64,000 nt of DNA from Malacoraja senta (taxonomy: Eukaryota): the NCBI GenBank assembly GCA_038087875.1, contig CM075977.1, positions 37,820,001-37,884,000 on the forward strand. The letters run 5' to 3'. The translations under genes were made by a program, and so were the position numbers. Shown one piece after another: positions 1 to 64,000 of this stretch. The notes below the pieces were generated by a model. That model worked only from the letters and a program-made list of their open reading frames with translations, ran no database searches and was not told where the DNA came from. How positions within the stretch are numbered: the first letter of the stretch is position 1; each line of letters begins with the position of its first letter.

Positions 1-366
1 TAGCCACCAAGTGGTCGCAGGAGTGGAAGGCAACTTCATCTCCATTACACAGCTACATCTCTTCACCAGATAAAAGCTGTCCAGGGTCTGACCTCCTCAG
101 ATGAGCATGGGTGAAGCTCAACAGACTTCGTACTGGAGTTGGGCATTTCAATGCCAGCATGTGGAGATGGGGGCTCCGCCAGAGCCCAACCTGGAAATGT
201 GGAGCAGAACAACAGACAGCCAACCATGTCATCTCTGGATGCCCGCTCTACCACCCACCAAACGGAGCCCAGACATTGACGCAGAGACAACAACCTGGCT
301 GCTCATCACCCGGCTTGAGATCTAACTATTCCTTTGGTTTATTTATGTTTCATTCGCAAGAAGAAG
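1..366 (+). mobile_element. 3' end of a non-LTR retrotransposon (Ingi/Vingi- or RTE-X-like), decayed
   Basis: Translation KLNRLRTGVGHFNASMWRWG..KCGAEQQTANHVISGCP resembles the C-terminal Cys/His knuckle region of these LINEs; ends in CATTCGCAAGAAGAAG with a (GAA)n tail. Confidence 0.6.
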
Positions 367-669
367 CGGCCAAACTCAGTATTACAAAAGGTCAATGGCC
401 ATGTTTAAAAGGGAATTATTTTCACTGGGACTATTGTGACCTACGATTTGTATCACAGAAACACTGAAGTTGAAAATATAAACATCTTTATTCTTCAGGA
501 GAAGCAGAAGTTCAAAGGAAACTCTCTCAGTAGAATCGCCAAACTCAACGTGTATGTAGTTTTTATATTTTTTAAATACAATGGCACTAATATAATATTA
601 GCTATAGTTTCAATGATTAGAATTACATCCTTTAACATTTTGAGTGCAGAGGTAACTGCAGAATTATAT

Positions 670-903
670 TTTAGCGGCACCGAGTGGTGGGGTGGAGAGG
701 GCAGAGCCCTCCTCATTGGTCAGTGTGACCCCAGGGTGTTGGTTTTTGCGGACTTTTGTGGTGTGTCGGTAGAGTCAGCGCTCCTCCCAGCAACAGGAGC
801 TTATTATTGTTAGTGCAGACAGACTCGCGAACTTCACGGGTTTTCGTTGTTCAATTTAATTAAAAATAAAAACATTTCGCTCAACCTGTCTGGTCTCACT
901 ACA
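670..903 (+). repeat. 5' LTR (initial TG mutated to TT)
   Basis: Aligns with 4733-4979; ends ..CTCACTACA; contains AATAAA. Confidence 0.9.
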
Positions 904-905
904 TT

Positions 906-919
906 TGGTGACCCCGACG
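906..919 (+). promoter_or_regulatory. Primer-binding site complementary to tRNA-Trp
   Basis: TGGTGACCCCGACG 2 nt after the LTR matches the tRNA-Trp 3' end. Confidence 0.85.
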
Positions 920-949
920 ATCCGAACGTTTTTCAGATTTCTTCTCGCC

Positions 950-3900
950 ATGTACGCCGACGAGAACTTCGACGACTCGCCCGCTCAGCAGAATTGGGTC
1001 GCACTTAATTGCCCGTGTTCTGGGCGACGCAGCCTCATGTGTGGTTCGCACGCATCGAGGCCCAGTTTGATCTCCTCCAGATTGTTGCGGAAGCGCTCTC
1101 ACCCAGGCTGTGAGCTGTGGCTTTCCAAACAGCAGGATGGTGGTTCCATCAGCCGGGTGTCCGCGCCGTCGTCACAGCGGACTCGCCGTGCTGTTCCTCC
1201 TCAGGATGACTTCGCTGGCTCACAGTCCACCGCCGTGGTTCGCAGTGAGAGCCAGTGGCGTTATTACCACCAACGCTGGGGTGCGGAGGCCCGCCAATGC
1301 CGTGCCCCCTGCTCGTTTTCGGGAAATGCCTCGGCCGATCGCCAGAAACATCACCTCTACGTCAGGGATCGCCATTCCGGGCTTCGTTTCCTCGTGGTCT
1401 CTGGGGCTGAGATCAGCATCATACCTTCGACCGACCTCGATACCCGTGCTGGTAAGTGTGGCCCCACCCTGACCACCGTTAATGGCAGCCCCATTCGCTC
1501 CTACGAGACTCAGACTGTATCGTTTGTCATCGATTCTCAGCGTTAATCGTGGCCCTTCACCGTCGCCGACGTCTCCCAGCCGTTGCTCAGGGCCAATACC
1601 CTCATGGTGGACGTCCGGGGCCAGCACCTCGTTCCTCCGCCCACCCCCCCCATCAGGCCTGTGGCTTCGCAGCCCATGATTGCTCCCGATCCGCAGCTCG
1701 GGTCTGTGTCGGATGTGGGTGGGACTTATGCTCCGATCCTGGTGGAGTTCCCGGAGATCCTGACCCAGAGATTCCATTCGGCGGCACCTAGGCATGGGGT
1801 GGTGCATCACATACTCACCGCTGGTCCTCCACTACATGCCCGACAAGTTACGTTTAGTGGAGCTCCAGTGCATGGAGGACATGGGGATCGTGTGGCGTTC
1901 CGACAGCCCTTGGGCTTCCCCACTTCATATGGTTCCTAAGTCGTCGAGGGGCGTGGCGCCCGTGTGGGGATTATCGTCGCCTGAATAACGTCACAACTGC
2001 CGATCGCTACCCGGTCCACTAGGGGCGCCGCACTGAAGGCAGCCTCTGCCTACAGTCTGTTTGTTTTTCTAACTTTTTTTATTTTAGTTAGTTTTAAAAG
2101 TATGTGTCTTTAGTTTCTCTAACTTTTCTATGTGGGGGAGGGGGGTAGGGTAAGGGGGAAACCGTTTCCCAGTCACTTCCTGGCGAGGACGCAACTATTC
2201 TCCGAGTCGCGTCCTCCCCCCCACCCTCCTCGCGGCCTACCACCTGGATTGGAGCGGCCTTCCTGCCGGGGACCGGACCAGTGCTCCAGCAGTGGCGGCG
2301 CAACGCTGGATTCACAGCGGAGCGGGCGATGCCTTACCTGGGATCGCCGTGGAGGCTCCGGAGTGCTCGGCCTGCTGCATCTACATCGGAGCTGCAGAGC
2401 TTCCAGCACGGCCGGCGCTGTCTTCAACATTGCGGAGACCTGGGGCCATTTGCCGTGGGCCGCCGGCACTTAAAAACGCCGTGCAGGCTTTTCAACGCCT
2501 GATGGACATGGTTGCTCGTGATTTGAACTTTGTTTTCGTGTACCTCGATGAGAATCTGGTCGCCAGCCGTTCTCATCGCGAACACTGTGAGCACCGCCGA
2601 CAAGTGCCAGTACGGTCTCAGCTCCATCTCCTTCCTGGGGCACCACGTTACCCCACAGGGCGCTACGCCTCTTCCCTGCAAGGTGGAGGCGATTCGGTGG
2701 TTACCTCGGCTGCTTACCGTCATGGGTCTGCAGGAGTTCATGGGAATGTGAACGTTTACATCGTTTTGTGCCAGCGGCAGCTTGGATAATGCGGCCTTTG
2801 TTCCTGTGCCTGGCCGGTAAACCGCGGGATCTCGTGTGGACCGCCGAGTCTGACGCCACTTTCGAGGGTGCCAAGGAGGCGCTAGCTGCGGCCACGTTGC
2901 TGGTGTGGGCCGTGGCCCCCACCGCCCATATCATGGATGCTTCTGATGCTGCTGTCGGAGGGACCTCAAACAGTTCATCGGTGGTCGTTGGCAACCGCTC
3001 GCCTTCTTCAGCCGGCACCTACGCCCTCCTGAGCGCAATTACAGTGCGTTCGACCGCGAGCTTTTGGCTCTTTATTAGGCAGTCCGACATGTGCGGTATT
3101 TTCTGGAGGGCAGGACATTTACCTCGTTTACGGATCACAAACCTCTCACGTTTGCATTCGCGAAGGTATCTGATCCCTGGTCTGCTCGGCAGCAGCAGCA
3201 CCTGGCTTTCGTTTCTGAGTTTACAACCGATGTTCGACACATGGCCGGCAAGCTGAATCAAGAGGCCGATGCTTTGTCCCGTCCTGCTGTCCATGCTGTG
3301 CTGTCCATCACCCCGGGGTTGGACTATGCTGCGCTCGCTGCTGCTCAGCACGATGGTGACGGGATGCAAGGATATCGTACTGCTGCAGGTTTGGAGTTGT
3401 CCGTCACCCCTGCCGTTCAGTCCTGCAGGGGTGACGGTCCTGTGCGATACTTCCACCGGCCGGCCGCGACCTGTCGTTCTGGTTGCTTGGCAGAAGAGCG
3501 TTTTCGACTCTTTTCATGGACTGGCTCTTCCTTCCATCCAGGCGACATCTGCATTGGTTGCGGCCAAGTTCGTGAGGCATGGCCTTCGGAAGCAGGTTGC
3601 GGCGTGGGCCAGGGCCTGCATTCCTTGTCAGACGTCTAAGGTCCAGCGGCATGTTCGTGCGCCGCTTCGGGATTTTGTGGTTCCTTCTCACCGCTTTGCG
3701 CCCATCCAAGTGGATCCGGTGCGTCCATGCCGTCGTCTCGTGGTGCCACTCACCTGCTCACGGTTGTGGATCGTTTCACACGGTGGCCTGAAGCTGTTCC
3801 GCTGTCCGACACCTCTGCTGAGAATTGAGCCCGGGCTCTCGCGGCCAACTGAGTGGCGCGTTTCGGCGTGCCTGCTGACATTTCTTCTGATCGTGGTGCC

Positions 3901-4700
3901 CAGTTCAACTCTGCCTTGTGGTCGGCCACGGCTCAGCTGTATGGTGCGCAGCTGCATCATACCACCACGTATCACCCTCAGGCCAACGGGTTGGTCGAGC
4001 ACTTCCACAGACATTTGAAATTGGCGTTGAAGGCGTGGCTCACTGGCCCGGATTGGGTGGACCAATTACCTTGGGTGTTGCTGGGGATCCGCATGGCTCC
4101 TAAGGCGGATTTGGACACATCTTCCGTGGAGCTGGTGTATGGTGCGTCGCTGTGGGTGCCTGGGGATTTCCTTCCTGTGGCTCGCCGGTCGCCAGAGCCC
4201 GCCTTGTCTGAGCTGGTGTGTCTGCGTGAGAGAGTGGGGGTCCTGGCTCCTGTTCCCACTTCCCACCATACACATTCCGGTGTATGTGCCGCCGGTGTTT
4301 AAGGACTGCGCTTTTGTCTTTGTTCGCAGGGACTCGCATTGTTCTCCACTCCAGAGGCCTTATGAGGGGCCTTTCCAGGTGTTGCGGCTTGGGGTCGCGA
4401 CTTTTGTATTGGATGTCGGGGGTCGTGAGGAGATCATGTTGGTGGCCTGCCTCAAGCCTGCTCATTTGGATGTCGACAGCCCGGTGGTGGTGGCCCAACC
4501 CCGGCGTAGGGGTTGACCGCCGGCCACGCCCTGTTCCCCGGTTGCACCTGTTGTGCCTATTTCTCCTTTTCCGCCTGTTTTCCCTGTTCCGCCTGGGGCG
4601 TCAGTTGTGCCAGTTCCTCCTGCTCTGCCCGTGGCACTGGTTGTGCCTGTCCCTCCTGTCTCCACTCGGTCTGGGCGGGTCGTTCGGACGCCCGCTTGTT
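950..4700 (+). pseudogene. Gypsy gag-pol pseudogene (short/deleted gag, protease, RT, RNase H, integrase)
   Basis: YYHQRWGAEARQC knuckle; protease RFLVVSGAEISIIP (catalytic D lost); RT SPWASPLHMVPK, AFQRLMD, VFVYLDE; RH DAS..VG, FTDHKPL; integrase HxxH..CIPC, SDRGAQF, YHPQANGLVE; LQRPYEGPF; many frameshifts and stops. Confidence 0.93.
2019..2470 (+). mobile_element. 5' fragment of the GC-rich non-autonomous repeat (family of 16289-17132) embedded in the Gypsy RT
   Basis: Similar to 16289-16760 (T-rich tract, G-run, GGGGAAACC.TTTCCCAGTCACT.CCTGG, CGGCCTACCA.CTGGATTGG); interrupts RT between DRYPV and LKNAVQAFQR. Confidence 0.85.
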
Positions 4701-4717
4701 TCCTCTCCTCGGGTTCT

Positions 4718-4729
4718 GGGGGGGGGGGG
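4718..4729 (+). promoter_or_regulatory. Polypurine tract
   Basis: Poly-G run 3 nt upstream of the 3' LTR. Confidence 0.8.
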
Positions 4730-4732
4730 TCC

Positions 4733-4979
4733 TGTAGTGGCACCTAGTGGTGGAGTGGAGAGGGCAGAACCCTCCTCATTGGTCATGCGGTCATGCGACC
4801 ATGGGGTGATGGTTTTTGCAGGCTTTTGGGGTGTGTCCGTTAGTTAGTCAGCGCTCCTTCCAGCGACAGGAGCTTATTATTGTTAGTGCAGAGAGACTCG
4901 CGAACTTCACGGGTTTTCGTTGTTCAAATTTTCTTTAAAAAAAAAAAACTTTTCGCTCAACCTGTCTGGTCTCACTACA
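4733..4979 (+). repeat. 3' LTR (TG...CA)
   Basis: TGTAGTGGCACC...CTCACTACA; homologous to 670-903. Confidence 0.92.
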
Positions 4980-5984
4980 ATATATTTAAAAAGGAAGCAC
5001 ACTGTAACAGCCAAGGTACCTCTGAATATACTGTATAAACACTTTTGATGGGACAAAGTAATTCACATGGATGATCCAGAAACGTCTGAGGATAAAGAAC
5101 CCAGACACCCAAAATATATCTCTTTTATAATAGTGTAGATGGATGGTTCCCTCAATACACAAACAGTAGAATGTTAAGTGACAAGGCAGACATGTTATGA
5201 TTTTGGACACACAAAAGATTGCAGATGCTTAAGAGAATCAGTGTTTTCAGTGGTAGGTATGTGTATTTAATGATTAACAATGTGTTAATACCGAAGGTGG
5301 CTACTTAATGTCTTCCCTGATGTCATCATAAAGGTTTCAATGAGTCAATTAACATAAACATTCATCAATTGTCCTTAATGGTAGAGGATCACGCTCATTG
5401 ATTGGTTTTGAAAATATCCTTGCAAGTTAAGTTATTTTTCCCTATATTGAAGATAGGTTCGTATTTTAATTTTGCTTTAACTCCATTCACAAGTTTGCAG
5501 ATGATGTAGTGGCCATTTGGCCTGTTTTGCATGTCTTTGATGATGGCATGTGCCTTTAAATTTTAGACTGCCCGTTCTATTGTGGGTGGGATCTATGATA
5601 TGTTTTTGTGCTTGCGCGGAAGTTTAGTTTTTAGATTAGTTTTGAGAGACGATGGGGAAGTGTAACCCTTCGACCATGCGGGCCACATGCCAGATCATGC
5701 CTGTGTTACGGAGACACGAGGAGTTTTCTAATGTTTAAAGTAATGCTGGAGATCGATGAAGATTGTAATAACGAGTCGGAAGAAATTTGGATGTATCTTA
5801 CTGTTTTCCATCAGCAATAAAGCATTTATTCATCAAAAGACTGTGTTTTGAAGTCATATCTGTGAAGAAGCTCTGGGTCTCGGTGAGTGAGCTCACATGC
5901 GTTTTGAAGACACCCCCTTCAACCATTCTCATCCATTTAGCAGCTAGGGTGCTAATTACCTGAAAGATATGAAAATCTGCCGCT

Positions 5985-6805
5985 ACAGATGACACCATAG
6001 TAGTACGCAGGAGCTCGAACAATGACGAGATGGAGAACAGGAAAGAGATGGAGAGCTTAGTAACATGGTGTTAAGATATCAACGTTTCCTCAATGGCAGC
6101 AAAATGAAGGAACCAGTCATTGACTTCAATAATGTGGGGTGGAGTACACATCCTAGTTTCCATCAATGGCACTGAAGTGGAGGTGGTCAATAGCTTTACA
6201 TTCCAAGATGTAAATATCACCAATTATTTGTCCTGGTCCAGTCACATTGACGCTATGGCCAAGAAAGCACATTAATGCCTCTTCTTCCTCAAGAGGCTAA
6301 GGAAGTTTGGCACATCTCATCCGAATCTTACCACTTTCTATAGATGAGCCATGCGATGCATCCAGCCTGATTTGGCAACTGCTCCGCCCAAAACTGCAAG
6401 AAATTTTCGAGAGTTGTGGACACATCCCCATGCATTACGCAAACCAGCCTCCCTCCATAGACTCTATAAATTCTCATGCTGCCTTGGTAAAGCAGCCAAC
6501 ATAATCACACATCACTCACACCCCAGTCATTCCCTTTTCTTCCCTCTCCAGTCGGCAGAAGGTACAAAAGCTTGAAAGCATGTACCATCAGATTCAAGGG
6601 CAGTTTCTTCCCTGCTATTATCAGACTCTTGAATGGACCTGTTATAATCTGAGGATGTATTCTCAATCCCCCTATCTACCTTATGGTGGCCATTGAATTT
6701 ATTCTTATATCTGTCCTTTCTCCGTAATTGTAACATTGTATTCTTCATGGTTTGATTGTATTCATACATCCAAAACAAAGCTTTTCACTGTATCTCAGTT
6801 CAGTA
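5985..6805 (+). mobile_element. Rex1/Babar-type LINE 3' fragment, decayed
   Basis: Translates as DDTIVVRRSSNNDEMENRKEMESLVTWC..., the post-FADD RT region typical of this clade; followed by a typical 3' UTR. Confidence 0.75.
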
Positions 6806-7094
6806 CAGTAAATATTTTCTATCCACATAATTCTATAGCTTTTGATACATTTATAACAGGGGCCACAGTGAATACTCAACAGAAATAGTCAACAGGCAAG
6901 GCTCAGTTAAATGCACACATTGCTTTCTAATTTGTAATAGTTTATATCTGTTTGTGAAGCTTGAAGGGAGTACTTCGCCTCTGTTCATACACAATATGTC
7001 TGCTTTATTAACCATTTTCAAAAACCCTTCAAGGCATCAAGGGCAGTATTTTCAAAACCAGTAGTTTTTAGCCTCAAGAAGGACAAAGGTATCA

Positions 7095-7400
7095 GGGGCA
7101 ACACCGATGGTGCAGCAATTGGTGCCGCTCCAGGCACCCATGTTCAATCCTGACCTCAGGTACTATCTGTATGGAGTTTGCGTGTTGTCCCTTTGTCATT
7201 TTGATTCTTATGGGTGGTCCAGTTTCTGCCCACAACCCAAAGACGTGCAGGTCGGTACATTAATTGACACCTGTAAATAGTTCCAAGTGTGTGGGGGAGT
7301 GGTGGAATCTGAAGGGAGTTGATGGGAATGTGGGAAGGAAAAAATGGGATTAGTAACTGGGTGCTTGGAGTCAGTGGACCTGTTTCTGTGCTGGACAATG
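7095..7400 (+). mobile_element. tRNA-derived SINE (HE1/V-SINE-like)
   Basis: tRNA head with B-box GTTCAATCC; core TGGAGTTTGC..CCCACA.CCCAAAGACGTGCAGGT. Confidence 0.75.
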
Positions 7401-8262
7401 ATGTATTACAATTACCTGTAAGTAGCTCACTCAGATTAGAAACAAATTCCTTCCAACCAGATGTGTACATAGCAAAAACAGTCGTGGTTAAGGCAGGAAC
7501 AAATTGGACCTGAATGGAATGGAGCCTTAAAGCCTTTGGAATGTGCTTACTTATTTATGTTCATTGTAAAACATGCTTGTGATTTGGTGCTCATCAGATT
7601 TGAATGACAGTGCAACAGGAAATAAAAGCTGAACTTCTTTAAGATCCAAACTATTACAATAGGAAACCAGCTTACTTCAGACTTCAAAGGGAAACTTAAA
7701 CCATGTAGAGATTATAAAACATGATGGGAAACCAGCTTCGTCCAGCCTCAACTTTTTACAATTTAACTAAGAGAAGTTCCGAATGCTCGATTAATTGAAA
7801 ACTTATTGATACACAAAGATATTGCAGGGGAAAAAAAAATTGATTAAAAAATGCACGTTGGAAATCTGAAACAAATACAGAAAAGACTGGAAATAATCAG
7901 CGAGTCTGTGGAAAGGGAAATAGCTTTGAGTTTGGGATGCTTCTTAGAATAGGAAATGTGAGAGATACAAGTTTGTTTTCAGTATTAGAAGGTAGGAGAG
8001 GAATGGGTAGAACAAAGGTAATGTCTCTGAAAGAATGAAAGCACGTGGTTTTATGGGAGCAATTACCTTCTTGATCTGTATAATGTGTTGTGCAAGTTAT
8101 AGCTATGGGCATGCCCAGAAGGGACTAAATTAATAGAATATGGAAAAACTGACCCAACACAATACTTGGCAGAAATAGTCAGTTTGGATACAGAGAGAAA
8201 GAAAGTGAGAGTTACGTAAAGTTGGAAAATCTGTTGCTTAGCATAGAATGCTGCAACATGTT

Positions 8263-8561
8263 TAGTTTAGTTTAGTTTACAGTTACAGCGCGGAAACAGA
8301 TCTTTTGGCCCACCGAGTCCACACCGACCAGCGATCCCCGAGTCCACACTGACCAGCGATTTATACACTTATACCAAGCCAATTGACCTACAAACCTGTT
8401 CATCTTTTGAGTGTGGGAGGAAACCGAAGATATCGGAGAAAACCTGCACAGGTCACAGGGAGAAAGTACAAACTCTGTACAGACAGGCAACCATACAGGA
8501 TCGAACCCGGGTCTCTGGCAGTGTAAGGCAGTAGTTCTACTGCTACGCCACCGTGCTGCCC
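8263..8561 (-). mobile_element. tRNA-derived SINE (HE1/V-SINE-like)
   Basis: Minus strand starts GGGCAGCACGGTGGCGTAGC, B-box GGTTCGATCC, (CTAAA)n tail. Confidence 0.85.
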
Positions 8562-8577
8562 TGTCTAGGCAGAAGAT

Positions 8578-11500
8578 AACATAGAAACATAGAAAATAGG
8601 TGCAGGAGTAGGCCATTCGGCCCTTAGAGGCTGATCATCCAACTCAGTATCCTGTACCTACCTTCTCTCCATACCCACTGATCCCTTTAGCCACAAGGGC
8701 CACATCTAACTCCATCTTAGATATAGCCAATGAACTGGCCTCAACTACCTTCTGTGGCAGAGAATTCCACAGATTCACCACTCTATGTGTGAAAAATGAT
8801 TTTCTCATCTCGGTCCTAAAAGACTTCCCCCTTATCCTTAAACTGTGACCCCTTGTTCTGGACTTCCCAAACATCGGGAACAATCTTCCTGCATCTAGCC
8901 TGTCCAACCCCTTAAGAATCTTGTAAGTTTCTATAAGATCCCCCCTCAATCTTATAAATTCTAGCGAGTACAAGCCGAGTCTATACAGTCTTTCTTCATA
9001 TGAAAGTCCTGCCATCCCAGGAATCAGTCTGGTGAACCTTCTCTGTACTCCCTCTATGGCAAGAATGTCTTTCCCTTAGATTTGGTGACCAAAACTGTAC
9101 GCAATACTCCAGGTGTGGCCTCACCAAGACCCTGTACAACTGCAGTAGAACCTCCCTGCTCTTATACTCAAATCCTTTTGCTATGAATGCTAACATACCA
9201 TTCGCTTTCTTCACTGCCTGCTGCACCTGCATGCCTACTTTCAATGACTGGTGTACCATGACACCCAGATCTCGTTGCATCTCCCCTTTTCCTAATAGGC
9301 CACCATTCAGATAATAGTCTACTTTCCTGTTTTTGCCACCAAAGTGGATAACCTCACATTTATCCACATTATACTCCATCTGCCATGCATTTGCCCACTC
9401 ACCCAACCTATCCAAGTCACCTTGCAGCCTCCTAGCATCCTCCTCACAGCTAACACTGCCCCCCAGCTTCGTGTCATCCGCAAACATGGAGATGTTGCAT
9501 TCAATTCCCTCATCCAGATCATTAATATATATTGTAAATAGCTGGGGTCTCTGCACTGAGCCTTGCGGTACCCCACTAGTCACTGCCTGCCATTCTGAAA
9601 AGGACCCGTTTACTCCTACTCTTTGCTTCCTGTCTGCCAGCCAGTTCTCTATCCACATCAATACTGAACCCCCAATACCGTGTGCTTTAAGTTTGCATAC
9701 TAATCTCTTATGTGGTACCTTGTCGAAAGCCTTCTGAAAGTCCAGATATAACACATCCACTGGTTCTCCCTTATCCACTCTACTAGTTACATCCTCCAAA
9801 AATTCTATAAGATTCGTCAGACATGATTTATCTTTCATAAATCCATGCTGACTTTGTCCAATGATTTCACCACTTTCCAAATGTGCTGCTATCCCATCTT
9901 TAATAACTGACTCTAGCATTTTCCCCACTACCGATGTTAGACTAACTGGTCTGTAATTCCCCGTTTTCTCTCTCCCTCCCTTTTTGAAAAGTGGGGTTAC
10001 ATTAGCTACCCTCCAGTCCTCAGGAACTATCTCCAGAATCTGAAGAGTTCTGAGAAATTATCACTAATGCATCCACTATTTCTGGGGCTACTTCCTTAAA
10101 TACTCTGGGATGCAGCCTGTCCGGCCCTGGGGGTTTATCGGCCTTTAATCCATTCAATTTACCTAACACCACTTCCCGGCTAACCTGGATTTCACTCAGT
10201 TCCTCCATCTCATTTGACCCCTGGTCCCCTGCTATTTCCGGCAGATTATTTATGTCTTCCTCAGTGAAGACAGAACCAAAGTAGTTATTCAATTGGTCTG
10301 CCATATCCTTGTTCCCCATGATCAATTCACCAGTTTCTGACTGCAAGGGACCTACATTTGTTTTAACTAATCTTTTTCTCTTCACATATCTATAAAAACG
10401 TTTGCAGTCAGTTTTTATGTTCCCTGCCAGTTTTTTTTCATAATCTATTTTCCCTTTCCTTATTAGCCCTTTGTCCTCCTCTGCTGGACTCTGAATTTCT
10501 CCCAGTCCTCTGGTAGGCTGCTTTTTCTGGCTAATTTGTATGCTTCATCTTTTGTTTTGATACTATCCCTGATTTCCCTTGTTATCCACGGATGCGCTAC
10601 CTTCCCTGATTTATTCTTTTGCCAAATTGGGATGAACAATTGTTGTAGTTCATCCATGCAGTCTTTAAATGCCTTCCATTGCATATCCACCATCAACCCT
10701 TTAAGAATCACTTGCCAGTCTATCTTGGCCAATTCACGTCTCATACCCTCAAAGTTACCCTTCTTTAAGTTCAGAACCCTTGTTTCTGAATTAACAATGT
10801 CACTCTCCATCCTAATGAAGTACTCAACCATATTATGGTCACTCTTTCCCAAGGGGCCACGCACAACAAGACTGCTAACCAACCCTTCCTCATTACTCAA
10901 TACCCAGTCTAGAATAGCCTGTTCTCTCATTGGTTCCTCTACATGTTGGTTTAGAAAACTATCCCGCATACATTCCAAGAAATCCTCTTCCTCAGCACCC
11001 CTGCCAATTTGATTCACCCAATCTATATGTAGATTGAAGTCACCCATTATAACTCTTTTTACCTTTGTTGCAAGCATTTCTAATTTCCTGTTTGATGCCA
11101 TCCCCAACTCCACTACTACTGTTAGGTGGCCTGTACACAACTCCCACTAGCGTTTTCTGCCCCTTAGTGTTTCGCAGCTCTACCCATATCGATTCCACAT
11201 CCTCCAAGCTAATGTCCTTCCTTTCAATTGCGTTAATCTCCTCTCTAACCAGCAACATTATGCCACCTCCTTTTCCTTTCTGTCTATCCCTCCTGAATAT
11301 TGAATATCCCTGGATGTTCAGCTCCCAGCCTTGGTCACCCTGGAGCCATGTCTCCGTGATCCCAACTATATCATATTCATTAATAACTATCTGCACATTC
11401 AACTCATCCACCTTATTACGAATGCTCCTTGCATTGAGACACAAAGCCTTCAGGCTTGTTTTTACAACACTCTTACCCCTTATACAATTATGTTGAAAAG

Positions 11501-11965
11501 TGTCCCTTTTTGATTTTTGCCCTTGATTTTTCTGCCTGCCACTTTTACTTTTCACCTTGCTACCTGTTGCTTCTACCCTCATTTTACACCCCTCTGTCTC
11601 TCTACTCATGCTCCCATTCACCTGCCACATTAGTTTAAATCCTCCCCGACAGCACTAGCAAACACTCCCCCAAGGACATTGGTTCCATTCCAGCCCAGGT
11701 GCAGACCGTCCTGTTTGTACTGGTCCCACCTCCCCCAGAACTGGTTCCAATGCCCTAGAACTTTGAATCCCCCCCCTTGCACCATTTTTCAAGCCACGTA
11801 TTCATCTGCAATATCCTCCTATTTCTACTCTGACTAGCACATGGCACTGGCAATAATCCAGAGATTATTACCTTTGAGGTCCTACTTTTAAGTTTATCTC
11901 CTAGCTCCCTAAATTCGCCTTGTAGGACCTCATCCCGTTTTTTACCTATATCGTTGGTGCCAATG
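8578..11965 (-). mobile_element. CR1 LINE, 5'-truncated within ORF1; ORF2 frameshifted
   Basis: ORF1 SGNH-esterase remnant HIGTNDIGK; APE NARSIRNK, GITETWL, MGDFN, SDHN; RT YLDFQKAFDKV, GVPQGS, FADD; (TTTCTATG)n tail. Confidence 0.95.
8644..11630 (-). pseudogene. CR1 ORF2 (APE endonuclease + reverse transcriptase), fragmented
   Basis: ORF pieces 11040-11630, 10463-11140, 10020-10385, 8996-9928 and 8644-9015 tile one ORF2. Confidence 0.93.
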
Positions 11966-12169
11966 TGCATGTCCCTCAGATTTGTGTTGAGCCTTGAGTA
12001 ATAACGAAACTGTGAACAATCCACCCAGTTATATCTCAAGGTCACTGGAACTCTGAGGCAGCATCTCTATCAGTTGGATCAATCTGATTTTCTAGAATCA
12101 AGTTTACCACTAACAGTTATAAAACTGCAAGTAGAAACGAAAGGCATTCTGCCAATGAAATATTCTCAA

Positions 12170-12435
12170 CACCCATAACATGCATTTTAACAGAGACTTT
12201 AACAAACAAAAACATCTTAAGGCACCTCACATAAGTGTTATCAAACAGAATTTGATGCTGAACAACATTAGGGGATGTCAAGGCAGGAGATCTTACAGGT
12301 GGGGGTGTGGAGGGGGGGGGGAGGGAAAGAGAGAGAGAGAGAGAGGAAAAGAGCGGAAGGAATTTCAAAGCTTAAAATCCAAGCTACTTGCCACCGATGG
12401 TAGAACAATTAAAAAAAGGGATAGACAAGGTCAGA
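12170..12435 (-). mobile_element. Old L2-like 3' fragment
   Basis: Similar to reverse complement of 47050-47400. Confidence 0.4.
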
Positions 12436-12999
12436 GTTGGCTGATCTTCCAATCTACCTTGTTGTGGCCCTTGCACTATTTAAAATCTGGTCTTTCTCTG
12501 TAGCTTTCCCCCCAACTCTCCCCTTCTCTCCTCTCACCTCTCTCCCTTCCCCTTTCCTCCTCTCCATTTCCCTGGTTTCTCCCCCTCGCTCACATTCAAT
12601 GAGTCTCTTTAGCAATTCTCAACTTCCAGTGAAGTGAACTGCAAGACTGCAGCCGTCGAAACAGGGCGTGAGCTTGACTTTTTGCATGGACTCCTGAGAT
12701 TAAGTGATTAATTTTATGGGTAATTTAACGATTTTAGTGTAAATTATTTAATTACATACTTATAACACTTTTAAGGTCAATTAGGTGACTGTAACATCAG
12801 TCAAAATCAAATTTAATGGCCTGTTTTTCAAAGGGGGACAGTGTAAACCTCTCATTATAAATAAAATTAGAGGAAACTTAATGAAGTGAATCAAAATGTT
12901 ATCAGCAGTATTCACTGCTGCTCCAGATCCTTCAGTACACAGATAGATGGTGCACATCATGTATTTTCTCCCCAGGAACACCACAAACCCAGAAGTCTG

Positions 13000-13170
13000 G
13001 CCTCATAATTGTGAGATGCGAGTTCAAATCCTATGGTGAATGTTTACAATCTAATGATTAGTCTTTGCAATGATGACTGTGAAACTATTGGATTGTTTTA
13101 AAAACACATCTATTTATTTAATGTCCCTCAGAGGAAGGAGTCTACCAGTCTTATCCAGTTTGGTTATGTG
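13000..13170 (+). mobile_element. Old SINE-like repeat (related copies ~21770-21960 and ~52150-52470)
   Basis: GTTCAAATCC B-box-like start; shared GA...TGAAAC / AGGAAGGAA.TC / TGTGAC.CCAG motifs among the three copies. Confidence 0.45.
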
Positions 13171-13264
13171 ATAGCAAATCTTTTAAATTTCAGATTTCTT
13201 TACAAGCCATAGGGCAACCTACTTATTTAAAGGCAACTTATTCTCTCTCAAATGCACATCAACG

Positions 13265-13465
13265 TCACTCTGATTCCCCTACCACCCACTTGCGTATGGG
13301 TAATTTACAATGGCCAATTAACCTGTTTTTGGGACATAGAAGTAAACCGAAGCATCTGGAAGGAGAATTTGCAAAGTACACATAGTCAATCATAGAGGCT
13401 AGGAATAAATCCAGGAGACTGAGTTTAAGGCTCAGTTGCACGACATGTAGTGCCACTGTTGCTGC
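13265..13465 (-). mobile_element. tRNA-SINE fragment (HE1-like)
   Basis: GCCAATTAACCT and AAACCGAAGCA motifs shared with other copies. Confidence 0.55.
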
Positions 13466-13579
13466 TCTGATCTGGTTGCCTTTAACTGTCCACCTGCCAA
13501 AATATGACTCATAGCCAGATAACATTCACCACTCATGACTTGGCCTTGCATTCTGTGCAATATGGAGCCATGTCAAAAA

Positions 13580-14060
13580 TTAGTCATAGACTCATGGAGT
13601 TGTACAGCATGGAAACGGGCCCTTCAGCCCAAGTCATCCATGCCGATAATGTTGCTTAGCTGAGCCAGTCTCTTCGGTCTGCATTTGGCCCAAATTCCTC
13701 TTAAACATTCCTATCCATGATCTTGTCTAATTGTCTTTTAGATGTCATTGAACTTGCCTCTGCCATTTCCTCTGGATGCTTGTTCCACACATCTACCACC
13801 TTCTGTGTGAAATAATTGCCTCTCAGATCCCCTTTAAATCTTTCCCATGTCACCTTGAACATGCTATATAGTCATCCCCTAGCCTATGCTCCAGGAAAAA
13901 AAGTTCCAGTCTATCCTGCCTCTCCTTATAATTCAAGCCCTCCAGTCCCATTAACATCCTGTGAAACCTTTTCACACCGTTTCCAGCTTAGTGACGTCCT
14001 TCCTACAACATGCTGACCAGAACTGCACACAATACTCCAAGTACAGTTTCACCAACATCT
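13580..14060 (-). mobile_element. CR1 3' fragment, old
   Basis: CAGAACTGCACACAATACTCCA and 3' UTR GGAAAC.GGCCCTTCAGCCCA. Confidence 0.75.
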
Positions 14061-14261
14061 TATTATTTTAGTCCGGTGACTAATTTGATTTAAAGGCTAT
14101 TAACTAATTGTTTTTCTGCAGTAGGACTCAAAATTTTGCAGTTCAGTAGAAAACGTGTATCAATTTACATGGTACTTTGCATATTTCATGCATATAATAC
14201 CATGTGCTGATTTTCAAGTTTGAGACTTCTGTCCAGCTATGTGACCTGAGGGCTTATTCCA

Positions 14262-14395
14262 AGCTGAGGAAGGGTCTCGACTCGAAATGTCACCTATTCG
14301 TTTTCTCCGGAGATGCTGCCTGATCTGTTGAGTTACTCCAGCATTTTATGTCTATCTAAGGTATAAACCAGCATCTGTCCATCCTTCCTACACAT
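14262..14395 (+). repeat. Short Penelope-type repeat with hammerhead-core-like motif
   Basis: CTGAGGA-AGGGTCTCGACTC-GAAATGTCACC followed by GATGCTGCCTGA..GAGTTACTCCAGCA. Confidence 0.6.
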
Positions 14396-14944
14396 CCTGT
14401 GATGTTTTATTCTATCTACTATGCCTCTTCCTTTGCCCTTTCCCCAATCACATGTCTATTTATTCATGTATTCTTTCCCAGGCAACATCTTGATGATTCT
14501 GCTCTCCACTCTCTCCAGTGCAACTAGATCTGAAGCCATCATGGAATCTGTTCACATAGTTTCTGCATTTTGTTTCAGATCTGACGTGGTACTTGTGACA
14601 AACCAGCAGTAACTTTCAAACTTCAGTACCAGTAGTGGGTAGAATTGAGACTGGTTTCACTTTCTTACCACCTGGCCTGGAGTGAATATTTGCCATACAC
14701 CCAAACTGTAGTTGGAATCAGAACAAATGAGCAGAAATCAAGAATGGTTTGCAGCATATTGTTGGCTTGCCAAACGGGGGGGAAAGATGAACTTGCATTT
14801 TTATTCCATCAGTCACAATCTCGGGATGGCTTTGAAGTTAATCAAGCTGTTATGGAGGCATGAGATTGCAGATACCAGAATATAGAGGATCTGCTGGAGG
14901 ATCCTTTCCTCCACAAATATGATATTCGACCCACTATGTGCCTC

Positions 14945-15050
14945 CAGCATGTTGTTTTTTTAAGCACTGTTATGCTCCAGGAACAGTGGCAGAGAATTTG
15001 CACAGAAGTCTCAAAAACAGCCATGTGATGAATGACCAGATCATCTGTAT
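14945..15050 (-). mobile_element. Deu-type SINE remnant
   Basis: Similar to 58440-58570 (AATTTG..CACAG.AAG.TC.CA.AA.CAGC...GTGAT.A.T.ACCAGA). Confidence 0.45.
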
Positions 15051-16288
15051 TGAAAGCTATAATAGTCTTTCTCTTCCACTCACAAACTTTCTTCCTAATG
15101 ACATTTCTTACCACTTCAGTAAAAATAAATATTCTGGGAATGTGCAGAAGTCATGGAGCATCTGTGAAGAGAGAGTTAATATTACAGGTTGACCTGTTAT
15201 CAGAACTTTTATATCCAGCTGGGAGGTTGGATGGGTTCTGGGATAAAATAATCAAAAGTTTATGGTTATTGTTTTTTTATCTCCTCACTACATCATGTTG
15301 AGGGAAAGGACTGTTCCATTGGATCTGTATTGCCATTGTGTGTGAGGGTTAATCCTCCAAATTCCAACTCTCAAAAGACAATCGTAAAAAAAATTGGGTG
15401 GATCTGATAGAAATTGAGGTGTTGGCTGGCAGATTGTACCTGACCTCTGGGTCTCTGGCCATCTCTCTTAGAGAAATGTATAAGTACCAACAGAGATCGA
15501 CCAATTCCAATGGAAAAAAATAGAATTTTTGCCTTTCAGGGAGTGCTTACTGTCAGAGGTACCACCTGAAACATCCAGTCAGAATCTATCTTTTCACCTG
15601 CATGCATACAAGAAATTCCAACTCACGGTTTTAACCCCTCAAGCAACAATATCTGGCCATGACCACACTGCTCTTTGTACAAGTTGCCTGCCTATTTACC
15701 TGCTTTTGGCTGTAACATTGAGGCCTTGCTCCTTGAGATCCTACTCCAGTCTACTGTATTTGGTTTGGATTGAAGGATGTTGTGTTCTTGCTGCAAGTTG
15801 TCTGCAGTAAGGATGGAGATTATATGCAAATATAATGATGGAGGCACAACCAAGAAGACTCCTTTAGAATAGATAAGAATTGTTCAAATTCTTGTTCCTG
15901 GCCACTTCCAAACTCACTTCTTGCGTTGTTATTTACAATTCTAGCATTTTGTGTACCATTTCAAACTGTGGTGTTTTTGGCTCTTTCACCAGAAAACACA
16001 ATAATAAACTTTCTGCCACTTTTACCAATAATAAAGTTGTCTTCTGCTAAATTGATAATGGTCTTGTCACTATTTCTTTGCAGCAATGGGTGCAAATGTA
16101 ACTCTTCCAAAGAACTGACAAAGATACCATGGGCAAAATAGCATTTATGCTGCAGCTTTCAATAACTCATTCAGTGATGAAGTTATGTTTAGAAGATGAG
16201 ACACTACATGAAGCTCCATCTCCCCAAATCAGGAGTCTAGGAAAATCTTTTAAGAATATTGTGTATTCAATAGTTGTTGAGTTGTTGG

Positions 16289-17132
16289 TGAGCGGGTGGC
16301 GCCGCGCGCGGCGGCCTCGCCAGCAGTTTGTCCGTCCTTTCACCCTTTTTGTTGTTTTTAGTCTGTCCAAAAAGTATGTTTTTGGAGGTTTCTTAGTCTT
16401 TTTTATGTGGGGGGGGGGTGGGGGGGGTGGGAGGGGGAAGAGGGGAAACCATTTCCCAGTCACTACCTGGTCAAGGATGCGTCTTTTCTCCTGGTCACAT
16501 CTTCGCCACCCTCCCCCCTCACGGCCTACCATCTGGATTGGCGCGGCCTTTCCTGCCGGAGACCGGCCAGAGCTTCAGCAGTGGCACAGCACTGAATTCC
16601 ATTGCGGAGTGAGTGATGCCTCTCCGGGATCGCCTGTTGGAGCTCCGGAGTTTTGGGCCTGCTGTTTAACATCGTGGAGTTGTGGTCTGCGGAGCTTCCA
16701 GCCGCGGGCGGCACTGACTTTAACATCGCGGAGTCCTGGGATCCTTTGCCGAGGGTTGAATCTCCGCCCAGCTCGGCCTGTGGACTTCGGGAGCCGCGGT
16801 CTCCGGTAGGAAGTGGCCGATTTGGAAACTCCAAGCCGCTGAGTGCGTTCTTCCGTTCCGACGTCAGAGTTCCATCATCCCGGCGAGAGGGCCTGTACAT
16901 CGGGGCATCCGTAGCGGCGACTGCGGAGGGTTCAAAGGCCCCGACCACGGGTGAACAATGAGGAAGATGACTGCACTTTATTGCCTTCCCTCACAGTTGA
17001 TTCTGCTGTGGGGGGATGTTTATGTTAAATTCTATCGTGTATTGTGTTCTTTTTTATTCGTATGGCTGTATGGTAACTCAAATCTCACTACCAATTGGTG
17101 CATGTGACAATAAATGTAACTTGAACATGAAC
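16289..17132 (+). mobile_element. Non-autonomous retroposon with GC-rich body and Rex1/Babar-like 3' tail
   Basis: TTGTTGG direct repeat at 16282-16288 and 17133-17139; ends CATGTGACAATAAA + (ACTTGA)n; no credible ORF. Confidence 0.8.
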
Positions 17133-18710
17133 TTGTTGGCTGGTGAATGAAAACAATCTTTGGATCTCTGACCAAATCTCTTTGATTAATGTGTATGCAC
17201 CAATATATGTTGACTAATTCTATTAACAAGGACAAATGATCGAGTTAGTGATATCGGCTTTCAATACTCTGGGCAAAATCCATTTCTCAATGCCTGATAT
17301 AAAATTATCCTCCTAGGTCTTCTTCCAGCAGTTTTGCTGGTGTACAGCAACAATTGATATAGCACTGTGCATAGAATAATTCATCATGCACAGTGTTTTA
17401 AGACTTTTGACGTGATAAGCACAAATGCAAACCTTGTGTTTTCATAAGCCCAGTGTATAAATAATAATGGAGCAAGCTCAACTGGTTCAGTTTAGAAACT
17501 GAATTCACCACAGATTTAATGAGCAAATTTGTCAAGGCAAATACTCCTTGAGACATGGAACTGAATGAAAAATAGTTTTCTAAGTGGCTGCAGATGTTGA
17601 TTTGTGGGTGGAAGCCTCATAAGTCTCCCTTGAATCATTTGTTGTTTTTACTTTGTTTTTTGGGGGCTGTACTGTACATTGATAGCAGTAGTAGGAAAAT
17701 CCTTTATTGTTTTTGTCGATTTTACTGAGGGGCCATCCTGTTATTGCAATGCGCTGAAATTAATTGTTTATAAAAGGCATTATGTAGGGGATTTTGCATT
17801 CTAGTTTGTTTGAACCTCAGACATCTTTTTGTGGAAAGTTAGGAAATGCAATGCAGGCTGATGAATTCTGCAGAAGTAATTTAGCATTCATTAAGTTTAA
17901 GGAGGCAGGTTTGGATTACAGACAAACTGTTCCACAGGAAGCCAGTGTACATTACACTTTTGGCATTTACATATTTTGGGCCTTATATACTTCAATAAAA
18001 TCTCCTCTTATTATTTTGGACTCTAATGCGTGTTGGTCAAGTAGCAATATCATTTAGGAGAGCCCGGACCTCAGGGGCTCAGAATGAGCACTGGGTGAGG
18101 TAGAACTGTCATCTTGTGGGCATCGACATTTTGGGAGCACAAAGGGTAGTTGGGCCCATTAGAATTCCACAGCAATGTTTTGGAGTTGGAAGGTCTTGGT
18201 AAGATAATAAAGAGATCTATCTTTATCTCAATCCACAGAGGATGACAGCCAGATAAATTGTCTCCTGTTTAAATTAAACAGAAACTGGCCTCACCTATGT
18301 TATGGAAATGTGTCTGCTTGAGCCACCTACGCCGCTGATCATAAGTCCTTCCTCTACAGTGGTTATGTGGGAGTACCATGTGTTTATTTTGGAAATTTTC
18401 TCCTCAGTGGATTGCACCCTGTACTTACACCTTGAAATGTGTTTTAAAAGAGTCCTGTTATAAAGAGAAACAAAATCTCCCACAACTGAATATTCTTCTT
18501 CTGTTAATTGAGCATAAATGATGGGTTGAATTATACAAAATTGAGATTTCTTAACACCTCGAAGATGCTAAAGATGCTAAAAAGGCATTTTTCATAGTTT
18601 GTTCTGCTGCAAATTGTTTCTTAAAAAAATAAATACTGGTATCCTTATGTTATGTCGGCCTTCCCGAGTCTTTAGAGGATATTTCACAATCCCTTGTTCA
18701 TTACTCCTTA

Positions 18711-19007
18711 TACATAACCATATATAACCATATAACCATATAACCATTACAGCACGGAAACAGGCCATCTCGGCCCTTCAAGTCCGTGCCGAACATTAAA
18801 AATTTTTTTTTTTTTTTAAATAAATACTTCCCCCTAGTCCCATCTACCTGCACTCAGACCATAACCCTCCATTCCTTTCCCATCCATATACCCATCCAAT
18901 CTATTTTTAAAGGATAAAATCGAACCAGCCTCCACCACTTCCACTGGAAGCTCATTCCACACAGCTGCCACTCTCTGAGTAAAGAAGTTCCCCCTAATGT
19001 TACCCCA
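18711..19007 (-). mobile_element. CR1 3' fragment, (TTATATGG)n-tail subfamily
   Basis: (CCATATAA)n then CAGCACGGAAACAGGCC; same family as 34327-34472. Confidence 0.8.
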
Positions 19008-19009
19008 TG

Positions 19010-19830
19010 ACCTTCACTCTACTCCCAACCTCCCACTGCCCCCTATCTACTGCTCTCTGCCCATTGCCCACTACTCAGTGGCCTCTGCCCTTATTTTTCA
19101 TTAACCATTGGTTCCTGTGCACTTCCCGTTACCCATTGCTCCCTGACCTCTGCCCCCTGTCCATTGCCCTATGTCCTTTGTCACTGCCCTCTGCCCTCTG
19201 TCCATTCCCCTTTAGCCTCAGTCCACTTGCCTCTGCACACTGCCCTTTGCCCTCTGTCCACTTCCCTCTATACACTGGGGCGGCATGGTGGCACAGCGTT
19301 GTACATTTGTACGTTCTCCTCGTGACCTGGGTAGGTTTTCTCCGGGTGCTCCGGGTTCCTCCCACACTCCAAAAACATACAGGTTTATAGGTTAATTGGC
19401 TTAGGTAAAGATTGTAAGTTGTCCCTGGTGTGTAGGACACTGTAGTGTATGGGGCACAGATCGGCACAGGACAGAAGGGCCTGTTTCTGCGCTGTATCTC
19501 TAAACTCCAAGCTAAATTGAACACTTCCTTCCACATCTTTCGCTCTGTCCACTGTTCTGCACATTACCCTCTGTCCACTTCCCACTGCCTTCTGTCCATT
19601 GCTCTCTGCCATCAATCTGCCCTTTACCATCTGTCCACTGCCTTTGGTCCACACCCTGCCTACTCCCTAAGACTACTGCTCTTTGCCCACTATATATTGC
19701 CATCTGCCCACTCTACACTACCCTTTATTTGCAGACATCCCTCCTTTTGCCCCCTGTTCACCAATCTCCACTACTGCTCACTTTCCCATGCCCTGTCTCT
19801 GCCCCCCCCCCCCCCCCCCCCCCCACCCCA
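19010..19830. repeat. Pyrimidine-rich degenerate (CTGCCCTCTGTCCA-like) low-complexity tract interrupted by a SINE
   Basis: Repeated CTGCCC/TCTGTCC motifs; poly-C run at 19802-19824. Confidence 0.7.
19277..19520 (+). mobile_element. tRNA-SINE (HE1-like) with internal deletion
   Basis: GGGGCGGCATGGTGGCACAGCG head; GGTTTTCTCCGGGTGCTCCGG core; GCTGTATCTCTAAAC tail. Confidence 0.8.
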
Positions 19831-22410
19831 CTCTCACAGTACAAAATCTCCACTAGAGTGTATCTTAAATGTTTAGGCGTTGTAAAGGGGGGGCACCCTC
19901 TGAATGAGAGGTGGAAACAGATACTATAATAACTTTAAAAAAGGAGTTAAGTGTATGTATGAAGAGAAATGTTTCAGGAACATTCGAGGAAGGAGAATAT
20001 GAGTGTATCTAACTGGATAGATCTATAAGATCAATGATACCGGGACAATGGGCAATAGGGCCTTCATCTGTGCTATGTCATAGTTTGAGAATAATGTACT
20101 CAGGACAATATTTATCAGCAGTTAGCAATGAAAGAATAATATTTAACAACCTCCTGTGATCATTCACTGGGTTCAGTTTGGCTGTTGCAAAATGTCAAAT
20201 TATGTTCCTGTTCACTCACCTACTACTTGGCAAGACACAGTACAAATACAAACCCTTTGGTAAGACTGCAAAATTACTTGTGCTCTCAATCATAGCCTCT
20301 GGAATTCTAGCCTCCATGAGAAATCCATGGAGTTCATATCAAAGGAACAATACTTGGAAGGATCAGTCAATTGTGTCAATAAATGGCACAGAATGTTGTT
20401 ATTCCACAATAATATCAGCACTGTGCTGAGCTGAGGCTTTATAGGACATTGGTGAGGCCACATTTAGAATATTGTGAGCAGTTTCGAGCCCCAACACTTT
20501 TCCAACACGGCCTATCACCTTCCAAACCATGGCATTTCAAATTCTTATTTAAATCTACGAGTTTATTCCACAGTAGAATTTGTCAATACTTTCCATTTAC
20601 GAATTTGATAATTTCCTGGTTAGACAGTATATGGCCGGTTTAAGCTTTGTTTAGAACGATTTACAAATAAATTAAATGGCTATCTATTTCTATAAAACTG
20701 CCTTTGTCCAAAAATTAGAGTTTCTTCTAAATAATAGGATGTGAATCTGAAAATAAAAATTGTAATGCAGCTGCAATTTTTTATCATATCCCACTGTATA
20801 AGTACAGTATGTGACGGTTAAATTTATCTTTTAATCTCCTTGAGCATTTTGCAAGATTTCGGTAATTCCTTTCTCACTTTGTCATCCTAATTCATTGTGG
20901 TACAACTACTTCTCAGTTCATAGTTTCAGTTTGAGATCTCGACATGATAGTGCAGGCATATTACTGAGTGACTGATAACCAAAAAGAGTCATAACAAAAC
21001 AAGCTTGTTTGCACAAAAAACATGGTGTCAATGCTTTGCACAGAAGGGAAAGGACTTGTACAAGGCACTCTGCGATAGAAAATCCACTTAACTGGATCGG
21101 GGCATTCCAGTACTTCCAGAATGTGGAAGACTTTGGAATTTGAACTTTCCCTTTTTCTTTGTAAATGGCGCCAAAATATGGCAACTGTGCAATTGTGGGT
21201 TGTGCAAAAGAATTTCACATTGCTGTGCATACATGACAATGAAGAACCATTGAACACAACTGGGGAAGTGCAATTCAGCCAGGGATGTGTCAAGATTCTG
21301 GACCTAAGCCTTTCTCACAAAGTGTCCATTCCAAATAAACCGAGCAGAAGATCCACATCCATAGGATGCTTTCACCACAGCTCTGCAGTTTTTCATTCAC
21401 ATCTACCTCATGTGTCCCCCATCTCCATCCCAAAGTCCTTGAACAAGCTGTCACACTGGATTCTGTGGTTCTGTCTCTTACAGTCATTTAAACTCCAGTC
21501 AGGCTTACTCTGCACTGAAGTGACTCGAACCAAACTTCCAAAGAAAGTTGTGGATGCAGAACTGAAGGGGTGTAAATGTTTAAAGGTTCAAAGGCAAGAA
21601 GGAGATACTGATGTAGAGCAGGTCCAAGGATAATTCATACACCAATGTCATCAGTTCTGAGCCTTTTTCTAAGAATTGCACAGATTTGCCCTTCATGACC
21701 TGAGGTGTCCTCTTTAGGTTTATAGTAACATGTCGGCCTGTAAATCTAGAGTTCTGGTTTAATGATCAGGAAGCGTGATTTAAAGTTCCACCATGATAGC
21801 CATTCAGTCAAATAAATATGGGTGCAAAACTGGTATCATTAAAATTACGATGAAACACTGTCATTAAGAATACACTCAAGGGAATCTGGCAAGTTTACCT
21901 TATCAAATCTGCATGTGACCCCAGAACCATAGGGCTTATCTTTGTCACCCTGTAAAATGTCAGCCATTTCCAAAGACCACAGAAGAGTTATTAGTTTATA
22001 GAGTCAATATCATATCTATCTATATACTATTAAAACTGTGTGTGTGTGTGGATGTGTGTGTGGATGTGTTTATTTATTTGTGGGTGTCACATTTGGCCTT
22101 TGATTCCTTGCTCCACCAAAACCACACGCGAAAACTCCGCGATTTTTTCCATTATGCTAGACATTACACTTTTACATACCCTAACACACTCCTTATTAGA
22201 TTTAGACATTTTTATGTCCCCCCCCCACCCCCCCCCCCCCCCCCCCCACCCACCTCACTCGCTCATTTTGTCTCCTCCTGCTGGCCAGCCACCATAACGG
22301 CTGCTGCCGACCAGCTCTGCTCCAAAAACGCCGCAAATTTCTTTCTTTCGCTAGCGATTTTCGCCCCGGGGCTGAAGCGCGTTCGGGGTCCAGCACCAAC
22401 GTGTCTGCTC

Positions 22411-22614
22411 NNNNNNNNNNNNNNNNNNNNNNNNNNNNNNNNNNNNNNNNNNNNNNNNNNNNNNNNNNNNNNNNNNNNNNNNNNNNNNNNNNNNNNNNNN
22501 NNNNNNNNNNNNNNNNNNNNNNNNNNNNNNNNNNNNNNNNNNNNNNNNNNNNNNNNNNNNNNNNNNNNNNNNNNNNNNNNNNNNNNNNNNNNNNNNNNNN
22601 NNNNNNNNNNNNNN
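22411..22614. other. Assembly gap
   Basis: N run. Confidence 1.
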
Positions 22615-22895
22615 TCTTTGATTCGTTACTCCACCAAAACCAGACACAAAAACGCCGAGCTCTCCTCCAAAAACGGCGAGATTTTTCCCATTTCGCTAGC
22701 GATTTTACTTCCTCCACTCCCCCCCCCCCCCCCCCCCCCCGGCCCGGCTCTGTCATGCTGGCCGAAGCCAAAGATCGCCTGCTCCCCCCACTGCTTTTCG
22801 CCGTCCTCGCTGGCTTGCACTGTCTGAAAACCTCGCGCGTCAACGGCCTGTCGGCCCGCAGGTGCATTGTGGCCGTACCCAGCGTCCCGATGGGT

Positions 22896-23000
22896 GTACG
22901 CAGCGTCTTAACGTTTTACGCAGCGTCTTGACGTCGTACGCAGCGTCTTGACGTCGTACACAGCATCTTGATGTCGTACGCAGCGTCTTGACGGCGTACG
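22896..23000 (+). repeat. 20-bp minisatellite (GTACGCAGCGTCTTGACGTC), ~5 copies
   Basis: Direct tandem copies. Confidence 0.9.
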
Positions 23001-23096
23001 CCTAGCGCGTGGCGTTGCGCGATGACATCAGGCCGCCCCCTCCCCTTGCAACCGCGCGTTGCGGGAACAGACCCAACGGGTCTGCACTTGGTCTAG

Positions 23097-24238
23097 TAAT
23101 TATTAAAAGTCCGATCTTGTACGTGTGTATATGTGTGTGTGCATATATGTGTTCAAGAAGGAACTCTCAGTCTGAAGAAGGGTTTCGGCCCGAAACTTTG
23201 CCGACATCAGTCTGAAGAAGGGTTTCGGCCTGAAACGTTGCCTCATTCCTTCGCTCCATAGATGCTGCTGCACCCGCTGAGTTTCTCCAGCACTTTTGAC
23301 TACCTTTGTGCATATATGTAGTTGTCTTTACATCTTTGCAAAAACACTAGGCAGTAACTATTACATTTTTACATATCCCGATTGACATTTTTACGTCGAG
23401 GCCGGGAACACCTTATCTGAACATTTTTTGCTTTATTTCTCGACTTATTCATGACTCATTACTGATTAAAAGTCTAAAAAAGTCAAAAGACTTTGAAATT
23501 AAAACGACTGATGACGTCACAATGGCTCAGCTAGCAGTGATCAGCCTCAATGGAGATTTCATTCAATATTTGACACATTATTCGTGATTAAAGCTTTAAA
23601 AATGCCAACTTTCACAAGATTTTTACATATTCTGATTCACATTTTTCCCCTCCAGGCCGAGATCACCCTCACTGAACATTTTATGCTTTATTTCTCGACT
23701 TGTTACTGATTAAAAGTAAGAAGTTTAATGACATCAAAAGACTTTGAATTTAAAACGACCAGCTTTCACTGATGACGTCACAATGGTTCAGCTAGCAGTG
23801 ATCATCTTCACTGAAGATTTCATCCTATATTTGACAAGTTATTCGCAATTAAAGCTTTAAAAATGCCAACTTTCACAAGATTTTTACATATTCTGATTCA
23901 CATTTTTCCCCTCTAGGCATAGATCACTTTCACTGAACATTTTATGCTTTATTTCTTGACTTATTACGGATTAAAGTTTAACAATATCAAAAATCAAAAT
24001 GACCAGCTTCAACTGATGATGTCACAATGGCTCAGCTAGCAGGGGGAGGGCGAATTGCTATTGCAACACGCAGGGCAAGTGCAATTGGAATTTTTTTTAA
24101 AGAGCACTGCTGAGGGAGGCAAGGGGAGTGCTGAAATCTTATGTTCGGGAATAGCTTGAGTTGGAGGGCCACACCTCCCGTTGGGGCTACGGGTAGGGTA
24201 CGAGTGTGTTGGGGGAGCAGACCCAACGCACTTGGTCT
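23097..24238 (+). mobile_element. Non-autonomous Helitron module 2 with three ~250-bp internal repeats
   Basis: Starts TAATTATTAAAAGT (missing TCTA probably at 22015-22018); GATGA(C/T)GTCACAATGG.TCAGCTAGCAG recurs at ~23510, 23771 and 24015; ends CAGACCCAAC[6-bp deletion]GCACTTGGTCT. Confidence 0.8.
23151..23306 (+). mobile_element. 156-bp Penelope-type short insertion with two tandem hammerhead-core motifs
   Basis: 13-bp TSD TGTGCATATATGT (23138-23150, 23307-23319); CTGAAGA-stem-GAAA twice, 40 bp apart. Confidence 0.8.
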
Positions 24239-24444
24239 CCTATTATACTAAAACTCTTCCCTTTGTTCTCAACAATCTAAATTTCTGTGTGTATGCAGGG
24301 TTGTGTTGGGTTTCTTTTAATCTCTTCCAAAACACTTGGCCACAGCCTTCCCATTTTCACCCATGCTACTCACATTTTTTCCCTCGAAGGGATAAACATC
24401 TTTCCGTCGCATTCCAACCTATATTTCCAAAGTATTTAAAGTTT

Positions 24445-24778
24445 TATTTATATATTTATTTAATTCTTTATTTCGAACAGAATAAAAGAATAAAAAAGCA
24501 AGTGTGAAACAGCATACAAAAAACAAAACAAGAATATTTATAAAGTGTCATAAACAATATCTATAAATAAATGAAATCGTATGTGCCCGAAAAGGAGCAG
24601 GAAGAAGCCAAAGCTTATTAATTCCCACCCCATATTCAACTGCTTATAATTATCTGATACAAATTTAGCAGCTATATGTACACCATATGTACACCAGCAG
24701 CTATATGTACACCACATTATTTACATTTATACACTAATCAAATATTTACAAACCAAAAACAAAAAAAGAGAAAAAGAG
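24445..24778 (-). mobile_element. AT-rich LINE 3'-UTR fragment (L2/Crack-like) nested in module 3
   Basis: TTTATTTCGAACA...CGAAAAGGAGCAGGAAGAAG motif; AGTTT on both flanks. Confidence 0.45.
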
Positions 24779-25009
24779 AGTTTAATCGTTTATTTCCAAA
24801 ATTAACTACTTTTCAGTGGGAGACTCTTGCAGCACTTTCCATTGATGATGTCACAGTGCCATCTCACAGACGTCCAATCACAATGGATCTCATTTATATA
24901 TGACATCACAATGGGACAGGGATGGGAGATTGCAACCTTCACATTTTTCCACGAGTGTGATCAACCTAACGTGCACAATTAAATGAGTTAAAATAGAACA
25001 AGTTATCCT

Positions 25010-25345
25010 CCCCTCCCTCTAAACCCCCCTCCCTCTCTACCCCCCTCCCTATCTCCCCCTCCCTCTCTACATCCCTCCCTATCTACCCCCTCTGTCTCTA
25101 TTCCCCACCCTCTCTGCCCCCCCCTCCTGTCTGCCCTCCCCCTCCCTCTCTGCCCCCTCCCTGCCCCCTCCCTCTCTGCCCCCTTCCGTCTCTGCCCCCT
25201 CCATCTCTGCCCCCTCCCTCTCTGCCCCCTCCCTCTCTGCCCCCCCACTCCCTCTCTGCCCTCCCTACCTCTCTGCCCTCCTCTCCCTCTCTGCTCCCCC
25301 TCCCTCTCTGCACCCCCCTCCCTCTCTGCCCCCCCCCCTCTCTAG
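25010..25345. repeat. (CCCCTCCCTCTCTGC)n-like simple repeat
   Basis: Tandem C-rich units; similar units at 34131-34185. Confidence 0.85.
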
Positions 25346-26013
25346 GGAGTGGTGAGCATTTGGGACCTATGGGTGAGTGTTGGAGTATTGCGTTCGGGAA
25401 CCAGTCCTCCCCTGTGACACCCCCCTACCCCTCAAACTCTACCCCCTCTCTCTTCCTCTCTACCCCTCTCACCCTCTCCCTCTCTACCACCCCCATCCCT
25501 CTCTAGCCGCGCATGCGCAATTGGGGGCTATGCGTGAGTGGATAGGGCGGGGGATGGGGTAAAAGGAGCAAATGAATAATATTAATATAATATCAAGGGG
25601 CGGGGGTTAGTCTGTGTGTGTGAAGGGTGGTTAGTGTGACTCCGCAGGCTGCCCTACCCCCGCAACTGCTCGTTGAGGGGATGGGACCCAACGGGCCCCC
25701 CTTGGTTTCTCTATACTATTACTAAAAGTCTCATCTTGACCACTTCCTGTCTACATTGTAAATAAATTTTAGAAAAACGCTACCGTATATTGCTATATCG
25801 CTACCGTATATTCGCCATCTTACTCACCGTCCTCCTGTCCTCCAACCGCCCCAAGATTTTTTTCGATCGATGAAATAATAAAAAAGTTATGAATGTTTTA
25901 AAAATCATGAGATCAGCTGATTGGTCTTCTCGTCTGTCAATCACCATGATGAAGGTCACGCCCCTTCCGGGGGCCCAGGAGAATAAAGCCCTGGAGGCCG
26001 GACATGAGTCAGT

Positions 26014-26660
26014 TACTTTGCCTTGCACTTTGCTTGAAATGGAATTGGAAATGAAAATGAGTTCTTGGCCTTGCTCTGTGCTTGAAATTGAAATGGAAAT
26101 GGAAATGAAAATGAGTTGTTGGCCTTGCACTGTGCGTGAAATGGAAATGGAAATGAAAATGATTTGTTGGCCTTGCACTGTGCTTAAAATGGCAATGGAA
26201 ATGAAAATGAGTTGTTGGCCTTGTAATGTGCCTGAAATGGAAATGGAAATGAAAGTGAGTTGTTGGCCTTGCACTGTGCTTGAAATGGAAATGAAAATGA
26301 GTTGTTTTCCTTACACTGTGCTTGAAATGGAAATGGAAATGAAAATGAGTTGTTGGCCTTCCATTGTGCTGGAAATGGAAATGGAAATGAGTTATTGGCC
26401 TTGCACTGTGCTTGAAATGGAAATGAAAATGAATTGTTGGCCTTGCACTGTGCTTGAAATGGAAATGGAAATGAGTTGTTGGCCTTGCACTGGGCTTGAA
26501 ATGGAAATGAAAATGGTTTGTTGGCCTTGCACTGTGCTTGAAATGGAAATGGAAATGAAAATGAGTTGTTGGCCTTGCACTGTGCTTGAAATGGAAATGA
26601 AAATAAGTTGTTGGCCTTGCACTGTGGTTGAAATGGAAAGGAAATTAGTTGTTGGGCCTA
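26014..26660 (+). repeat. Minisatellite, 36/42/48-bp units (TTGGCCTTGCACTGTGCTTGAAATG[GAAATG]nAAAATGAGTTG), ~16 copies
   Basis: Direct tandem copies differing in GAAATG hexamer number. Confidence 0.95.
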
Positions 26661-27104
26661 CCTGAAACCACTCATTTCAGCCCACAAGGCCCCTATTAGC
26701 CAAGAAACCAGTTCCTTTTGCCTAAAATGCCCACATTAGCCCAGGAGGAGAATTTTGGCCCAAAAGGCCCATGCCTGGCCTGGAAAAGTCCATAAAAAGT
26801 GCCTTTCACTGAGATTTCATTTTTTTTTTAAAGAGTCCCTTTGACCCATCAGGACTGTACCAGCCCACGAGGATTCCCTTCAGCCCATCAGTAAGTATTC
26901 CCCCTGTAAGTATTAAACCCCACCCCAGTATTTTTCTCTCTCCCTTCATTGGCTCCCTGTGAGATCCAGGCCAGGATAGACTTTCCTCCTTCATTGCTGT
27001 GATCTGCAGAAAAAGATGACAAATGTCTAAAATTAATTCTCCACCCTCTCCCCCTTCTCTCTCACATTCTCTCGCCTGCTTTGGGCAGAATTTCTGGCAG
27101 TTTC

Positions 27105-28054
27105 TGAGCTGCCAGCCCACCAGCCCTGAGTGACTGATCTGCCAGCCCACCAGCCCTGAGTGACTGATCGGCCAGTCCACCAGCCCTGAATTAATGAGCT
27201 GCCATCCCACCAGCCCTGAGTGACTGATCTGCCAGTCCACCAGCCCTGAGTGACTGAGCTGCCATCCCACAAGGCCTGAGTGACTGAGCTGCCAGCCCAC
27301 CAGGCCTGTGACTGAGCTGCCATCCCACCAGGCCTGAGTGACTGAGCTGCCAGCCCACCAGGTCTGAGTGACTGAGCTGCCAGCCCACCAGGCCTGAGTG
27401 ACTGAGTTGCCAGCCCCCTCAGGCCTGGTGAGCTGCCAGCCCACCACGCCTGTGACTGAGCTGCCAGCCCACCACACCAGAGTGACTGAGCTGCCAGCCC
27501 ACCAGGACTGAGCTGCCAGCCCACCAGGCCTGAGTGACTGAGCTGCCAGCTCACCAGGCCTCAGTGACTGAACTGTCAGCTCACCAGGCCTGAGTGACTG
27601 AGCTGTCAGCCCACCAGGCCTGAGTGACTGAGCTGCCAGCCCACCAGGCCTGAGTGAGTGAGCTGCTAGCCCACCAGGCCTGAGTGACTGAACTGCCAGC
27701 CCACCACACCTGAGTGACTGAGCTGCCAGCCCACCAGGACTGAGCTGCCAGCCCACCAGGCCTGAGTGACTGAGCTGCCAGCTCACCAGGCCTCAGTGAC
27801 TGAACTGTCAGCTCACCAGGCCTGAGTGACTGAACTGTCAGCCCACCAGGCCTGTGTGACTGAGCTGCCAGCCCAACAGGCCTGAGTGACTGGGCTGCCA
27901 GCCCACCAGGCCTGAGTGACTGAGCTGCCAGCGCACCAGGCCTGAGTGAGTGAGCTGCTAGCCCACCAGGCCTGAGTGACTGAGCTGCCAGCCCACCAGG
28001 CCTGAGTGACTGAGCTGCCAGCCCACCAGGCCTGAGTGACTGAGCTGCCAGCCC
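27105..28054 (+). repeat. 30-bp minisatellite (GAGCTGCCAGCCCACCAGGCCTGAGTGACT), ~32 copies
   Basis: Direct tandem copies. Confidence 0.95.
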
Positions 28055-28116
28055 AAGAATCCATTCCGCCGACAATGTCCATACTAGCCCTCTGGAAACC
28101 AGTCCCTTCGGCCCAC

Positions 28117-28494
28117 AACACCCATACTAGTGCTCCAGAAAGCCCACCCCCCCACCCCTCACTGGCCACCAATATTGGAATTGGTGGAGAGGTGGAATAT
28201 TGCATTGGGGGCCAGTCCTCCCATGTGAACATAGTCCCCAATGGGTCCTACTTAGTCTAGTATAACTCTAAAACTCTCATCTTGTACATGTGTATATGTG
28301 TGTGTCTTTACATCTTCGCAAAAACACTACGCAGTAACGATAACATTTTTACATATTCTGGTTCACATTTCTCCCCTCTAGGCAGAGATTACCTTCACTG
28401 AACATTTTATGCTTTATTTCTCGACTTATTACTGAAAACGTTTAAAAACATCAAAACATCAAACATCAAAACATCAAAAACATCAAAAATCTTT
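28117..28494 (+). repeat. Left copy of ~378-bp direct repeat flanking L1 (spans module 4/5 junction)
   Basis: Near-identical to 33173-33552. Confidence 0.95.
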
Positions 28495-31400
28495 TTTTTT
28501 AATTTTTTTTTTTTTCATTTTTTTAAAATTAGAAGTAAGTACAATTGTATACAATCATATTTTCATAATACATTTTATGTACAGCTTCTTATTTTTTAAA
28601 TTTTGTAATAATGAAGAAAAAGAAAAATAAATTAGATAATGAAGAATAGAAAAATGTGAGATACTGTATATAGTGTGTGAAAAAGAAAAATAGAGAGTGA
28701 AAGAAGAAAGTTAAGAAATAGAAAATAGAAGAAAAAGAGTAAAAGAAGAAAAGAGAAGAAAAAGAAAAGAGAAGTAAGGAGATCGTATTTATAAACTTGA
28801 CCATTCCTCACCCAGTCACGGATTAGCTTTTACACTTGTGTTGCACCATATGTTTCCAAAAAGACGACAAATGGAGACCAACTCGTTATGAATTGGTCAA
28901 ATTTATCTATTAGGAGGAATAGCATTTCCTCAAAATGTGCGGTATCCAACATACTTGCAATCCACATTTTGAGCGTTGGTATTGGTGTATTTTTCCAAAA
29001 TTTCAACATTAATTTTTTTGCTATTATTAAACCATAATTAAAAAATAATTTTTGAGATGGGTTCAATTTGTTCCCATCTTCCATTACCCCAAATATAATC
29101 AATTCATTATTGGGTTCCATTTTTGTCTTAAATAATTTTGTGAATATTTCGAAAATATCACTCCAAAATCCATGAAGTTTTATACAAGAAACAAAAGAGT
29201 GTGTTATAGTTGCGTCTTGGGTTAAACATTTATCACAAATGGGGGATATATTTGGATAAAATTTATTTAATCTTATTTTTGAGTAATATAATCTATGTAA
29301 AATTTTAAATTGAATTAGATTATGTCTTGCGTTAATCGAACATTTGTGAATGTATGTCAAATACTTTTCCTATGTAGCCTTCGTAATTTTTATCAATAAT
29401 TCCCGTTCCCACTTTTCTCTAATTACCTCGGTCGCAGGTAAATCTATATTTAAGATACTATTATATAAATATGATATTAATTTTTGTGTGTCAGCTTTAA
29501 TATTCATTACTTCTTCTAGTAAATCAGGAGTTATTTTTTGATATCCCTGTATGTATGTCTTCAAGAAATTGCAAATCTGAAAATATTTAAAATAATGAGT
29601 GTTTTTCAATTTAAATTTTAATTGTAATTGTTGAAATGATAGTAAATCTCCCATTTCATACATATCCCCGATCCTTTTAATTCCTAAACTTTCCCATTGA
29701 TTATATATTTTATCCATCATAGATGGTTTAAATAAAGGATTATTCGCTATCGGTGTTAACAATGATAGGTTTCTTAGTTTTAAGGATAATTTTATTTGTT
29801 TCCATATTCTTATTGTATCTTGTATAATTGGGTTTTTCTTATATATTGTATTGTTCATTTTTTTCGGGGAGAAGAGGATTGTTCCTATATTACAAGGATA
29901 ACAATCCTCTTTCTCCATTTTTATCCATTCTGTCTGTTGGGTTGAACTATCCAACCAGTAAATTATATTCTTAATATGTATTGCCCAATAGTAATACAAA
30001 AAATTTGGGAGTGAAAGTCCCCCGACATATTTTGGTTTACATAAATGTTCTTTTTTAATTCTATGTGATTTATAGTCCCAAACAAAATTAGTAATGTTAG
30101 CATTCAATTTAGAAAAAAAATATTTTGGTACATATACTGGTATAGATTGAAATAGGTATAATAACTGTGGTAGAAAGCTCATTTTAATAGCATTTATTCT
30201 GCCTATTAATGATAAAGGAAGTGTTTTCCAAAATGTAATCGTTATATTAAGTTTATTTATTAAGGGTATAAAATTGGCGTTTAATAAAGCTTTATGTTTG
30301 CTAGTAATCTGAATACCCAGATATTTAAATTTTTCTGTTGCTATTTTAAAGGGGAATTTCAATAAGTGTGTAGATTCTTGAGGTTTTAACGTCATAATTT
30401 CACTTTTGTTCCAATTTATTCTATATCCAGAAAAGGACCCGAATTCCTCTATTAAATTTAATAAATTTGGTATGCTCGTTTGTGAATTTGTTGTATATAA
30501 CAGAATATCGTCTGCATACAATGAAATTTTATTATTTGAGTCTCTAGTATTATAACCCTGAATATTCGGATGGCTTCTTATACTTTCAGCCAGAAGTTCT
30601 ATCATAAGGGCAAATAGCAGGGGTGATAAAGCACACCCCTGCCTATTACCCCTTGATAATTGAATTTTTTGAGACAACATGCTGTTAGTTAATATTCTTG
30701 CCATCGGTTTATCATATAATAATTTCACCCATGCAATAAAGTTCTCTCCCATATTAAATTTTTGTAATACTTTGTATAAATACTGCCATTCTACCTGATC
30801 AAATGCTTTCTCTGCGTCCAAAGAAATAATTGATAAGTCTTCTTCCTCCACTTTAGGTGAGTACATTATATTAAACAGGCGTCTCAAATTATTAAATGAA
30901 TATCTTTTGGGTATAAACCCCGTTTGATCAGGGTTTATCAATTTACTAATATATTTGCTTAGTCTTCTGGCTAAAGTCTTTGCTAGGATTTTCTGATCTG
31001 TATTTAATAGTGATATAGCTCTATATGAGCCCGGTTCCTCTAGGTCTTTATCTTTCTTTGGAATAAGCGTAATAGTTGATTCTGCTAATGTTTCAGGTCA
31101 TTTATTTTCTTTAAAAACGTAAGTATATAAATTAAATAGATAGGGGGTCGTTATCTCATGAAACTTTTTATAAAATTCATTACTAAAACCATCTGGTCCC
31201 GGTGTCTTACCATTTTTCAACGATTTTATTGTTTCACCTATTTCTTCGATTGTAATTTGCGCTCCTAGTTCTTCTTGTTCCAAAAGGTCAAGTTTTGGTA
31301 GATTACAGTTATCTAAAAAAAATTTAATTTTACTATCTTCTGTTTTGGTTTTTGATGTGTATAAATTTTGATAAAATTGAACAAATCTTTTATTAATATC

Positions 31401-33172
31401 TTTAGGTAGTGTTAGTAATTCACCATTCTCGGATTTAATTTTATTTATAGTATTTTCCTTTTCCTCTTTTTTCAGTTGACGCGCCAACAGCTTATGTGGT
31501 TTGTCACCAAACTCAAAATATTCCTGTTTTGTAATTTGGAATAATCTTATTACTCTTGCCGAGAGAATTCGGTTAAGTTTAAATTTCAGTAGTATTATCT
31601 TATTATGTTTATCTATAGTGGGATCTTTAGCATTGTCTAACTCTAACTGTCTTATTTCTTGTTCTAACCACATTTGTTCTGTTTTATTCATCTTATTTTG
31701 AAAATTTTCATATGAAATTATAATTCCTCTAATAAATGCTTTAAAAGTTTCCCATAGTAAAGAAGGTGAGGTACCTGGTGTATCATTTATCTCAAAAAAT
31801 AATTTCATTTGTTGTTTCAAGTATTGATAACCCTGTAAGTCATTTAATATATGTGTATTAAACCTCCAAAAAAAATGTTTACCCGGCGTTCCCTCAAATT
31901 TTACTGAAAAAGTCAACAGAGAGTGATCAGAAATACTACTAATATGATATGTTGGGTTAATTGTATATGGCATTAATTTCCTATCCACTAAAAAATAATC
32001 AATTCTTGAATATGTTTTATGTACCGAAGAGTAAAACGAATATTCCCTTCCTGCTGGATTAGCAGATCTCCATACATCTGTTATGTTAGTATTTTTTATA
32101 TATGTATTTAGAAGTTCACTAGTCTTGGATTTTATATTACTCCTTCTTTGTTTTGCTGATTTGTCTAAATATGGATCTAAAACACAGTTGAAATCCCCTC
32201 CTATTATCACATTTTGATAATTAAACTCCAGTATTATATCTATAATTTTCTCAAAAAATTGAGGGTTATCAAAATTCGGAGCGTAAATATTTACCATAGT
32301 TATTGGGGTAGCATAAATTTCTCCCGAAACTATGATATACCTTCCCTCTTTATCTGATATAGTATTCTTTAATTTGAACGGTATACCTATCCGAATAAGA
32401 ATAGCCGTACCTCTAGATTTAGAAGTAAATGATGAATAATATGTTTGGCCTATCCACTTTGCCTTTAATCTCATTTGTGTTTCCTGTTTCATGTGAGTTT
32501 CTTGCAAGTAGATTATGTCGCTTTTCAAAGATTTTAAGTGAGCAAAAATGTTACCCCTCTTTATTGGTTCGTTGGCACCCCTTATATTCCAACTACAGAA
32601 TGTGATTCCTCCATTCTTTATTTGTCTATCTTCTTGCATTGTATATCAAAGTAATATTCTTGAATCATATGGTGCTGACAAATACCTCCGTGTTCTGGAC
32701 GTTGGGTGGTCATTCCAAGTTTTTAAGTTTACATTACATCTCCTTCTCCAAAAGTGCCTTAGATAAAGCAAGAAAAATTGTGATTTACAATTAATTAAAC
32801 ACAAACTAAGTAAATACAAATTTGTATAGTGATTAAAAAAAAAGTGAAATTAAGGTATCTAAGAACAGGTACCTTAAAGAGAGATAGCCACCTAAGGTGG
32901 CGAAGAATTTATAGACTTCCATTGATGTTGTTTTACATTGAGCCCCAATCCCTTATTAACACCTCGTAAAAAACTACAGACCGTCTCATATCTTGTTTAT
33001 TCTTGTTTAACTTTATCAAACTAGCATTAGTAAAAAGCAAAAAGCCGCAGATATAAAATATTAAAAAGTAAAAAAATAAAGCTACCCTACAAGCAGGTAC
33101 CGAGGGGTTAACCTCATTCCTGGTTTTTTTCCAAGTTTATGTTGCGTTCCCACCCAAAAAGAACGCAACATA
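28495..33172 (-). mobile_element. Young L1-clade LINE, 5'-truncated in the inter-ORF spacer (no ORF1)
   Basis: Poly-T (poly-A tail on minus strand) at ~28492-28523; AT-rich 3' UTR; complete ORF2; ~530 bp of non-coding sequence upstream of ORF2. Confidence 0.95.
28830..32639 (-). pseudogene. L1 ORF2 (APE + RT + C-terminal Cys/His domain), ~1269 codons, two in-frame stops
   Basis: SWNIRG, YLQETH, GGDFN, SRIDY, SDH; SLDAEKAFD, RQGCALSP, LYADD; CDKC..HSFVSC; three ORF pieces in one frame, separated by TGA (31098-31100) and TAG (29370-29372). Confidence 0.95.
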
Positions 33173-33552
33173 AACACCCATACTAGTGCTCCAGAAAGCC
33201 CCCCCCCCCCCCACCCTCACTGGCCACCAATATTGGAATTGGTGGAGAGGTAGAATATTGCATTGGGGGCCAGTCCTCCCATGTGAACATGGTCCCCAAC
33301 GGGTCCTACTTAGTCTAGTATAACTCTAAAACTCTCATCTTGTACATGTGTATATGTGTGTGTCTTTACATCTTCGCAAAAACACTACGCAGTAACGATA
33401 ACATTTTTACATATTCTGGTTCACATTTCTCCCCTCTAGGCAGAGATTACCTTCACTGAACATTTTATGCTTTATTTCTCGACTTATTACTGAAAACGTT
33501 TAAAAACATCAAAACATCAAACATCAAAACATCAAAAACATCAAAAATCTTT
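33173..33552 (+). repeat. Right copy of ~378-bp direct repeat flanking L1
   Basis: Near-identical to 28117-28494. Confidence 0.95.
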
Positions 33553-33647
33553 GAATTTAAAATGACCAGCTTTCACTGATGCCGCCTCACACACGGAATC
33601 TTCCACGCGCTTCGAGTGACGTCACCCCACCGGGTGCTTCACCCTGT

Positions 33648-34118
33648 GCCCCCGGGTTATTCACACTCCCCCTCCCCCCCGGGTTATTCACACCCCCCGC
33701 ATCGCCGAAAAAGACGCCACCGGTGGAACAAAGGACGAGCCCGGACATTGAGTCGGGCCTATTGGAGTGTTTTTTTTCAGGCTTATGTTTCAGAGAAAAT
33801 GAGTGAGACCAAGCAGAGAAAGCAATGTTTCTGAGGAGCTAGAATGGCACAACCAACTAATAGGTCGCGGCTTGAATTTCTCTCCGCACAGCCCAGCTCA
33901 AAAAGGCAGCAAACATACCCTGGGTTATTTACCCCCCTCCCCCCCGGGTTATTCACACCCCCACCCCCCCCGGGTTATTCACCCCCCCCGGGTTAATTAC
34001 ACTCCCTCCCCCCAGCCCCCTCTGGGTTATTCACACTCCCCCCCCACGGGTTATTCAGACCCCCCCCCCCTGAGTTATTCACACTCATCCTCCCCACCAC
34101 CTGGGTTATTCACACCAT
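33648..34118 (+). repeat. Degenerate minisatellite (CCCCGGGTTATTCACAC..)n in module 5
   Basis: About ten GGGTTATTCAC cores separated by C-runs. Confidence 0.8.
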
Positions 34119-34190
34119 CCCGCACATTCCACCCCCTCCCTCTCTGCCCCCACCCTCTCTGCCCCCCTCCCTCTCTGCCCCCCTCACCCT

Positions 34191-34606
34191 CTTTCAATGT
34201 AGACCGGAGAGTGAGGGGACCAGCTCAAGAGCAAAGATCATAGAGCAGAGTGGGGTCAGCAAGCGATGGATAACAGGACAGCGGGCGGTGGAGCTTACTC
34301 CTGTGTCAGCGCGAGTAACCTCAATTGGGAATGGAGGGTTATGGTCTGAGTGCAGGTAGATGGGACTAGGGGGAAGAAAGAAGAAAGAAAAAAAAAAAGT
34401 GTTCGGCACGGACTTGAAGGGCCGAGATGGCCTGTTTCCGTGCTGTAATGGTTATATGGTTATATGGTAATGGTCCCTTGATCGTGCTGACACAGGAGTA
34501 AGCTCCACCGCCCGCTGTCTGTTATCCATCGCTCACTGACCCACTCCGCTCTATGATCTTTGCTCTTGAGCTGGTCCCCTCACTGGCCGGTCTCCTACAT
34601 TGAAAG
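34191..34606. repeat. ~120-bp inverted repeat (arms 34191-34314 and 34482-34606) with a CR1 3' fragment in the spacer
   Basis: Arms are reverse complements with few mismatches; spacer 34327-34472 is a CR1 3' UTR with (GGTTATAT)n tail. Confidence 0.85.
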
Positions 34607-34799
34607 ACACGGACCATGCATTGTCATCCAGCGCAGCAAGTGAGGCCATGTCCTGCTCCCGGCGGCAGTCGGAATTTAAGGATTTGCCGGAAGCGGCTGA
34701 CATGAGCGAGGCCGGCAAGCGGCAGGAGAGAGGTGAGAAATTCTATGTCCCGCCAGCCATTTTTCAAAAATGTAGCAACTCAAAATGGGGGAGTGTCTT

Positions 34800-34836
34800 C
34801 GACACAGGTGCGTCTTCTTTGCCGGGAAATACGGTA
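34800..34836. mobile_element. Single TIR-like end of a Tc1-mariner/pogo-type MITE
   Basis: ..GTGCGTCTTCTTTGCCGGGAAATACGGTA (reverse complement TACCGTATTTCCCGG); no partner end found. Confidence 0.5.
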
Positions 34837-35961
34837 CATAAAATAGACAACGATTACAACTGATGGAGAGAGGTGGCCAATGGGCAATGGTGTTTTTTCT
34901 CCATATCTATTTCTTCAAATGGAATCAAGGTGTTCAGCCAAAGCAACTCTCACATGGATGCATCTTGGAATATTCCCTCTTCCTTCTCTTCTTCTTTGTC
35001 AAGTCAGCCGGCATTGCCATTCTTTATGGTTGATGGAAGAGAGCTACTCTATCAATCTCTATCTCAGATACATGAAACTAAGAAGGCAAGCAGATGGATG
35101 AGCTTCTTGGCTGGACCCACCCTAATCTGACTGATTGCTGAAGAGTAATATGCTAATGTCTGAATGATACTAATTCCATTATCAATTCTATTCTGCTGCG
35201 TCACTGCCTTATTTCTGATATATGTGCTCACCCAGTTATGTGGAGTCTTAGACAATAGACAATAGACAATAGGTGCAGGAGTAGGCTATTCGGCCCTTCG
35301 AGCCAGTACTGCCAATCACTGTGATCATTGCTGATCATCCACAATTAGTACCCCGTTCCTGCCTTCTACCCCTATCTTTAAGAGCTCTATCTAACTCTCT
35401 CTTGAAAGCATCCAGAGAATTGGCCTCCACTGCCTTCTGAGGCAGAGAATTCCACAGATTCATAACCCTCTGTGTGAAAACGTTTTTCCTCATCTCCATT
35501 CTAAATGGCTTATTCTTAAATTGTGGCCCCTGGTTCTGGACTCCCCCAACACTGGGAACATGTTTCCTGCCTCTAGTGTATTCAAACCATTAATAATCTT
35601 ATGTTTCAATAAGATCCCCTCTCATCCTTCTAAATTCCAGAGTATACAAGCCCAGCCGCTCCATTCTCTCAGCATATGACAGTCCCGCCATGAATCTACG
35701 CTGCACTCCCTCAATAGCAAGAATGTCCTTCCGCAAATTTGGAGACCAAAACTGCACACAATACTCCAGGTGTGGTCTCACTAGGGCCCTGTACAACTGC
35801 AGAAGGACCTCTTTGCTGCTGTACTCAACCCCTCTTGTTATGAAGGCCAACATGCCATTAGCTTCCTTCACTGCCTGCTGTACCTGCATGCTTACTTTCA
35901 TTGACTGATAAACAAGGACCCCCAGATCTCATTGTACTTCCACTTTTCCCAATTTGACACC

Positions 35962-36100
35962 GGGGTGGAAGATTGCAACCTTCACGTAGTCCGCCCTATT
36001 TCGACTAATGCAATCAACTCGACGTGCACAAACGGAAGATCAAATAGAACAAGTTGTCTAACAACTTTAGGCTGTGCACGCCACACAAAAGAAGAAGAAG
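35962..36100 (+). mobile_element. 139-bp retroposed fragment with (GAA)n tail
   Basis: 11-bp TSD AATTTGACACC (35951-35961, 36101-36111); related copy at ~24915-25008. Confidence 0.85.
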
Positions 36101-37828
36101 AATTTGACACCATTCAGATAATAATCTGCCTTTCTGTTTTTGCCACCAAGGTGGTTAACCTCACATTTATCCACATTAAACTGCATCTGCCATGCATCTG
36201 CCCACTCACCCAACCTGTCCAAGTCACCCTGCATCCTCATAGCATCTTCCTCACAGTTCATCCTGCCAGCCAGCTTTGTGTCATCTGCAAATTTGCTAAT
36301 GTTACTTTTAATTCCTTCATCTAAATCATTAATGTATATTGTAAATAGCTGCGGTCCCAGCACCGAGCCTTGCGGTACCCCACTATTCACTGCCTGCCAT
36401 TCTGAAAGGGACCTGTTAATCCCTACTCTTTGTTTCCTGTCTGCCAACCAATTTTCTATCCATGTCAGTACCCTACCCCCAATACCATGTGCTCTAATTT
36501 TGCCCACTAATCTCCTATGTGGGACCTTATCATATGCTTTCTGAAAGTCCAGGTATACTGCATCCACTGGCTCTCCTTTGTCCATTTTCCAAGTTACATA
36601 CTCAAAAAATTCCAGAAGATTAGTCAAGCATGATTTCCCCTTCGTAAATCCATGCTGACTCGTAAATCCATCCTGTTACTGCTATTCAAATGTGTCGCTA
36701 TTTCATCTTTTATAATTGACTCCAGCATCTTCCCCACCACCATCAGGCCCTGGGGATTTATCAGCCTTCAGTCCCATCAGTCTACCCAACACCATTTCCT
36801 GCCAAATGTGAATTTCCTTCAGTTCCTCCGTCACCTTAGATCCTCTGCCCACTAGTATATCAGGGAGATTGTTTGTGTCTTCCTTAGAGAAGACGATCCA
36901 AAGTACCTGTTCAACTCATCTGCCATTTCCTTGTTCCCCATAATAAATTCACCTGTTTCAGTCTTCAATAGTCCAACTTTGGTCTTAACTAATTTTTACT
37001 CTTCACATACCTAAAGAAGCTTTTACTATATTGTTGGCTACCTTATCTTCACACCTCATCTTTTCTCCCCATATTGCCTTTTTAGTTATCTTCTGTTGCT
37101 CTTTAAAAGATTCCCAATCCTATGGCTTCCCGCTCATGTGTGCTATGTTATACTTCTTCTCTTTTATTTTTATGCTGTCCCTGACTTCCCTTGTCAACCA
37201 CGGTCGCCCCTTACTCCCCTTGGAATCTTTCTTCCTCTTTGGAATGAACTGACCCTGCACCTTCTGAATTATTCCCAGAAATACCTGCTATTGTTGTTCC
37301 ACTGTCATCCCTGCTAGGGTATCTTTGCAGTCAACTTTGGCCAGTTCCTCCCTCATGGCTCCATAGTCCCCTTTGTTTAAGTGTAATAGTGACACTTCCG
37401 ATTTTCCCTTCTCCCTCTCAAATTATAGATTAAAACTTATCGTATTATGGTCACTATCTCCTAATGGCTCCTTTACCTCGAGTTCCCTTATCAAATCAGG
37501 TTCATTACACAACACTAAATCCAGAGTTGCCTTCTCCCTGATAGGCTCCAGTACAAGCTGCTCTAAGAATCCATCTTGGAGGCACTCCACAAACGCTCTT
37601 TCTTGGGGTCCAGTACCAACCTGATTTTCACAGTCTACCTTCATGTTGAAATCTCCCATAACAACCGTAGCATTACCTTTGCGACATGCCAATTTTAACT
37701 TGATTTAACTTGCACCCTATATCCAGGCTACTGTTTGGGGGCTTGTAGATAACTCCCATTAGGGTCTTTTTACCCATACAATTCCTCAGTTCTATCCATA
37801 CTGACTCTACATCTCCTGATTTTATGTC

Positions 37829-38340
37829 ACAATAGACAATAGACAATAGCTGCAGGAGTAGGCCATTCGGCCCTTCGAGCCAACACCGCCATTCAATGTG
37901 ATCATGGCTGATCCTTTCCAATCAGTACCCTGTTCCTGCCTTCTCCCCATATCCCCTGACTCCGCTATTTTTAAGAGCACTATCTAGCTCTCTTGAAAGC
38001 ATTCAGAGAACCTGCCTCCATCGCCCTCTGAGGCAGAGAATTCCACAGACTCGCCACTCAGTGAGAAAAAATGTTTCCTCGTCTCCGTTCTAAATGGCTT
38101 ACTCCTTATTCTTAAACTGTGGCTCCTGGTTCTGGCGTCCCCCAACATCGGGAACATGTTTCCTGCCTCTAGCATGTCCAAACCCTTAACAATCTTATAT
38201 GTTTCAATGAGATACCCTCTCATCCTTCTAAACTCCAGAGTGTACAAGCCCAGCTGTTCTATTCTCTCAGCATATGACAGTCCCGCCATCCCGGGAATTA
38301 ACCTTGTAAACCTACGCTGCACTCCCTCAATAGCAAGAAT
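37829..38340 (-). mobile_element. CR1 3' fragment nested in the APE region of the host CR1
   Basis: Second (CAATAGA)n tail and ORF2 C-terminus (EGVQRRFTRLIPGMAGLSYAER) interrupting the APE coding sequence. Confidence 0.9.
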
Positions 38341-38926
38341 CCCTCGCAAGGGCCTGAATTTCATTCCTCACCAACAGAGCTACCACACCCCCTCTGTCCA
38401 CCAGACTGTCTTTTCGATAGGACGTATACCCTTGAATATTCAGTTCCCAGCCCTGGTCCTCTTCCAGCCATGTCGCTGTAATTCCCACAACATCAAACTT
38501 GCCAATTTCTAACTGAGCCTCAAGCTCATCCACTTTATTTCTTATATCGCGCATTCATATACAACACTTTGACTTCGGTATTCACCTCCCCTCTCACCGG
38601 TCACTATTGGCCCTGACCTTGCTCTCTAATCCCTTCTCGAACTTTCCTTCTCATTAATTTGGGAGTCTTTTGTAATTGTTCCTGTACTCACTTCCCCTTT
38701 AACTCCTTTATACTCCCAATTTGTCAACCCCTCCCCCCCACTATTTAGTTTAAACCCACACATAGTCATAGATCTGTAAAGAATTTGTACTTTGGCTTCT
38801 CAGGCCATGCTGAAAAATTGATATGCACAGATATGTTGTAAGCTAGTGTGTGTGGAAGTGTATAAAAGCACAGACCTCGGACTCCAAAAGGGTTTCAATG
38901 TCCATGCAAGTTTAATTGATGTACAG

Positions 38927-39153
38927 GGAACTGCAGATGCTGGAATCTTAAGCAAAACACAAAGTGCTGGAGTAACTCAGCAGGATAGACTGTATCTGTG
39001 GAGGGAATGGATAGGCGACATTTCAAATAAGGACTCTTCGTCAGACTCTTTCTTCAGCAGTCTGAAGTAGAATCCCAACCTGAAATGTCACCTATCCATT
39101 CCCTCCACAGATGTTGCCTGATCCCCTGATTTACACCAGCACTTTGTGTTTTG
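38927..39153. repeat. Palindromic (inverted dimer) Penelope-type short repeat
   Basis: CACAAAGTGCTGG..TGGAGGGAATGGATAGG..CAGACT / AGTCTGAAG..CCTATCCATTCCCTCCA..CCAGCACTTTGTG. Confidence 0.75.
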
Positions 39154-40040
39154 TTGAGTTTAATTGAATATGGTTACCCCCCGCCTTATTTGTTCTAATA
39201 CTCTTTCTAAGACTTATATCCCGTGATAAGTATAAAGAATCCAACAACTTGTTAGTAATATTTATATTACTTATTGCTAATTACGTATACATGGTGTTGG
39301 TTGTGTGACTGTCTTATTAAGCATTAGAACACGATATATCTACTTATACCCATTAGGCATTGTTTACCCAAACACAGTAAACTGATTTGCCTAATAATCT
39401 TGCTGATGCTTTATATGTATTATTATTTCATCATCCAGTTCCTTAGTTTCAGTGCTGAATTAATATTGTTTAATGCTGTGGGAGTGAAATGCCAACATCT
39501 TTCCAAATGACTCATGATTCAAGAGGCTGTTTCCCAAATGATTTGCTTAGATTGTGTACAACTGAATCTAAATTGCCCTTACAATCGGGCTAAATTGCTT
39601 CTAATGACGAAGATCCCTTAAAGGTCAGGCTGCAGAAAAGTACTGGTTTGTCTGAGCAATGTATGTGGCAGATCAGCCCACTCTATGACCACGGATCTGT
39701 TTCACCTGAGTCACAGACTTGTGAAACTTCCCGATTGATTAGTCACTCCTGGACTTACAATTTGCTTTCCTATTTAAATTGCAAAAGAAAACAAAGCAGC
39801 ACAGTGGAATTGTTGATGTGCTTTAACAAACATTTGCTTGGAATATGGGACCTATCATACTTTATTCTCATTCACATATAATTGTCGGGCATGGATTGTT
39901 CCTACATAAGACCATAATAAATAGAAACACTCAACCAAAAGCGATATTTGTTATAAAAATCGAATATGAAATGCCATATGGATTGTTTGCTCAGATCTTG
40001 AAGGAAGAACATGACATGTGATGTTCTAAAATCCACTTCC

Positions 40041-40341
40041 GGGCGGCACAGTGGTGCAGCTGGTAGAGCTGCTGCTTTACAGTGCCGGACACTTGGGTTC
40101 GATCCTGACTTTGGGTACTTTTTGTGTGAATTTTGCATGTTGTCTCTGTAACCGTTTGGCTTTCTTTCGGGTTCTCCAATTTCCTTCCAAATCACAAAGA
40201 CATACGGGTTTGTAGATTAATTGGCCCTCTGTAAATTTCCCCTAGCGTGTATGGAGTGGATGCGAAAAGGGATAACAGAACTAATGTGAACGGGTGATTG
40301 ATAGTCAGCATGGACTCAGTGGGCCGAAGGGCCTTATTCCA
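40041..40341 (+). mobile_element. tRNA-derived SINE (HE1-like)
   Basis: GGGCGGCACAGTGGTGCAGC head, GGTTCGATCC, CTAAAC tail. Confidence 0.85.
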
Positions 40342-41244
40342 TGTTGTATCTCTGAACTAAACATCCCTATTCAATATGGTCACTGTTGCTCTGATTGTTG
40401 GCCTCAGTTTCACTTTCCTGTTTGTTTTCATTCCCTAATACTCCAAACATCTACCTTTGAACTCTGCCTCCACGGATCTTGGGATATGGAATTCCAAAGA
40501 GTCGCATTCTTCAATGGAAGAAATTCCTCCCCATCTCAGAATCAAAGTGGTTAATCCTTTATCCGAGACTATGCCTCCCCTTGACCTGGACTAAACACAC
40601 CATAGGACAATCTGCACAGCACTTACGCTATGAAGCCCATTCAGATTTTTCTACATGATTTCTTCATCATTCATCCAGAGACTGTCTGTAGCCTCAGTCA
40701 TATCATCAAGTCAAAGAGGCTACACAGTGTGCCTAACAGTTGGGTTTGAAGTTGAACATTAGCTTTTTTTCCTATCCTTCAGAACCTCAGGACTCCGACC
40801 AATTAAATATTTATTTAACTGTACGCATTGCTGCAATGCAAGAAACATGACAGACAATTTTCACAAAGAAAGTAAGCTCAAACAGCTCTGCAAAACATTC
40901 AGATTTTTCATTTTAATTCATTTTTATTCATGTCATGAAAATAAAATGAGGCCAAGATCTAATAACCATGAATTGTGGAGCAGGCTTGAGGAAGCTGTTT
41001 TTTTTAAATGTTTCTCTCAGTTAAAATATTCTGTTGCAGTATTGTGAAGAAGTGCAAGGAACATTTCCCCAACACATTGTCTAAATCAAGTTGCTGTTCA
41101 AAGGACCTAGCTATGCACAAATTGTCTGCATTACAATAATAAATCACATTCAAAACTAAAACTCTTTGGGCATGGAAGGGGATAACCTTGGCCATGTAAA
41201 GTACTCTGCAAATACATGTTTTATTTAACTATCTATTCCTTTTT

Positions 41245-41532
41245 TAGTTTAGTTTAGAGATACAGTGTGGAAACAGGCCCTTCGGCCCACCGCGTTCGCG
41301 CCGACCAGCGATCCTCGCATATTAATACTATCCAACACACACTACGGCCAATGTTTACATTTACCAAGCCAATTTATGTCTTTGGAGTGTGGGAGGAAAC
41401 CAAAGACCTCGGAGAAAACCCATGCGGTCATGGGGAGAATGTACAAACCGTACAGACAGCACCCGTTGGGATCGAACCCAGGTCTACGGCACGGCAAGCG
41501 CTGTAAAGCAGCAACTTACCGCTGCACCACTG
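41245..41532 (-). mobile_element. tRNA-derived SINE (HE1-like)
   Basis: (GTTTA)n tail, GGATCGAACCC, CCGCTGCACCACTG. Confidence 0.85.
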
Positions 41533-42069
41533 CATTTGTTTATTTACTATCCAAGTGAAAATCCCAAGCCTTCCATCCTTAAGAAAAGTAAGTGAAACTG
41601 TCATCCATCTTATTCCCAGCTCCATCTCATGACATGGTAACCCTGTGTCACCCGAGCAGTTCAGGGCCCTGTGATTTCTGATTGCTCCACTCTGTGCTTT
41701 ACAAACTCAATTACATTTCCATGTCATGTTGCACTTGCAATCGATCAATAATTTATTCCAATACTTAAACAGAATAGTTGCACCTAAGCACTGTAACATT
41801 AACAGTGTTAAATGTCAAATGAATAGATTGTCTCATCAGCAAATGTGACCTTCAAATAAAATTTAATGTGAAGAAATAACGAAACTAAACACACTTACTT
41901 GAGAACATACAGAAAGTCAATTCCTGCAGCCCGCTGACATTTATCTGTTTGGCACTTTAACTCCTACAATGTGTTGCCTGATTTGTATAACATGGGGCGG
42001 TTGTTGTATTGGTGATTTCATCTGTTATTAGTCTAAAGGCATCGTTAGGCAAAGGCTTGTAGATCTTTT

Positions 42070-42371
42070 TAGTTTTGGTTTTAGAATTAGGTTTTAGAAA
42101 CAGGCCATTCAGACCACTGAGTCCATACTGACCATTTATATTAGTTCTACGTTATCCCACTTTGTTAATTTTGTCAATTTTACAGAGGTCAATTAACGTA
42201 CAACCCACATGTCTTTGGATTGTGGGAGGAAATATGAGCATAAGAGAAAACCCACGCAGTCATGTGGACAACGTGCAAACTCCAAACAGACAGCACCCAT
42301 GGTCAGGATTGAACCCAGGTCTGTAGTGTTGTAAGTCAGCAGCTCTACCAGCTGTGCTACTCTGCTGCCCC
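42070..42371 (-). mobile_element. tRNA-derived SINE (HE1-like)
   Basis: GCAAACTCCA, GGATTGAACCC, CTGCCCC head. Confidence 0.8.
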
Positions 42372-42546
42372 TGTGATTCTTGCTTAGTCCCTGCAAAGAC
42401 AGTGTTGGCTATGGGAGAATGGTGGGATGGAGTCATTTTGTTTCTACAAGGGGTGCTTTGCCTAAATCATAAGAGGGCTCAGGGCTTCATTTGCATTTGC
42501 TGCCCATCCCTCACCATTTACTATCAGCTGTAGCATATTACAATGT

Positions 42547-42695
42547 AGCAGCACAGTGGCACCGTTAGTAGTAGAACCGCTACATCACAGCTCCGGTGGT
42601 CCAAGTTCAATCCTGACATCCAGTGCTGTCTGGGCAGAGTTTGCACATTCTCCCGTGACCATGTGAGTTTCTGTCAGATGCCCTGTTTTTCTCCA
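42547..42695 (+). mobile_element. tRNA-SINE 5' fragment
   Basis: GCAGCACAGTGGC, GTTCAATCCTGAC, GAGTTTGCAC. Confidence 0.7.
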
Positions 42696-42939
42696 TAAAA
42701 TGACTCCATGACTCTTTATTAGAACCTGCCCTGAGATCATGGCTGATCCTGTGCCTCAAATTCACTTTTGCATCTGACCCCCGTGTTCTTTGATTCCCTT
42801 ATAAATCAACAGTCTACTGAACCCAGCCTTGAATATACTCAACTGAGCATCTTCGGTGTAGATAAATACAAAGATTTATGACTGTCTGCGCAGAGACATT
42901 TCTACTCAACTCATCTCAGTCTAACTCTCTGACCAATAT

Positions 42940-43644
42940 AGGGCCTGTCCAACTAACGCGACTTTTCAGCGACTGTCTTCCACCTTCAAGCTCGAGGGCA
43001 CTCAACTGAAAAACCTCAAGCTGGATCGACCATCAGCGATGAAACCGCGAGCCGGATCGACCGTCTGCACACGCACACACACACACATCGCAAAGGCGGG
43101 GGCCAGGGAAAGCAGGAGAGCGCCGTCTGAAATTCACACCCGCGATGAACAGGAAGGTAAAAGATGGCTGGCACAGTAACGGTAAGTCCTTTAGAGAGCG
43201 CGGGGGGAGGGGGAGAGAGAGGGAGGAGAAGGGGGGGAGAAGGAGACACTTTTAAGAAGCCAGACAACTTTTAATAAAGTTTAGCAGGCATTTAACATTA
43301 CCGGTCGGTTTACTTACCTTTTTTTTCCTCAACGAGCTTTACCTTTGACTACCTTTGATTAGCTTTGATTGCCTTCGATTACCTACGATAGCATTACAAC
43401 CTACTATGACCTACCTCGACTTAACCTACGAGTAAAAAAATATCAATTTTTACGCGGGCATTTTTCAGCATGTTGAAAAAACACCGCAACCTAGCTGAGG
43501 CCTCGAGTACGCGGGGACTTCTCTCGAGCATGAAGGAGAGTTACAAAGACCTCCTAGGACCTTGTGTCGACCATGCTGCGAGTATGAGTCGAGGGTAAAC
43601 TCTTCTAAACTCGCTAATTATGTCGCCACAGTGGGACAGGCCCT
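42940..43644. mobile_element. Non-autonomous PIF/Harbinger-type DNA transposon (MITE)
   Basis: TIRs AGGGCCTGTCCAACT / AGTGGGACAGGCCCT; 3-bp flanking repeat TAT (42937-42939, 43645-43647); CpG-rich body; no transposase. Confidence 0.85.
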
Positions 43645-43670
43645 TATCTGAGACAATATCCCTTTAGCAA

Positions 43671-43885
43671 AGTCATAAGGTCATAAGGTCATAAGTGATA
43701 GGAGTAGAATTAGGCCATTCGGCACATCAGGTCTACTCCGTCATGGCTGATCTACCTCTCCCTCCTAACCCCATTCTCCTACCTTCTCTCCATAACCTCT
43801 GACACCTGTACTAATCAAAAATCTATTCACTGACTTGGCCTCCACAGGCTTCTGTGGCAAAGAATTCCACGATTCACAACCCTGC
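43671..43885 (-). mobile_element. CR1 3' fragment
   Basis: (GGTCATAA)n tail, GGCCATTCGG, AAAGAATTCCAC. Confidence 0.75.
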
Positions 43886-44451
43886 CTGACTCATTGTATC
43901 CTAGATATTCCCATCCAATGGTTGCATTCAATTATTTCCAAAATAACTCCCGATGGTTTTGATCTCACTATCTGGCTAAGGCCAATCTAAAGAACAGGAT
44001 GAGAAAATGGATCATATTTCACAGAGCAAAGTCATTCAACTACCCCATTATTTATTGTGCAGCAGGCAGCATTATTATGTTTCCAAAGTAATGGTTCATT
44101 TTTTTTTGAAGTTGATAGATAATAAAAATAAAACACAGAGCAATAGGGGTCTGATTTAGAAAATTAAATAAACTATAACAGCATAAAAGATAGTCCATCA
44201 TAAATGCTCCTAATAAACATGTAACATATCAGCCTTCAATCAGCCATACCAATACAGCATAAAATGAAATGGTTTAGATATGTTTTTCCTTGGCTAATGT
44301 ATGCAGCGAGTGTTTTGTTCCATATATAATGTCAATCAGATGTTAAAAAGGCTGAGGATTTTAGTAGTGCTTTGCTAATAGAGTATCGTGACTATTTTAC
44401 TATGTTAGCAGGAGGAGGCTTAGCTCTTTTGAGATGCTGAGGGACATGTTC

Positions 44452-44697
44452 ATACTTTCATAAGTTCATAAGTTGTAGGGGCAGAATTAGGCCATTTGGC
44501 CCATCAAGTAAATGTCACCATTCAATCATGGCTGATCTATTTCTCCCTTCTAACCGCATTTTCTTGACCTCTTCATAACCCCTGACATCCAGACTAATGA
44601 ATAACCTATCAATCTCGACCTCAAAAATATCCATTGAGTTGGTCTCCACACCCTTCTTTGGCAATAAATTCCACAGATTCACTACACTCTAGCTAAA
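44452..44697 (-). mobile_element. CR1 3' fragment
   Basis: TTCATAAG tail, CCATTCAATCATGGCTGATC, AATTCCACAGATTCAC. Confidence 0.75.
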
Positions 44698-45049
44698 CGT
44701 GTAACAGATATAACTCTCCAATTCTCATGTCTAGCCCTAAGTGATGTTTTTAGTATTTACACAGTGTCTGTAGCATGATAAGCTGCTTATAGGAGTGTTA
44801 TTAAACAAAATGATACACCAAGTCAACATAAGAGACTATTTAGTGGTATAATGTGGGGAGTTTCAGGGAGGGAGTTCCAGAGTTTAAGCTTCAGGTAATG
44901 GAAGTAAAGAAGCGGTAAAATATAGGAAATGGAAGAAGTCGTAACTGGAGAAGAGGAGGTTTTGGAGTGTCATAAAATAGAACAATTCACAGAGAGAATT
45001 AATGGGGTGAACACCGTATAGCAGTCAGAAAGGAGGAAATGGAATTTTG

Positions 45050-45560
45050 GTTTGGTTTGATTTATTATTATTGTCACCGAGATAGAGTGAAAAAAAATAG
45101 TTTTACATGCTGTCCAGGCAGATCATACCATGCATGAGCACAGCAGGTAGTGTAAAAAAAGAAAAGAAACTGAGAACGGAATATAATGTTACAGTCACAG
45201 GGAAAAAAGTGCAAAATCCACAATGCGGTAGATTGGGGGAATTGCGACTACACCCATAGCTTGTGAGAGGTCCGTTCAATAGTCTGATAACAATAAAGAA
45301 GAGGCTATTCTTAAATCTACTTTTACATCTTTTCAAGTCTAGTATCTATTGCCCGACAGGAATGGGGAGAAAAGGAAATGAACAGGGTGTGAGTTGTCTT
45401 TGATTATGTTGGCTGATTTCCCATGGCAATGTGAAATATAGATTGAATCAATGAGGGTGAGGCTAGTCTGCATGATGTACTGGACTGTGTCACAATTCCC
45501 TGCAATTTCTTGCAATCTAGCGCAAAGCAGTTGTCAAATCACATTGTAATGCTTCATTTG
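45050..45560 (-). mobile_element. Rex1/Babar-type LINE 3' fragment
   Basis: Similar to reverse complement of 6400-6800. Confidence 0.7.
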
Positions 45561-46409
45561 TAGAAAAAGAAACAGGAGATGCTGGTTTTGTGTCTACCGA
45601 AGATAAATACAAAATGCTGGAGTTTCCCAGCAGGTCAGGCCACATCTCTGGAGAAAAAGAATAGGTGATGTTTTGGGTCAGAACCCATCTTCAGACATGA
45701 TAGGATGATTTCTACAGAATTTATGGGATGGACATTGTGTCAGTTGGCTCTTTAGTTTTGCTACTTATGGTAGAGGTAGAGCTAACATTCAACTGTTAGG
45801 GTTTCTGTTCATTTGAGTAGGGCAGGTTCAAACATAGTGATCTCTGGAAACAAGTCTGGACTCCTTACATAGACTGAATTCAGAGAGACATAGGCATCCA
45901 ACATGATTAGATCTTAGGATCTGCCAAAAGGGTCTAAGGAAATCATGTGAGGGGAATGCAAGGTGTTGTCCACTTTGAGCACAACCTGGTCCAAGGAGAT
46001 GCATGTTTTGAATGATAAAGCAGGAGCAACTGAAAATTACAGATGGGACACCCTTTCAGTCAAATGGCTTGTTTCTCCCAGAGGAGAGGCAAATGGTCTT
46101 CAGTTAACAGGTGGGCAATTCAGGGGCCCTCTTTGAGTCTGCTCCAGAAACTGGACCGAGACAAATAGGCTGCATGGTGATTTGTTAGGGAGTCAGACAT
46201 GGTGGGATCGGGAGATGTTGCCCTGTCTGTTACTTCACTTCTGTGCCTGGAAAAGTCTGGGGGAATCACACATGGAAGCCATCACTAAATCTTCGTGAGG
46301 CGATTGAAACTGTGGTCGACTCCAGGTGTAAGATTGGACATTAGTTTCCATTCTTGTTTTTTTTTCAAATTATTAAGGAATGAAAGATCTCTTCAATTTT
46401 TGTCTGTAC

Positions 46410-46542
46410 NNNNNNNNNNNNNNNNNNNNNNNNNNNNNNNNNNNNNNNNNNNNNNNNNNNNNNNNNNNNNNNNNNNNNNNNNNNNNNNNNNNNNNNNNNN
46501 NNNNNNNNNNNNNNNNNNNNNNNNNNNNNNNNNNNNNNNNNN
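46410..46542. other. Assembly gap
   Basis: N run. Confidence 1.
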
Positions 46543-47049
46543 GACCGAAGTCTGGACGAAATTGCAGCAGTCATACATATAATACAATAAAAACAACAAT
46601 AAACACATATTAACATCCACCACAGTGAGTCCACCCAGCATCTCCTCACTGTGATGGAGGCAAAAGTCTTAGGTCTGCAGTCTCTTCCCTCCTCTTCTCC
46701 CTCTGCACTGAGGCGAAGAGGGAGAAGATGGGACACCCTTTGGGGTGTCCCATCTTCTTCGCTCTCACTTCTTCGCCTTTATTCTACAGGATAAAGGCGG
46801 AGAAGTGAGAGTTCACACCTTGGTTGGTCATCCATTGGATTAATGTTTTAGCATTCTTCTTTCTGATTTCAGTCTGGTATTTTGTATTGAGTAATCACAT
46901 TTGTAGTTGCTCCAAGAGATTTGTGACCAAAGGTGTGCAGATTGGAAAGCTTTGCATATTAGATTACATAAATATCATTGAAAAGCCCAGATGGTTATCA
47001 GTCTTCAGCAATAATAGAACCAGTGCAGTATATCCTGTTGCCTTATGAT

Positions 47050-47400
47050 TTCAAGGAGCACTGGTAAAGGCTAGGCTCCATGTCAAGTTTTGCCATTCAT
47101 TCATGCTTTTGTTCAGCATTACTTTGATTTGGAGATCCTCTTCCTTGTTTCCTTGTCCTCTTCCTTGTCCCTGTTTTCAAATCCCTCCGAAGTCTCAAAC
47201 TCTATCCCAGTAACCTCCCCCAGCCCCACGGTTTCCTCTTCCAATTCTGGCCTCTCAATCAATTCCATTTTTAATTGTTCCATCGCTAGAGTCCTCAGCT
47301 CAGAGAGTCTCTCACTAAACCATTCCTCCTCTTTACCTCTCACTATGTATTAAAGGCGCTCGCTAAAACTTGCCTTCTTTGAGCGAGCTTTCACTAATTG
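47050..47400 (+). mobile_element. Old L2-like 3' fragment
   Basis: CTTCCAATTCTGGCCTC..TTTAATTGTTCCATC..CTAAAAC..CTTTGAGCGAGCTTT resembles L2 ORF2 C-terminus/UTR. Confidence 0.5.
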
Positions 47401-47414
47401 TTTTATCGGGCCTG

Positions 47415-47980
47415 TTTTCCTCAGAACAGAGAAGAACGCTTGGCGACCTGACTGAAAGACACAAAATTATGAAAGGCAGAGATAGGGTAGATACTGAGAA
47501 ATTATTTCCCTTATCAGAAGTGTTGATAAACAGAGGGCATAAGTTTAAGGTAAGGTATAAGAGATTCAGAGGGTATTTGAAGAACATTTCAGAAACATAA
47601 TGGTGTTTGAGGCTTTTAGATAGGCACATGGAGGTACAGGGAATAGAGGGATATAGATCACATACAGACATTTGAGATCAACTTGGCATCATGTTCGGCA
47701 CAAACACTGTGGGCCAAGGGGCCCATTTCTGTGCTGTACTGTTCTATGTTCTATGTTGTGACTTTTTAGAGCTAGAGGGTGGTTGAAATCTGGAACCCAC
47801 AGCCTGAGAATATGGTGGAAGCAGAGGCCTGGCAACATTTAAGAATGTGTTTAAAACATCAAGGCATAGAAGTTGCAGGCACAAGAGCTAGAAAGTGGGA
47901 CTGGTATAGATAGGTACTTAATGGGCAGCATGTACATGGTAGGCCCAAGGACCTGTTTACATGCCTTATGACTCTACGAC
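47415..47980 (+). mobile_element. Two old CR1 3' fragments
   Basis: KIMKGRDRVDTEKLFP..RGHKFKV; (TTCTATG)n tail at ~47742-47756. Confidence 0.75.
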
Positions 47981-48429
47981 ATTAACTATAGTGGAATGGA
48001 TCTTATTAGAAGAATGGCTCATCTCCCACCCTTCTAAACAAAAGCTTTCAATTGGTGTGTACGTTTTTATAACATTGTGGAAAGGATGTATGGTCAAAAG
48101 ATCTCTGTAAAGGAAACAAATTTTTATCAGGTTGGAACGCAGTGATCAGGGAACACGTTCAACCCTCTGGTATACTTCTTGTTCAATAATTGTTACAATT
48201 AATAAAGGCACAGTGTAAAATAATCCTGTTCCTCCTCCTGTTAAAATAAAATAAAACTTGTCTAAGTAAAAAAAACCTTGAAACTATTTTCCTTTTGAGC
48301 TGATGAATCCACCAGGAAAAATGTTAAATCCATGCTTGTCTATTTGTGTGAAGTGAACCTTTATAATCTCATAAATTCCTTAATTTAAAATTTCTCTATT
48401 AGCATCATGACACATCAAAACTGACCATT

Positions 48430-49036
48430 AATGAATATTGAACAGTACTCTATGGGAACAGGCTCTTCAGCCCACCATATCTGTGCCAACCATGTCAAAT
48501 TAAACTGACCCCATCTGCTGGCACAGGCTCTACGTCCCTCCTTCCACTGCCTGTTCATGTTGCTGGATAAATGCCTCTTAAATATTGCTATTGTATTTGC
48601 TGCTACCACCTCCGCTGATAGTGTGTTCCAGGCACGTACCAGTCTTTGTGTAAAATAAAACTTGCCTTGAAAATCTAATTTAAAATTTCCCCCTCTCACT
48701 TTGCCCTCTTGTATTTGACATTTTTACCCTGGGAAAAAGACGCTGACTATTTACACTATCCATGCTGTTGTGATTTTATTTGCTTCTGTTAGGTTTGCCT
48801 CAGCCAACAATGCACCAGAGAAAACAATTCAAATTTGCCTAACCTCTCCTTACAGCTTCTATCCTATGTTCCTGGTGAACTTTCTCTGCACCCTCTCCAA
48901 AGCCACCACAGCTTTCCTACAATGCAGTAACCAAAACTGGACAAAATACTCCAAATGTAGCGTCGCCAATGTTTTAAAAGCTGCAAAGTGACTTTCCAAT
49001 TTTTATTCTCAATGCCCAGACTGATGAAGGCAAGCA
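48430..49036 (-). mobile_element. CR1 3' fragment, old
   Basis: FTQRLVRAWNTL; CCAAAACTGGACAAAATACTCCA. Confidence 0.75.
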
Positions 49037-49039
49037 TTG

Positions 49040-49640
49040 CAATCATGTAGAAAGCTCATCGACTACTTCCTTAGACTATTGAGGAACTTTAGTATGTCAA
49101 TGAATACTCCGTTGAACTTCTGCAGGTGTATGGTAGAGAGCACATTGACTGGTTGCAGCATGGCTTGGTTCGGCAATTCAAATCAGGAAGAAAGGAGACT
49201 GCAGAGAATGGTAGATATTGCCTGGCCCATTACAGGTACTGACCTCCCCACTATTGAAGGGATCGATAGAAGACGGTGCCCCAAAATGTCAGCCAATATC
49301 ATCAAAGACCCACCCTGGTGATGCTCTCATTTGGCTATCATCATCAGGAAGAAGGTACAAGAGCTAGAAAACCGTGACCACTTGATTCAGGAACTGCTTC
49401 TTCCCAGCAACCAGCAGGTCCTTGGACACTACATAACACAAATTTCAGCAGCGATGATCATCTGTAGACTTTGGTTGCACGACGCACTTTGTTTTTTTGC
49501 ACTATTATGGTTACCACAATATTAATTTATTGTATTTTTGATTATTATATGTTTTTCTGTGTTATTGCATTTATGGGCCTATTAAGCTGCAGCAAGTAAG
49601 AATTTGTTGTTCCGTTGTCAGTACAAATGACAATTAAATA
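49040..49640 (+). mobile_element. Rex1/Babar-type LINE 3' fragment
   Basis: YFLRLLRNF..NFCRCMVESTLTGCSMAWFGN..RRLQRMV; tail ..ATGACAATTAAA. Confidence 0.8.
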
Positions 49641-50889
49641 CAGTCATTTGCTCAGAGTCATAGAGTCATAGAGTGATACTGTGTGTAAACAGGCCCTTTG
49701 GCCTAACTTGCTCACATCGGCTAACATGTCCCAGCTACACTAGTCCCATTTGCCCGCGTTTGGTCCTTATCCCTCCAAACCTGTCCTATCCATCCATCTT
49801 GAGTTGGCTTTCTTTACCATCCTATCCACTTGTGCTGTCACTTTCAGGGAGCTGTGAACTTTCAAATCGCATTTAAGGAATATTAGGACAGGTGTATTGA
49901 TAGGGAGGGATATGGGTCAATCTCAGGCAAATGAGACTAGCAGAGATGAGCATCTCATCAGCATGAAAGAGTTGGACTAAAGGGCCTGTTTCCAGGCTGC
50001 ATGACTATGATTCAATGACCTACTGAGCTCCTCCAGCAGATTGGTGTTGCATATGTAAAAGGCCTTTTCATGACTTCATGATGAGTGAAAGCACCTGATA
50101 GCCATTGAAAATTCTGTGAATTGCTGGCATGTTTTAATGTTAGAGTTGTGGGCAGCGAACGGTTGCATAGGTGAATCCCAGAAACAGCAGTGTGGTGAAG
50201 GTCATGCTAGATAACTTAGTGATGCTGATTGAAGTCCAAGTGATGTTTGGTACACCAAGGAATTTTCTTTTACAGACATATCCTGTACAAGTCAGGAAAG
50301 TTTAATACTAGTAAAGTCGACAGACAAGACACCCATTTGATAAATAGATCATCATTAATTAAGTGTCTCCCTGGGATTCCAATTAAGGTTTTATGCTTTT
50401 AGAAGATGTTTTTTTGTGATCCTTGCCTGCATTTCAGACGTTTCTAAGGTTTAATAGTACAACTACATTCTCCATATAAAGATCTAAAACATAGTGCATC
50501 AAAATAATTTGGCCAAACTGCTACGTGCAAGCTTAGCTGTGAGCATGAAACTTTGCATCTTTTTCTGTATTGTATTTCAAGATGTTCTTGTGTGGGAGAG
50601 ACATTCACAATTCCAGGGTGTTTCAAAGCTCTTCATGCCAAATTATGAGTCTTTAAAGAATTGTATAAAAATTGTCGTTGACAGCTTTGGCAATAGCACG
50701 CTCACACAACAGTAATATGGAGATTATAAATGGTAATAAAACCATTTGATCTAACTATCAAATGTATCATCCCCTGAGCCATTGTCTGAGTATCTTGATG
50801 AAGAATCAGGATTCTTTTGCTGGCTGAAACCATTTCTAAAAAAATTCTGACCATGACTGCTGAATGAACGAACCTCCCAATATTACAAC

Positions 50890-51425
50890 ATCACAAGTTC
50901 ACAAGTTATAGGAGTAGAATTAGACCATTCGGCCCATCGAGTCTACTCCGCCATTCGATCATGGATGATCTATGCTTCCTAATCCCTTTTTCCTGCCTTC
51001 TCTCTATAACCCTTGCCACCTATTCTAATCAAGAATTTGTCTATCTCTGCCTTAAAAATATCCACTGACTTGGCCTCCACTGCCCTCTGTGGCAATGAGT
51101 TCCACAGATTAACTACCCTCTGACTAAAGAAGTTCCTCCTCACTTCCTTTCAAAAAGAGCGCCCTTTAATTCTGAGCCTATGACCTCTGGTCCTAGACTT
51201 TCTCACCAGTGAAACATTCTTTCCACATCCACTCTATGCCCTTCATTATTCTGTAAGTTTCAATGAGGTCCCTCCTCAACCTTCTAAACTCCAGCAAGTA
51301 GAGGCCCAGTGCTGTCAAATGCTCATCATATGCTAACCCACTCATTCCTGGAATCATTCTTTTTAAACCTCCACTGGATGCTCTCCAGAGTCAGCACATC
51401 CTTCCTTGTATATGGGGCCCAAACT
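50890..51425 (-). mobile_element. CR1 3' fragment
   Basis: (TCACAAG)n tail, GGCCCATCGAGTCTACTCCGCC, CATATGCTAACCC. Confidence 0.8.
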
Positions 51426-54400
51426 TAACATTGTTCTGAGCTGTCAGCTTCATGCTTAGGAATGATTAAAGGGCCATGTAGGGACATTATATTAGACTGT
51501 ATTTTACAACACGTTTCAAAATTTAACATTCCCAACTCTGAGGTAGTGACTTATGTTTGACAACAAAAATGCCCCAAATTGGTCCAATTTTCAGAGGATA
51601 AATCAAAAATCTTCAACATTCCTATACCTGAGCTTATTGTCTGATGAGACAATTGTATCTCTCACAAATAAAATCTGAAGAACATGCTGAGGAATTGTGC
51701 CTGCTGTTTATTTTCCTAACTGTTCTGAAATTACAGATTTTTTGAGTTACATATAGGTGTCCTTTTATTTTGCAATCAAAATTAAGGGGTTGGATCAAAC
51801 AGGTAGAGAGAATAACAAATTGCAATGACATAAGAACTGAAACTCAGAAGAGATATATTTAGGGCAATTAAATATCAATCAATGAACCAGAGGTGAAATG
51901 CATGAAACTTAACAAGTCATTGTGATCTGGAATATGCTGTGAAAACAGATTCATTGGCAATTTTCAATAAGGGATGGATAAATATTTGAAAAGGAAAAGA
52001 ATTACAACATTACAAGGATGTAATTCAAATTGGATGACTCCAATTAGCTAGCACAGGGACTTCGGGCGAAATATCTTTCTCCTCTGAGATAACACATTGC
52101 AACTTTTAATGTGTTGGAGTACAAATTCTACTTGGAAAGTGTGAATTTTGTTTATTAATCCATCTGGACTATGGCGGTGCAGTAGTTGGACTAGCAATCA
52201 TTGGGTTCAATTTTGATTAATTGAAAAAAAATTGGAATTAAGTAGTGAGTATCATTAGTGGTGACCACAAATGATCAGATTGTTACCAAACTCCAATGGA
52301 TTCACTGATAATCTTTCAGGAAGGAACTCGGTTTCCTTAATCCAATCCAGACTGCATGTGACTCAAGACCAGGAGTATTATGATGGCAAAAAAATGTTGC
52401 CTGATATTAGTTCACGGACAATTGGGGTGGGCATCAATACCTTGTCTTACTAGCAATGTCCACAATCTGTGAGCTGTCTACATGTCCCTATTATCATCAA
52501 TGCCTGGCCTCTCTCAATAACTAATCTTGTAACATTTAAACACAAATAATCATTCACAAATGTCTTTGGAAATTCCACTCTAGTCTCTTCTGTTGGTTGC
52601 TGCCCATGTGTCAGCTTCTGAGGTAGACAGTAAATTCACTTCAATTTTGTTGTAAAAAATTATCACAAAGCATGCATCAATGTATAGGACTGTGTTAAAG
52701 TCAATCCTTACTCGCACATTAGAAAAAGTCCCTTCAAGTAGTAAGTATATTTTAATGGCAATTCATAGTAAACTTTCTATTTTATGTGCCCTATAAAATA
52801 TTGCGTACGCTGTCTAGATTTACCTCATCACCAAATACAAAATGAAATAACATTTCAAAGAGTTTCTATTGGCTGTGGGAGAATTTGGGGGCTGGGGAGC
52901 TAATAAAGTAAAACAGTCTTTTCTTGTTTTCCTCAGAACCACCTCTCTCCCTCTCTCACCACTGCAGTGCATTTTAAATTCATAAAACCAAGATACCCAC
53001 TGAGTTATTCAGCTGGGAGGAATTCCATTATTAAGCAGCTAAATGGCTTTGATATAAGTGCTGCCTTTGTTCCGAGCACTACTGACTTGAACAATTTTTG
53101 TTTTCGGGGGAGTAGGTGGGAAGCCTGTAGCTCTGTGGAATTATTCCAAGTAGTCTCGGATCTAACTTGTAGCTGTAACTGGTTGGCGCTAAGATGTAAA
53201 ACAAATGTCCTCTATTTACTTTCATTTCTATAAAATATCAGTTACACCTTCTCACCCAAAGTCGTGACAGACCCTACAGAGATCTGCATAGATGAAGCTT
53301 AATTTGTCTGATGCGTAGGATTTGTGTTGCAAAGTGGTAGTCAAAAGTAGATTGACCAGGCAATAGACAAATAGGTGACTGCACTTCAATGTCAATATAA
53401 TACCAGCCTGTGCTGAATTTAATGTGATTCAAAGCATATGTTAAAGTGATTTAACTTACAACATTTGAATTGTTTGCAAGAAAACAGATTACAAGATAAC
53501 CATCTGCTAACATGATTGTTTATCTCAGAATGAAAATAGGTCACTACTTAGGAAAGGCAGTAGGAACGAATAGTACTGTATTAACTAATAGGTTTAAATA
53601 TTAATGAGCTTCAGGTCTTCCTGGATACACTCAAAACATCTGATTTTGAGGTACTCCTTGTTTTTGTAATCCACCTGTGTATTTAAACAAATCTTCGTGG
53701 AGATTTATTAAATGTCAAGTAGTTTTCCTGATAATGAGTCACTCAAGCATTGATATTCTCGTTCTAAGCAGCAGTATTGAAAATAGGTGGTTTTGTTTTG
53801 TTGTTTTTAATTAGCAAACCATTTTGGGAGATTGGATTAGTGCGCAGCAGGGCACTGAAGTATTCTGGTAATGCATTTTTTAATTTCAGTTTTGCTGAGC
53901 TTGCAAGTTGATGGGGCTGCCGACAATCTTAAATCCTGTCACAAAGGGATTACACATGCAACTGCACGTATCACCATTTAGTACTGAAAGAGGCCACAGT
54001 CTTTGCAAGGGCAGAGATAGCTAACAAATTCTTGAATATAGATAATCTAAGCCCACATTGTTTCAGGATTGCTGCATGCCCCATTTTAGGAGAATGCACT
54101 CCCCATCTCTGAATATTTTACCATTGTCCATAAAAAAAACTCAACATCTTTTAAAATTGCAATTGTAATAAAATTGTCTGATAATAACATTGCCTGGCTG
54201 AAACTTATCTTCCTGATGTGCCTTACAGTTCAATGACAACATCTTTCTTCTAACAGTTTATATATTAACTCAACCCAGGAGAGTCAGGGCAGATACTGTA
54301 CATCAGTTTTGAAAAAGTCATGGATTTATATTTAGGAGTGTGCCTCTCGCTAACTGTACATATTTAGCCACCCAAGAATAAAACTAGTGAGTAATCCCTT

Positions 54401-55919
54401 CGAATATAACTCTTCAAAAATATGCATGACCTAAAATTATTTTGTAACTTTAGCAAAACCCTTTAAGTACATGTGCAGCAGATTAAATTGTAGCCATAAA
54501 AAAAGATACTGGGCATAAAGCAACAAAGTAGATATAAAATGTTGAATTTATAGCATTGTTACACTGCAATTGCTAAAATTCATGGCCAGAATAGAGAGAA
54601 CTTGAGCTTTTACTCCCTTGCAATAGCTGCACCTTAATAATTCTTGCTTTTTTGACAGATTTACTTCAGACTGAATGTGTTTTTAAGAAGGTGCTTTGCA
54701 AAAGGTTTGAGCTTGATATTTACCACTTTCCTTACTGGCCCTGTCAGTGTTCATTTCATTACTCGTCAAAGTTTTTGAAATCTAAAGAATGAGTCATACT
54801 TGCATTGATGTCCTTAAATTGTTAAATGATTCATAGCTGAGTTCACTTCATGTTTTTTTTTAAGTATGACGGCAAAATATGCAAAGGCAAACTTAACAAG
54901 TCATTGTGATCTGGAATACGTTCGAGTTGAATGACAGATCAGTCATGATCTAATTTTATCACGATTCATGCTCAAGATTCAAATGGACTTCTTCTACTCC
55001 AATGTTCTTGACCAATGTGACTTGAGACAGAGATTTAAGTGCAAAGTTCTAAGGTAACAATCCAGTGAGGTAATGAGGGAGTGCTGGACTATGGGAACTG
55101 AGTAGATATTATGATAAGGCCTGGTATGTTTTTGCAACAGGCCATAAGCAATCTTTTTCATAATGTCCCGAAAATGCTGTACAGTGTGCAATGCACTTTA
55201 TTAGGAGTGGTCACTGATGCATTAGGCTGATACAAAACACAACAATCAGAGGGAACCACGGCAAACTCCCACATAAGTCAATGGAGATGCAAGAGACTGT
55301 AGAAACATTGTCCTTTCCCCTCCACAGATGCTGCCTGGGCTGCTAAGATTCTCCAGCATTTTGTTTTTCTTTGCTCCCGTGTCGGGCAATATGATGTTGG
55401 CTGGTCAGGCAGTATCTGTAGAAATCTGCAGAAAGAGAATCAGTTAATATCTCAGGTCAAGAATCCTTTAGCTCATACACTTTTCATCAGAACTTGCCTC
55501 TTCAAGTCTGCAACCTGAAACAATTGCTCTGTTTCTCTCTGCACAGATGCTGCAATGACCTTCTGAGTATCTCCAGCACTTTCTGTTTAATACTGATCTC
55601 CTGCATCTGCATCTATTTTACTGTTCAACTATATTAATGGAAGTCTCTATTCTGGAATCTCCTATCAATAATTCTCCTGTTAAAAATATCATCCTGCTGC
55701 AGATAAAAAGTCCTAATCTAACGGAAGCCTATTTTCTTTTAATGATTCAGTTCTCTATCGTTAAAAATAATTTTTCTCAGAATCTTCACCTGTTCTCTGG
55801 TTTCCAGATGGAGTTACAGCGGGAAGACTACAGCACAGAACTGTCTGATCCCCAACAGGCTAACACATACATTTTACTATTCAATTCAGAGAGCTGAGGA
55901 TTTGGTTATCAGAATGTCA

Positions 55920-56400
55920 TTGAGTCATAAAGCATGGAAATATCAGCCCATCAAGTTCATGCCTACCTTTTTGCCCATCTTTGTTAATCCCCATATGCCT
56001 GCATTAAGATCTCATCCTTCCATGTATTGCCTATGTAAATGGCTGCTGCACTATCTCTTAAAAGTACTGATTGTATCTGATTCCATCACCTCCTCTGGTA
56101 GCAAGTTCCAGATATCAACCACTCTGTGTAAAAAAAACATTTTCCCTCAGCTCCCCTTTAAATCAGTTTCCTCTCGCTTTGAACCAACGCTTTCTTGCTT
56201 TTGATATCCTCTGCCATGAGAAAAAGATTTTCACCGTCTGCCCAATGTTTGCTTCTTATAATTTTACATATCTCAAACAGCACCCCTCAGCTTCCTTCAC
56301 ACCAGGTAGAACCAGCCTAGCCTATCTAATCTCTCCCCATAACTAAAGTCCTCCAATCCATGTAATATTTTGGTGAATCTCCACTGCACTCTCTCCAATA
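55920..56400 (-). mobile_element. Old CR1 3' fragment
   Basis: GCATGGAAA..GCCCATCAAGTTCATGCC; TTCCAGATATCAACCACTCTGTGTAAAAA; TGGTGAATCTCCACTGCAC. Confidence 0.65.
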
Positions 56401-57864
56401 CAATCACTCTTGAATATGTTAGGACAAGTTTGGGGAAAACGTGGACATTTGTCACTCGCTCAGAATACGTATGTAATCATTGACTACTGGTTGTGTACCG
56501 TCCAGACCATTTAGTTGAAGTCAACAGAATGAATGCATTGCCATAGAAACCTTGGCAGCCAAGCCTCATTCAGACTCAGACTCACTCCAGAGTGCAGTCT
56601 TGTCTATGTAAGTGGCTGTCTTATTGGCTCTTAAAATCACTGATTGTATCTGATTTTGGTGAATCAGTGCTTTTAAGAGAGTAAGATAGCCACACATATA
56701 GACAACACATGGCAGGATGAGATCCTAATGCAGGCATATGGGGATTAATGAAGATGGGGAAAAAGGTGGGCATGAATGCTGGCCACCAAACTCTCTTTCT
56801 TTTGACACCTACACCACATTTATTTCATTCATTAAGTTGACCACATCTCTTTCCCTTCATGCAGAATTTTACATGGCTTCATATTAAACTTCACGTGTGA
56901 GTGTTCTGCCCAGATTCACAATATATGTGCTAAAGCTACCTGCCTCTGTGATTTAAGTGTCCTTTTGAACTGGCATGGTTTGTGAATTTGATTGGTGGTA
57001 TTTTAAACTGGAACTATTGTGACCGTCAAATCGAAGCAAGTTGACTATACTTTCTGGTGATTAAGACTCTGTCACAGATTGGATGGCAGAAGATTGATGA
57101 GGCAGGCAGGTGGGATTTTTTAGAAAATTTGGCACTCCTTTCCTAATTTCCCCTTGGCCTCCTTTTGCATGTAGGCAATAATTACTTTGAGCTACTCTTC
57201 CTCCTCAGAATTCACAATCTTAACACTAGAGTTGGCCATTCAGCCCAACTAATATTTCTAGTATTTATGCTCCATATCTGCAGCCTCCCACACTGCTTCA
57301 CCTCATTCCATCAACATCTCCTTCTATTTCTTTACCCCTCATTTATGGTCTGTTTTCCCCTTGAAAATATTAGTGTGGTTTGACAAAACCATTCTTGGTA
57401 GGAACAATTTCTTCATTCTCCTCACTCTTTAGTCAAATAGGTTTTTCTCAAATTCCTCATTGAACGTATTATAGAATTGACTATAATCCTCATACCTCAA
57501 TTTAGGACCGGCTTCATGGGAAATCTTCTCTATGACTTTCCTATTCACCCTCTTCATACTATCACAGATCCCGTTTAGCTCAAACCTCAGCTTTCTCTTT
57601 TCTAGAAACAAAATGCTCCAATTTAGTCTTTGACCTCAGAGTGCTGATACTATTCTCCTGCTTTTCATTTAACACCTTATTTGGACCAAGATTCACGTTA
57701 GTTTCACAAGAAAAGTTCCTGATCAACCAGTGGTAGAACAGATCAAAAAGGCAGATACTTGCAAATAATTCCAGCATCCAAGAGCTATGGCTGTATATCT
57801 CACGAACAGTGTCAGAGAGGTTGGAAATAAGATACCCAACTGTATAATGGTGCATGATAGTGAT

Positions 57865-58190
57865 TGCAGAGTGGTACAGCTAGTAGATCCCCTGCCTCAC
57901 CAAGCCAGAGATGGGACTTCAATGCTGACCTTGGGTGCTATCTATATGGAGTTTTTATGATCGCCCTTTGACTGCCTGGGTTTCTTCTGGGTGCTCCAGC
58001 TTTTGCCAATATCCCAAAGATTTACAGGTTGATAATTAGCTACTGTAAATTGCCTCGAGTTTCTAGGATAACAATTGTTTCTGGGGCAGCTGATGGGCAA
58101 GTGGAGAGAATTTTTAAAATGGGACAAATAAACGATTAGTGCAAATGGGTAGTTGATGGTCAGCATGGACCTACTAGGCTGAAGGGATCT
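57865..58190 (+). mobile_element. tRNA-derived SINE (HE1-like), old
   Basis: GTGGTACAGCTAGTAGA..GCCTCAC head; GGGTGCTCCAG core. Confidence 0.7.
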
Positions 58191-58429
58191 ATCATTCTAA
58201 AAGTGAAGAAAGGTTAATAAAGTAGGGAGGGTCCCAGGCGATGGTGGAATGAAGCCACTGCATTCAGGTTTGGGAGGTATGATGTTTAATATGTTATCAG
58301 ATACAATAATAAAGAGGGAGAATGGACTAGTGTTAGTGATTAGAATCAAAGCAAAAGTATCAGTATTTGTGGTCAATTTTGGATTTAACAAATTCAAAAC
58401 TTGCAATCCTACAATGCCTATCGTGAGCT

Positions 58430-58770
58430 TTTAAGGTTGTTATAAGCACTGCATAACCAGTGAAGCATATTTGTAGTGTGGTTGCTGCTATAATGTAGAA
58501 AATGTGACAGACAATTTGTGCACAGCAAGCTCCCAGAAGCAGCATAGTGATGATAACCAGAAAATCTTGGTAAGTTTGAGTGAAGAGGCATTTTGTCCAT
58601 CACACACAGAATGTCCCTTCTGTCCTTTGCCAAAGCAGTGCTGTGGGATCTTTTATGCCCAACAACGAGAACAGATGGAGTATCGAGTCCATAATGCAAC
58701 TCCTCCAGTGAATCCTCATTCATACTGCACAGGAAATTTCCACTTAAGCCACTGACGTACCATTTAAAAC
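58430..58770 (-). mobile_element. Deu-domain SINE (SacSINE1/AmnSINE1-like) remnant
   Basis: CAATTTGTGCACAGCAAGCTCCCA and GTGCTGTGGGATCTTTTA motifs. Confidence 0.55.
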
Positions 58771-59009
58771 CACAAGCTTCTACTTCAGAAGCACAAGCAT
58801 TACACGTCCTTGTTTGATGTGGAAATCATAAAGTTAATGCTGTCCACTTAGAACTTCTCACAGCCTGCAGATAACAAGAGAATCTTGAACAAAAACAAAC
58901 TGCTGGAGGAACTCAGTGGGACAATCAGCATCTGTGAAGGGAAATGTAGAAGGATTTTGAACAACGGTCCTGACCCAAAATGTTGTCTGTCCATTTCCCT
59001 CCACAACTG

Positions 59010-59334
59010 GTTACCCTTTCTGGTAACAACTTCTCTTTTGAGAAGCAAGGAGAGGGAAGAATTACATTCACTACTTACAATGCTATATATGACAGTGATC
59101 GCAACTTTTACTGAAGTGTGGATGACCGTTGGCTCGCTAGAATCTCAGCCGCCCTTTGACAGGTCTTGTATTTGGTCCTGCTGGGGGTCCACAGCCCCCT
59201 CCTCACCTGGCAAACCAGGATGGGGAGACGGTTTCATCGCCGACTATCCAACCATGGAGCAGGTAACATGGGATTACATGGTACCTGTGGCGGGGGGAAC
59301 TCCCCCCAACCTGACCTGTACAGATCGGGAGGAG
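59010..59334. mobile_element. Unclassified 325-bp insertion within a Penelope-type short repeat
   Basis: 15-bp TSD TTCCCTCCACA(A/G)CTG at 58995-59009 and 59335-59349. Confidence 0.8.
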
Positions 59335-59825
59335 TTCCCTCCACAGCTGCCAAGTATCCACTGACTTCCTCCAGCACCTTTTCCCTCACAGACTGCATTG
59401 TTTTGCAGAAGTCTCCACTCTAAACAAGGGAAATCACCTGAATTGCCACTATGATTTTAACAAACCAGTGGATTGTAAAATGGTCTGCAAATGTTCTGCT
59501 TTGTTCCATGATATCTAAGTTTTATGTTGGAGCAAAAATCAATCTGTGGGAGGAATTCACCAGGTCAGGAAGCACCTGTGGAGGGAAAGGGACTAACAAC
59601 ATTTCAGATCTGTCTGAAGAAGGTGCCCGGACACAAAAAGTCAGCTGTCATTATCTCCAAGATGCTGCCTGACCCGCTCGGTTCCACCTACAGTTTGCTT
59701 TTCGTTTAAGATTCCAGCATCTGCAGTCTCTTGTGTCACAACATTTTATGCTGACATTTGTTAACTATTTAGGAAATGTGCCAATTCAATGCATGAGCTT
59801 TGTGATGTCCACACATTGCATGATA

Positions 59826-60178
59826 TAGATAGTGCTGCTGCCTCACAGCTCCACTGACTCTGGTTTGATTCTGATCTCAGGTATTGCTTCTTCCCTACAG
59901 CCATCAGGCTATTAAACACGACGACAAATAAACTCTGAACTACAACAGACTATTATTATTATTATTATTATTATTGCACTATATTTGTTTGTTTATTGAG
60001 TATGTGTGCATGTGTAGATATACACACTGAACTTTTTTTCTCCTGTTATGTAGTATGTTTACATATTCTGTTGTGCTGCAGCAAGTAAGAAATTCATTGT
60101 CCTATCTGGGACATATGACAATAAAACACTCTTGACTCTTGCTTGTGTGGAGTTTGAACATATTCTCTGTGACTGTCT
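59826..60178 (+). mobile_element. tRNA-SINE interrupted by a Rex1/Babar 3' tail fragment (~59890-60138)
   Basis: SINE head GCTGCCTCACAGCTCCA resumes as GTGTGGAGTTTG after CAATAAAACACTCTTGACTCTTG; TTGCTT on both sides. Confidence 0.75.
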
Positions 60179-60644
60179 TGAAAAAAACAGATCACAGATG
60201 TTGATCTACCGTCAACCTTCAGAATTAAAGCCTATTTTGCTTTAGAGAATACATTCATGGGTTTAGCAAATAGATAATAAGTTAGATGTCAACCAAAATG
60301 CTACAATGTTGTAACTTTTAAGTTGATGCCAGTTTTTGCACTCGACAGATCTTCCATTGTTCAGGAAGCTAATGAAACACCTTGTCGGCACATTCAAATC
60401 ACAAAAAAGTTTAATATGAATGTTATGATAAAAAAGTAATCTAAATTACACACAGCTGGCTATGGCAGTACTGTTGCTAACCTCATGGAGTGATGCACAA
60501 AGTGGTCAATAGCGAGTAGGAAATTAACAATCACCGTCAATGGGTGGTTCAATTAAGGCCCCATTCTTAAGTTGACCAGAATCCTATAGCTGAAAAGGAG
60601 GTTGTTTAAACCTTTGTACCTGACACAGTGCCCCACTTAGGAAA

Positions 60645-60930
60645 GCAGCTGTCTCACCACTCCAGTGCTCCATGTTCAATCCTGACCTCTACCTCTCTAA
60701 GTGTGGAGTTTGCATGATCTCCCTGGGTGGGCTTCTTTCAAGTGCTCCAGTTTCCTCCCACATCACAAAAATGTGAAGGTCATTAGGTTAATTGGCCACT
60801 GTGAATTGTTTAGCGTAGGTAAATTAATTGATTGGAAATATAGAGAATAAAATAGGGTTAGTGCAAATGGATGCTTTGCAGTTAGCGTGCAATTGGGGGC
60901 TGAAGAGCCTGTTTCCATGTTGTGTAACTG
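60645..60930 (+). mobile_element. tRNA-derived SINE (HE1-like), old
   Basis: GTTCAATCCTGACCTC, GTGGAGTTTGCATG, GTGCTCCAGTTTCCTCCCACA. Confidence 0.75.
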
Positions 60931-62134
60931 TGGAAGAAAAATTAATATCCTTCTTCATTTAATTGGAATTGAACAAGGTAACGGAAGGGTGTTTTGGATG
61001 TGACAATTGGCAGCTCTCGATTGACCAGGTGAAGAAGAAGTTTGTGAGAAATGACAAAGTAAGATTAGACGTATTACCTCCAGTCTGGGAATGTGTGGAT
61101 GGTAAATGTAAACATGAAATGGGAGAAGATAACGAAGTTTGTTTACATTTCTGAGAAGTTACAGTGGATCACCCGCGCCCCCTACCGCTAGCAGTGTAGA
61201 TACGTTGCAGTAAATGGGAGGCTTATAATCGGCTCGGAATGGGGATGGTGAGGTGGGCCGTTTGAAAGATGAGATAGAATAATGTCAATATTCCCTTGTT
61301 TTGTGTTTGATTTGTATTGACCATCTATTGTTGAATAAGATTAACATAAGATTAACATAAGCGAACAGTCTTTTATGACTAATTAAATAATTGGAACCCA
61401 TGTGGTGATAGAATGTTTTTGTAGAATAGTTATTTACTTCATAGTATAACTGTTGGCTAATTCTGGTTGGAAGGCAGAGAACTGGTGAGCAGTTTACTGC
61501 AGCCATCTCTCCATGATATCATGCAATAAAGTATCTTGAAGCAAACCTGCGAAGTCTGTAACTTTTCGTTTTTCCTTTTATTTCCCTCTAAATTGATTTC
61601 TTCCACAGTAACTGTGACTCTTGGAAACACCTGTCCATGATCCTGTGGAATTTTTAAAAGCACTCTTCGTTAATTTTCATGTATCAGCTTCTGCTACCCT
61701 TTCCTGAATGCCTATGTTCACATTTACAACGCTATGTAAACTTGTCACATTGCAATTATGCTCAACTGCCAGTGGGGGAATGTGAGCATGGGTTTAAGTT
61801 CAATGATAAAATGCTGGAAAGACTCAATAGGTCATGCCGCATCAGTGGAAGGAAAATCAGAGTTAACACTCCAGGGACCATTCATTAAAACTGACTCCGT
61901 TTTTTAAAATTTATTTCCAGCATTTTCTATTCTTATTTCAGATTTCCAACATCTGCAGATTTTAAAATATATCTTAATTTTAATCATATTTGGAATGTGG
62001 GTAGAGTTACAATGAATTCCAGCATTTATTGGTCGGAGTTATTTACTCTGTAAAACATTCACACTCAGTGATATTTAAAGGATCTGGAGGCAATTACATT
62101 TCACTGTTGCAATAAACTCCAAGGAAAGCATTCT

Positions 62135-62205
62135 AATATATATATATATATATATTTAATATTTTAACCTACTACACATATATATATATATATATTTATA
62201 TATAT
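62135..62205. repeat. (TA)n microsatellites
   Basis: Two TA runs. Confidence 0.9.
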
Positions 62206-62849
62206 TACGATCTACTAGCTACTCGTTTTTACAGAAATAAGCGATTGTTATCAAATCAAAAGATTCATATTTAGAGGGATTCGTGAATTGGCCTGGAGGT
62301 TTTGGTTACGTTGGATTAACTCCAACAGACTAGTTTCAGAGAAGAGTTAAGAAAATGCAGTCTCATTTATGGGTGTGCAGAGTTTTCCCTCAATGTATGG
62401 TGATAGTCGGCGATCAGTGTGGCAGGGGGAGGGACTTTACAGAATAAGTTAAGTTTGCTTGATATCTCCCCCAAGCACCCACCCACATTCTGGTTAGTCC
62501 ATTAATCTTTTTTTTCCCGGTTGCCTCGTCTTTCATGCGATCCAATACATTAAACTATAGGAGACATGTTATTCAACAGTCGCTAACTCGTAACAGACTG
62601 ATAGCAACGAACACAATCTACAAAGTTGATTCAAGTCAGCAGGATCCAAGACCTGGTTATTTTTCGACATAATTGTTCCAAATACAGCATAGTTCGGTAA
62701 GTTGGAGGTGTGTGTGTGGGGTGTATTTATTTTAAATTTGCGAGATGGCATTGTAGATAAAACTGTAAATTAAAATGTCACACACACGCACAAAACACAA
62801 AAGCACAGCCAGAATAATACGCATAAGTTGCATTTTTATTTCAGACTTG

Positions 62850-63055
62850 GAGCTGGCTGATTGGTTGGCGAGGTCTATATGTATTTTTTGTCATAAAGAG
62901 GTTTAGCTTCTCTCCAGAGACGCCTGCATATTTAGTGGAGTGGATTATTCTTTTGGTTGCAAAGGCAGTGATTTGCTGGAGGCGGGAGGAAATTCATGGA
63001 AGAGGCGCACAGTGAGTATAGCGGGGCAGATGTGAAGATAAAATGAATTGACAGA

Positions 63056-63093
<38 letters not shown>

Positions 63094-63520
63094 GAGAGAG
63101 AAGGAGGGGGGGGGGTGTAACTCTGCTACCGTAGCATCCAGCTCAGTCCCCTTGATTGGGAGCAATACTCCTCAATTCGGCCCGGGACTGATGAAAGGCG
63201 CACAGGCAGAACAGACTGCGGTGTGGAGTGGACGTAGAGTTGCTTTATCAGACTGCTGGAAATCTAACCTTGGTCACTTGCTTCTTCTTTTAATGAAAGT
63301 AACGCCGCGCTCGTTTTCCTCTATTCTATCCCATTGAATATTGGCGGAGATGGATATCGCGACCGTGCATCTTTTATTGTGTGCGCCCCGACGGAGCCAG
63401 CGAAGGGTGGGACTCCTGAATAGTTGGTGCGATTGGGGAGGGCCATTAAATGCTGGCACTGCCAGTCACATCCGTACTGGAGTCCGACAGCGGAGGTGAC
63501 TAGCGGACCTATGCAGGGTT
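62850..63520 (+). promoter_or_regulatory. Possible promoter/first-exon region
   Basis: Non-repetitive and locally CpG-enriched; ATTGG (reverse CCAAT) at ~62860 and ~63155; GC-box-like GGAGGCGGGA; ATG in strong Kozak context at 63350. Confidence 0.35.
63058..63088. repeat. (TG)n microsatellite
   Basis: ~15 GT units. Confidence 0.95.
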
Positions 63521-64000
63521 TCTATTTTGTAAAGCCAATCCATGTTGTCCTCCCCCCCCCCCACCCCCCCGTCCCCCCGTCCCCCCGTCCCCTTACCTCA
63601 CGCACATCACTACTTATCCACAGAAAGCTGGAGTAACTCAGTGGGTCAGGCAGCATCTCTGACCCGCTGAGTTGCTACAGCATGTTGTGTCGATCTTTGG
63701 TTATTATTATACATCCAGTTCCTTTTTTGAAAGTCACAGCTGAATTGGTATTCACCGTCTCTTCAAGCAGTGATCCCGGCCCTCTCCATCTGAATATGTT
63801 TTCCCTCGGAGCAACTTTTTGGCTCTTTTCCCGGTTAAATTCATGTCCTACAGTACACCGAGAAGAGGAAGAGTTTCTCTCTATTTAGTCTTACCCGATC
63901 TTGGATCAGCTTTCACCCCCCTGCACCGATGAGAACAACCTCGCGATATCCAGTAACCCATCCCCAGTGCCATTCAAGTGAACCATTCCTCCCTAACCCC

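What the first reader, a model, noticed from the sequence alone, without database searches (positions are those of the whole stretch)
22015..34190. Head-to-tail train of five different Helitron-type cassettes with no intervening host DNA
Seen: starts of the form (TC)TA..TA.TAAAA(C/G)T at 22019, 23097, ~24237, ~25709 and 28261. Each start after the first directly follows an end made of a GACCC-AAC-GGGTC-type hairpin and CTTGGT/CTTAGT-CT(AG), at 23096, 24238, ~25708 and 28260. All modules have the same orientation, and most bodies are unrelated (2 and 5 are relatives). Established: Helitrons have 5'-TC, a 3' hairpin + CTRR, no TSD, and insert at A^T. Inference: this is not tandem amplification of one element. 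It looks like successive docking of distinct families at each other's termini, or one composite rolling-circle unit built by terminator read-through. The result is an integron-like cassette array, each cassette with different cargo.
Basis: partly seen in the sequence, partly recalled or inferred. Interest (0 to 1): 0.78.

Follow-up and report, generated by a model that had tools for sequence, protein, structure and literature searches.

The report
Head-to-tail stack of five skate Helitrons
Five different non-coding rolling-circle transposons (Helitrons) lie end to start with no host DNA between them in a skate-like fish genome, most likely because each newcomer landed in or at the front end of the one before; such stacking is known from maize, bats and fungi.

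Summary
A three-part junction motif (CCCAAYG hairpin core, CTTRGT, then TAAAAST) occurs five times, all on the + strand and all inside 23072-33334. About 4e-5 are expected by chance. One of the five is a copy made by a later LINE-associated 378-bp duplication, which this finding does not list.

The units are non-autonomous Helitrons. A related public contig (L029) carries copies of the same family, two of them complete and bordered by non-Helitron DNA on both sides. They show termini A|TC...hairpin...CTAG, followed by T in two of three cases.

Two junctions read CTAG|TA and lack the TC. The missing stubs (TCATA, TCTA) sit just left of unit 1. Removing unit 1 rebuilds a canonical 5' end for unit 2. 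I read the array as grown leftwards, by insertions at A^T sites in or at the resident's 5' end (unit 5 oldest, unit 1 newest).

A composite moved as one piece by read-through is not excluded. The integron analogy is not supported: there is no recombinase, and the cargo is minisatellites.

Caveats: an unread gap lies inside unit 1, units 2 and 3 lack CTAG, and unit 5 has no 3' end.

First readers of this scan noted at least eight other head-to-tail Helitron stacks in this genome (unchecked). This is a known kind of arrangement in a host where I found no published description. Interest is low to moderate.

The parts
22010..22018 (+). Two short 5' stubs, TCATA (22010-22014) and TCTA (22015-22018), preceded by host A. 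I infer they are the severed first bases of units 5 and 2.
   Evidence: Joined to 28261.. and 23097.., they rebuild 5' ends that align with solo copies. The pattern TC.?TA+TCTA occurs at 4.7e-5 per position in the window.
22019..23096 (+). Unit 1. The 5' end is TCTATATACTATTAAAAC followed by (GT)n. Inside are internal repeats, poly-C and a 20-bp minisatellite. The 3' end has two hairpins and then CACTTGGTCTAG. It contains the assembly gap.
   Evidence: 7-bp stem CAGACCC/GGGTCTG, z -2.4. CpG o/e is 1.05.
22411..22614 (.). Assembly gap inside unit 1. Its content is unknown and was not filled.
   Evidence: The flanks share the same internal repeat unit.
23097..24238 (+). Unit 2, a relative of unit 5. 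Its 5' end lacks TC (TAATTATTAAAAGTC). It holds three tandem units of about 260 bp. The 3' end lacks CTAG and folds as a 13-bp variant hairpin.
   Evidence: D8, D12; z -3.4.
23151..23306 (+). SINE fragment inserted in unit 2, flanked by a 13-bp target duplication, TGTGCATATATGT.
24237..25709 (+). Unit 3. The 5' end is (TC)CTATTATACTAAAACTC. It holds C-rich 15-16-bp repeats and an internal partial 3' region at 25329-25417. The 3' end is GGGACCCAACGGGCCCCCCTTGGTTTC, with CTAG damaged.
25710..28260 (+). Unit 4. It has an intact 5' end, TCTATACTATTACTAAAAGTCTCATCTTGACC. It holds a 42/48-bp minisatellite and a 30-bp minisatellite. The 3' end is ...CTTAGTCTAG.
   Evidence: One search shows that L029 copies match its 5' end at 82% and its 3' end at 86%.
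28261..28494 (+). Unit 5, first part. Its 5' end lacks TC (TATAACTCTAAAACTCTCATCTTG).
28495..33172 (-). Non-LTR retrotransposon with endonuclease, reverse transcriptase and zf-RVT pieces in three broken ORFs and a poly-A tail. It is inserted in unit 5.
33173..33552 (+). Second copy of the 378-bp direct repeat (first copy 28117-28494). It carries a duplicate of the unit 4 end / unit 5 start junction at 33318|33319.
   Evidence: (D4).
33553..34192 (+). Rest of unit 5. Homology to unit 2 runs to about 33589. GGGTTATTCAC repeats and C-rich repeats follow. No 3' terminus is present.
34190..34607 (.). Palindrome (foldback) that replaces or cuts off the 3' end of unit 5.

Best explanation
This is a stack of five different non-autonomous Helitrons of one terminus family, in a skate-like genome.

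Shown:
- The family's true ends are A|TC(TAT...) and hairpin + about 10 nt + CTAG.
- The units share about 30 nt at the 5' end and about 45 nt at the 3' end, but have different bodies made of minisatellites and other non-coding DNA.

Inferred:
- The stack grew leftwards. Each newcomer integrated at an A^T dinucleotide in the AT-rich 5' terminus of the then-leftmost resident.
- Some insertions fell 4-5 nt inside that terminus. These give a CTAG|TA junction without TC and leave a TCTA or TCATA stub at the far left (junctions 23096|23097 and 28260|28261).
- Other insertions fell exactly at the A|TC boundary. These give a 3' end abutting an intact TC (25709|25710, perhaps also about 24237).
- Under this reading, unit 5 came first and unit 1 last.
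- Later events were a SINE insertion into unit 2, a LINE insertion into unit 5 with a 378-bp duplication, and loss of unit 5's 3' end.

An autonomous RepHel element elsewhere in the genome must have supplied the transposase.
For: - The junction motif occurs 5 times against 4e-5 expected, all on one strand.
- L029 holds two complete copies with non-Helitron DNA on both sides (A|TC...CTAG|A and A|TC...CTAG|T) and a third 3' end reading CTAG|T.
- The 5' and 3' ends of all units align with those copies.
- Deleting 22019-23096 joins TCTA to TAATTATTAAAAG. This gives a canonical 5' end preceded by A. TCATA joined to TATAACTC... does the same for unit 5.
- Two stubs match two clear TC-less junctions.
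- The stub pair occurs at 5e-5 per position.
- Unit 4 keeps an intact TC directly after unit 3's damaged end.
- CpG o/e falls from unit 1 to unit 4: 1.05, 0.66, 0.32, then 0.13 for unit 4 as a whole (0.37 for its non-minisatellite part).
- Published precedents:
  - two different maize Helitrons inserted immediately next to each other (PMC2267711);
  - maize Helitrons said to prefer sites near or inside other Helitrons (PMC3288121);
  - fungal Helitrons inserted into or next to the 5' end of another (PMC5148889).
- Unchecked notes from this scan list at least 8 other head-to-tail stacks in this genome, one with 'CTAG|TATAC junctions'.
Against: - The stub reading is post hoc. The left flank is low-complexity (TCAATATCATATCTATCTATA).
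- A similar TCTA-rich pile precedes a solo 5' end in L029 with no Helitron upstream. A TCTA-rich host target is therefore an alternative source of the 'stubs'.
- Junction 3 can be parsed two ways.
- Unit 5 has CpG o/e 0.63, which breaks the age gradient. CpG content also depends on the cargo.
- No empty sites, no orthologous loci and no genome-wide counts could be examined.
- The gap in unit 1 may hide something.
Confidence: 0.55

Rival explanations
1. All or part of the train (for example units 2-3-4) is one composite Helitron. It would have been built elsewhere by terminator read-through over damaged internal 3' ends, and then inserted here as a single piece.
For: - The two internal ends without CTAG (about 24236 and 25709) are flanked by ends with intact CTAG (23096, 28260).
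- In maize, 99 of 100 internal 3' ends of multi-terminus Helitrons lacked an intact CTAG (PMC3288121).
- Compound Helitrons are known in bats (PMC4224331).
- Unit 3 also holds an internal partial 3' region.
Against: - With roughly 15-25% divergence between the related units 2 and 5, losing CTAG at 2 of 4 ends is about what random decay alone would give (my estimate).
- The only other copy of a unit found, unit-4 type in L029, stands alone.
- This rival does not by itself explain the TC-less junctions and the stubs.
Confidence: 0.2
2. The array grew rightwards. Each newcomer inserted at the non-canonical G^T site just after the resident's CTAG.
For: One of the two models offered for the maize head-to-tail pair (PMC2267711).
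Against: - It predicts CTAG|TC junctions with intact newcomer 5' ends, yet units 2 and 5 lack TC.
- It leaves the TCATA-TCTA stubs at the far left unexplained.
- It needs a non-A^T target each time.
Confidence: 0.08
3. A mixed concatemer formed off the chromosome, by rolling-circle replication that switched between circles of different elements. It then integrated as one piece.
For: - Helitron circles with joined ends are shown experimentally.
- Tandem arrays are ascribed to rolling-circle replication (PMC5876387, PMC12628747).
Against: - Circle junctions are precise CTAG|TC joins.
- Published rolling-circle arrays consist of one element repeated. Here the bodies differ and the junctions are of two types.
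Confidence: 0.07
4. Assembly artefact: repeats were wrongly joined.
For: - A gap sits inside unit 1.
- The region is rich in minisatellites and poly-C.
- The 378-bp duplicate is nearly identical to the original.
Against: - All junctions except the far-left one lie in uninterrupted sequence from 22615 to 46409.
- The four junctions have different sequences, and the bodies on either side are unique in the window.
Confidence: 0.04
5. A dedicated integron-like cassette system that collects cargo modules.
For: Only the ordered, same-strand layout.
Against: - No recombinase, integrase or RepHel ORF lies in or next to the array. The only enzymes there are LINE endonuclease and reverse transcriptase.
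- No known RNA family matches.
- The cargo is minisatellite or non-coding DNA.
Confidence: 0.02

Closest known systems
[quoted passage not shown] 2008, PMC2267711)
   Same: Different non-autonomous Helitrons lie in the same orientation with no host DNA between them. The authors interpret this as consecutive insertions. [quoted passage not shown]
   Different: Maize has two units and a CTAG|TC junction. Here there are five units. Two junctions are TC-less (CTAG|TA) with matching stubs at the left edge.
Helibat tandem head-to-tail copies in Myotis lucifugus (Pritham and Feschotte 2007, as described in PMC2267711 and PMC5876387)
   Same: A vertebrate Helitron with head-to-tail junctions.
   Different: The bat arrays are described as tandem repeats of Helitron elements and ascribed to rolling-circle replication. 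Here the bodies are unrelated.
Maize helA Helitrons with multiple termini (Dong et al. 2011, PMC3288121)
   Same: Several 5' and 3' ends occur in one stretch. Internal 3' ends lack an intact CTAG. The cited cause is a preference to insert near or inside other Helitrons.
   Different: The maize cases are copies that transposed as composites. Whether this array ever moved as a unit is unknown.
Self-insertion and composite Helitrons in Fusarium and Metarhizium (Chellapan et al. 2016, PMC5148889)
   Same: [quoted passage not shown] Three copies in tandem are explained either by repeated insertion into a 5' end or by rolling-circle replication.
   Different: The fungal elements are non-canonical and mostly same-family. 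No stub bookkeeping was reported in the passages I read.
Tandem arrays of truncated Helitrons in plant centromeres (Xiong et al. 2016, as summarised in PMC12628747)
   Same: Arrays of Helitron units with truncated ends, which can seed satellite DNA.
   Different: Those arrays are repeats of a single truncated element, many with several 5' ends and one 3' end. Here the units differ, and four of the five have both ends.

Membership tests
Canonical Helitron (Helitron1 type), non-autonomous | 5' terminus TC | tested here: met
   Units 1 and 4 start with TC, and unit 3 probably does. The two 5' ends in L029 start A|TC. Units 2 and 5 lack TC at the junction, but regain it when joined to the stubs at 22010-22018 (inference).
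Canonical Helitron (Helitron1 type), non-autonomous | 3' terminus CTRR | tested here: met
   CTAG is present at 23093-23096, 28257-28260 and 33315-33318, and at all three 3' ends in L029. It is damaged in units 2 and 3 and absent in unit 5.
Canonical Helitron (Helitron1 type), non-autonomous | Hairpin about 10-12 nt upstream of the 3' end | tested here: met
   Unit 1 has a 7-bp stem that ends 12 nt before the terminus. Unit 2 has a 13-bp variant. The hairpins of units 3 and 4 are weak. Compared with L029 solo copy A (2640-3158 on the reverse strand), the two outer stem pairs of unit 1 changed on both sides: GGGA/TCCC became CAGA/TCTG.
Canonical Helitron (Helitron1 type), non-autonomous | Insertion between host A and T without target-site duplication | tested here: inconclusive
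   A precedes the left edge. One complete L029 copy is A|...|T and the other is A|...|A. The right host flank of the array is lost, and no empty site is available.
Canonical Helitron (Helitron1 type), non-autonomous | An autonomous RepHel partner with the same termini | not testable with these tools
   None in the window. An unchecked scan note (s1-175015) reports an intact transposase-bearing partner elsewhere in the genome.
Helentron / Helitron2 | Short asymmetric terminal inverted repeats, subterminal hairpins at both ends, insertion between T and T | not tested
   I ran no terminal-inverted-repeat or 5'-end fold test. By reading, the ends are TC...CTAG, with a hairpin seen only near the 3' end, and A precedes the 5' end.
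Integron-type cassette array | A linked site-specific recombinase gene, an attachment site, and gene cassettes with recombination sites | tested here: not met
   No such ORF was found, and the cargo is non-coding.
Satellite or tandem amplification of one unit | Successive units are homologous along their length | tested here: not met
   Only units 2 and 5 are related, and they are not neighbours.

The most novel reading that the evidence does not exclude
The transposase of this skate Helitron family homes to the TCTA^TA at the 5' tip of resident copies. Stacks would then grow in one direction across the genome. They would leave one countable 4-5-nt stub per nested insertion, a built-in record of arrival order, and would seed new composite elements and satellites.
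Probability: 0.2. Interest if true: 0.55.

Novelty: new member of a known kind. Interest (0 to 1): 0.3.

Why it matters
Two things would be of some use if confirmed genome-wide.

First, I found no paper in the held library that mentions Helitrons together with skates. Yet the scan's notes suggest that this family is very abundant there and often stacked.

Second, the pairing of TC-less junctions with stubs gives a simple sequence-only test. It could show whether Helitrons target each other's 5' ends and in which order a stack was built. That bears on how composite, gene-capturing Helitrons and Helitron-derived satellites arise.

As a single locus, this is an ordinary example of a described phenomenon.

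Tried and rejected
1. Alternative parse with the 3' end at CTTRG and the 5' end at TCTAG/TCTCC. Rejected: the 3' ends in L029 that adjoin non-Helitron DNA finish in (G)TCTAG, and its 5' ends start TCTAT.
2. Fishing for other copies through protein searches.
   - The ORFs at 24181-24507 (+) and 25889-26665 (+) gave nothing.
   - The ORF at 27813-28241 (-) gave one useful hit, P0003, among 161 mostly low-complexity matches.
   - A second search with P0003 found only itself.
   - Exact look-ups of ORFs spanning junctions 2 and 3 found nothing.
3. A scan of metagenome contigs for the 3'-end pattern gave 28 hits. All are unrelated: 16 belong to one unrelated repeat family, and the rest look like chance.
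4. The Rfam scan of 21000-35500 found nothing.
5. Pfam on ORFs across the window found only retroelement domains and no RepHel.
6. CpG o/e as an age clock gives a suggestive gradient from unit 1 to unit 4, but cargo composition confounds it and unit 5 breaks it.
7. My first Markov-simulation chance test timed out. I replaced it with an analytic estimate.
Full report
**What is there**

The window is TE-rich vertebrate DNA. Its SINE and LINE content, and the scan's earlier notes, point to a skate- or ray-like cartilaginous fish.

- A 5' start, TCTATATACTATTAAAAC, lies at 22019.
- Four junctions follow, at 23096|23097, about 24236|24237, 25709|25710 and 28260|28261.
- At each junction, a block with a CCCAAYG hairpin core and CTTRGT is followed within 8-18 nt by TAAAAST.
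- This three-part motif occurs five times on the + strand, never on the - strand, and nowhere outside the array.
- About 4e-5 occurrences are expected from the sub-motif frequencies in the rest of the window.

**The gap**

The Ns at 22411-22614 lie inside unit 1.
- The sequence just after the gap repeats the unit that starts at 22098 before it. About 40 of the first 45 aligned bases are identical, and both copies are followed by a poly-C tract.
- So both flanks look like the same element with an internal repeat.
The link between unit 1's 5' half and its 3' half is therefore plausible but unproven.
- All other junctions lie in uninterrupted sequence.

**Anatomy of the units**

- Unit 1 (22019-23096): (GT)n, internal repeats, a 20-bp minisatellite and many CpGs.
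- Unit 2 (23097 to about 24238): three tandem units of about 260 bp. It also carries a SINE fragment at 23151-23306 with a 13-bp target duplication.
- Unit 3 (about 24237-25709): C-rich 15-16-bp repeats, plus an internal partial copy of the family's 3' region at 25329-25417.
- Unit 4 (25710-28260): a 42/48-bp minisatellite and a 30-bp minisatellite.
- Unit 5 (28261-28494 plus 33553-34192): a relative of unit 2, at 73-89% identity.
  - It is split by a 4.7-kb minus-strand non-LTR retrotransposon, whose endonuclease, RT and zf-RVT domains lie in three broken ORFs.
  - That retrotransposon is flanked by a 378-bp direct repeat (28117-28494 and 33173-33552).
  - The repeat duplicates the unit 4 / unit 5 junction, giving a sixth junction at 33318|33319 that this finding does not list.
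  - Unit 5 has no 3' end. A palindrome of about 420 bp starts at 34190.

Apart from units 2 and 5, the bodies are unrelated. No other copy of any unit lies in the window.

**Are they Helitrons, and where exactly are the ends?**

The window alone cannot separate an 'end' from a 'start', because every end abuts a start.

I found outside copies by an indirect route.
- A minus-strand ORF over unit 4's 3' region matched one predicted protein, P0003, at 83% identity over the non-repetitive part.
- Its contig, L029, is a 7.4-kb ENA assembly contig that carries the same SINE families.

L029 holds three copies of the family, none touching another. Coordinates below are on the reverse strand of L029.
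- Solo copy A is a complete unit-4-type copy of about 520 bp. It reads host ...CACA|TCTATTATTATAC ... GGGACCCAACGGATCCCACTTAGTCTAG|ACC....
- Solo copy B lies on the opposite strand. It reads ...TTCCA|TCTATACTATTACTAAAAC ... CACTTAGTCTAG|TATG....
- A third 3' end reads ...CCCAACGGACTCTAG|TTAG.

These copies settle three points.
- The family's ends are the canonical 5'-TC and CTAG-3', with a hairpin about 10-12 nt upstream.
- Copies of the family, including one of unit-4 type, occur alone with these termini.
- My alternative parse (3' end at CTTRG) is wrong.

The hairpins fold as follows.
- Unit 1: clearly, z -2.4.
- Unit 2: a 13-bp variant, z -3.4.
- Units 3 and 4: weakly.

Compared with solo copy A in L029, the two outer pairs of unit 1's stem are changed on both sides, GGGA/TCCC to CAGA/TCTG.

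**The junctions are of two kinds**

With the true termini known:
- At 25709|25710, unit 4 keeps its full 5' end, identical in its first 18 nt to solo copy B in L029. It directly follows unit 3's damaged end, GTTTC in place of GTCTAG.
- At 23096|23097 and 28260|28261, the upstream CTAG is intact. The downstream unit starts TAATTAT... or TATAAC.... It lacks TC and is 4-5 nt shorter before TAAAA than the other 5' ends.
- The junction near 24237 can be read either way: CTCC|TATTATAC, or GGTC|TCCTATTATAC with 3 nt lost.

**How it was probably built**

The nine bases left of unit 1 are TCATA and TCTA, preceded by A.
- Cutting out unit 1 (22019-23096) joins TCTA to TAATTATTAAAAGTC. The product is a normal 5' end preceded by A.
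- TCATA joined to TATAACTCTAAAAC gives the same result for unit 5.
- This is what nested insertion predicts. A newcomer enters at the A^T 4-5 nt inside the resident's 5' end, the severed stub stays on the left, and the junction becomes CTAG|TA.
- Insertion exactly at the A|TC boundary leaves no stub, and gives a 3' end abutting an intact TC. This is the second model of Du et al. for maize.
- Every step uses a canonical A^T target.

The pattern TC.?TA followed by TCTA occurs at 4.7e-5 per position in the window. I noticed the pattern after the fact.

The model implies leftward growth, with unit 5 first and unit 1 last. CpG o/e is 1.05, 0.66, 0.32 and 0.13 for units 1-4 (0.37 for the non-minisatellite part of unit 4). 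This trend agrees with the model. Unit 5 has 0.63, and cargo composition confounds the measure.

**Weak points**

- The left flank is low-complexity.
- In L029, a TCTA-rich pile also precedes solo copy B's 5' end with no Helitron upstream. The 'stubs' could therefore be a TCTA-rich host target that resembles the family's own 5' end. That would still favour landing on 5' ends.
- I could not examine empty sites, orthologous loci or genome-wide copies.
- A composite that moved as one piece remains possible, especially units 2-3-4, whose internal ends lack CTAG as in maize multi-terminus elements. However, 2 of 4 decayed CTAGs is about what random decay predicts at this divergence.

**What is known**

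- Maize: two different Helitrons lying head to tail, interpreted as consecutive insertions (PMC2267711).
- Bat: tandem head-to-tail copies (cited).
- Maize: 28.7% of helA elements have multiple termini, 99 of 100 sampled internal 3' ends lack an intact CTAG, and there is a stated preference to insert near or inside other Helitrons (PMC3288121).
- Plants: rolling-circle arrays of truncated Helitrons that seed satellites (PMC12628747).
- Bat: compound Helitrons (PMC4224331).

I found no paper in the held library that mentions Helitrons together with skates.

Earlier notes of this scan, unchecked, list at least eight other head-to-tail stacks in this genome, one with 'identical CTAG|TATAC junctions'. 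They also describe an abundant, gene-capturing family with an intact autonomous partner.

**Verdict**

- The train is real and well beyond chance, and its units are Helitrons.
- It is not an integron-like system. There is no recombinase or RepHel gene in the window, no known RNA family, and the cargo is minisatellites.
- It is a long, mixed example of a described behaviour: Helitrons landing on each other's ends.
- The match between stubs and TC-less junctions is a neat, testable detail.
- Interest is 0.3, classed as a new member of a known kind.

Noticed in passing
window 28117-28494 and 33173-33552, around the LINE at 28495-33172 (-): A 378-bp direct repeat flanks a non-LTR retrotransposon that has a poly-A tail. 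The part inside unit 5 is 233/233 identical, and the part inside unit 4 is about 95% identical, with indels in poly-C. It may be a very long target-site duplication or a local duplication. The scan noted it separately (s1-187617).
   Followed up: partly
window 34190-34607: A palindrome of about 420 bp (54-nt arms at 94% complementarity, plus further matching ends) sits where unit 5 should have its 3' end. I saw no target duplication.
   Followed up: partly
window about 23513-23535, 23772-23794, 24013-24035, and 33625-33635: Each roughly 260-bp repeat in unit 2 carries TGATGACGTCACAATGG, which contains a CRE-like TGACGTCA core. Unit 5 has GTGACGTCAC. These are promoter-like motifs carried by the Helitron.
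   Followed up: no
window 22019-23096: Unit 1 has CpG o/e 1.05 at 56% GC, against 0.43 for the whole window. It is either very young or carries a captured CpG-island-like segment.
   Followed up: partly
L029 (reverse strand) about 4626-4660: A TCTA-rich pile (TCTA TCTA CTA TCTA TCT) lies directly upstream of a solo Helitron 5' end. It resembles the left edge of the array. It may be a preferred target or a set of footprints.
   Followed up: no
L029 (reverse strand) 463-528, 2640-3158, 3613-4625: Three Helitron copies lie within 7.4 kb. Two of them converge tail to tail, 455 bp apart, inside another repeat. The family clusters even where copies do not touch.
   Followed up: partly
window 25329-25417: Unit 3 holds an internal partial copy of the family's 3' region. 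It matches 28147-28228 at 70% and stops before the hairpin, so unit 3 may itself be a fusion of two elements.
   Followed up: partly
window 46410-46542: A second assembly gap, outside the finding.
   Followed up: no
window 3269-4018 (+), 8996-11630 (-), 35250-36630: Other retroelement remains: an integrase zinc-binding domain, a LINE with endonuclease and RT pieces, and an RT fragment. The last two share repeats at 76-86% identity.
   Followed up: partly
L001, L004, L006, L008, L009, L011, L012, L014, L015, L017, L020-L023, L027 (JGI metagenome contigs): An unrelated repeat family, found in 15 to 16 of the 28 contigs hit, happens to contain CCCAATGGGTAAATTTCTTAGTCTAG. Homology continues on both sides, so it is not a Helitron end of this family.
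   Followed up: no

What the first reader, a model, noticed from the sequence alone, without database searches (positions are those of the whole stretch)
28117..33552. L1 flanked by a ~378-bp direct repeat: candidate giant target-site duplication
Seen: 28117-28494 and 33173-33552 differ by only a few substitutions and a poly-C length change, and they bracket the L1 exactly. The poly-A tail starts where the left copy ends (..AAAAATCTTT), and the right copy continues CTTT/GAA, close to the L1 endonuclease TTTT/AA preference. Established: genomic L1 TSDs are normally about 7-20 bp. Inference: second-strand cleavage occurred ~380 bp from the first nick. The event duplicated the Helitron 3' hairpin+CTAG and the next 5' start. 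The L1 therefore now lies between a Helitron start (28261) and a Helitron end (33318), a unit that might be mobilised as a Helitron carrying L1 ORF2.
Basis: partly seen in the sequence, partly recalled or inferred. Interest (0 to 1): 0.72.

Follow-up and report, generated by a model that had tools for sequence, protein, structure and literature searches.

The report
L1 insertion with 378-bp target duplication
A dead 4.7-kb L1 jumping gene in a fish (reportedly skate) genome sits exactly between two near-identical 378-base copies of its landing site, so its insertion most likely duplicated about 25 times more host DNA than usual; this outcome is known from human cell cultures and tumours but is seldom seen fixed in a germline.

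Summary
28117-28494 and 33173-33552 are a 378/380-bp direct repeat, 98% identical, and the only long non-satellite direct repeat in the window. They abut a 4,678-bp minus-strand L1-clade element exactly: endonuclease, reverse transcriptase, C-terminal zinc-finger-like region, one 1,269-codon frame with two stops, A-rich tail.

Sister copies of the surrounding repeat read straight through the right copy into the right flank. The L1 tail therefore interrupts that sequence at CTTT/G, an L1-endonuclease-like site. The 5' junction shows 3 nt of microhomology and a 15-nt inverted stub. This geometry fits target-primed reverse transcription with the second-strand break about 378 bp from the first nick, i.e. 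a giant TSD (confidence about 0.7).

It is not proven.

The 'Helitron' label for the duplicated cassette joint is only partly met, and the idea of Helitron-driven mobilisation of the L1 has no support.

Giant L1 TSDs are known from HeLa, repair-deficient cells and tumours, so this is a new member of a known kind. Unchecked notes from this scan list at least 8 other L1 copies with 40 bp-2.4 kb flanking duplications in the same genome.

The parts
28117..28494 (.). Left copy of the duplicated target (378 bp). It holds the last 144 bp of the upstream cassette, the joint, and the first 234 bp of the next cassette.
   Evidence: continuity with the left flank is suggested by a degenerate 43-bp periodicity, 28074-28113 being 63% like 28117-28156 (family D5)
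33173..33552 (.). Right copy of the duplicated target (380 bp). It runs on without a break into the right flank.
   Evidence: sister copies at 23420-23535, 23672-23800 and 23935-24045 read through the 33552/33553 boundary
28495..33172 (-). L1-clade non-LTR retrotransposon copy, 4,678 bp, GC 29%, 39% A on the sense strand.
   Evidence: Pfam Exo_endo_phos 2e-16, RVT_1 2.4e-30, zf-RVT 1.5e-4; the RT piece matches human L1 ORF2p at 3e-74 against R2 at 6e-17; closest named proteins are teleost L1-like RTs at 40-44% identity
28830..32639 (-). ORF2, a single frame of 1,269 codons. It is broken by in-frame stops at codon 514 (31100-31098) and codon 1090 (29372-29370). There are no frameshifts.
28495..28524 (-). 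A-rich 3' tail (T-rich on the + strand, with four interruptions), directly abutting the end of the left copy.
32640..33172 (-). 533-bp non-coding leader upstream of the ORF2 ATG. No ORF1 is present.
   Evidence: the longest ORF is 57 aa and there are no Pfam hits; the stretch occurs in other family copies at roughly 15-27% of the depth of the ORF2 5' end
33135..33175 (-). Perfect 15-bp inverted repeat (arms 33135-33149 and 33161-33175) at the L1 5' junction. The outer arm overlaps the right copy by 3 nt (AAC on +, GTT on the sense strand).
   Evidence: read; DNA fold -19.4 kcal/mol, z = -4.3
28257..28260 (+). CTAG end of the upstream cassette inside the left copy. The next cassette starts at 28261.
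   Evidence: joint alignment
33315..33318 (+). The same CTAG joint inside the right copy.

Best explanation
One L1 retrotransposition event by target-primed reverse transcription. Shown: the pre-insertion sequence was left flank, one copy of the 378-bp stretch, then right flank. Inferred: the + strand was nicked at ...ATCTTT/GAATTT (equivalent to 33552/33553), and its T-rich 3' end primed reverse transcription on the L1 poly-A. The opposite strand was then broken about 378 nt away (between 28117 and 28116) instead of the usual 7-20 nt. That break came either from a distant nick or from repair or break-induced synthesis at the reciprocal end. The free 3' end ...GTT paired with the cDNA end through 3 nt of microhomology, after a short snap-back or mini twin-priming had added a 15-nt inverted stub. 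Fill-in of the two long single-stranded gaps copied the 378 bp onto both sides of the L1. The copy later acquired two stop codons, and the two repeat copies drifted 1-2% apart.
For: (1) Exact geometry: the tail begins at the last base of the left copy and the L1 5' end abuts the first base of the right copy. (2) Three sister copies of the cassette elsewhere in the window read ...CTTTGAATTTAAAA(C/T)GACCAGC... without interruption. So right copy plus right flank is the native sequence, and the L1 tail cuts it at CTTT/G. Sites such as CTTT/a, TCTT/g and TTTT/g are listed among real human L1 cleavage sites in PMC5223499. (3) The left flank and the start of the left copy share a degenerate 43-bp periodicity. 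The sequence in front of the right copy is L1 instead. (4) The element is a bona fide L1-clade ORF2 element with an A-rich tail. (5) Ages are compatible. The two copies differ at about 6 events in 378 bp. The L1 carries 2 stops and no frameshift in 3.8 kb, and at 23 or more listed positions nearly all family contigs read another letter. (6) It is the only long non-satellite direct repeat in 64 kb. (7) TSDs over 100 bp and up to several kb are documented L1 outcomes.
Against: No empty allele, orthologous site or spanning long read was seen. The laid runs gave only ~100-150-nt unitigs from very high-copy repeats. All differences between the copies lie in the first 126 bp, on one side of the cassette joint. 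That is mildly unexpected for a single duplication of uniform age. The inferred second break site (TGTT/GT on the sense strand) is not a clear EN consensus.
Confidence: 0.7

Rival explanations
1. The duplication was made at the L1 site but not by a staggered second nick of TPRT. Candidates are break-induced or template-switch repair synthesis after an L1-induced double-strand break, or a later rearrangement that copied the 378 bp to the far side of the L1.
For: [quoted passage not shown] The inverted stub and microhomology at the 5' junction are marks of repair-type joining.
Against: The end product is identical to a giant TSD, so sequence cannot separate the two routes. A later, L1-independent event would need breakpoints that coincide with both L1 ends to the base.
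Confidence: 0.12
2. A tandem duplication of the 378-bp stretch existed before the L1 arrived. The L1 landed exactly at the joint between the two copies, without making a TSD of its own.
For: The cassette family is prone to internal tandem repeats: a ~265-bp unit occurs three times at 23313-24045. A tandem joint would read CTTT/AAC, also an EN-like site. The uneven spread of differences could reflect an older duplication partly homogenised.
Against: It needs an insertion within about 1-2 bp of the joint (roughly 0.5% of a 756-bp target). It also needs a TSD-less insertion, since no copy of the left copy's end stands in front of the right copy. The sister cassette's internal repeat does not cover the cassette joint.
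Confidence: 0.07
3. 28261-33318 is a composite Helitron-like cassette (234-bp start + L1 + 146-bp end). It arrived as a unit, head-to-tail, at the joint between two related cassettes.
For: The region is a head-to-tail train of cassettes with a conserved joint motif. The 234 bp after the joint are 100% identical, whereas the 144 bp before it differ by about 4%, a split that coincides with the joint. A hairpin plus CTAG 7 nt later straddles the L1 5' end and the right copy (33135-33186).
Against: It needs a mini-cassette chimeric between the two neighbouring cassette types, an L1 inserted exactly at its chimeric point without a TSD, and then insertion exactly between those two same neighbours. 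The CCATACTAG motif after the hairpin is part of a 43-bp degenerate repeat also present at 28079-28087, where no hairpin precedes it. No Rep/helicase ORF is in the window.
Confidence: 0.04
4. Assembly artefact: the true locus has one copy of the stretch, or a different arrangement.
For: The locus lies in very high-copy repeats (k-mer depths of 10^4-10^6). Several other 'giant TSD' notes in the same assembly could in principle share a systematic cause.
Against: A normal short-TSD insertion has both L1 junctions at one point of the target. Here the tail is joined to the end of the stretch and the 5' end to its start, which no haplotype overlap or collapse of a normal insertion produces. There are no N gaps in 27000-35000. 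The copies carry distinct substitutions.
Confidence: 0.05

Closest known systems
Large (>100 bp to several kb) TSDs of engineered human L1 in cultured cells (Gilbert 2002/2005 and Symer 2002 as cited in PMC5223499; Servant et al. 2017, PMC5223499)
   Same: An L1 with an A tail at an EN-type site, flanked by a direct duplication of hundreds of bp. 5'-truncated or otherwise atypical 5' junctions go with such 'radical' target alterations (PMC2912911).
   Different: Those are somatic events in HeLa cells (<10% of events) or NER-deficient cells (median 1.5 kb). This one is a fixed or at least assembled germline copy of a non-mammalian L1, old enough to carry stops.
L1-associated small tandem duplications in tumours and L1-induced clones (bioRxiv 10.1101/2024.12.14.628481)
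   Same: Duplication of the target around a polyadenylated L1 insertion, regarded there as a large TSD.
   Different: Those are 1-10 kb, somatic, and attributed to break-induced replication. Here the duplication is 378 bp and the route cannot be told from sequence.
Ordinary genomic L1 TSDs (~15 bp; 5-30 bp)
   Same: Same position relative to the tail and the 5' end, and a TT/AAAA-like first nick (PMC2912911).
   Different: About 25 times longer.
5'-inverted L1 (twin priming)
   Same: An inverted copy of L1 sequence at the 5' junction, joined through microhomology.
   Different: Only 15 nt are inverted, lying 11 nt from their template, so a hairpin results. Typical twin-priming inversions are hundreds of bp long.

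Membership tests
L1 (LINE-1 clade) non-LTR retrotransposon | N-terminal APE-type endonuclease in ORF2 | tested here: met
   Pfam Exo_endo_phos, E 2e-16, residues 15-239, full profile
L1 (LINE-1 clade) non-LTR retrotransposon | Reverse transcriptase closest to L1 ORF2p rather than to other LINE clades | tested here: met
   Human L1 ORF2p chains match at E 3e-74 over 514 residues; R2 proteins match at 6e-17 or weaker; RVT_1 2.4e-30
L1 (LINE-1 clade) non-LTR retrotransposon | C-terminal Cys/His-rich region | tested here: inconclusive
   zf-RVT at 22.8 bits, below the 27.5-bit curated cut-off; a Cys-Cys-His-Cys pattern is visible in the translation
L1 (LINE-1 clade) non-LTR retrotransposon | ORF1 upstream of ORF2 | tested here: not met
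   The 533 bp upstream of ORF2 hold no ORF longer than 57 aa and no Pfam hit. The copy is either 5'-truncated downstream of ORF1 or belongs to an ORF1-less lineage. This says the copy is incomplete or atypical; it does not argue against the clade.
L1 (LINE-1 clade) non-LTR retrotransposon | A-rich 3' tail | tested here: met
   28495-28524, read
Target-site duplication made by TPRT | The direct repeat abuts both element ends exactly, with the tail next to the first-nick site | tested here: met
Target-site duplication made by TPRT | First nick at an L1-EN-like T-rich/purine site | tested here: met
   CTTT/G on the primed strand; comparable sites are listed for human L1 in PMC5223499. The preference of this fish L1's endonuclease is itself unknown.
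Target-site duplication made by TPRT | The empty site holds one copy of the repeat | not testable with these tools
Target-site duplication made by TPRT | Repeat divergence matches the age of the insert | tested here: inconclusive
   About 6 events in 378 bp, against 2 stops and 23 or more private positions in 4.7 kb. The order of magnitude agrees, but the differences cluster in the first 126 bp.
Helitron (for the duplicated cassette joint) | 3' end CTRR | tested here: met
   CTAG at 28257-28260 and 33315-33318, and at the sister joint 23096
Helitron (for the duplicated cassette joint) | 5' end TC | tested here: not met
   All five cassette starts read TA(T/A)...
Helitron (for the duplicated cassette joint) | Hairpin about 10-12 nt before the 3' end | tested here: inconclusive
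   Sister joints have GACCC-AAC-GGGTC 10 nt before CTAG. In this copy only CCC/GGG can pair.
Helitron (for the duplicated cassette joint) | Rep/helicase protein, or proven dependence on one | tested here: not met
   No ORF of Rep/Hel size in the window. A non-autonomous status was not tested.

The most novel reading that the evidence does not exclude
Long target duplications (10^2-10^3 bp) are a habitual outcome of LINE integration in this genome, not a one-off accident. That would mean a shift, at the level of the L1 lineage or of the host's repair environment, in where the second strand is broken. L1 would then be a regular source of small segmental duplications, including promoters and exons. 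Unchecked notes from this scan list flanking duplications of 40, 163, ~480, 498, ~700, 784, 871 bp and 2.4 kb around other L1 copies, and 106 bp around a HERO element, in the same genome.
Probability: 0.25. Interest if true: 0.75.

Novelty: new member of a known kind. Interest (0 to 1): 0.45.

Why it matters
How and where the second DNA strand is cut during L1 integration is still the least understood step of target-primed reverse transcription. Giant TSDs are the natural read-out of that step going 'long'. So far they are documented mostly in cultured or repair-deficient human cells and in tumours. A germline-transmitted example in a cartilaginous-fish-type genome shows that the outcome survives in nature and creates small segmental duplications. 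If the many similar cases noted in this genome hold up, it would offer a natural system for asking what sets the second-break position. By itself, a single case is a modest addition.

Tried and rejected
(1) Read laying on 27900-33800 with four runs. All runs are Logan unitigs of ~100-150 nt. Both the L1 and the duplicated stretch are extremely high copy in organisms E and A. The few 'joints' (e.g. 28120>33178, three contigs) are what paralogous copies of the cassette would give, so I do not count them as an empty allele.

Other copies of the family and their TSDs therefore could not be fetched.

(3) Self-BLAST and tblastn of the window found no second copy of this L1 family. Only two distant RT fragments appeared.

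(4) Scans of metagenome and prokaryote collections were not used. The protein search shows nothing closer than about 48% identity from JGI sources, so they could not hold this family.

(5) Rfam found nothing in the window.

(6) Pfam on the short ORFs upstream of ORF2 found no ORF1 remnant.

(7) A findings search by sequence with the 5' leader was blank, which means nothing according to the operators' note.

(8) I considered reading the 5' hairpin plus CTAG as a Helitron 3' end and rejected it as the less likely reading. The CCATACTAG motif belongs to a 43-bp degenerate repeat that also occurs without a hairpin.

Full report
**Observation**

The repeat finder, a pairwise alignment and a script agree. 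28117-28494 (378 bp) and 33173-33552 (380 bp) are direct repeats.
- They differ by five substitutions (28146, 28154, 28194, 28233, 28242) and a 2-bp indel in a poly-C run.
- A self-BLAST of the whole window finds no other long direct repeat apart from satellites.
- There are no N runs between 27000 and 35000.

**What lies between the copies**

28495-33172 is one element on the minus strand. It is 4,678 bp long, with 29% GC against 40-50% around it.
- It carries a single 1,269-codon frame, 32639-28830, with stops at codons 514 and 1090 and no frameshift.
- Pfam hits are an APE-type endonuclease (2e-16), RVT_1 (2.4e-30) and a sub-threshold zf-RVT.
- The RT piece matches human L1 ORF2p at 3e-74, against 6e-17 for R2 proteins.
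- The nearest named proteins are teleost L1-like RTs at 40-44% identity, and the best unnamed hit is 75% identical.
- On this evidence the element is L1-clade.
- The 533 bp upstream of the ORF2 ATG contain no ORF longer than 57 aa and no Pfam match, so this copy has no ORF1.
- That leader is nevertheless present in other family copies, at roughly 15-27% of the depth of the ORF2 5' end.
- At the first stop, nearly all family contigs carry a different letter from this copy. The break is therefore private to this copy or its lineage.

**3' junction**

On the + strand the left copy ends ...ATCTTT, followed directly by a 30-nt T-rich run, which is the element's A tail. The right copy ends with the same ...ATCTTT, followed by GAATTTAAAATGACCAGC.

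Three sister copies of the same cassette elsewhere in the window (23420-23535, 23672-23800, 23935-24045) read through this point without interruption. So right copy plus right flank is the native sequence, and the L1 tail cuts it at CTTT/G on the primed strand. On the L1 sense strand this reads TTC/AAAG, close to the TT/AAAA preference described for L1 (PMC2912911). It is also like sites listed for real human insertions (PMC5223499).

**5' junction**

The L1 sense strand starts immediately after the last base of the right copy. A perfect 15-bp inverted repeat (33135-33149 / 33161-33175) sits there. As DNA it folds at -19.4 kcal/mol, z = -4.3. Its outer arm overlaps the repeat copy by 3 nt.

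I read this as a short snap-back or mini twin-priming product, joined to the target's free 3' end through GTT/AAC microhomology. This is inference.

The alternative is that hairpin plus CTAG (33183-33186) forms a Helitron-type 3' end. That is less likely. The CCATACTAG motif is part of a 43-bp degenerate repeat that also occurs at 28079-28087 with no hairpin before it. The same periodicity links the left flank (28074-28113) to the start of the left copy, which suggests they are natively contiguous.

**Mechanism**

The simplest history is a single TPRT event in which the second-strand break lay about 378 nt from the first nick. Fill-in then copied the intervening DNA to both sides of the insert.

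No tandem duplication, unequal exchange or haplotype-overlap artefact of a normal short-TSD insertion gives this arrangement. The tail is joined to the end of the stretch and the 5' end to its start. Every other route needs breakpoints that coincide with both L1 ends to the base.

Ages agree in order of magnitude. The copies differ at about 6 events in 378 bp. The L1 carries 2 stops in 3.8 kb, and at 23 or more listed positions the family reads otherwise.

One caveat remains. All differences lie in the first 126 bp, the GC-rich end of the upstream cassette. The 234 bp after the cassette joint are identical. Poly-C slippage and one CpG transition explain part of this. Gene conversion, or the composite-cassette rival, cannot be excluded.

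**What could not be done**

- Both the L1 family and the duplicated cassette are extremely abundant in two organisms (summed k-mer depths of 10^4-10^6). No piece bridges a junction informatively, and no empty allele can be claimed.

**The Helitron part of the finding**

The region 22015-34190 is a head-to-tail train of cassettes with a conserved joint...GACCCAACGGGTC, about 10 nt, CTAG, then TATA..TAAAA(C/G)TCTCATCTTG. The duplicated 378 bp do include one such joint.

For Helitron membership, the 3' CTAG is met and the 5' TC is not met. The hairpin is weak in this copy, and no Rep/helicase ORF is nearby.

That the L1 now lies between a cassette start and a cassette end follows automatically from duplicating a joint. 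I found nothing to suggest mobilisation as a Helitron.

**Comparison with what is known**

Genomic L1 TSDs are about 15 bp, with a 5-30 bp range (PMC2912911; PMC5223499).
- TSDs over 100 bp occur in fewer than 10% of HeLa events.
- They dominate in NER-deficient cells, ranging from 5 bp to 5.3 kb with a median of about 1.5 kb (PMC5223499).
- 'Extremely long TSDs' go with 5'-truncated insertions (PMC2912911).
- L1-linked 1-10-kb duplications in tumours and induced clones are regarded as large TSDs (10.1101/2024.12.14.628481).
- I found no paper on skate or other cartilaginous-fish L1 TSDs in the held library.

This case is therefore a new, natural, germline member of a known kind.

**Earlier notes of this scan**

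These are unchecked leads, not evidence. They call the genome a skate. They list at least 8 other L1 copies flanked by duplications of 40 bp to 2.4 kb, and one HERO element with 106 bp. I could not read those windows. They motivate the novel case, that long TSDs are habitual in this genome. Only a genome-wide census can decide that.

**Verdict**

- Observation: confirmed.
- Giant-TSD reading: likely, about 0.7.
- Helitron-mobilisation idea: unsupported.
- Interest: moderate.

Noticed in passing
window 22015-34190: Head-to-tail train of different cassettes sharing a conserved joint motif: a GACCCAACGGGTC hairpin, about 10 nt, CTAG, then TATA..TAAAA(C/G)TCTCATCTTG. Joints lie at 23096, 24244, 25712, 28260 and 33318. 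Starts are TA, not the canonical Helitron TC, and no Rep/helicase ORF is in the window.
   Followed up: partly
window 27104-28055: 30-bp satellite of 32.5 copies (unit CTGAGCTGCCAGCCCACCAGGCCTGAGTGA). It has the highest summed k-mer depth of the laid stretch, about 1.4 million in two organisms' runs.
   Followed up: no
window 23313-24045: A sister cassette carries a ~265-bp internal unit three times in tandem. The unit overlaps part of the sequence duplicated around the L1, so this repeat family is itself prone to tandem duplication.
   Followed up: partly
window 28143-28158 (minus strand): G-run motif GGGGTGGGGGGGTGGG on the L1-sense strand, 26-42 nt inside the duplication from the inferred second-strand break. 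It is a possible G-quadruplex near the break point. Its poly-C complement is where the two copies differ most.
   Followed up: no
window 34201-34593: Nested inverted repeats: 54-nt arms at 94% and 38-nt arms at 97% complementarity. Together they form a ~390-bp foldback just right of the cassette train.
   Followed up: no
window 33625-34126: C-rich 24-31-bp repeat with core CCCGGGTTATTCACAC, 11 or more copies in two blocks.
   Followed up: no
window 26020-26655: 42/48/90-bp satellite with a (GAAATG)n-containing unit, about 13 copies.
   Followed up: no
window 9449-9865 (-) and 36199-36657 (-): Two distant reverse-transcriptase fragments, 24-25% identical to this L1's RT. They probably belong to other LINE clades.
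   Followed up: no
window 32640-33172 (-): This L1 copy has a 533-bp non-coding leader directly upstream of ORF2 and no ORF1. Other family copies share the leader, so the lineage may be ORF1-less or may have a long inter-ORF spacer.
   Followed up: partly
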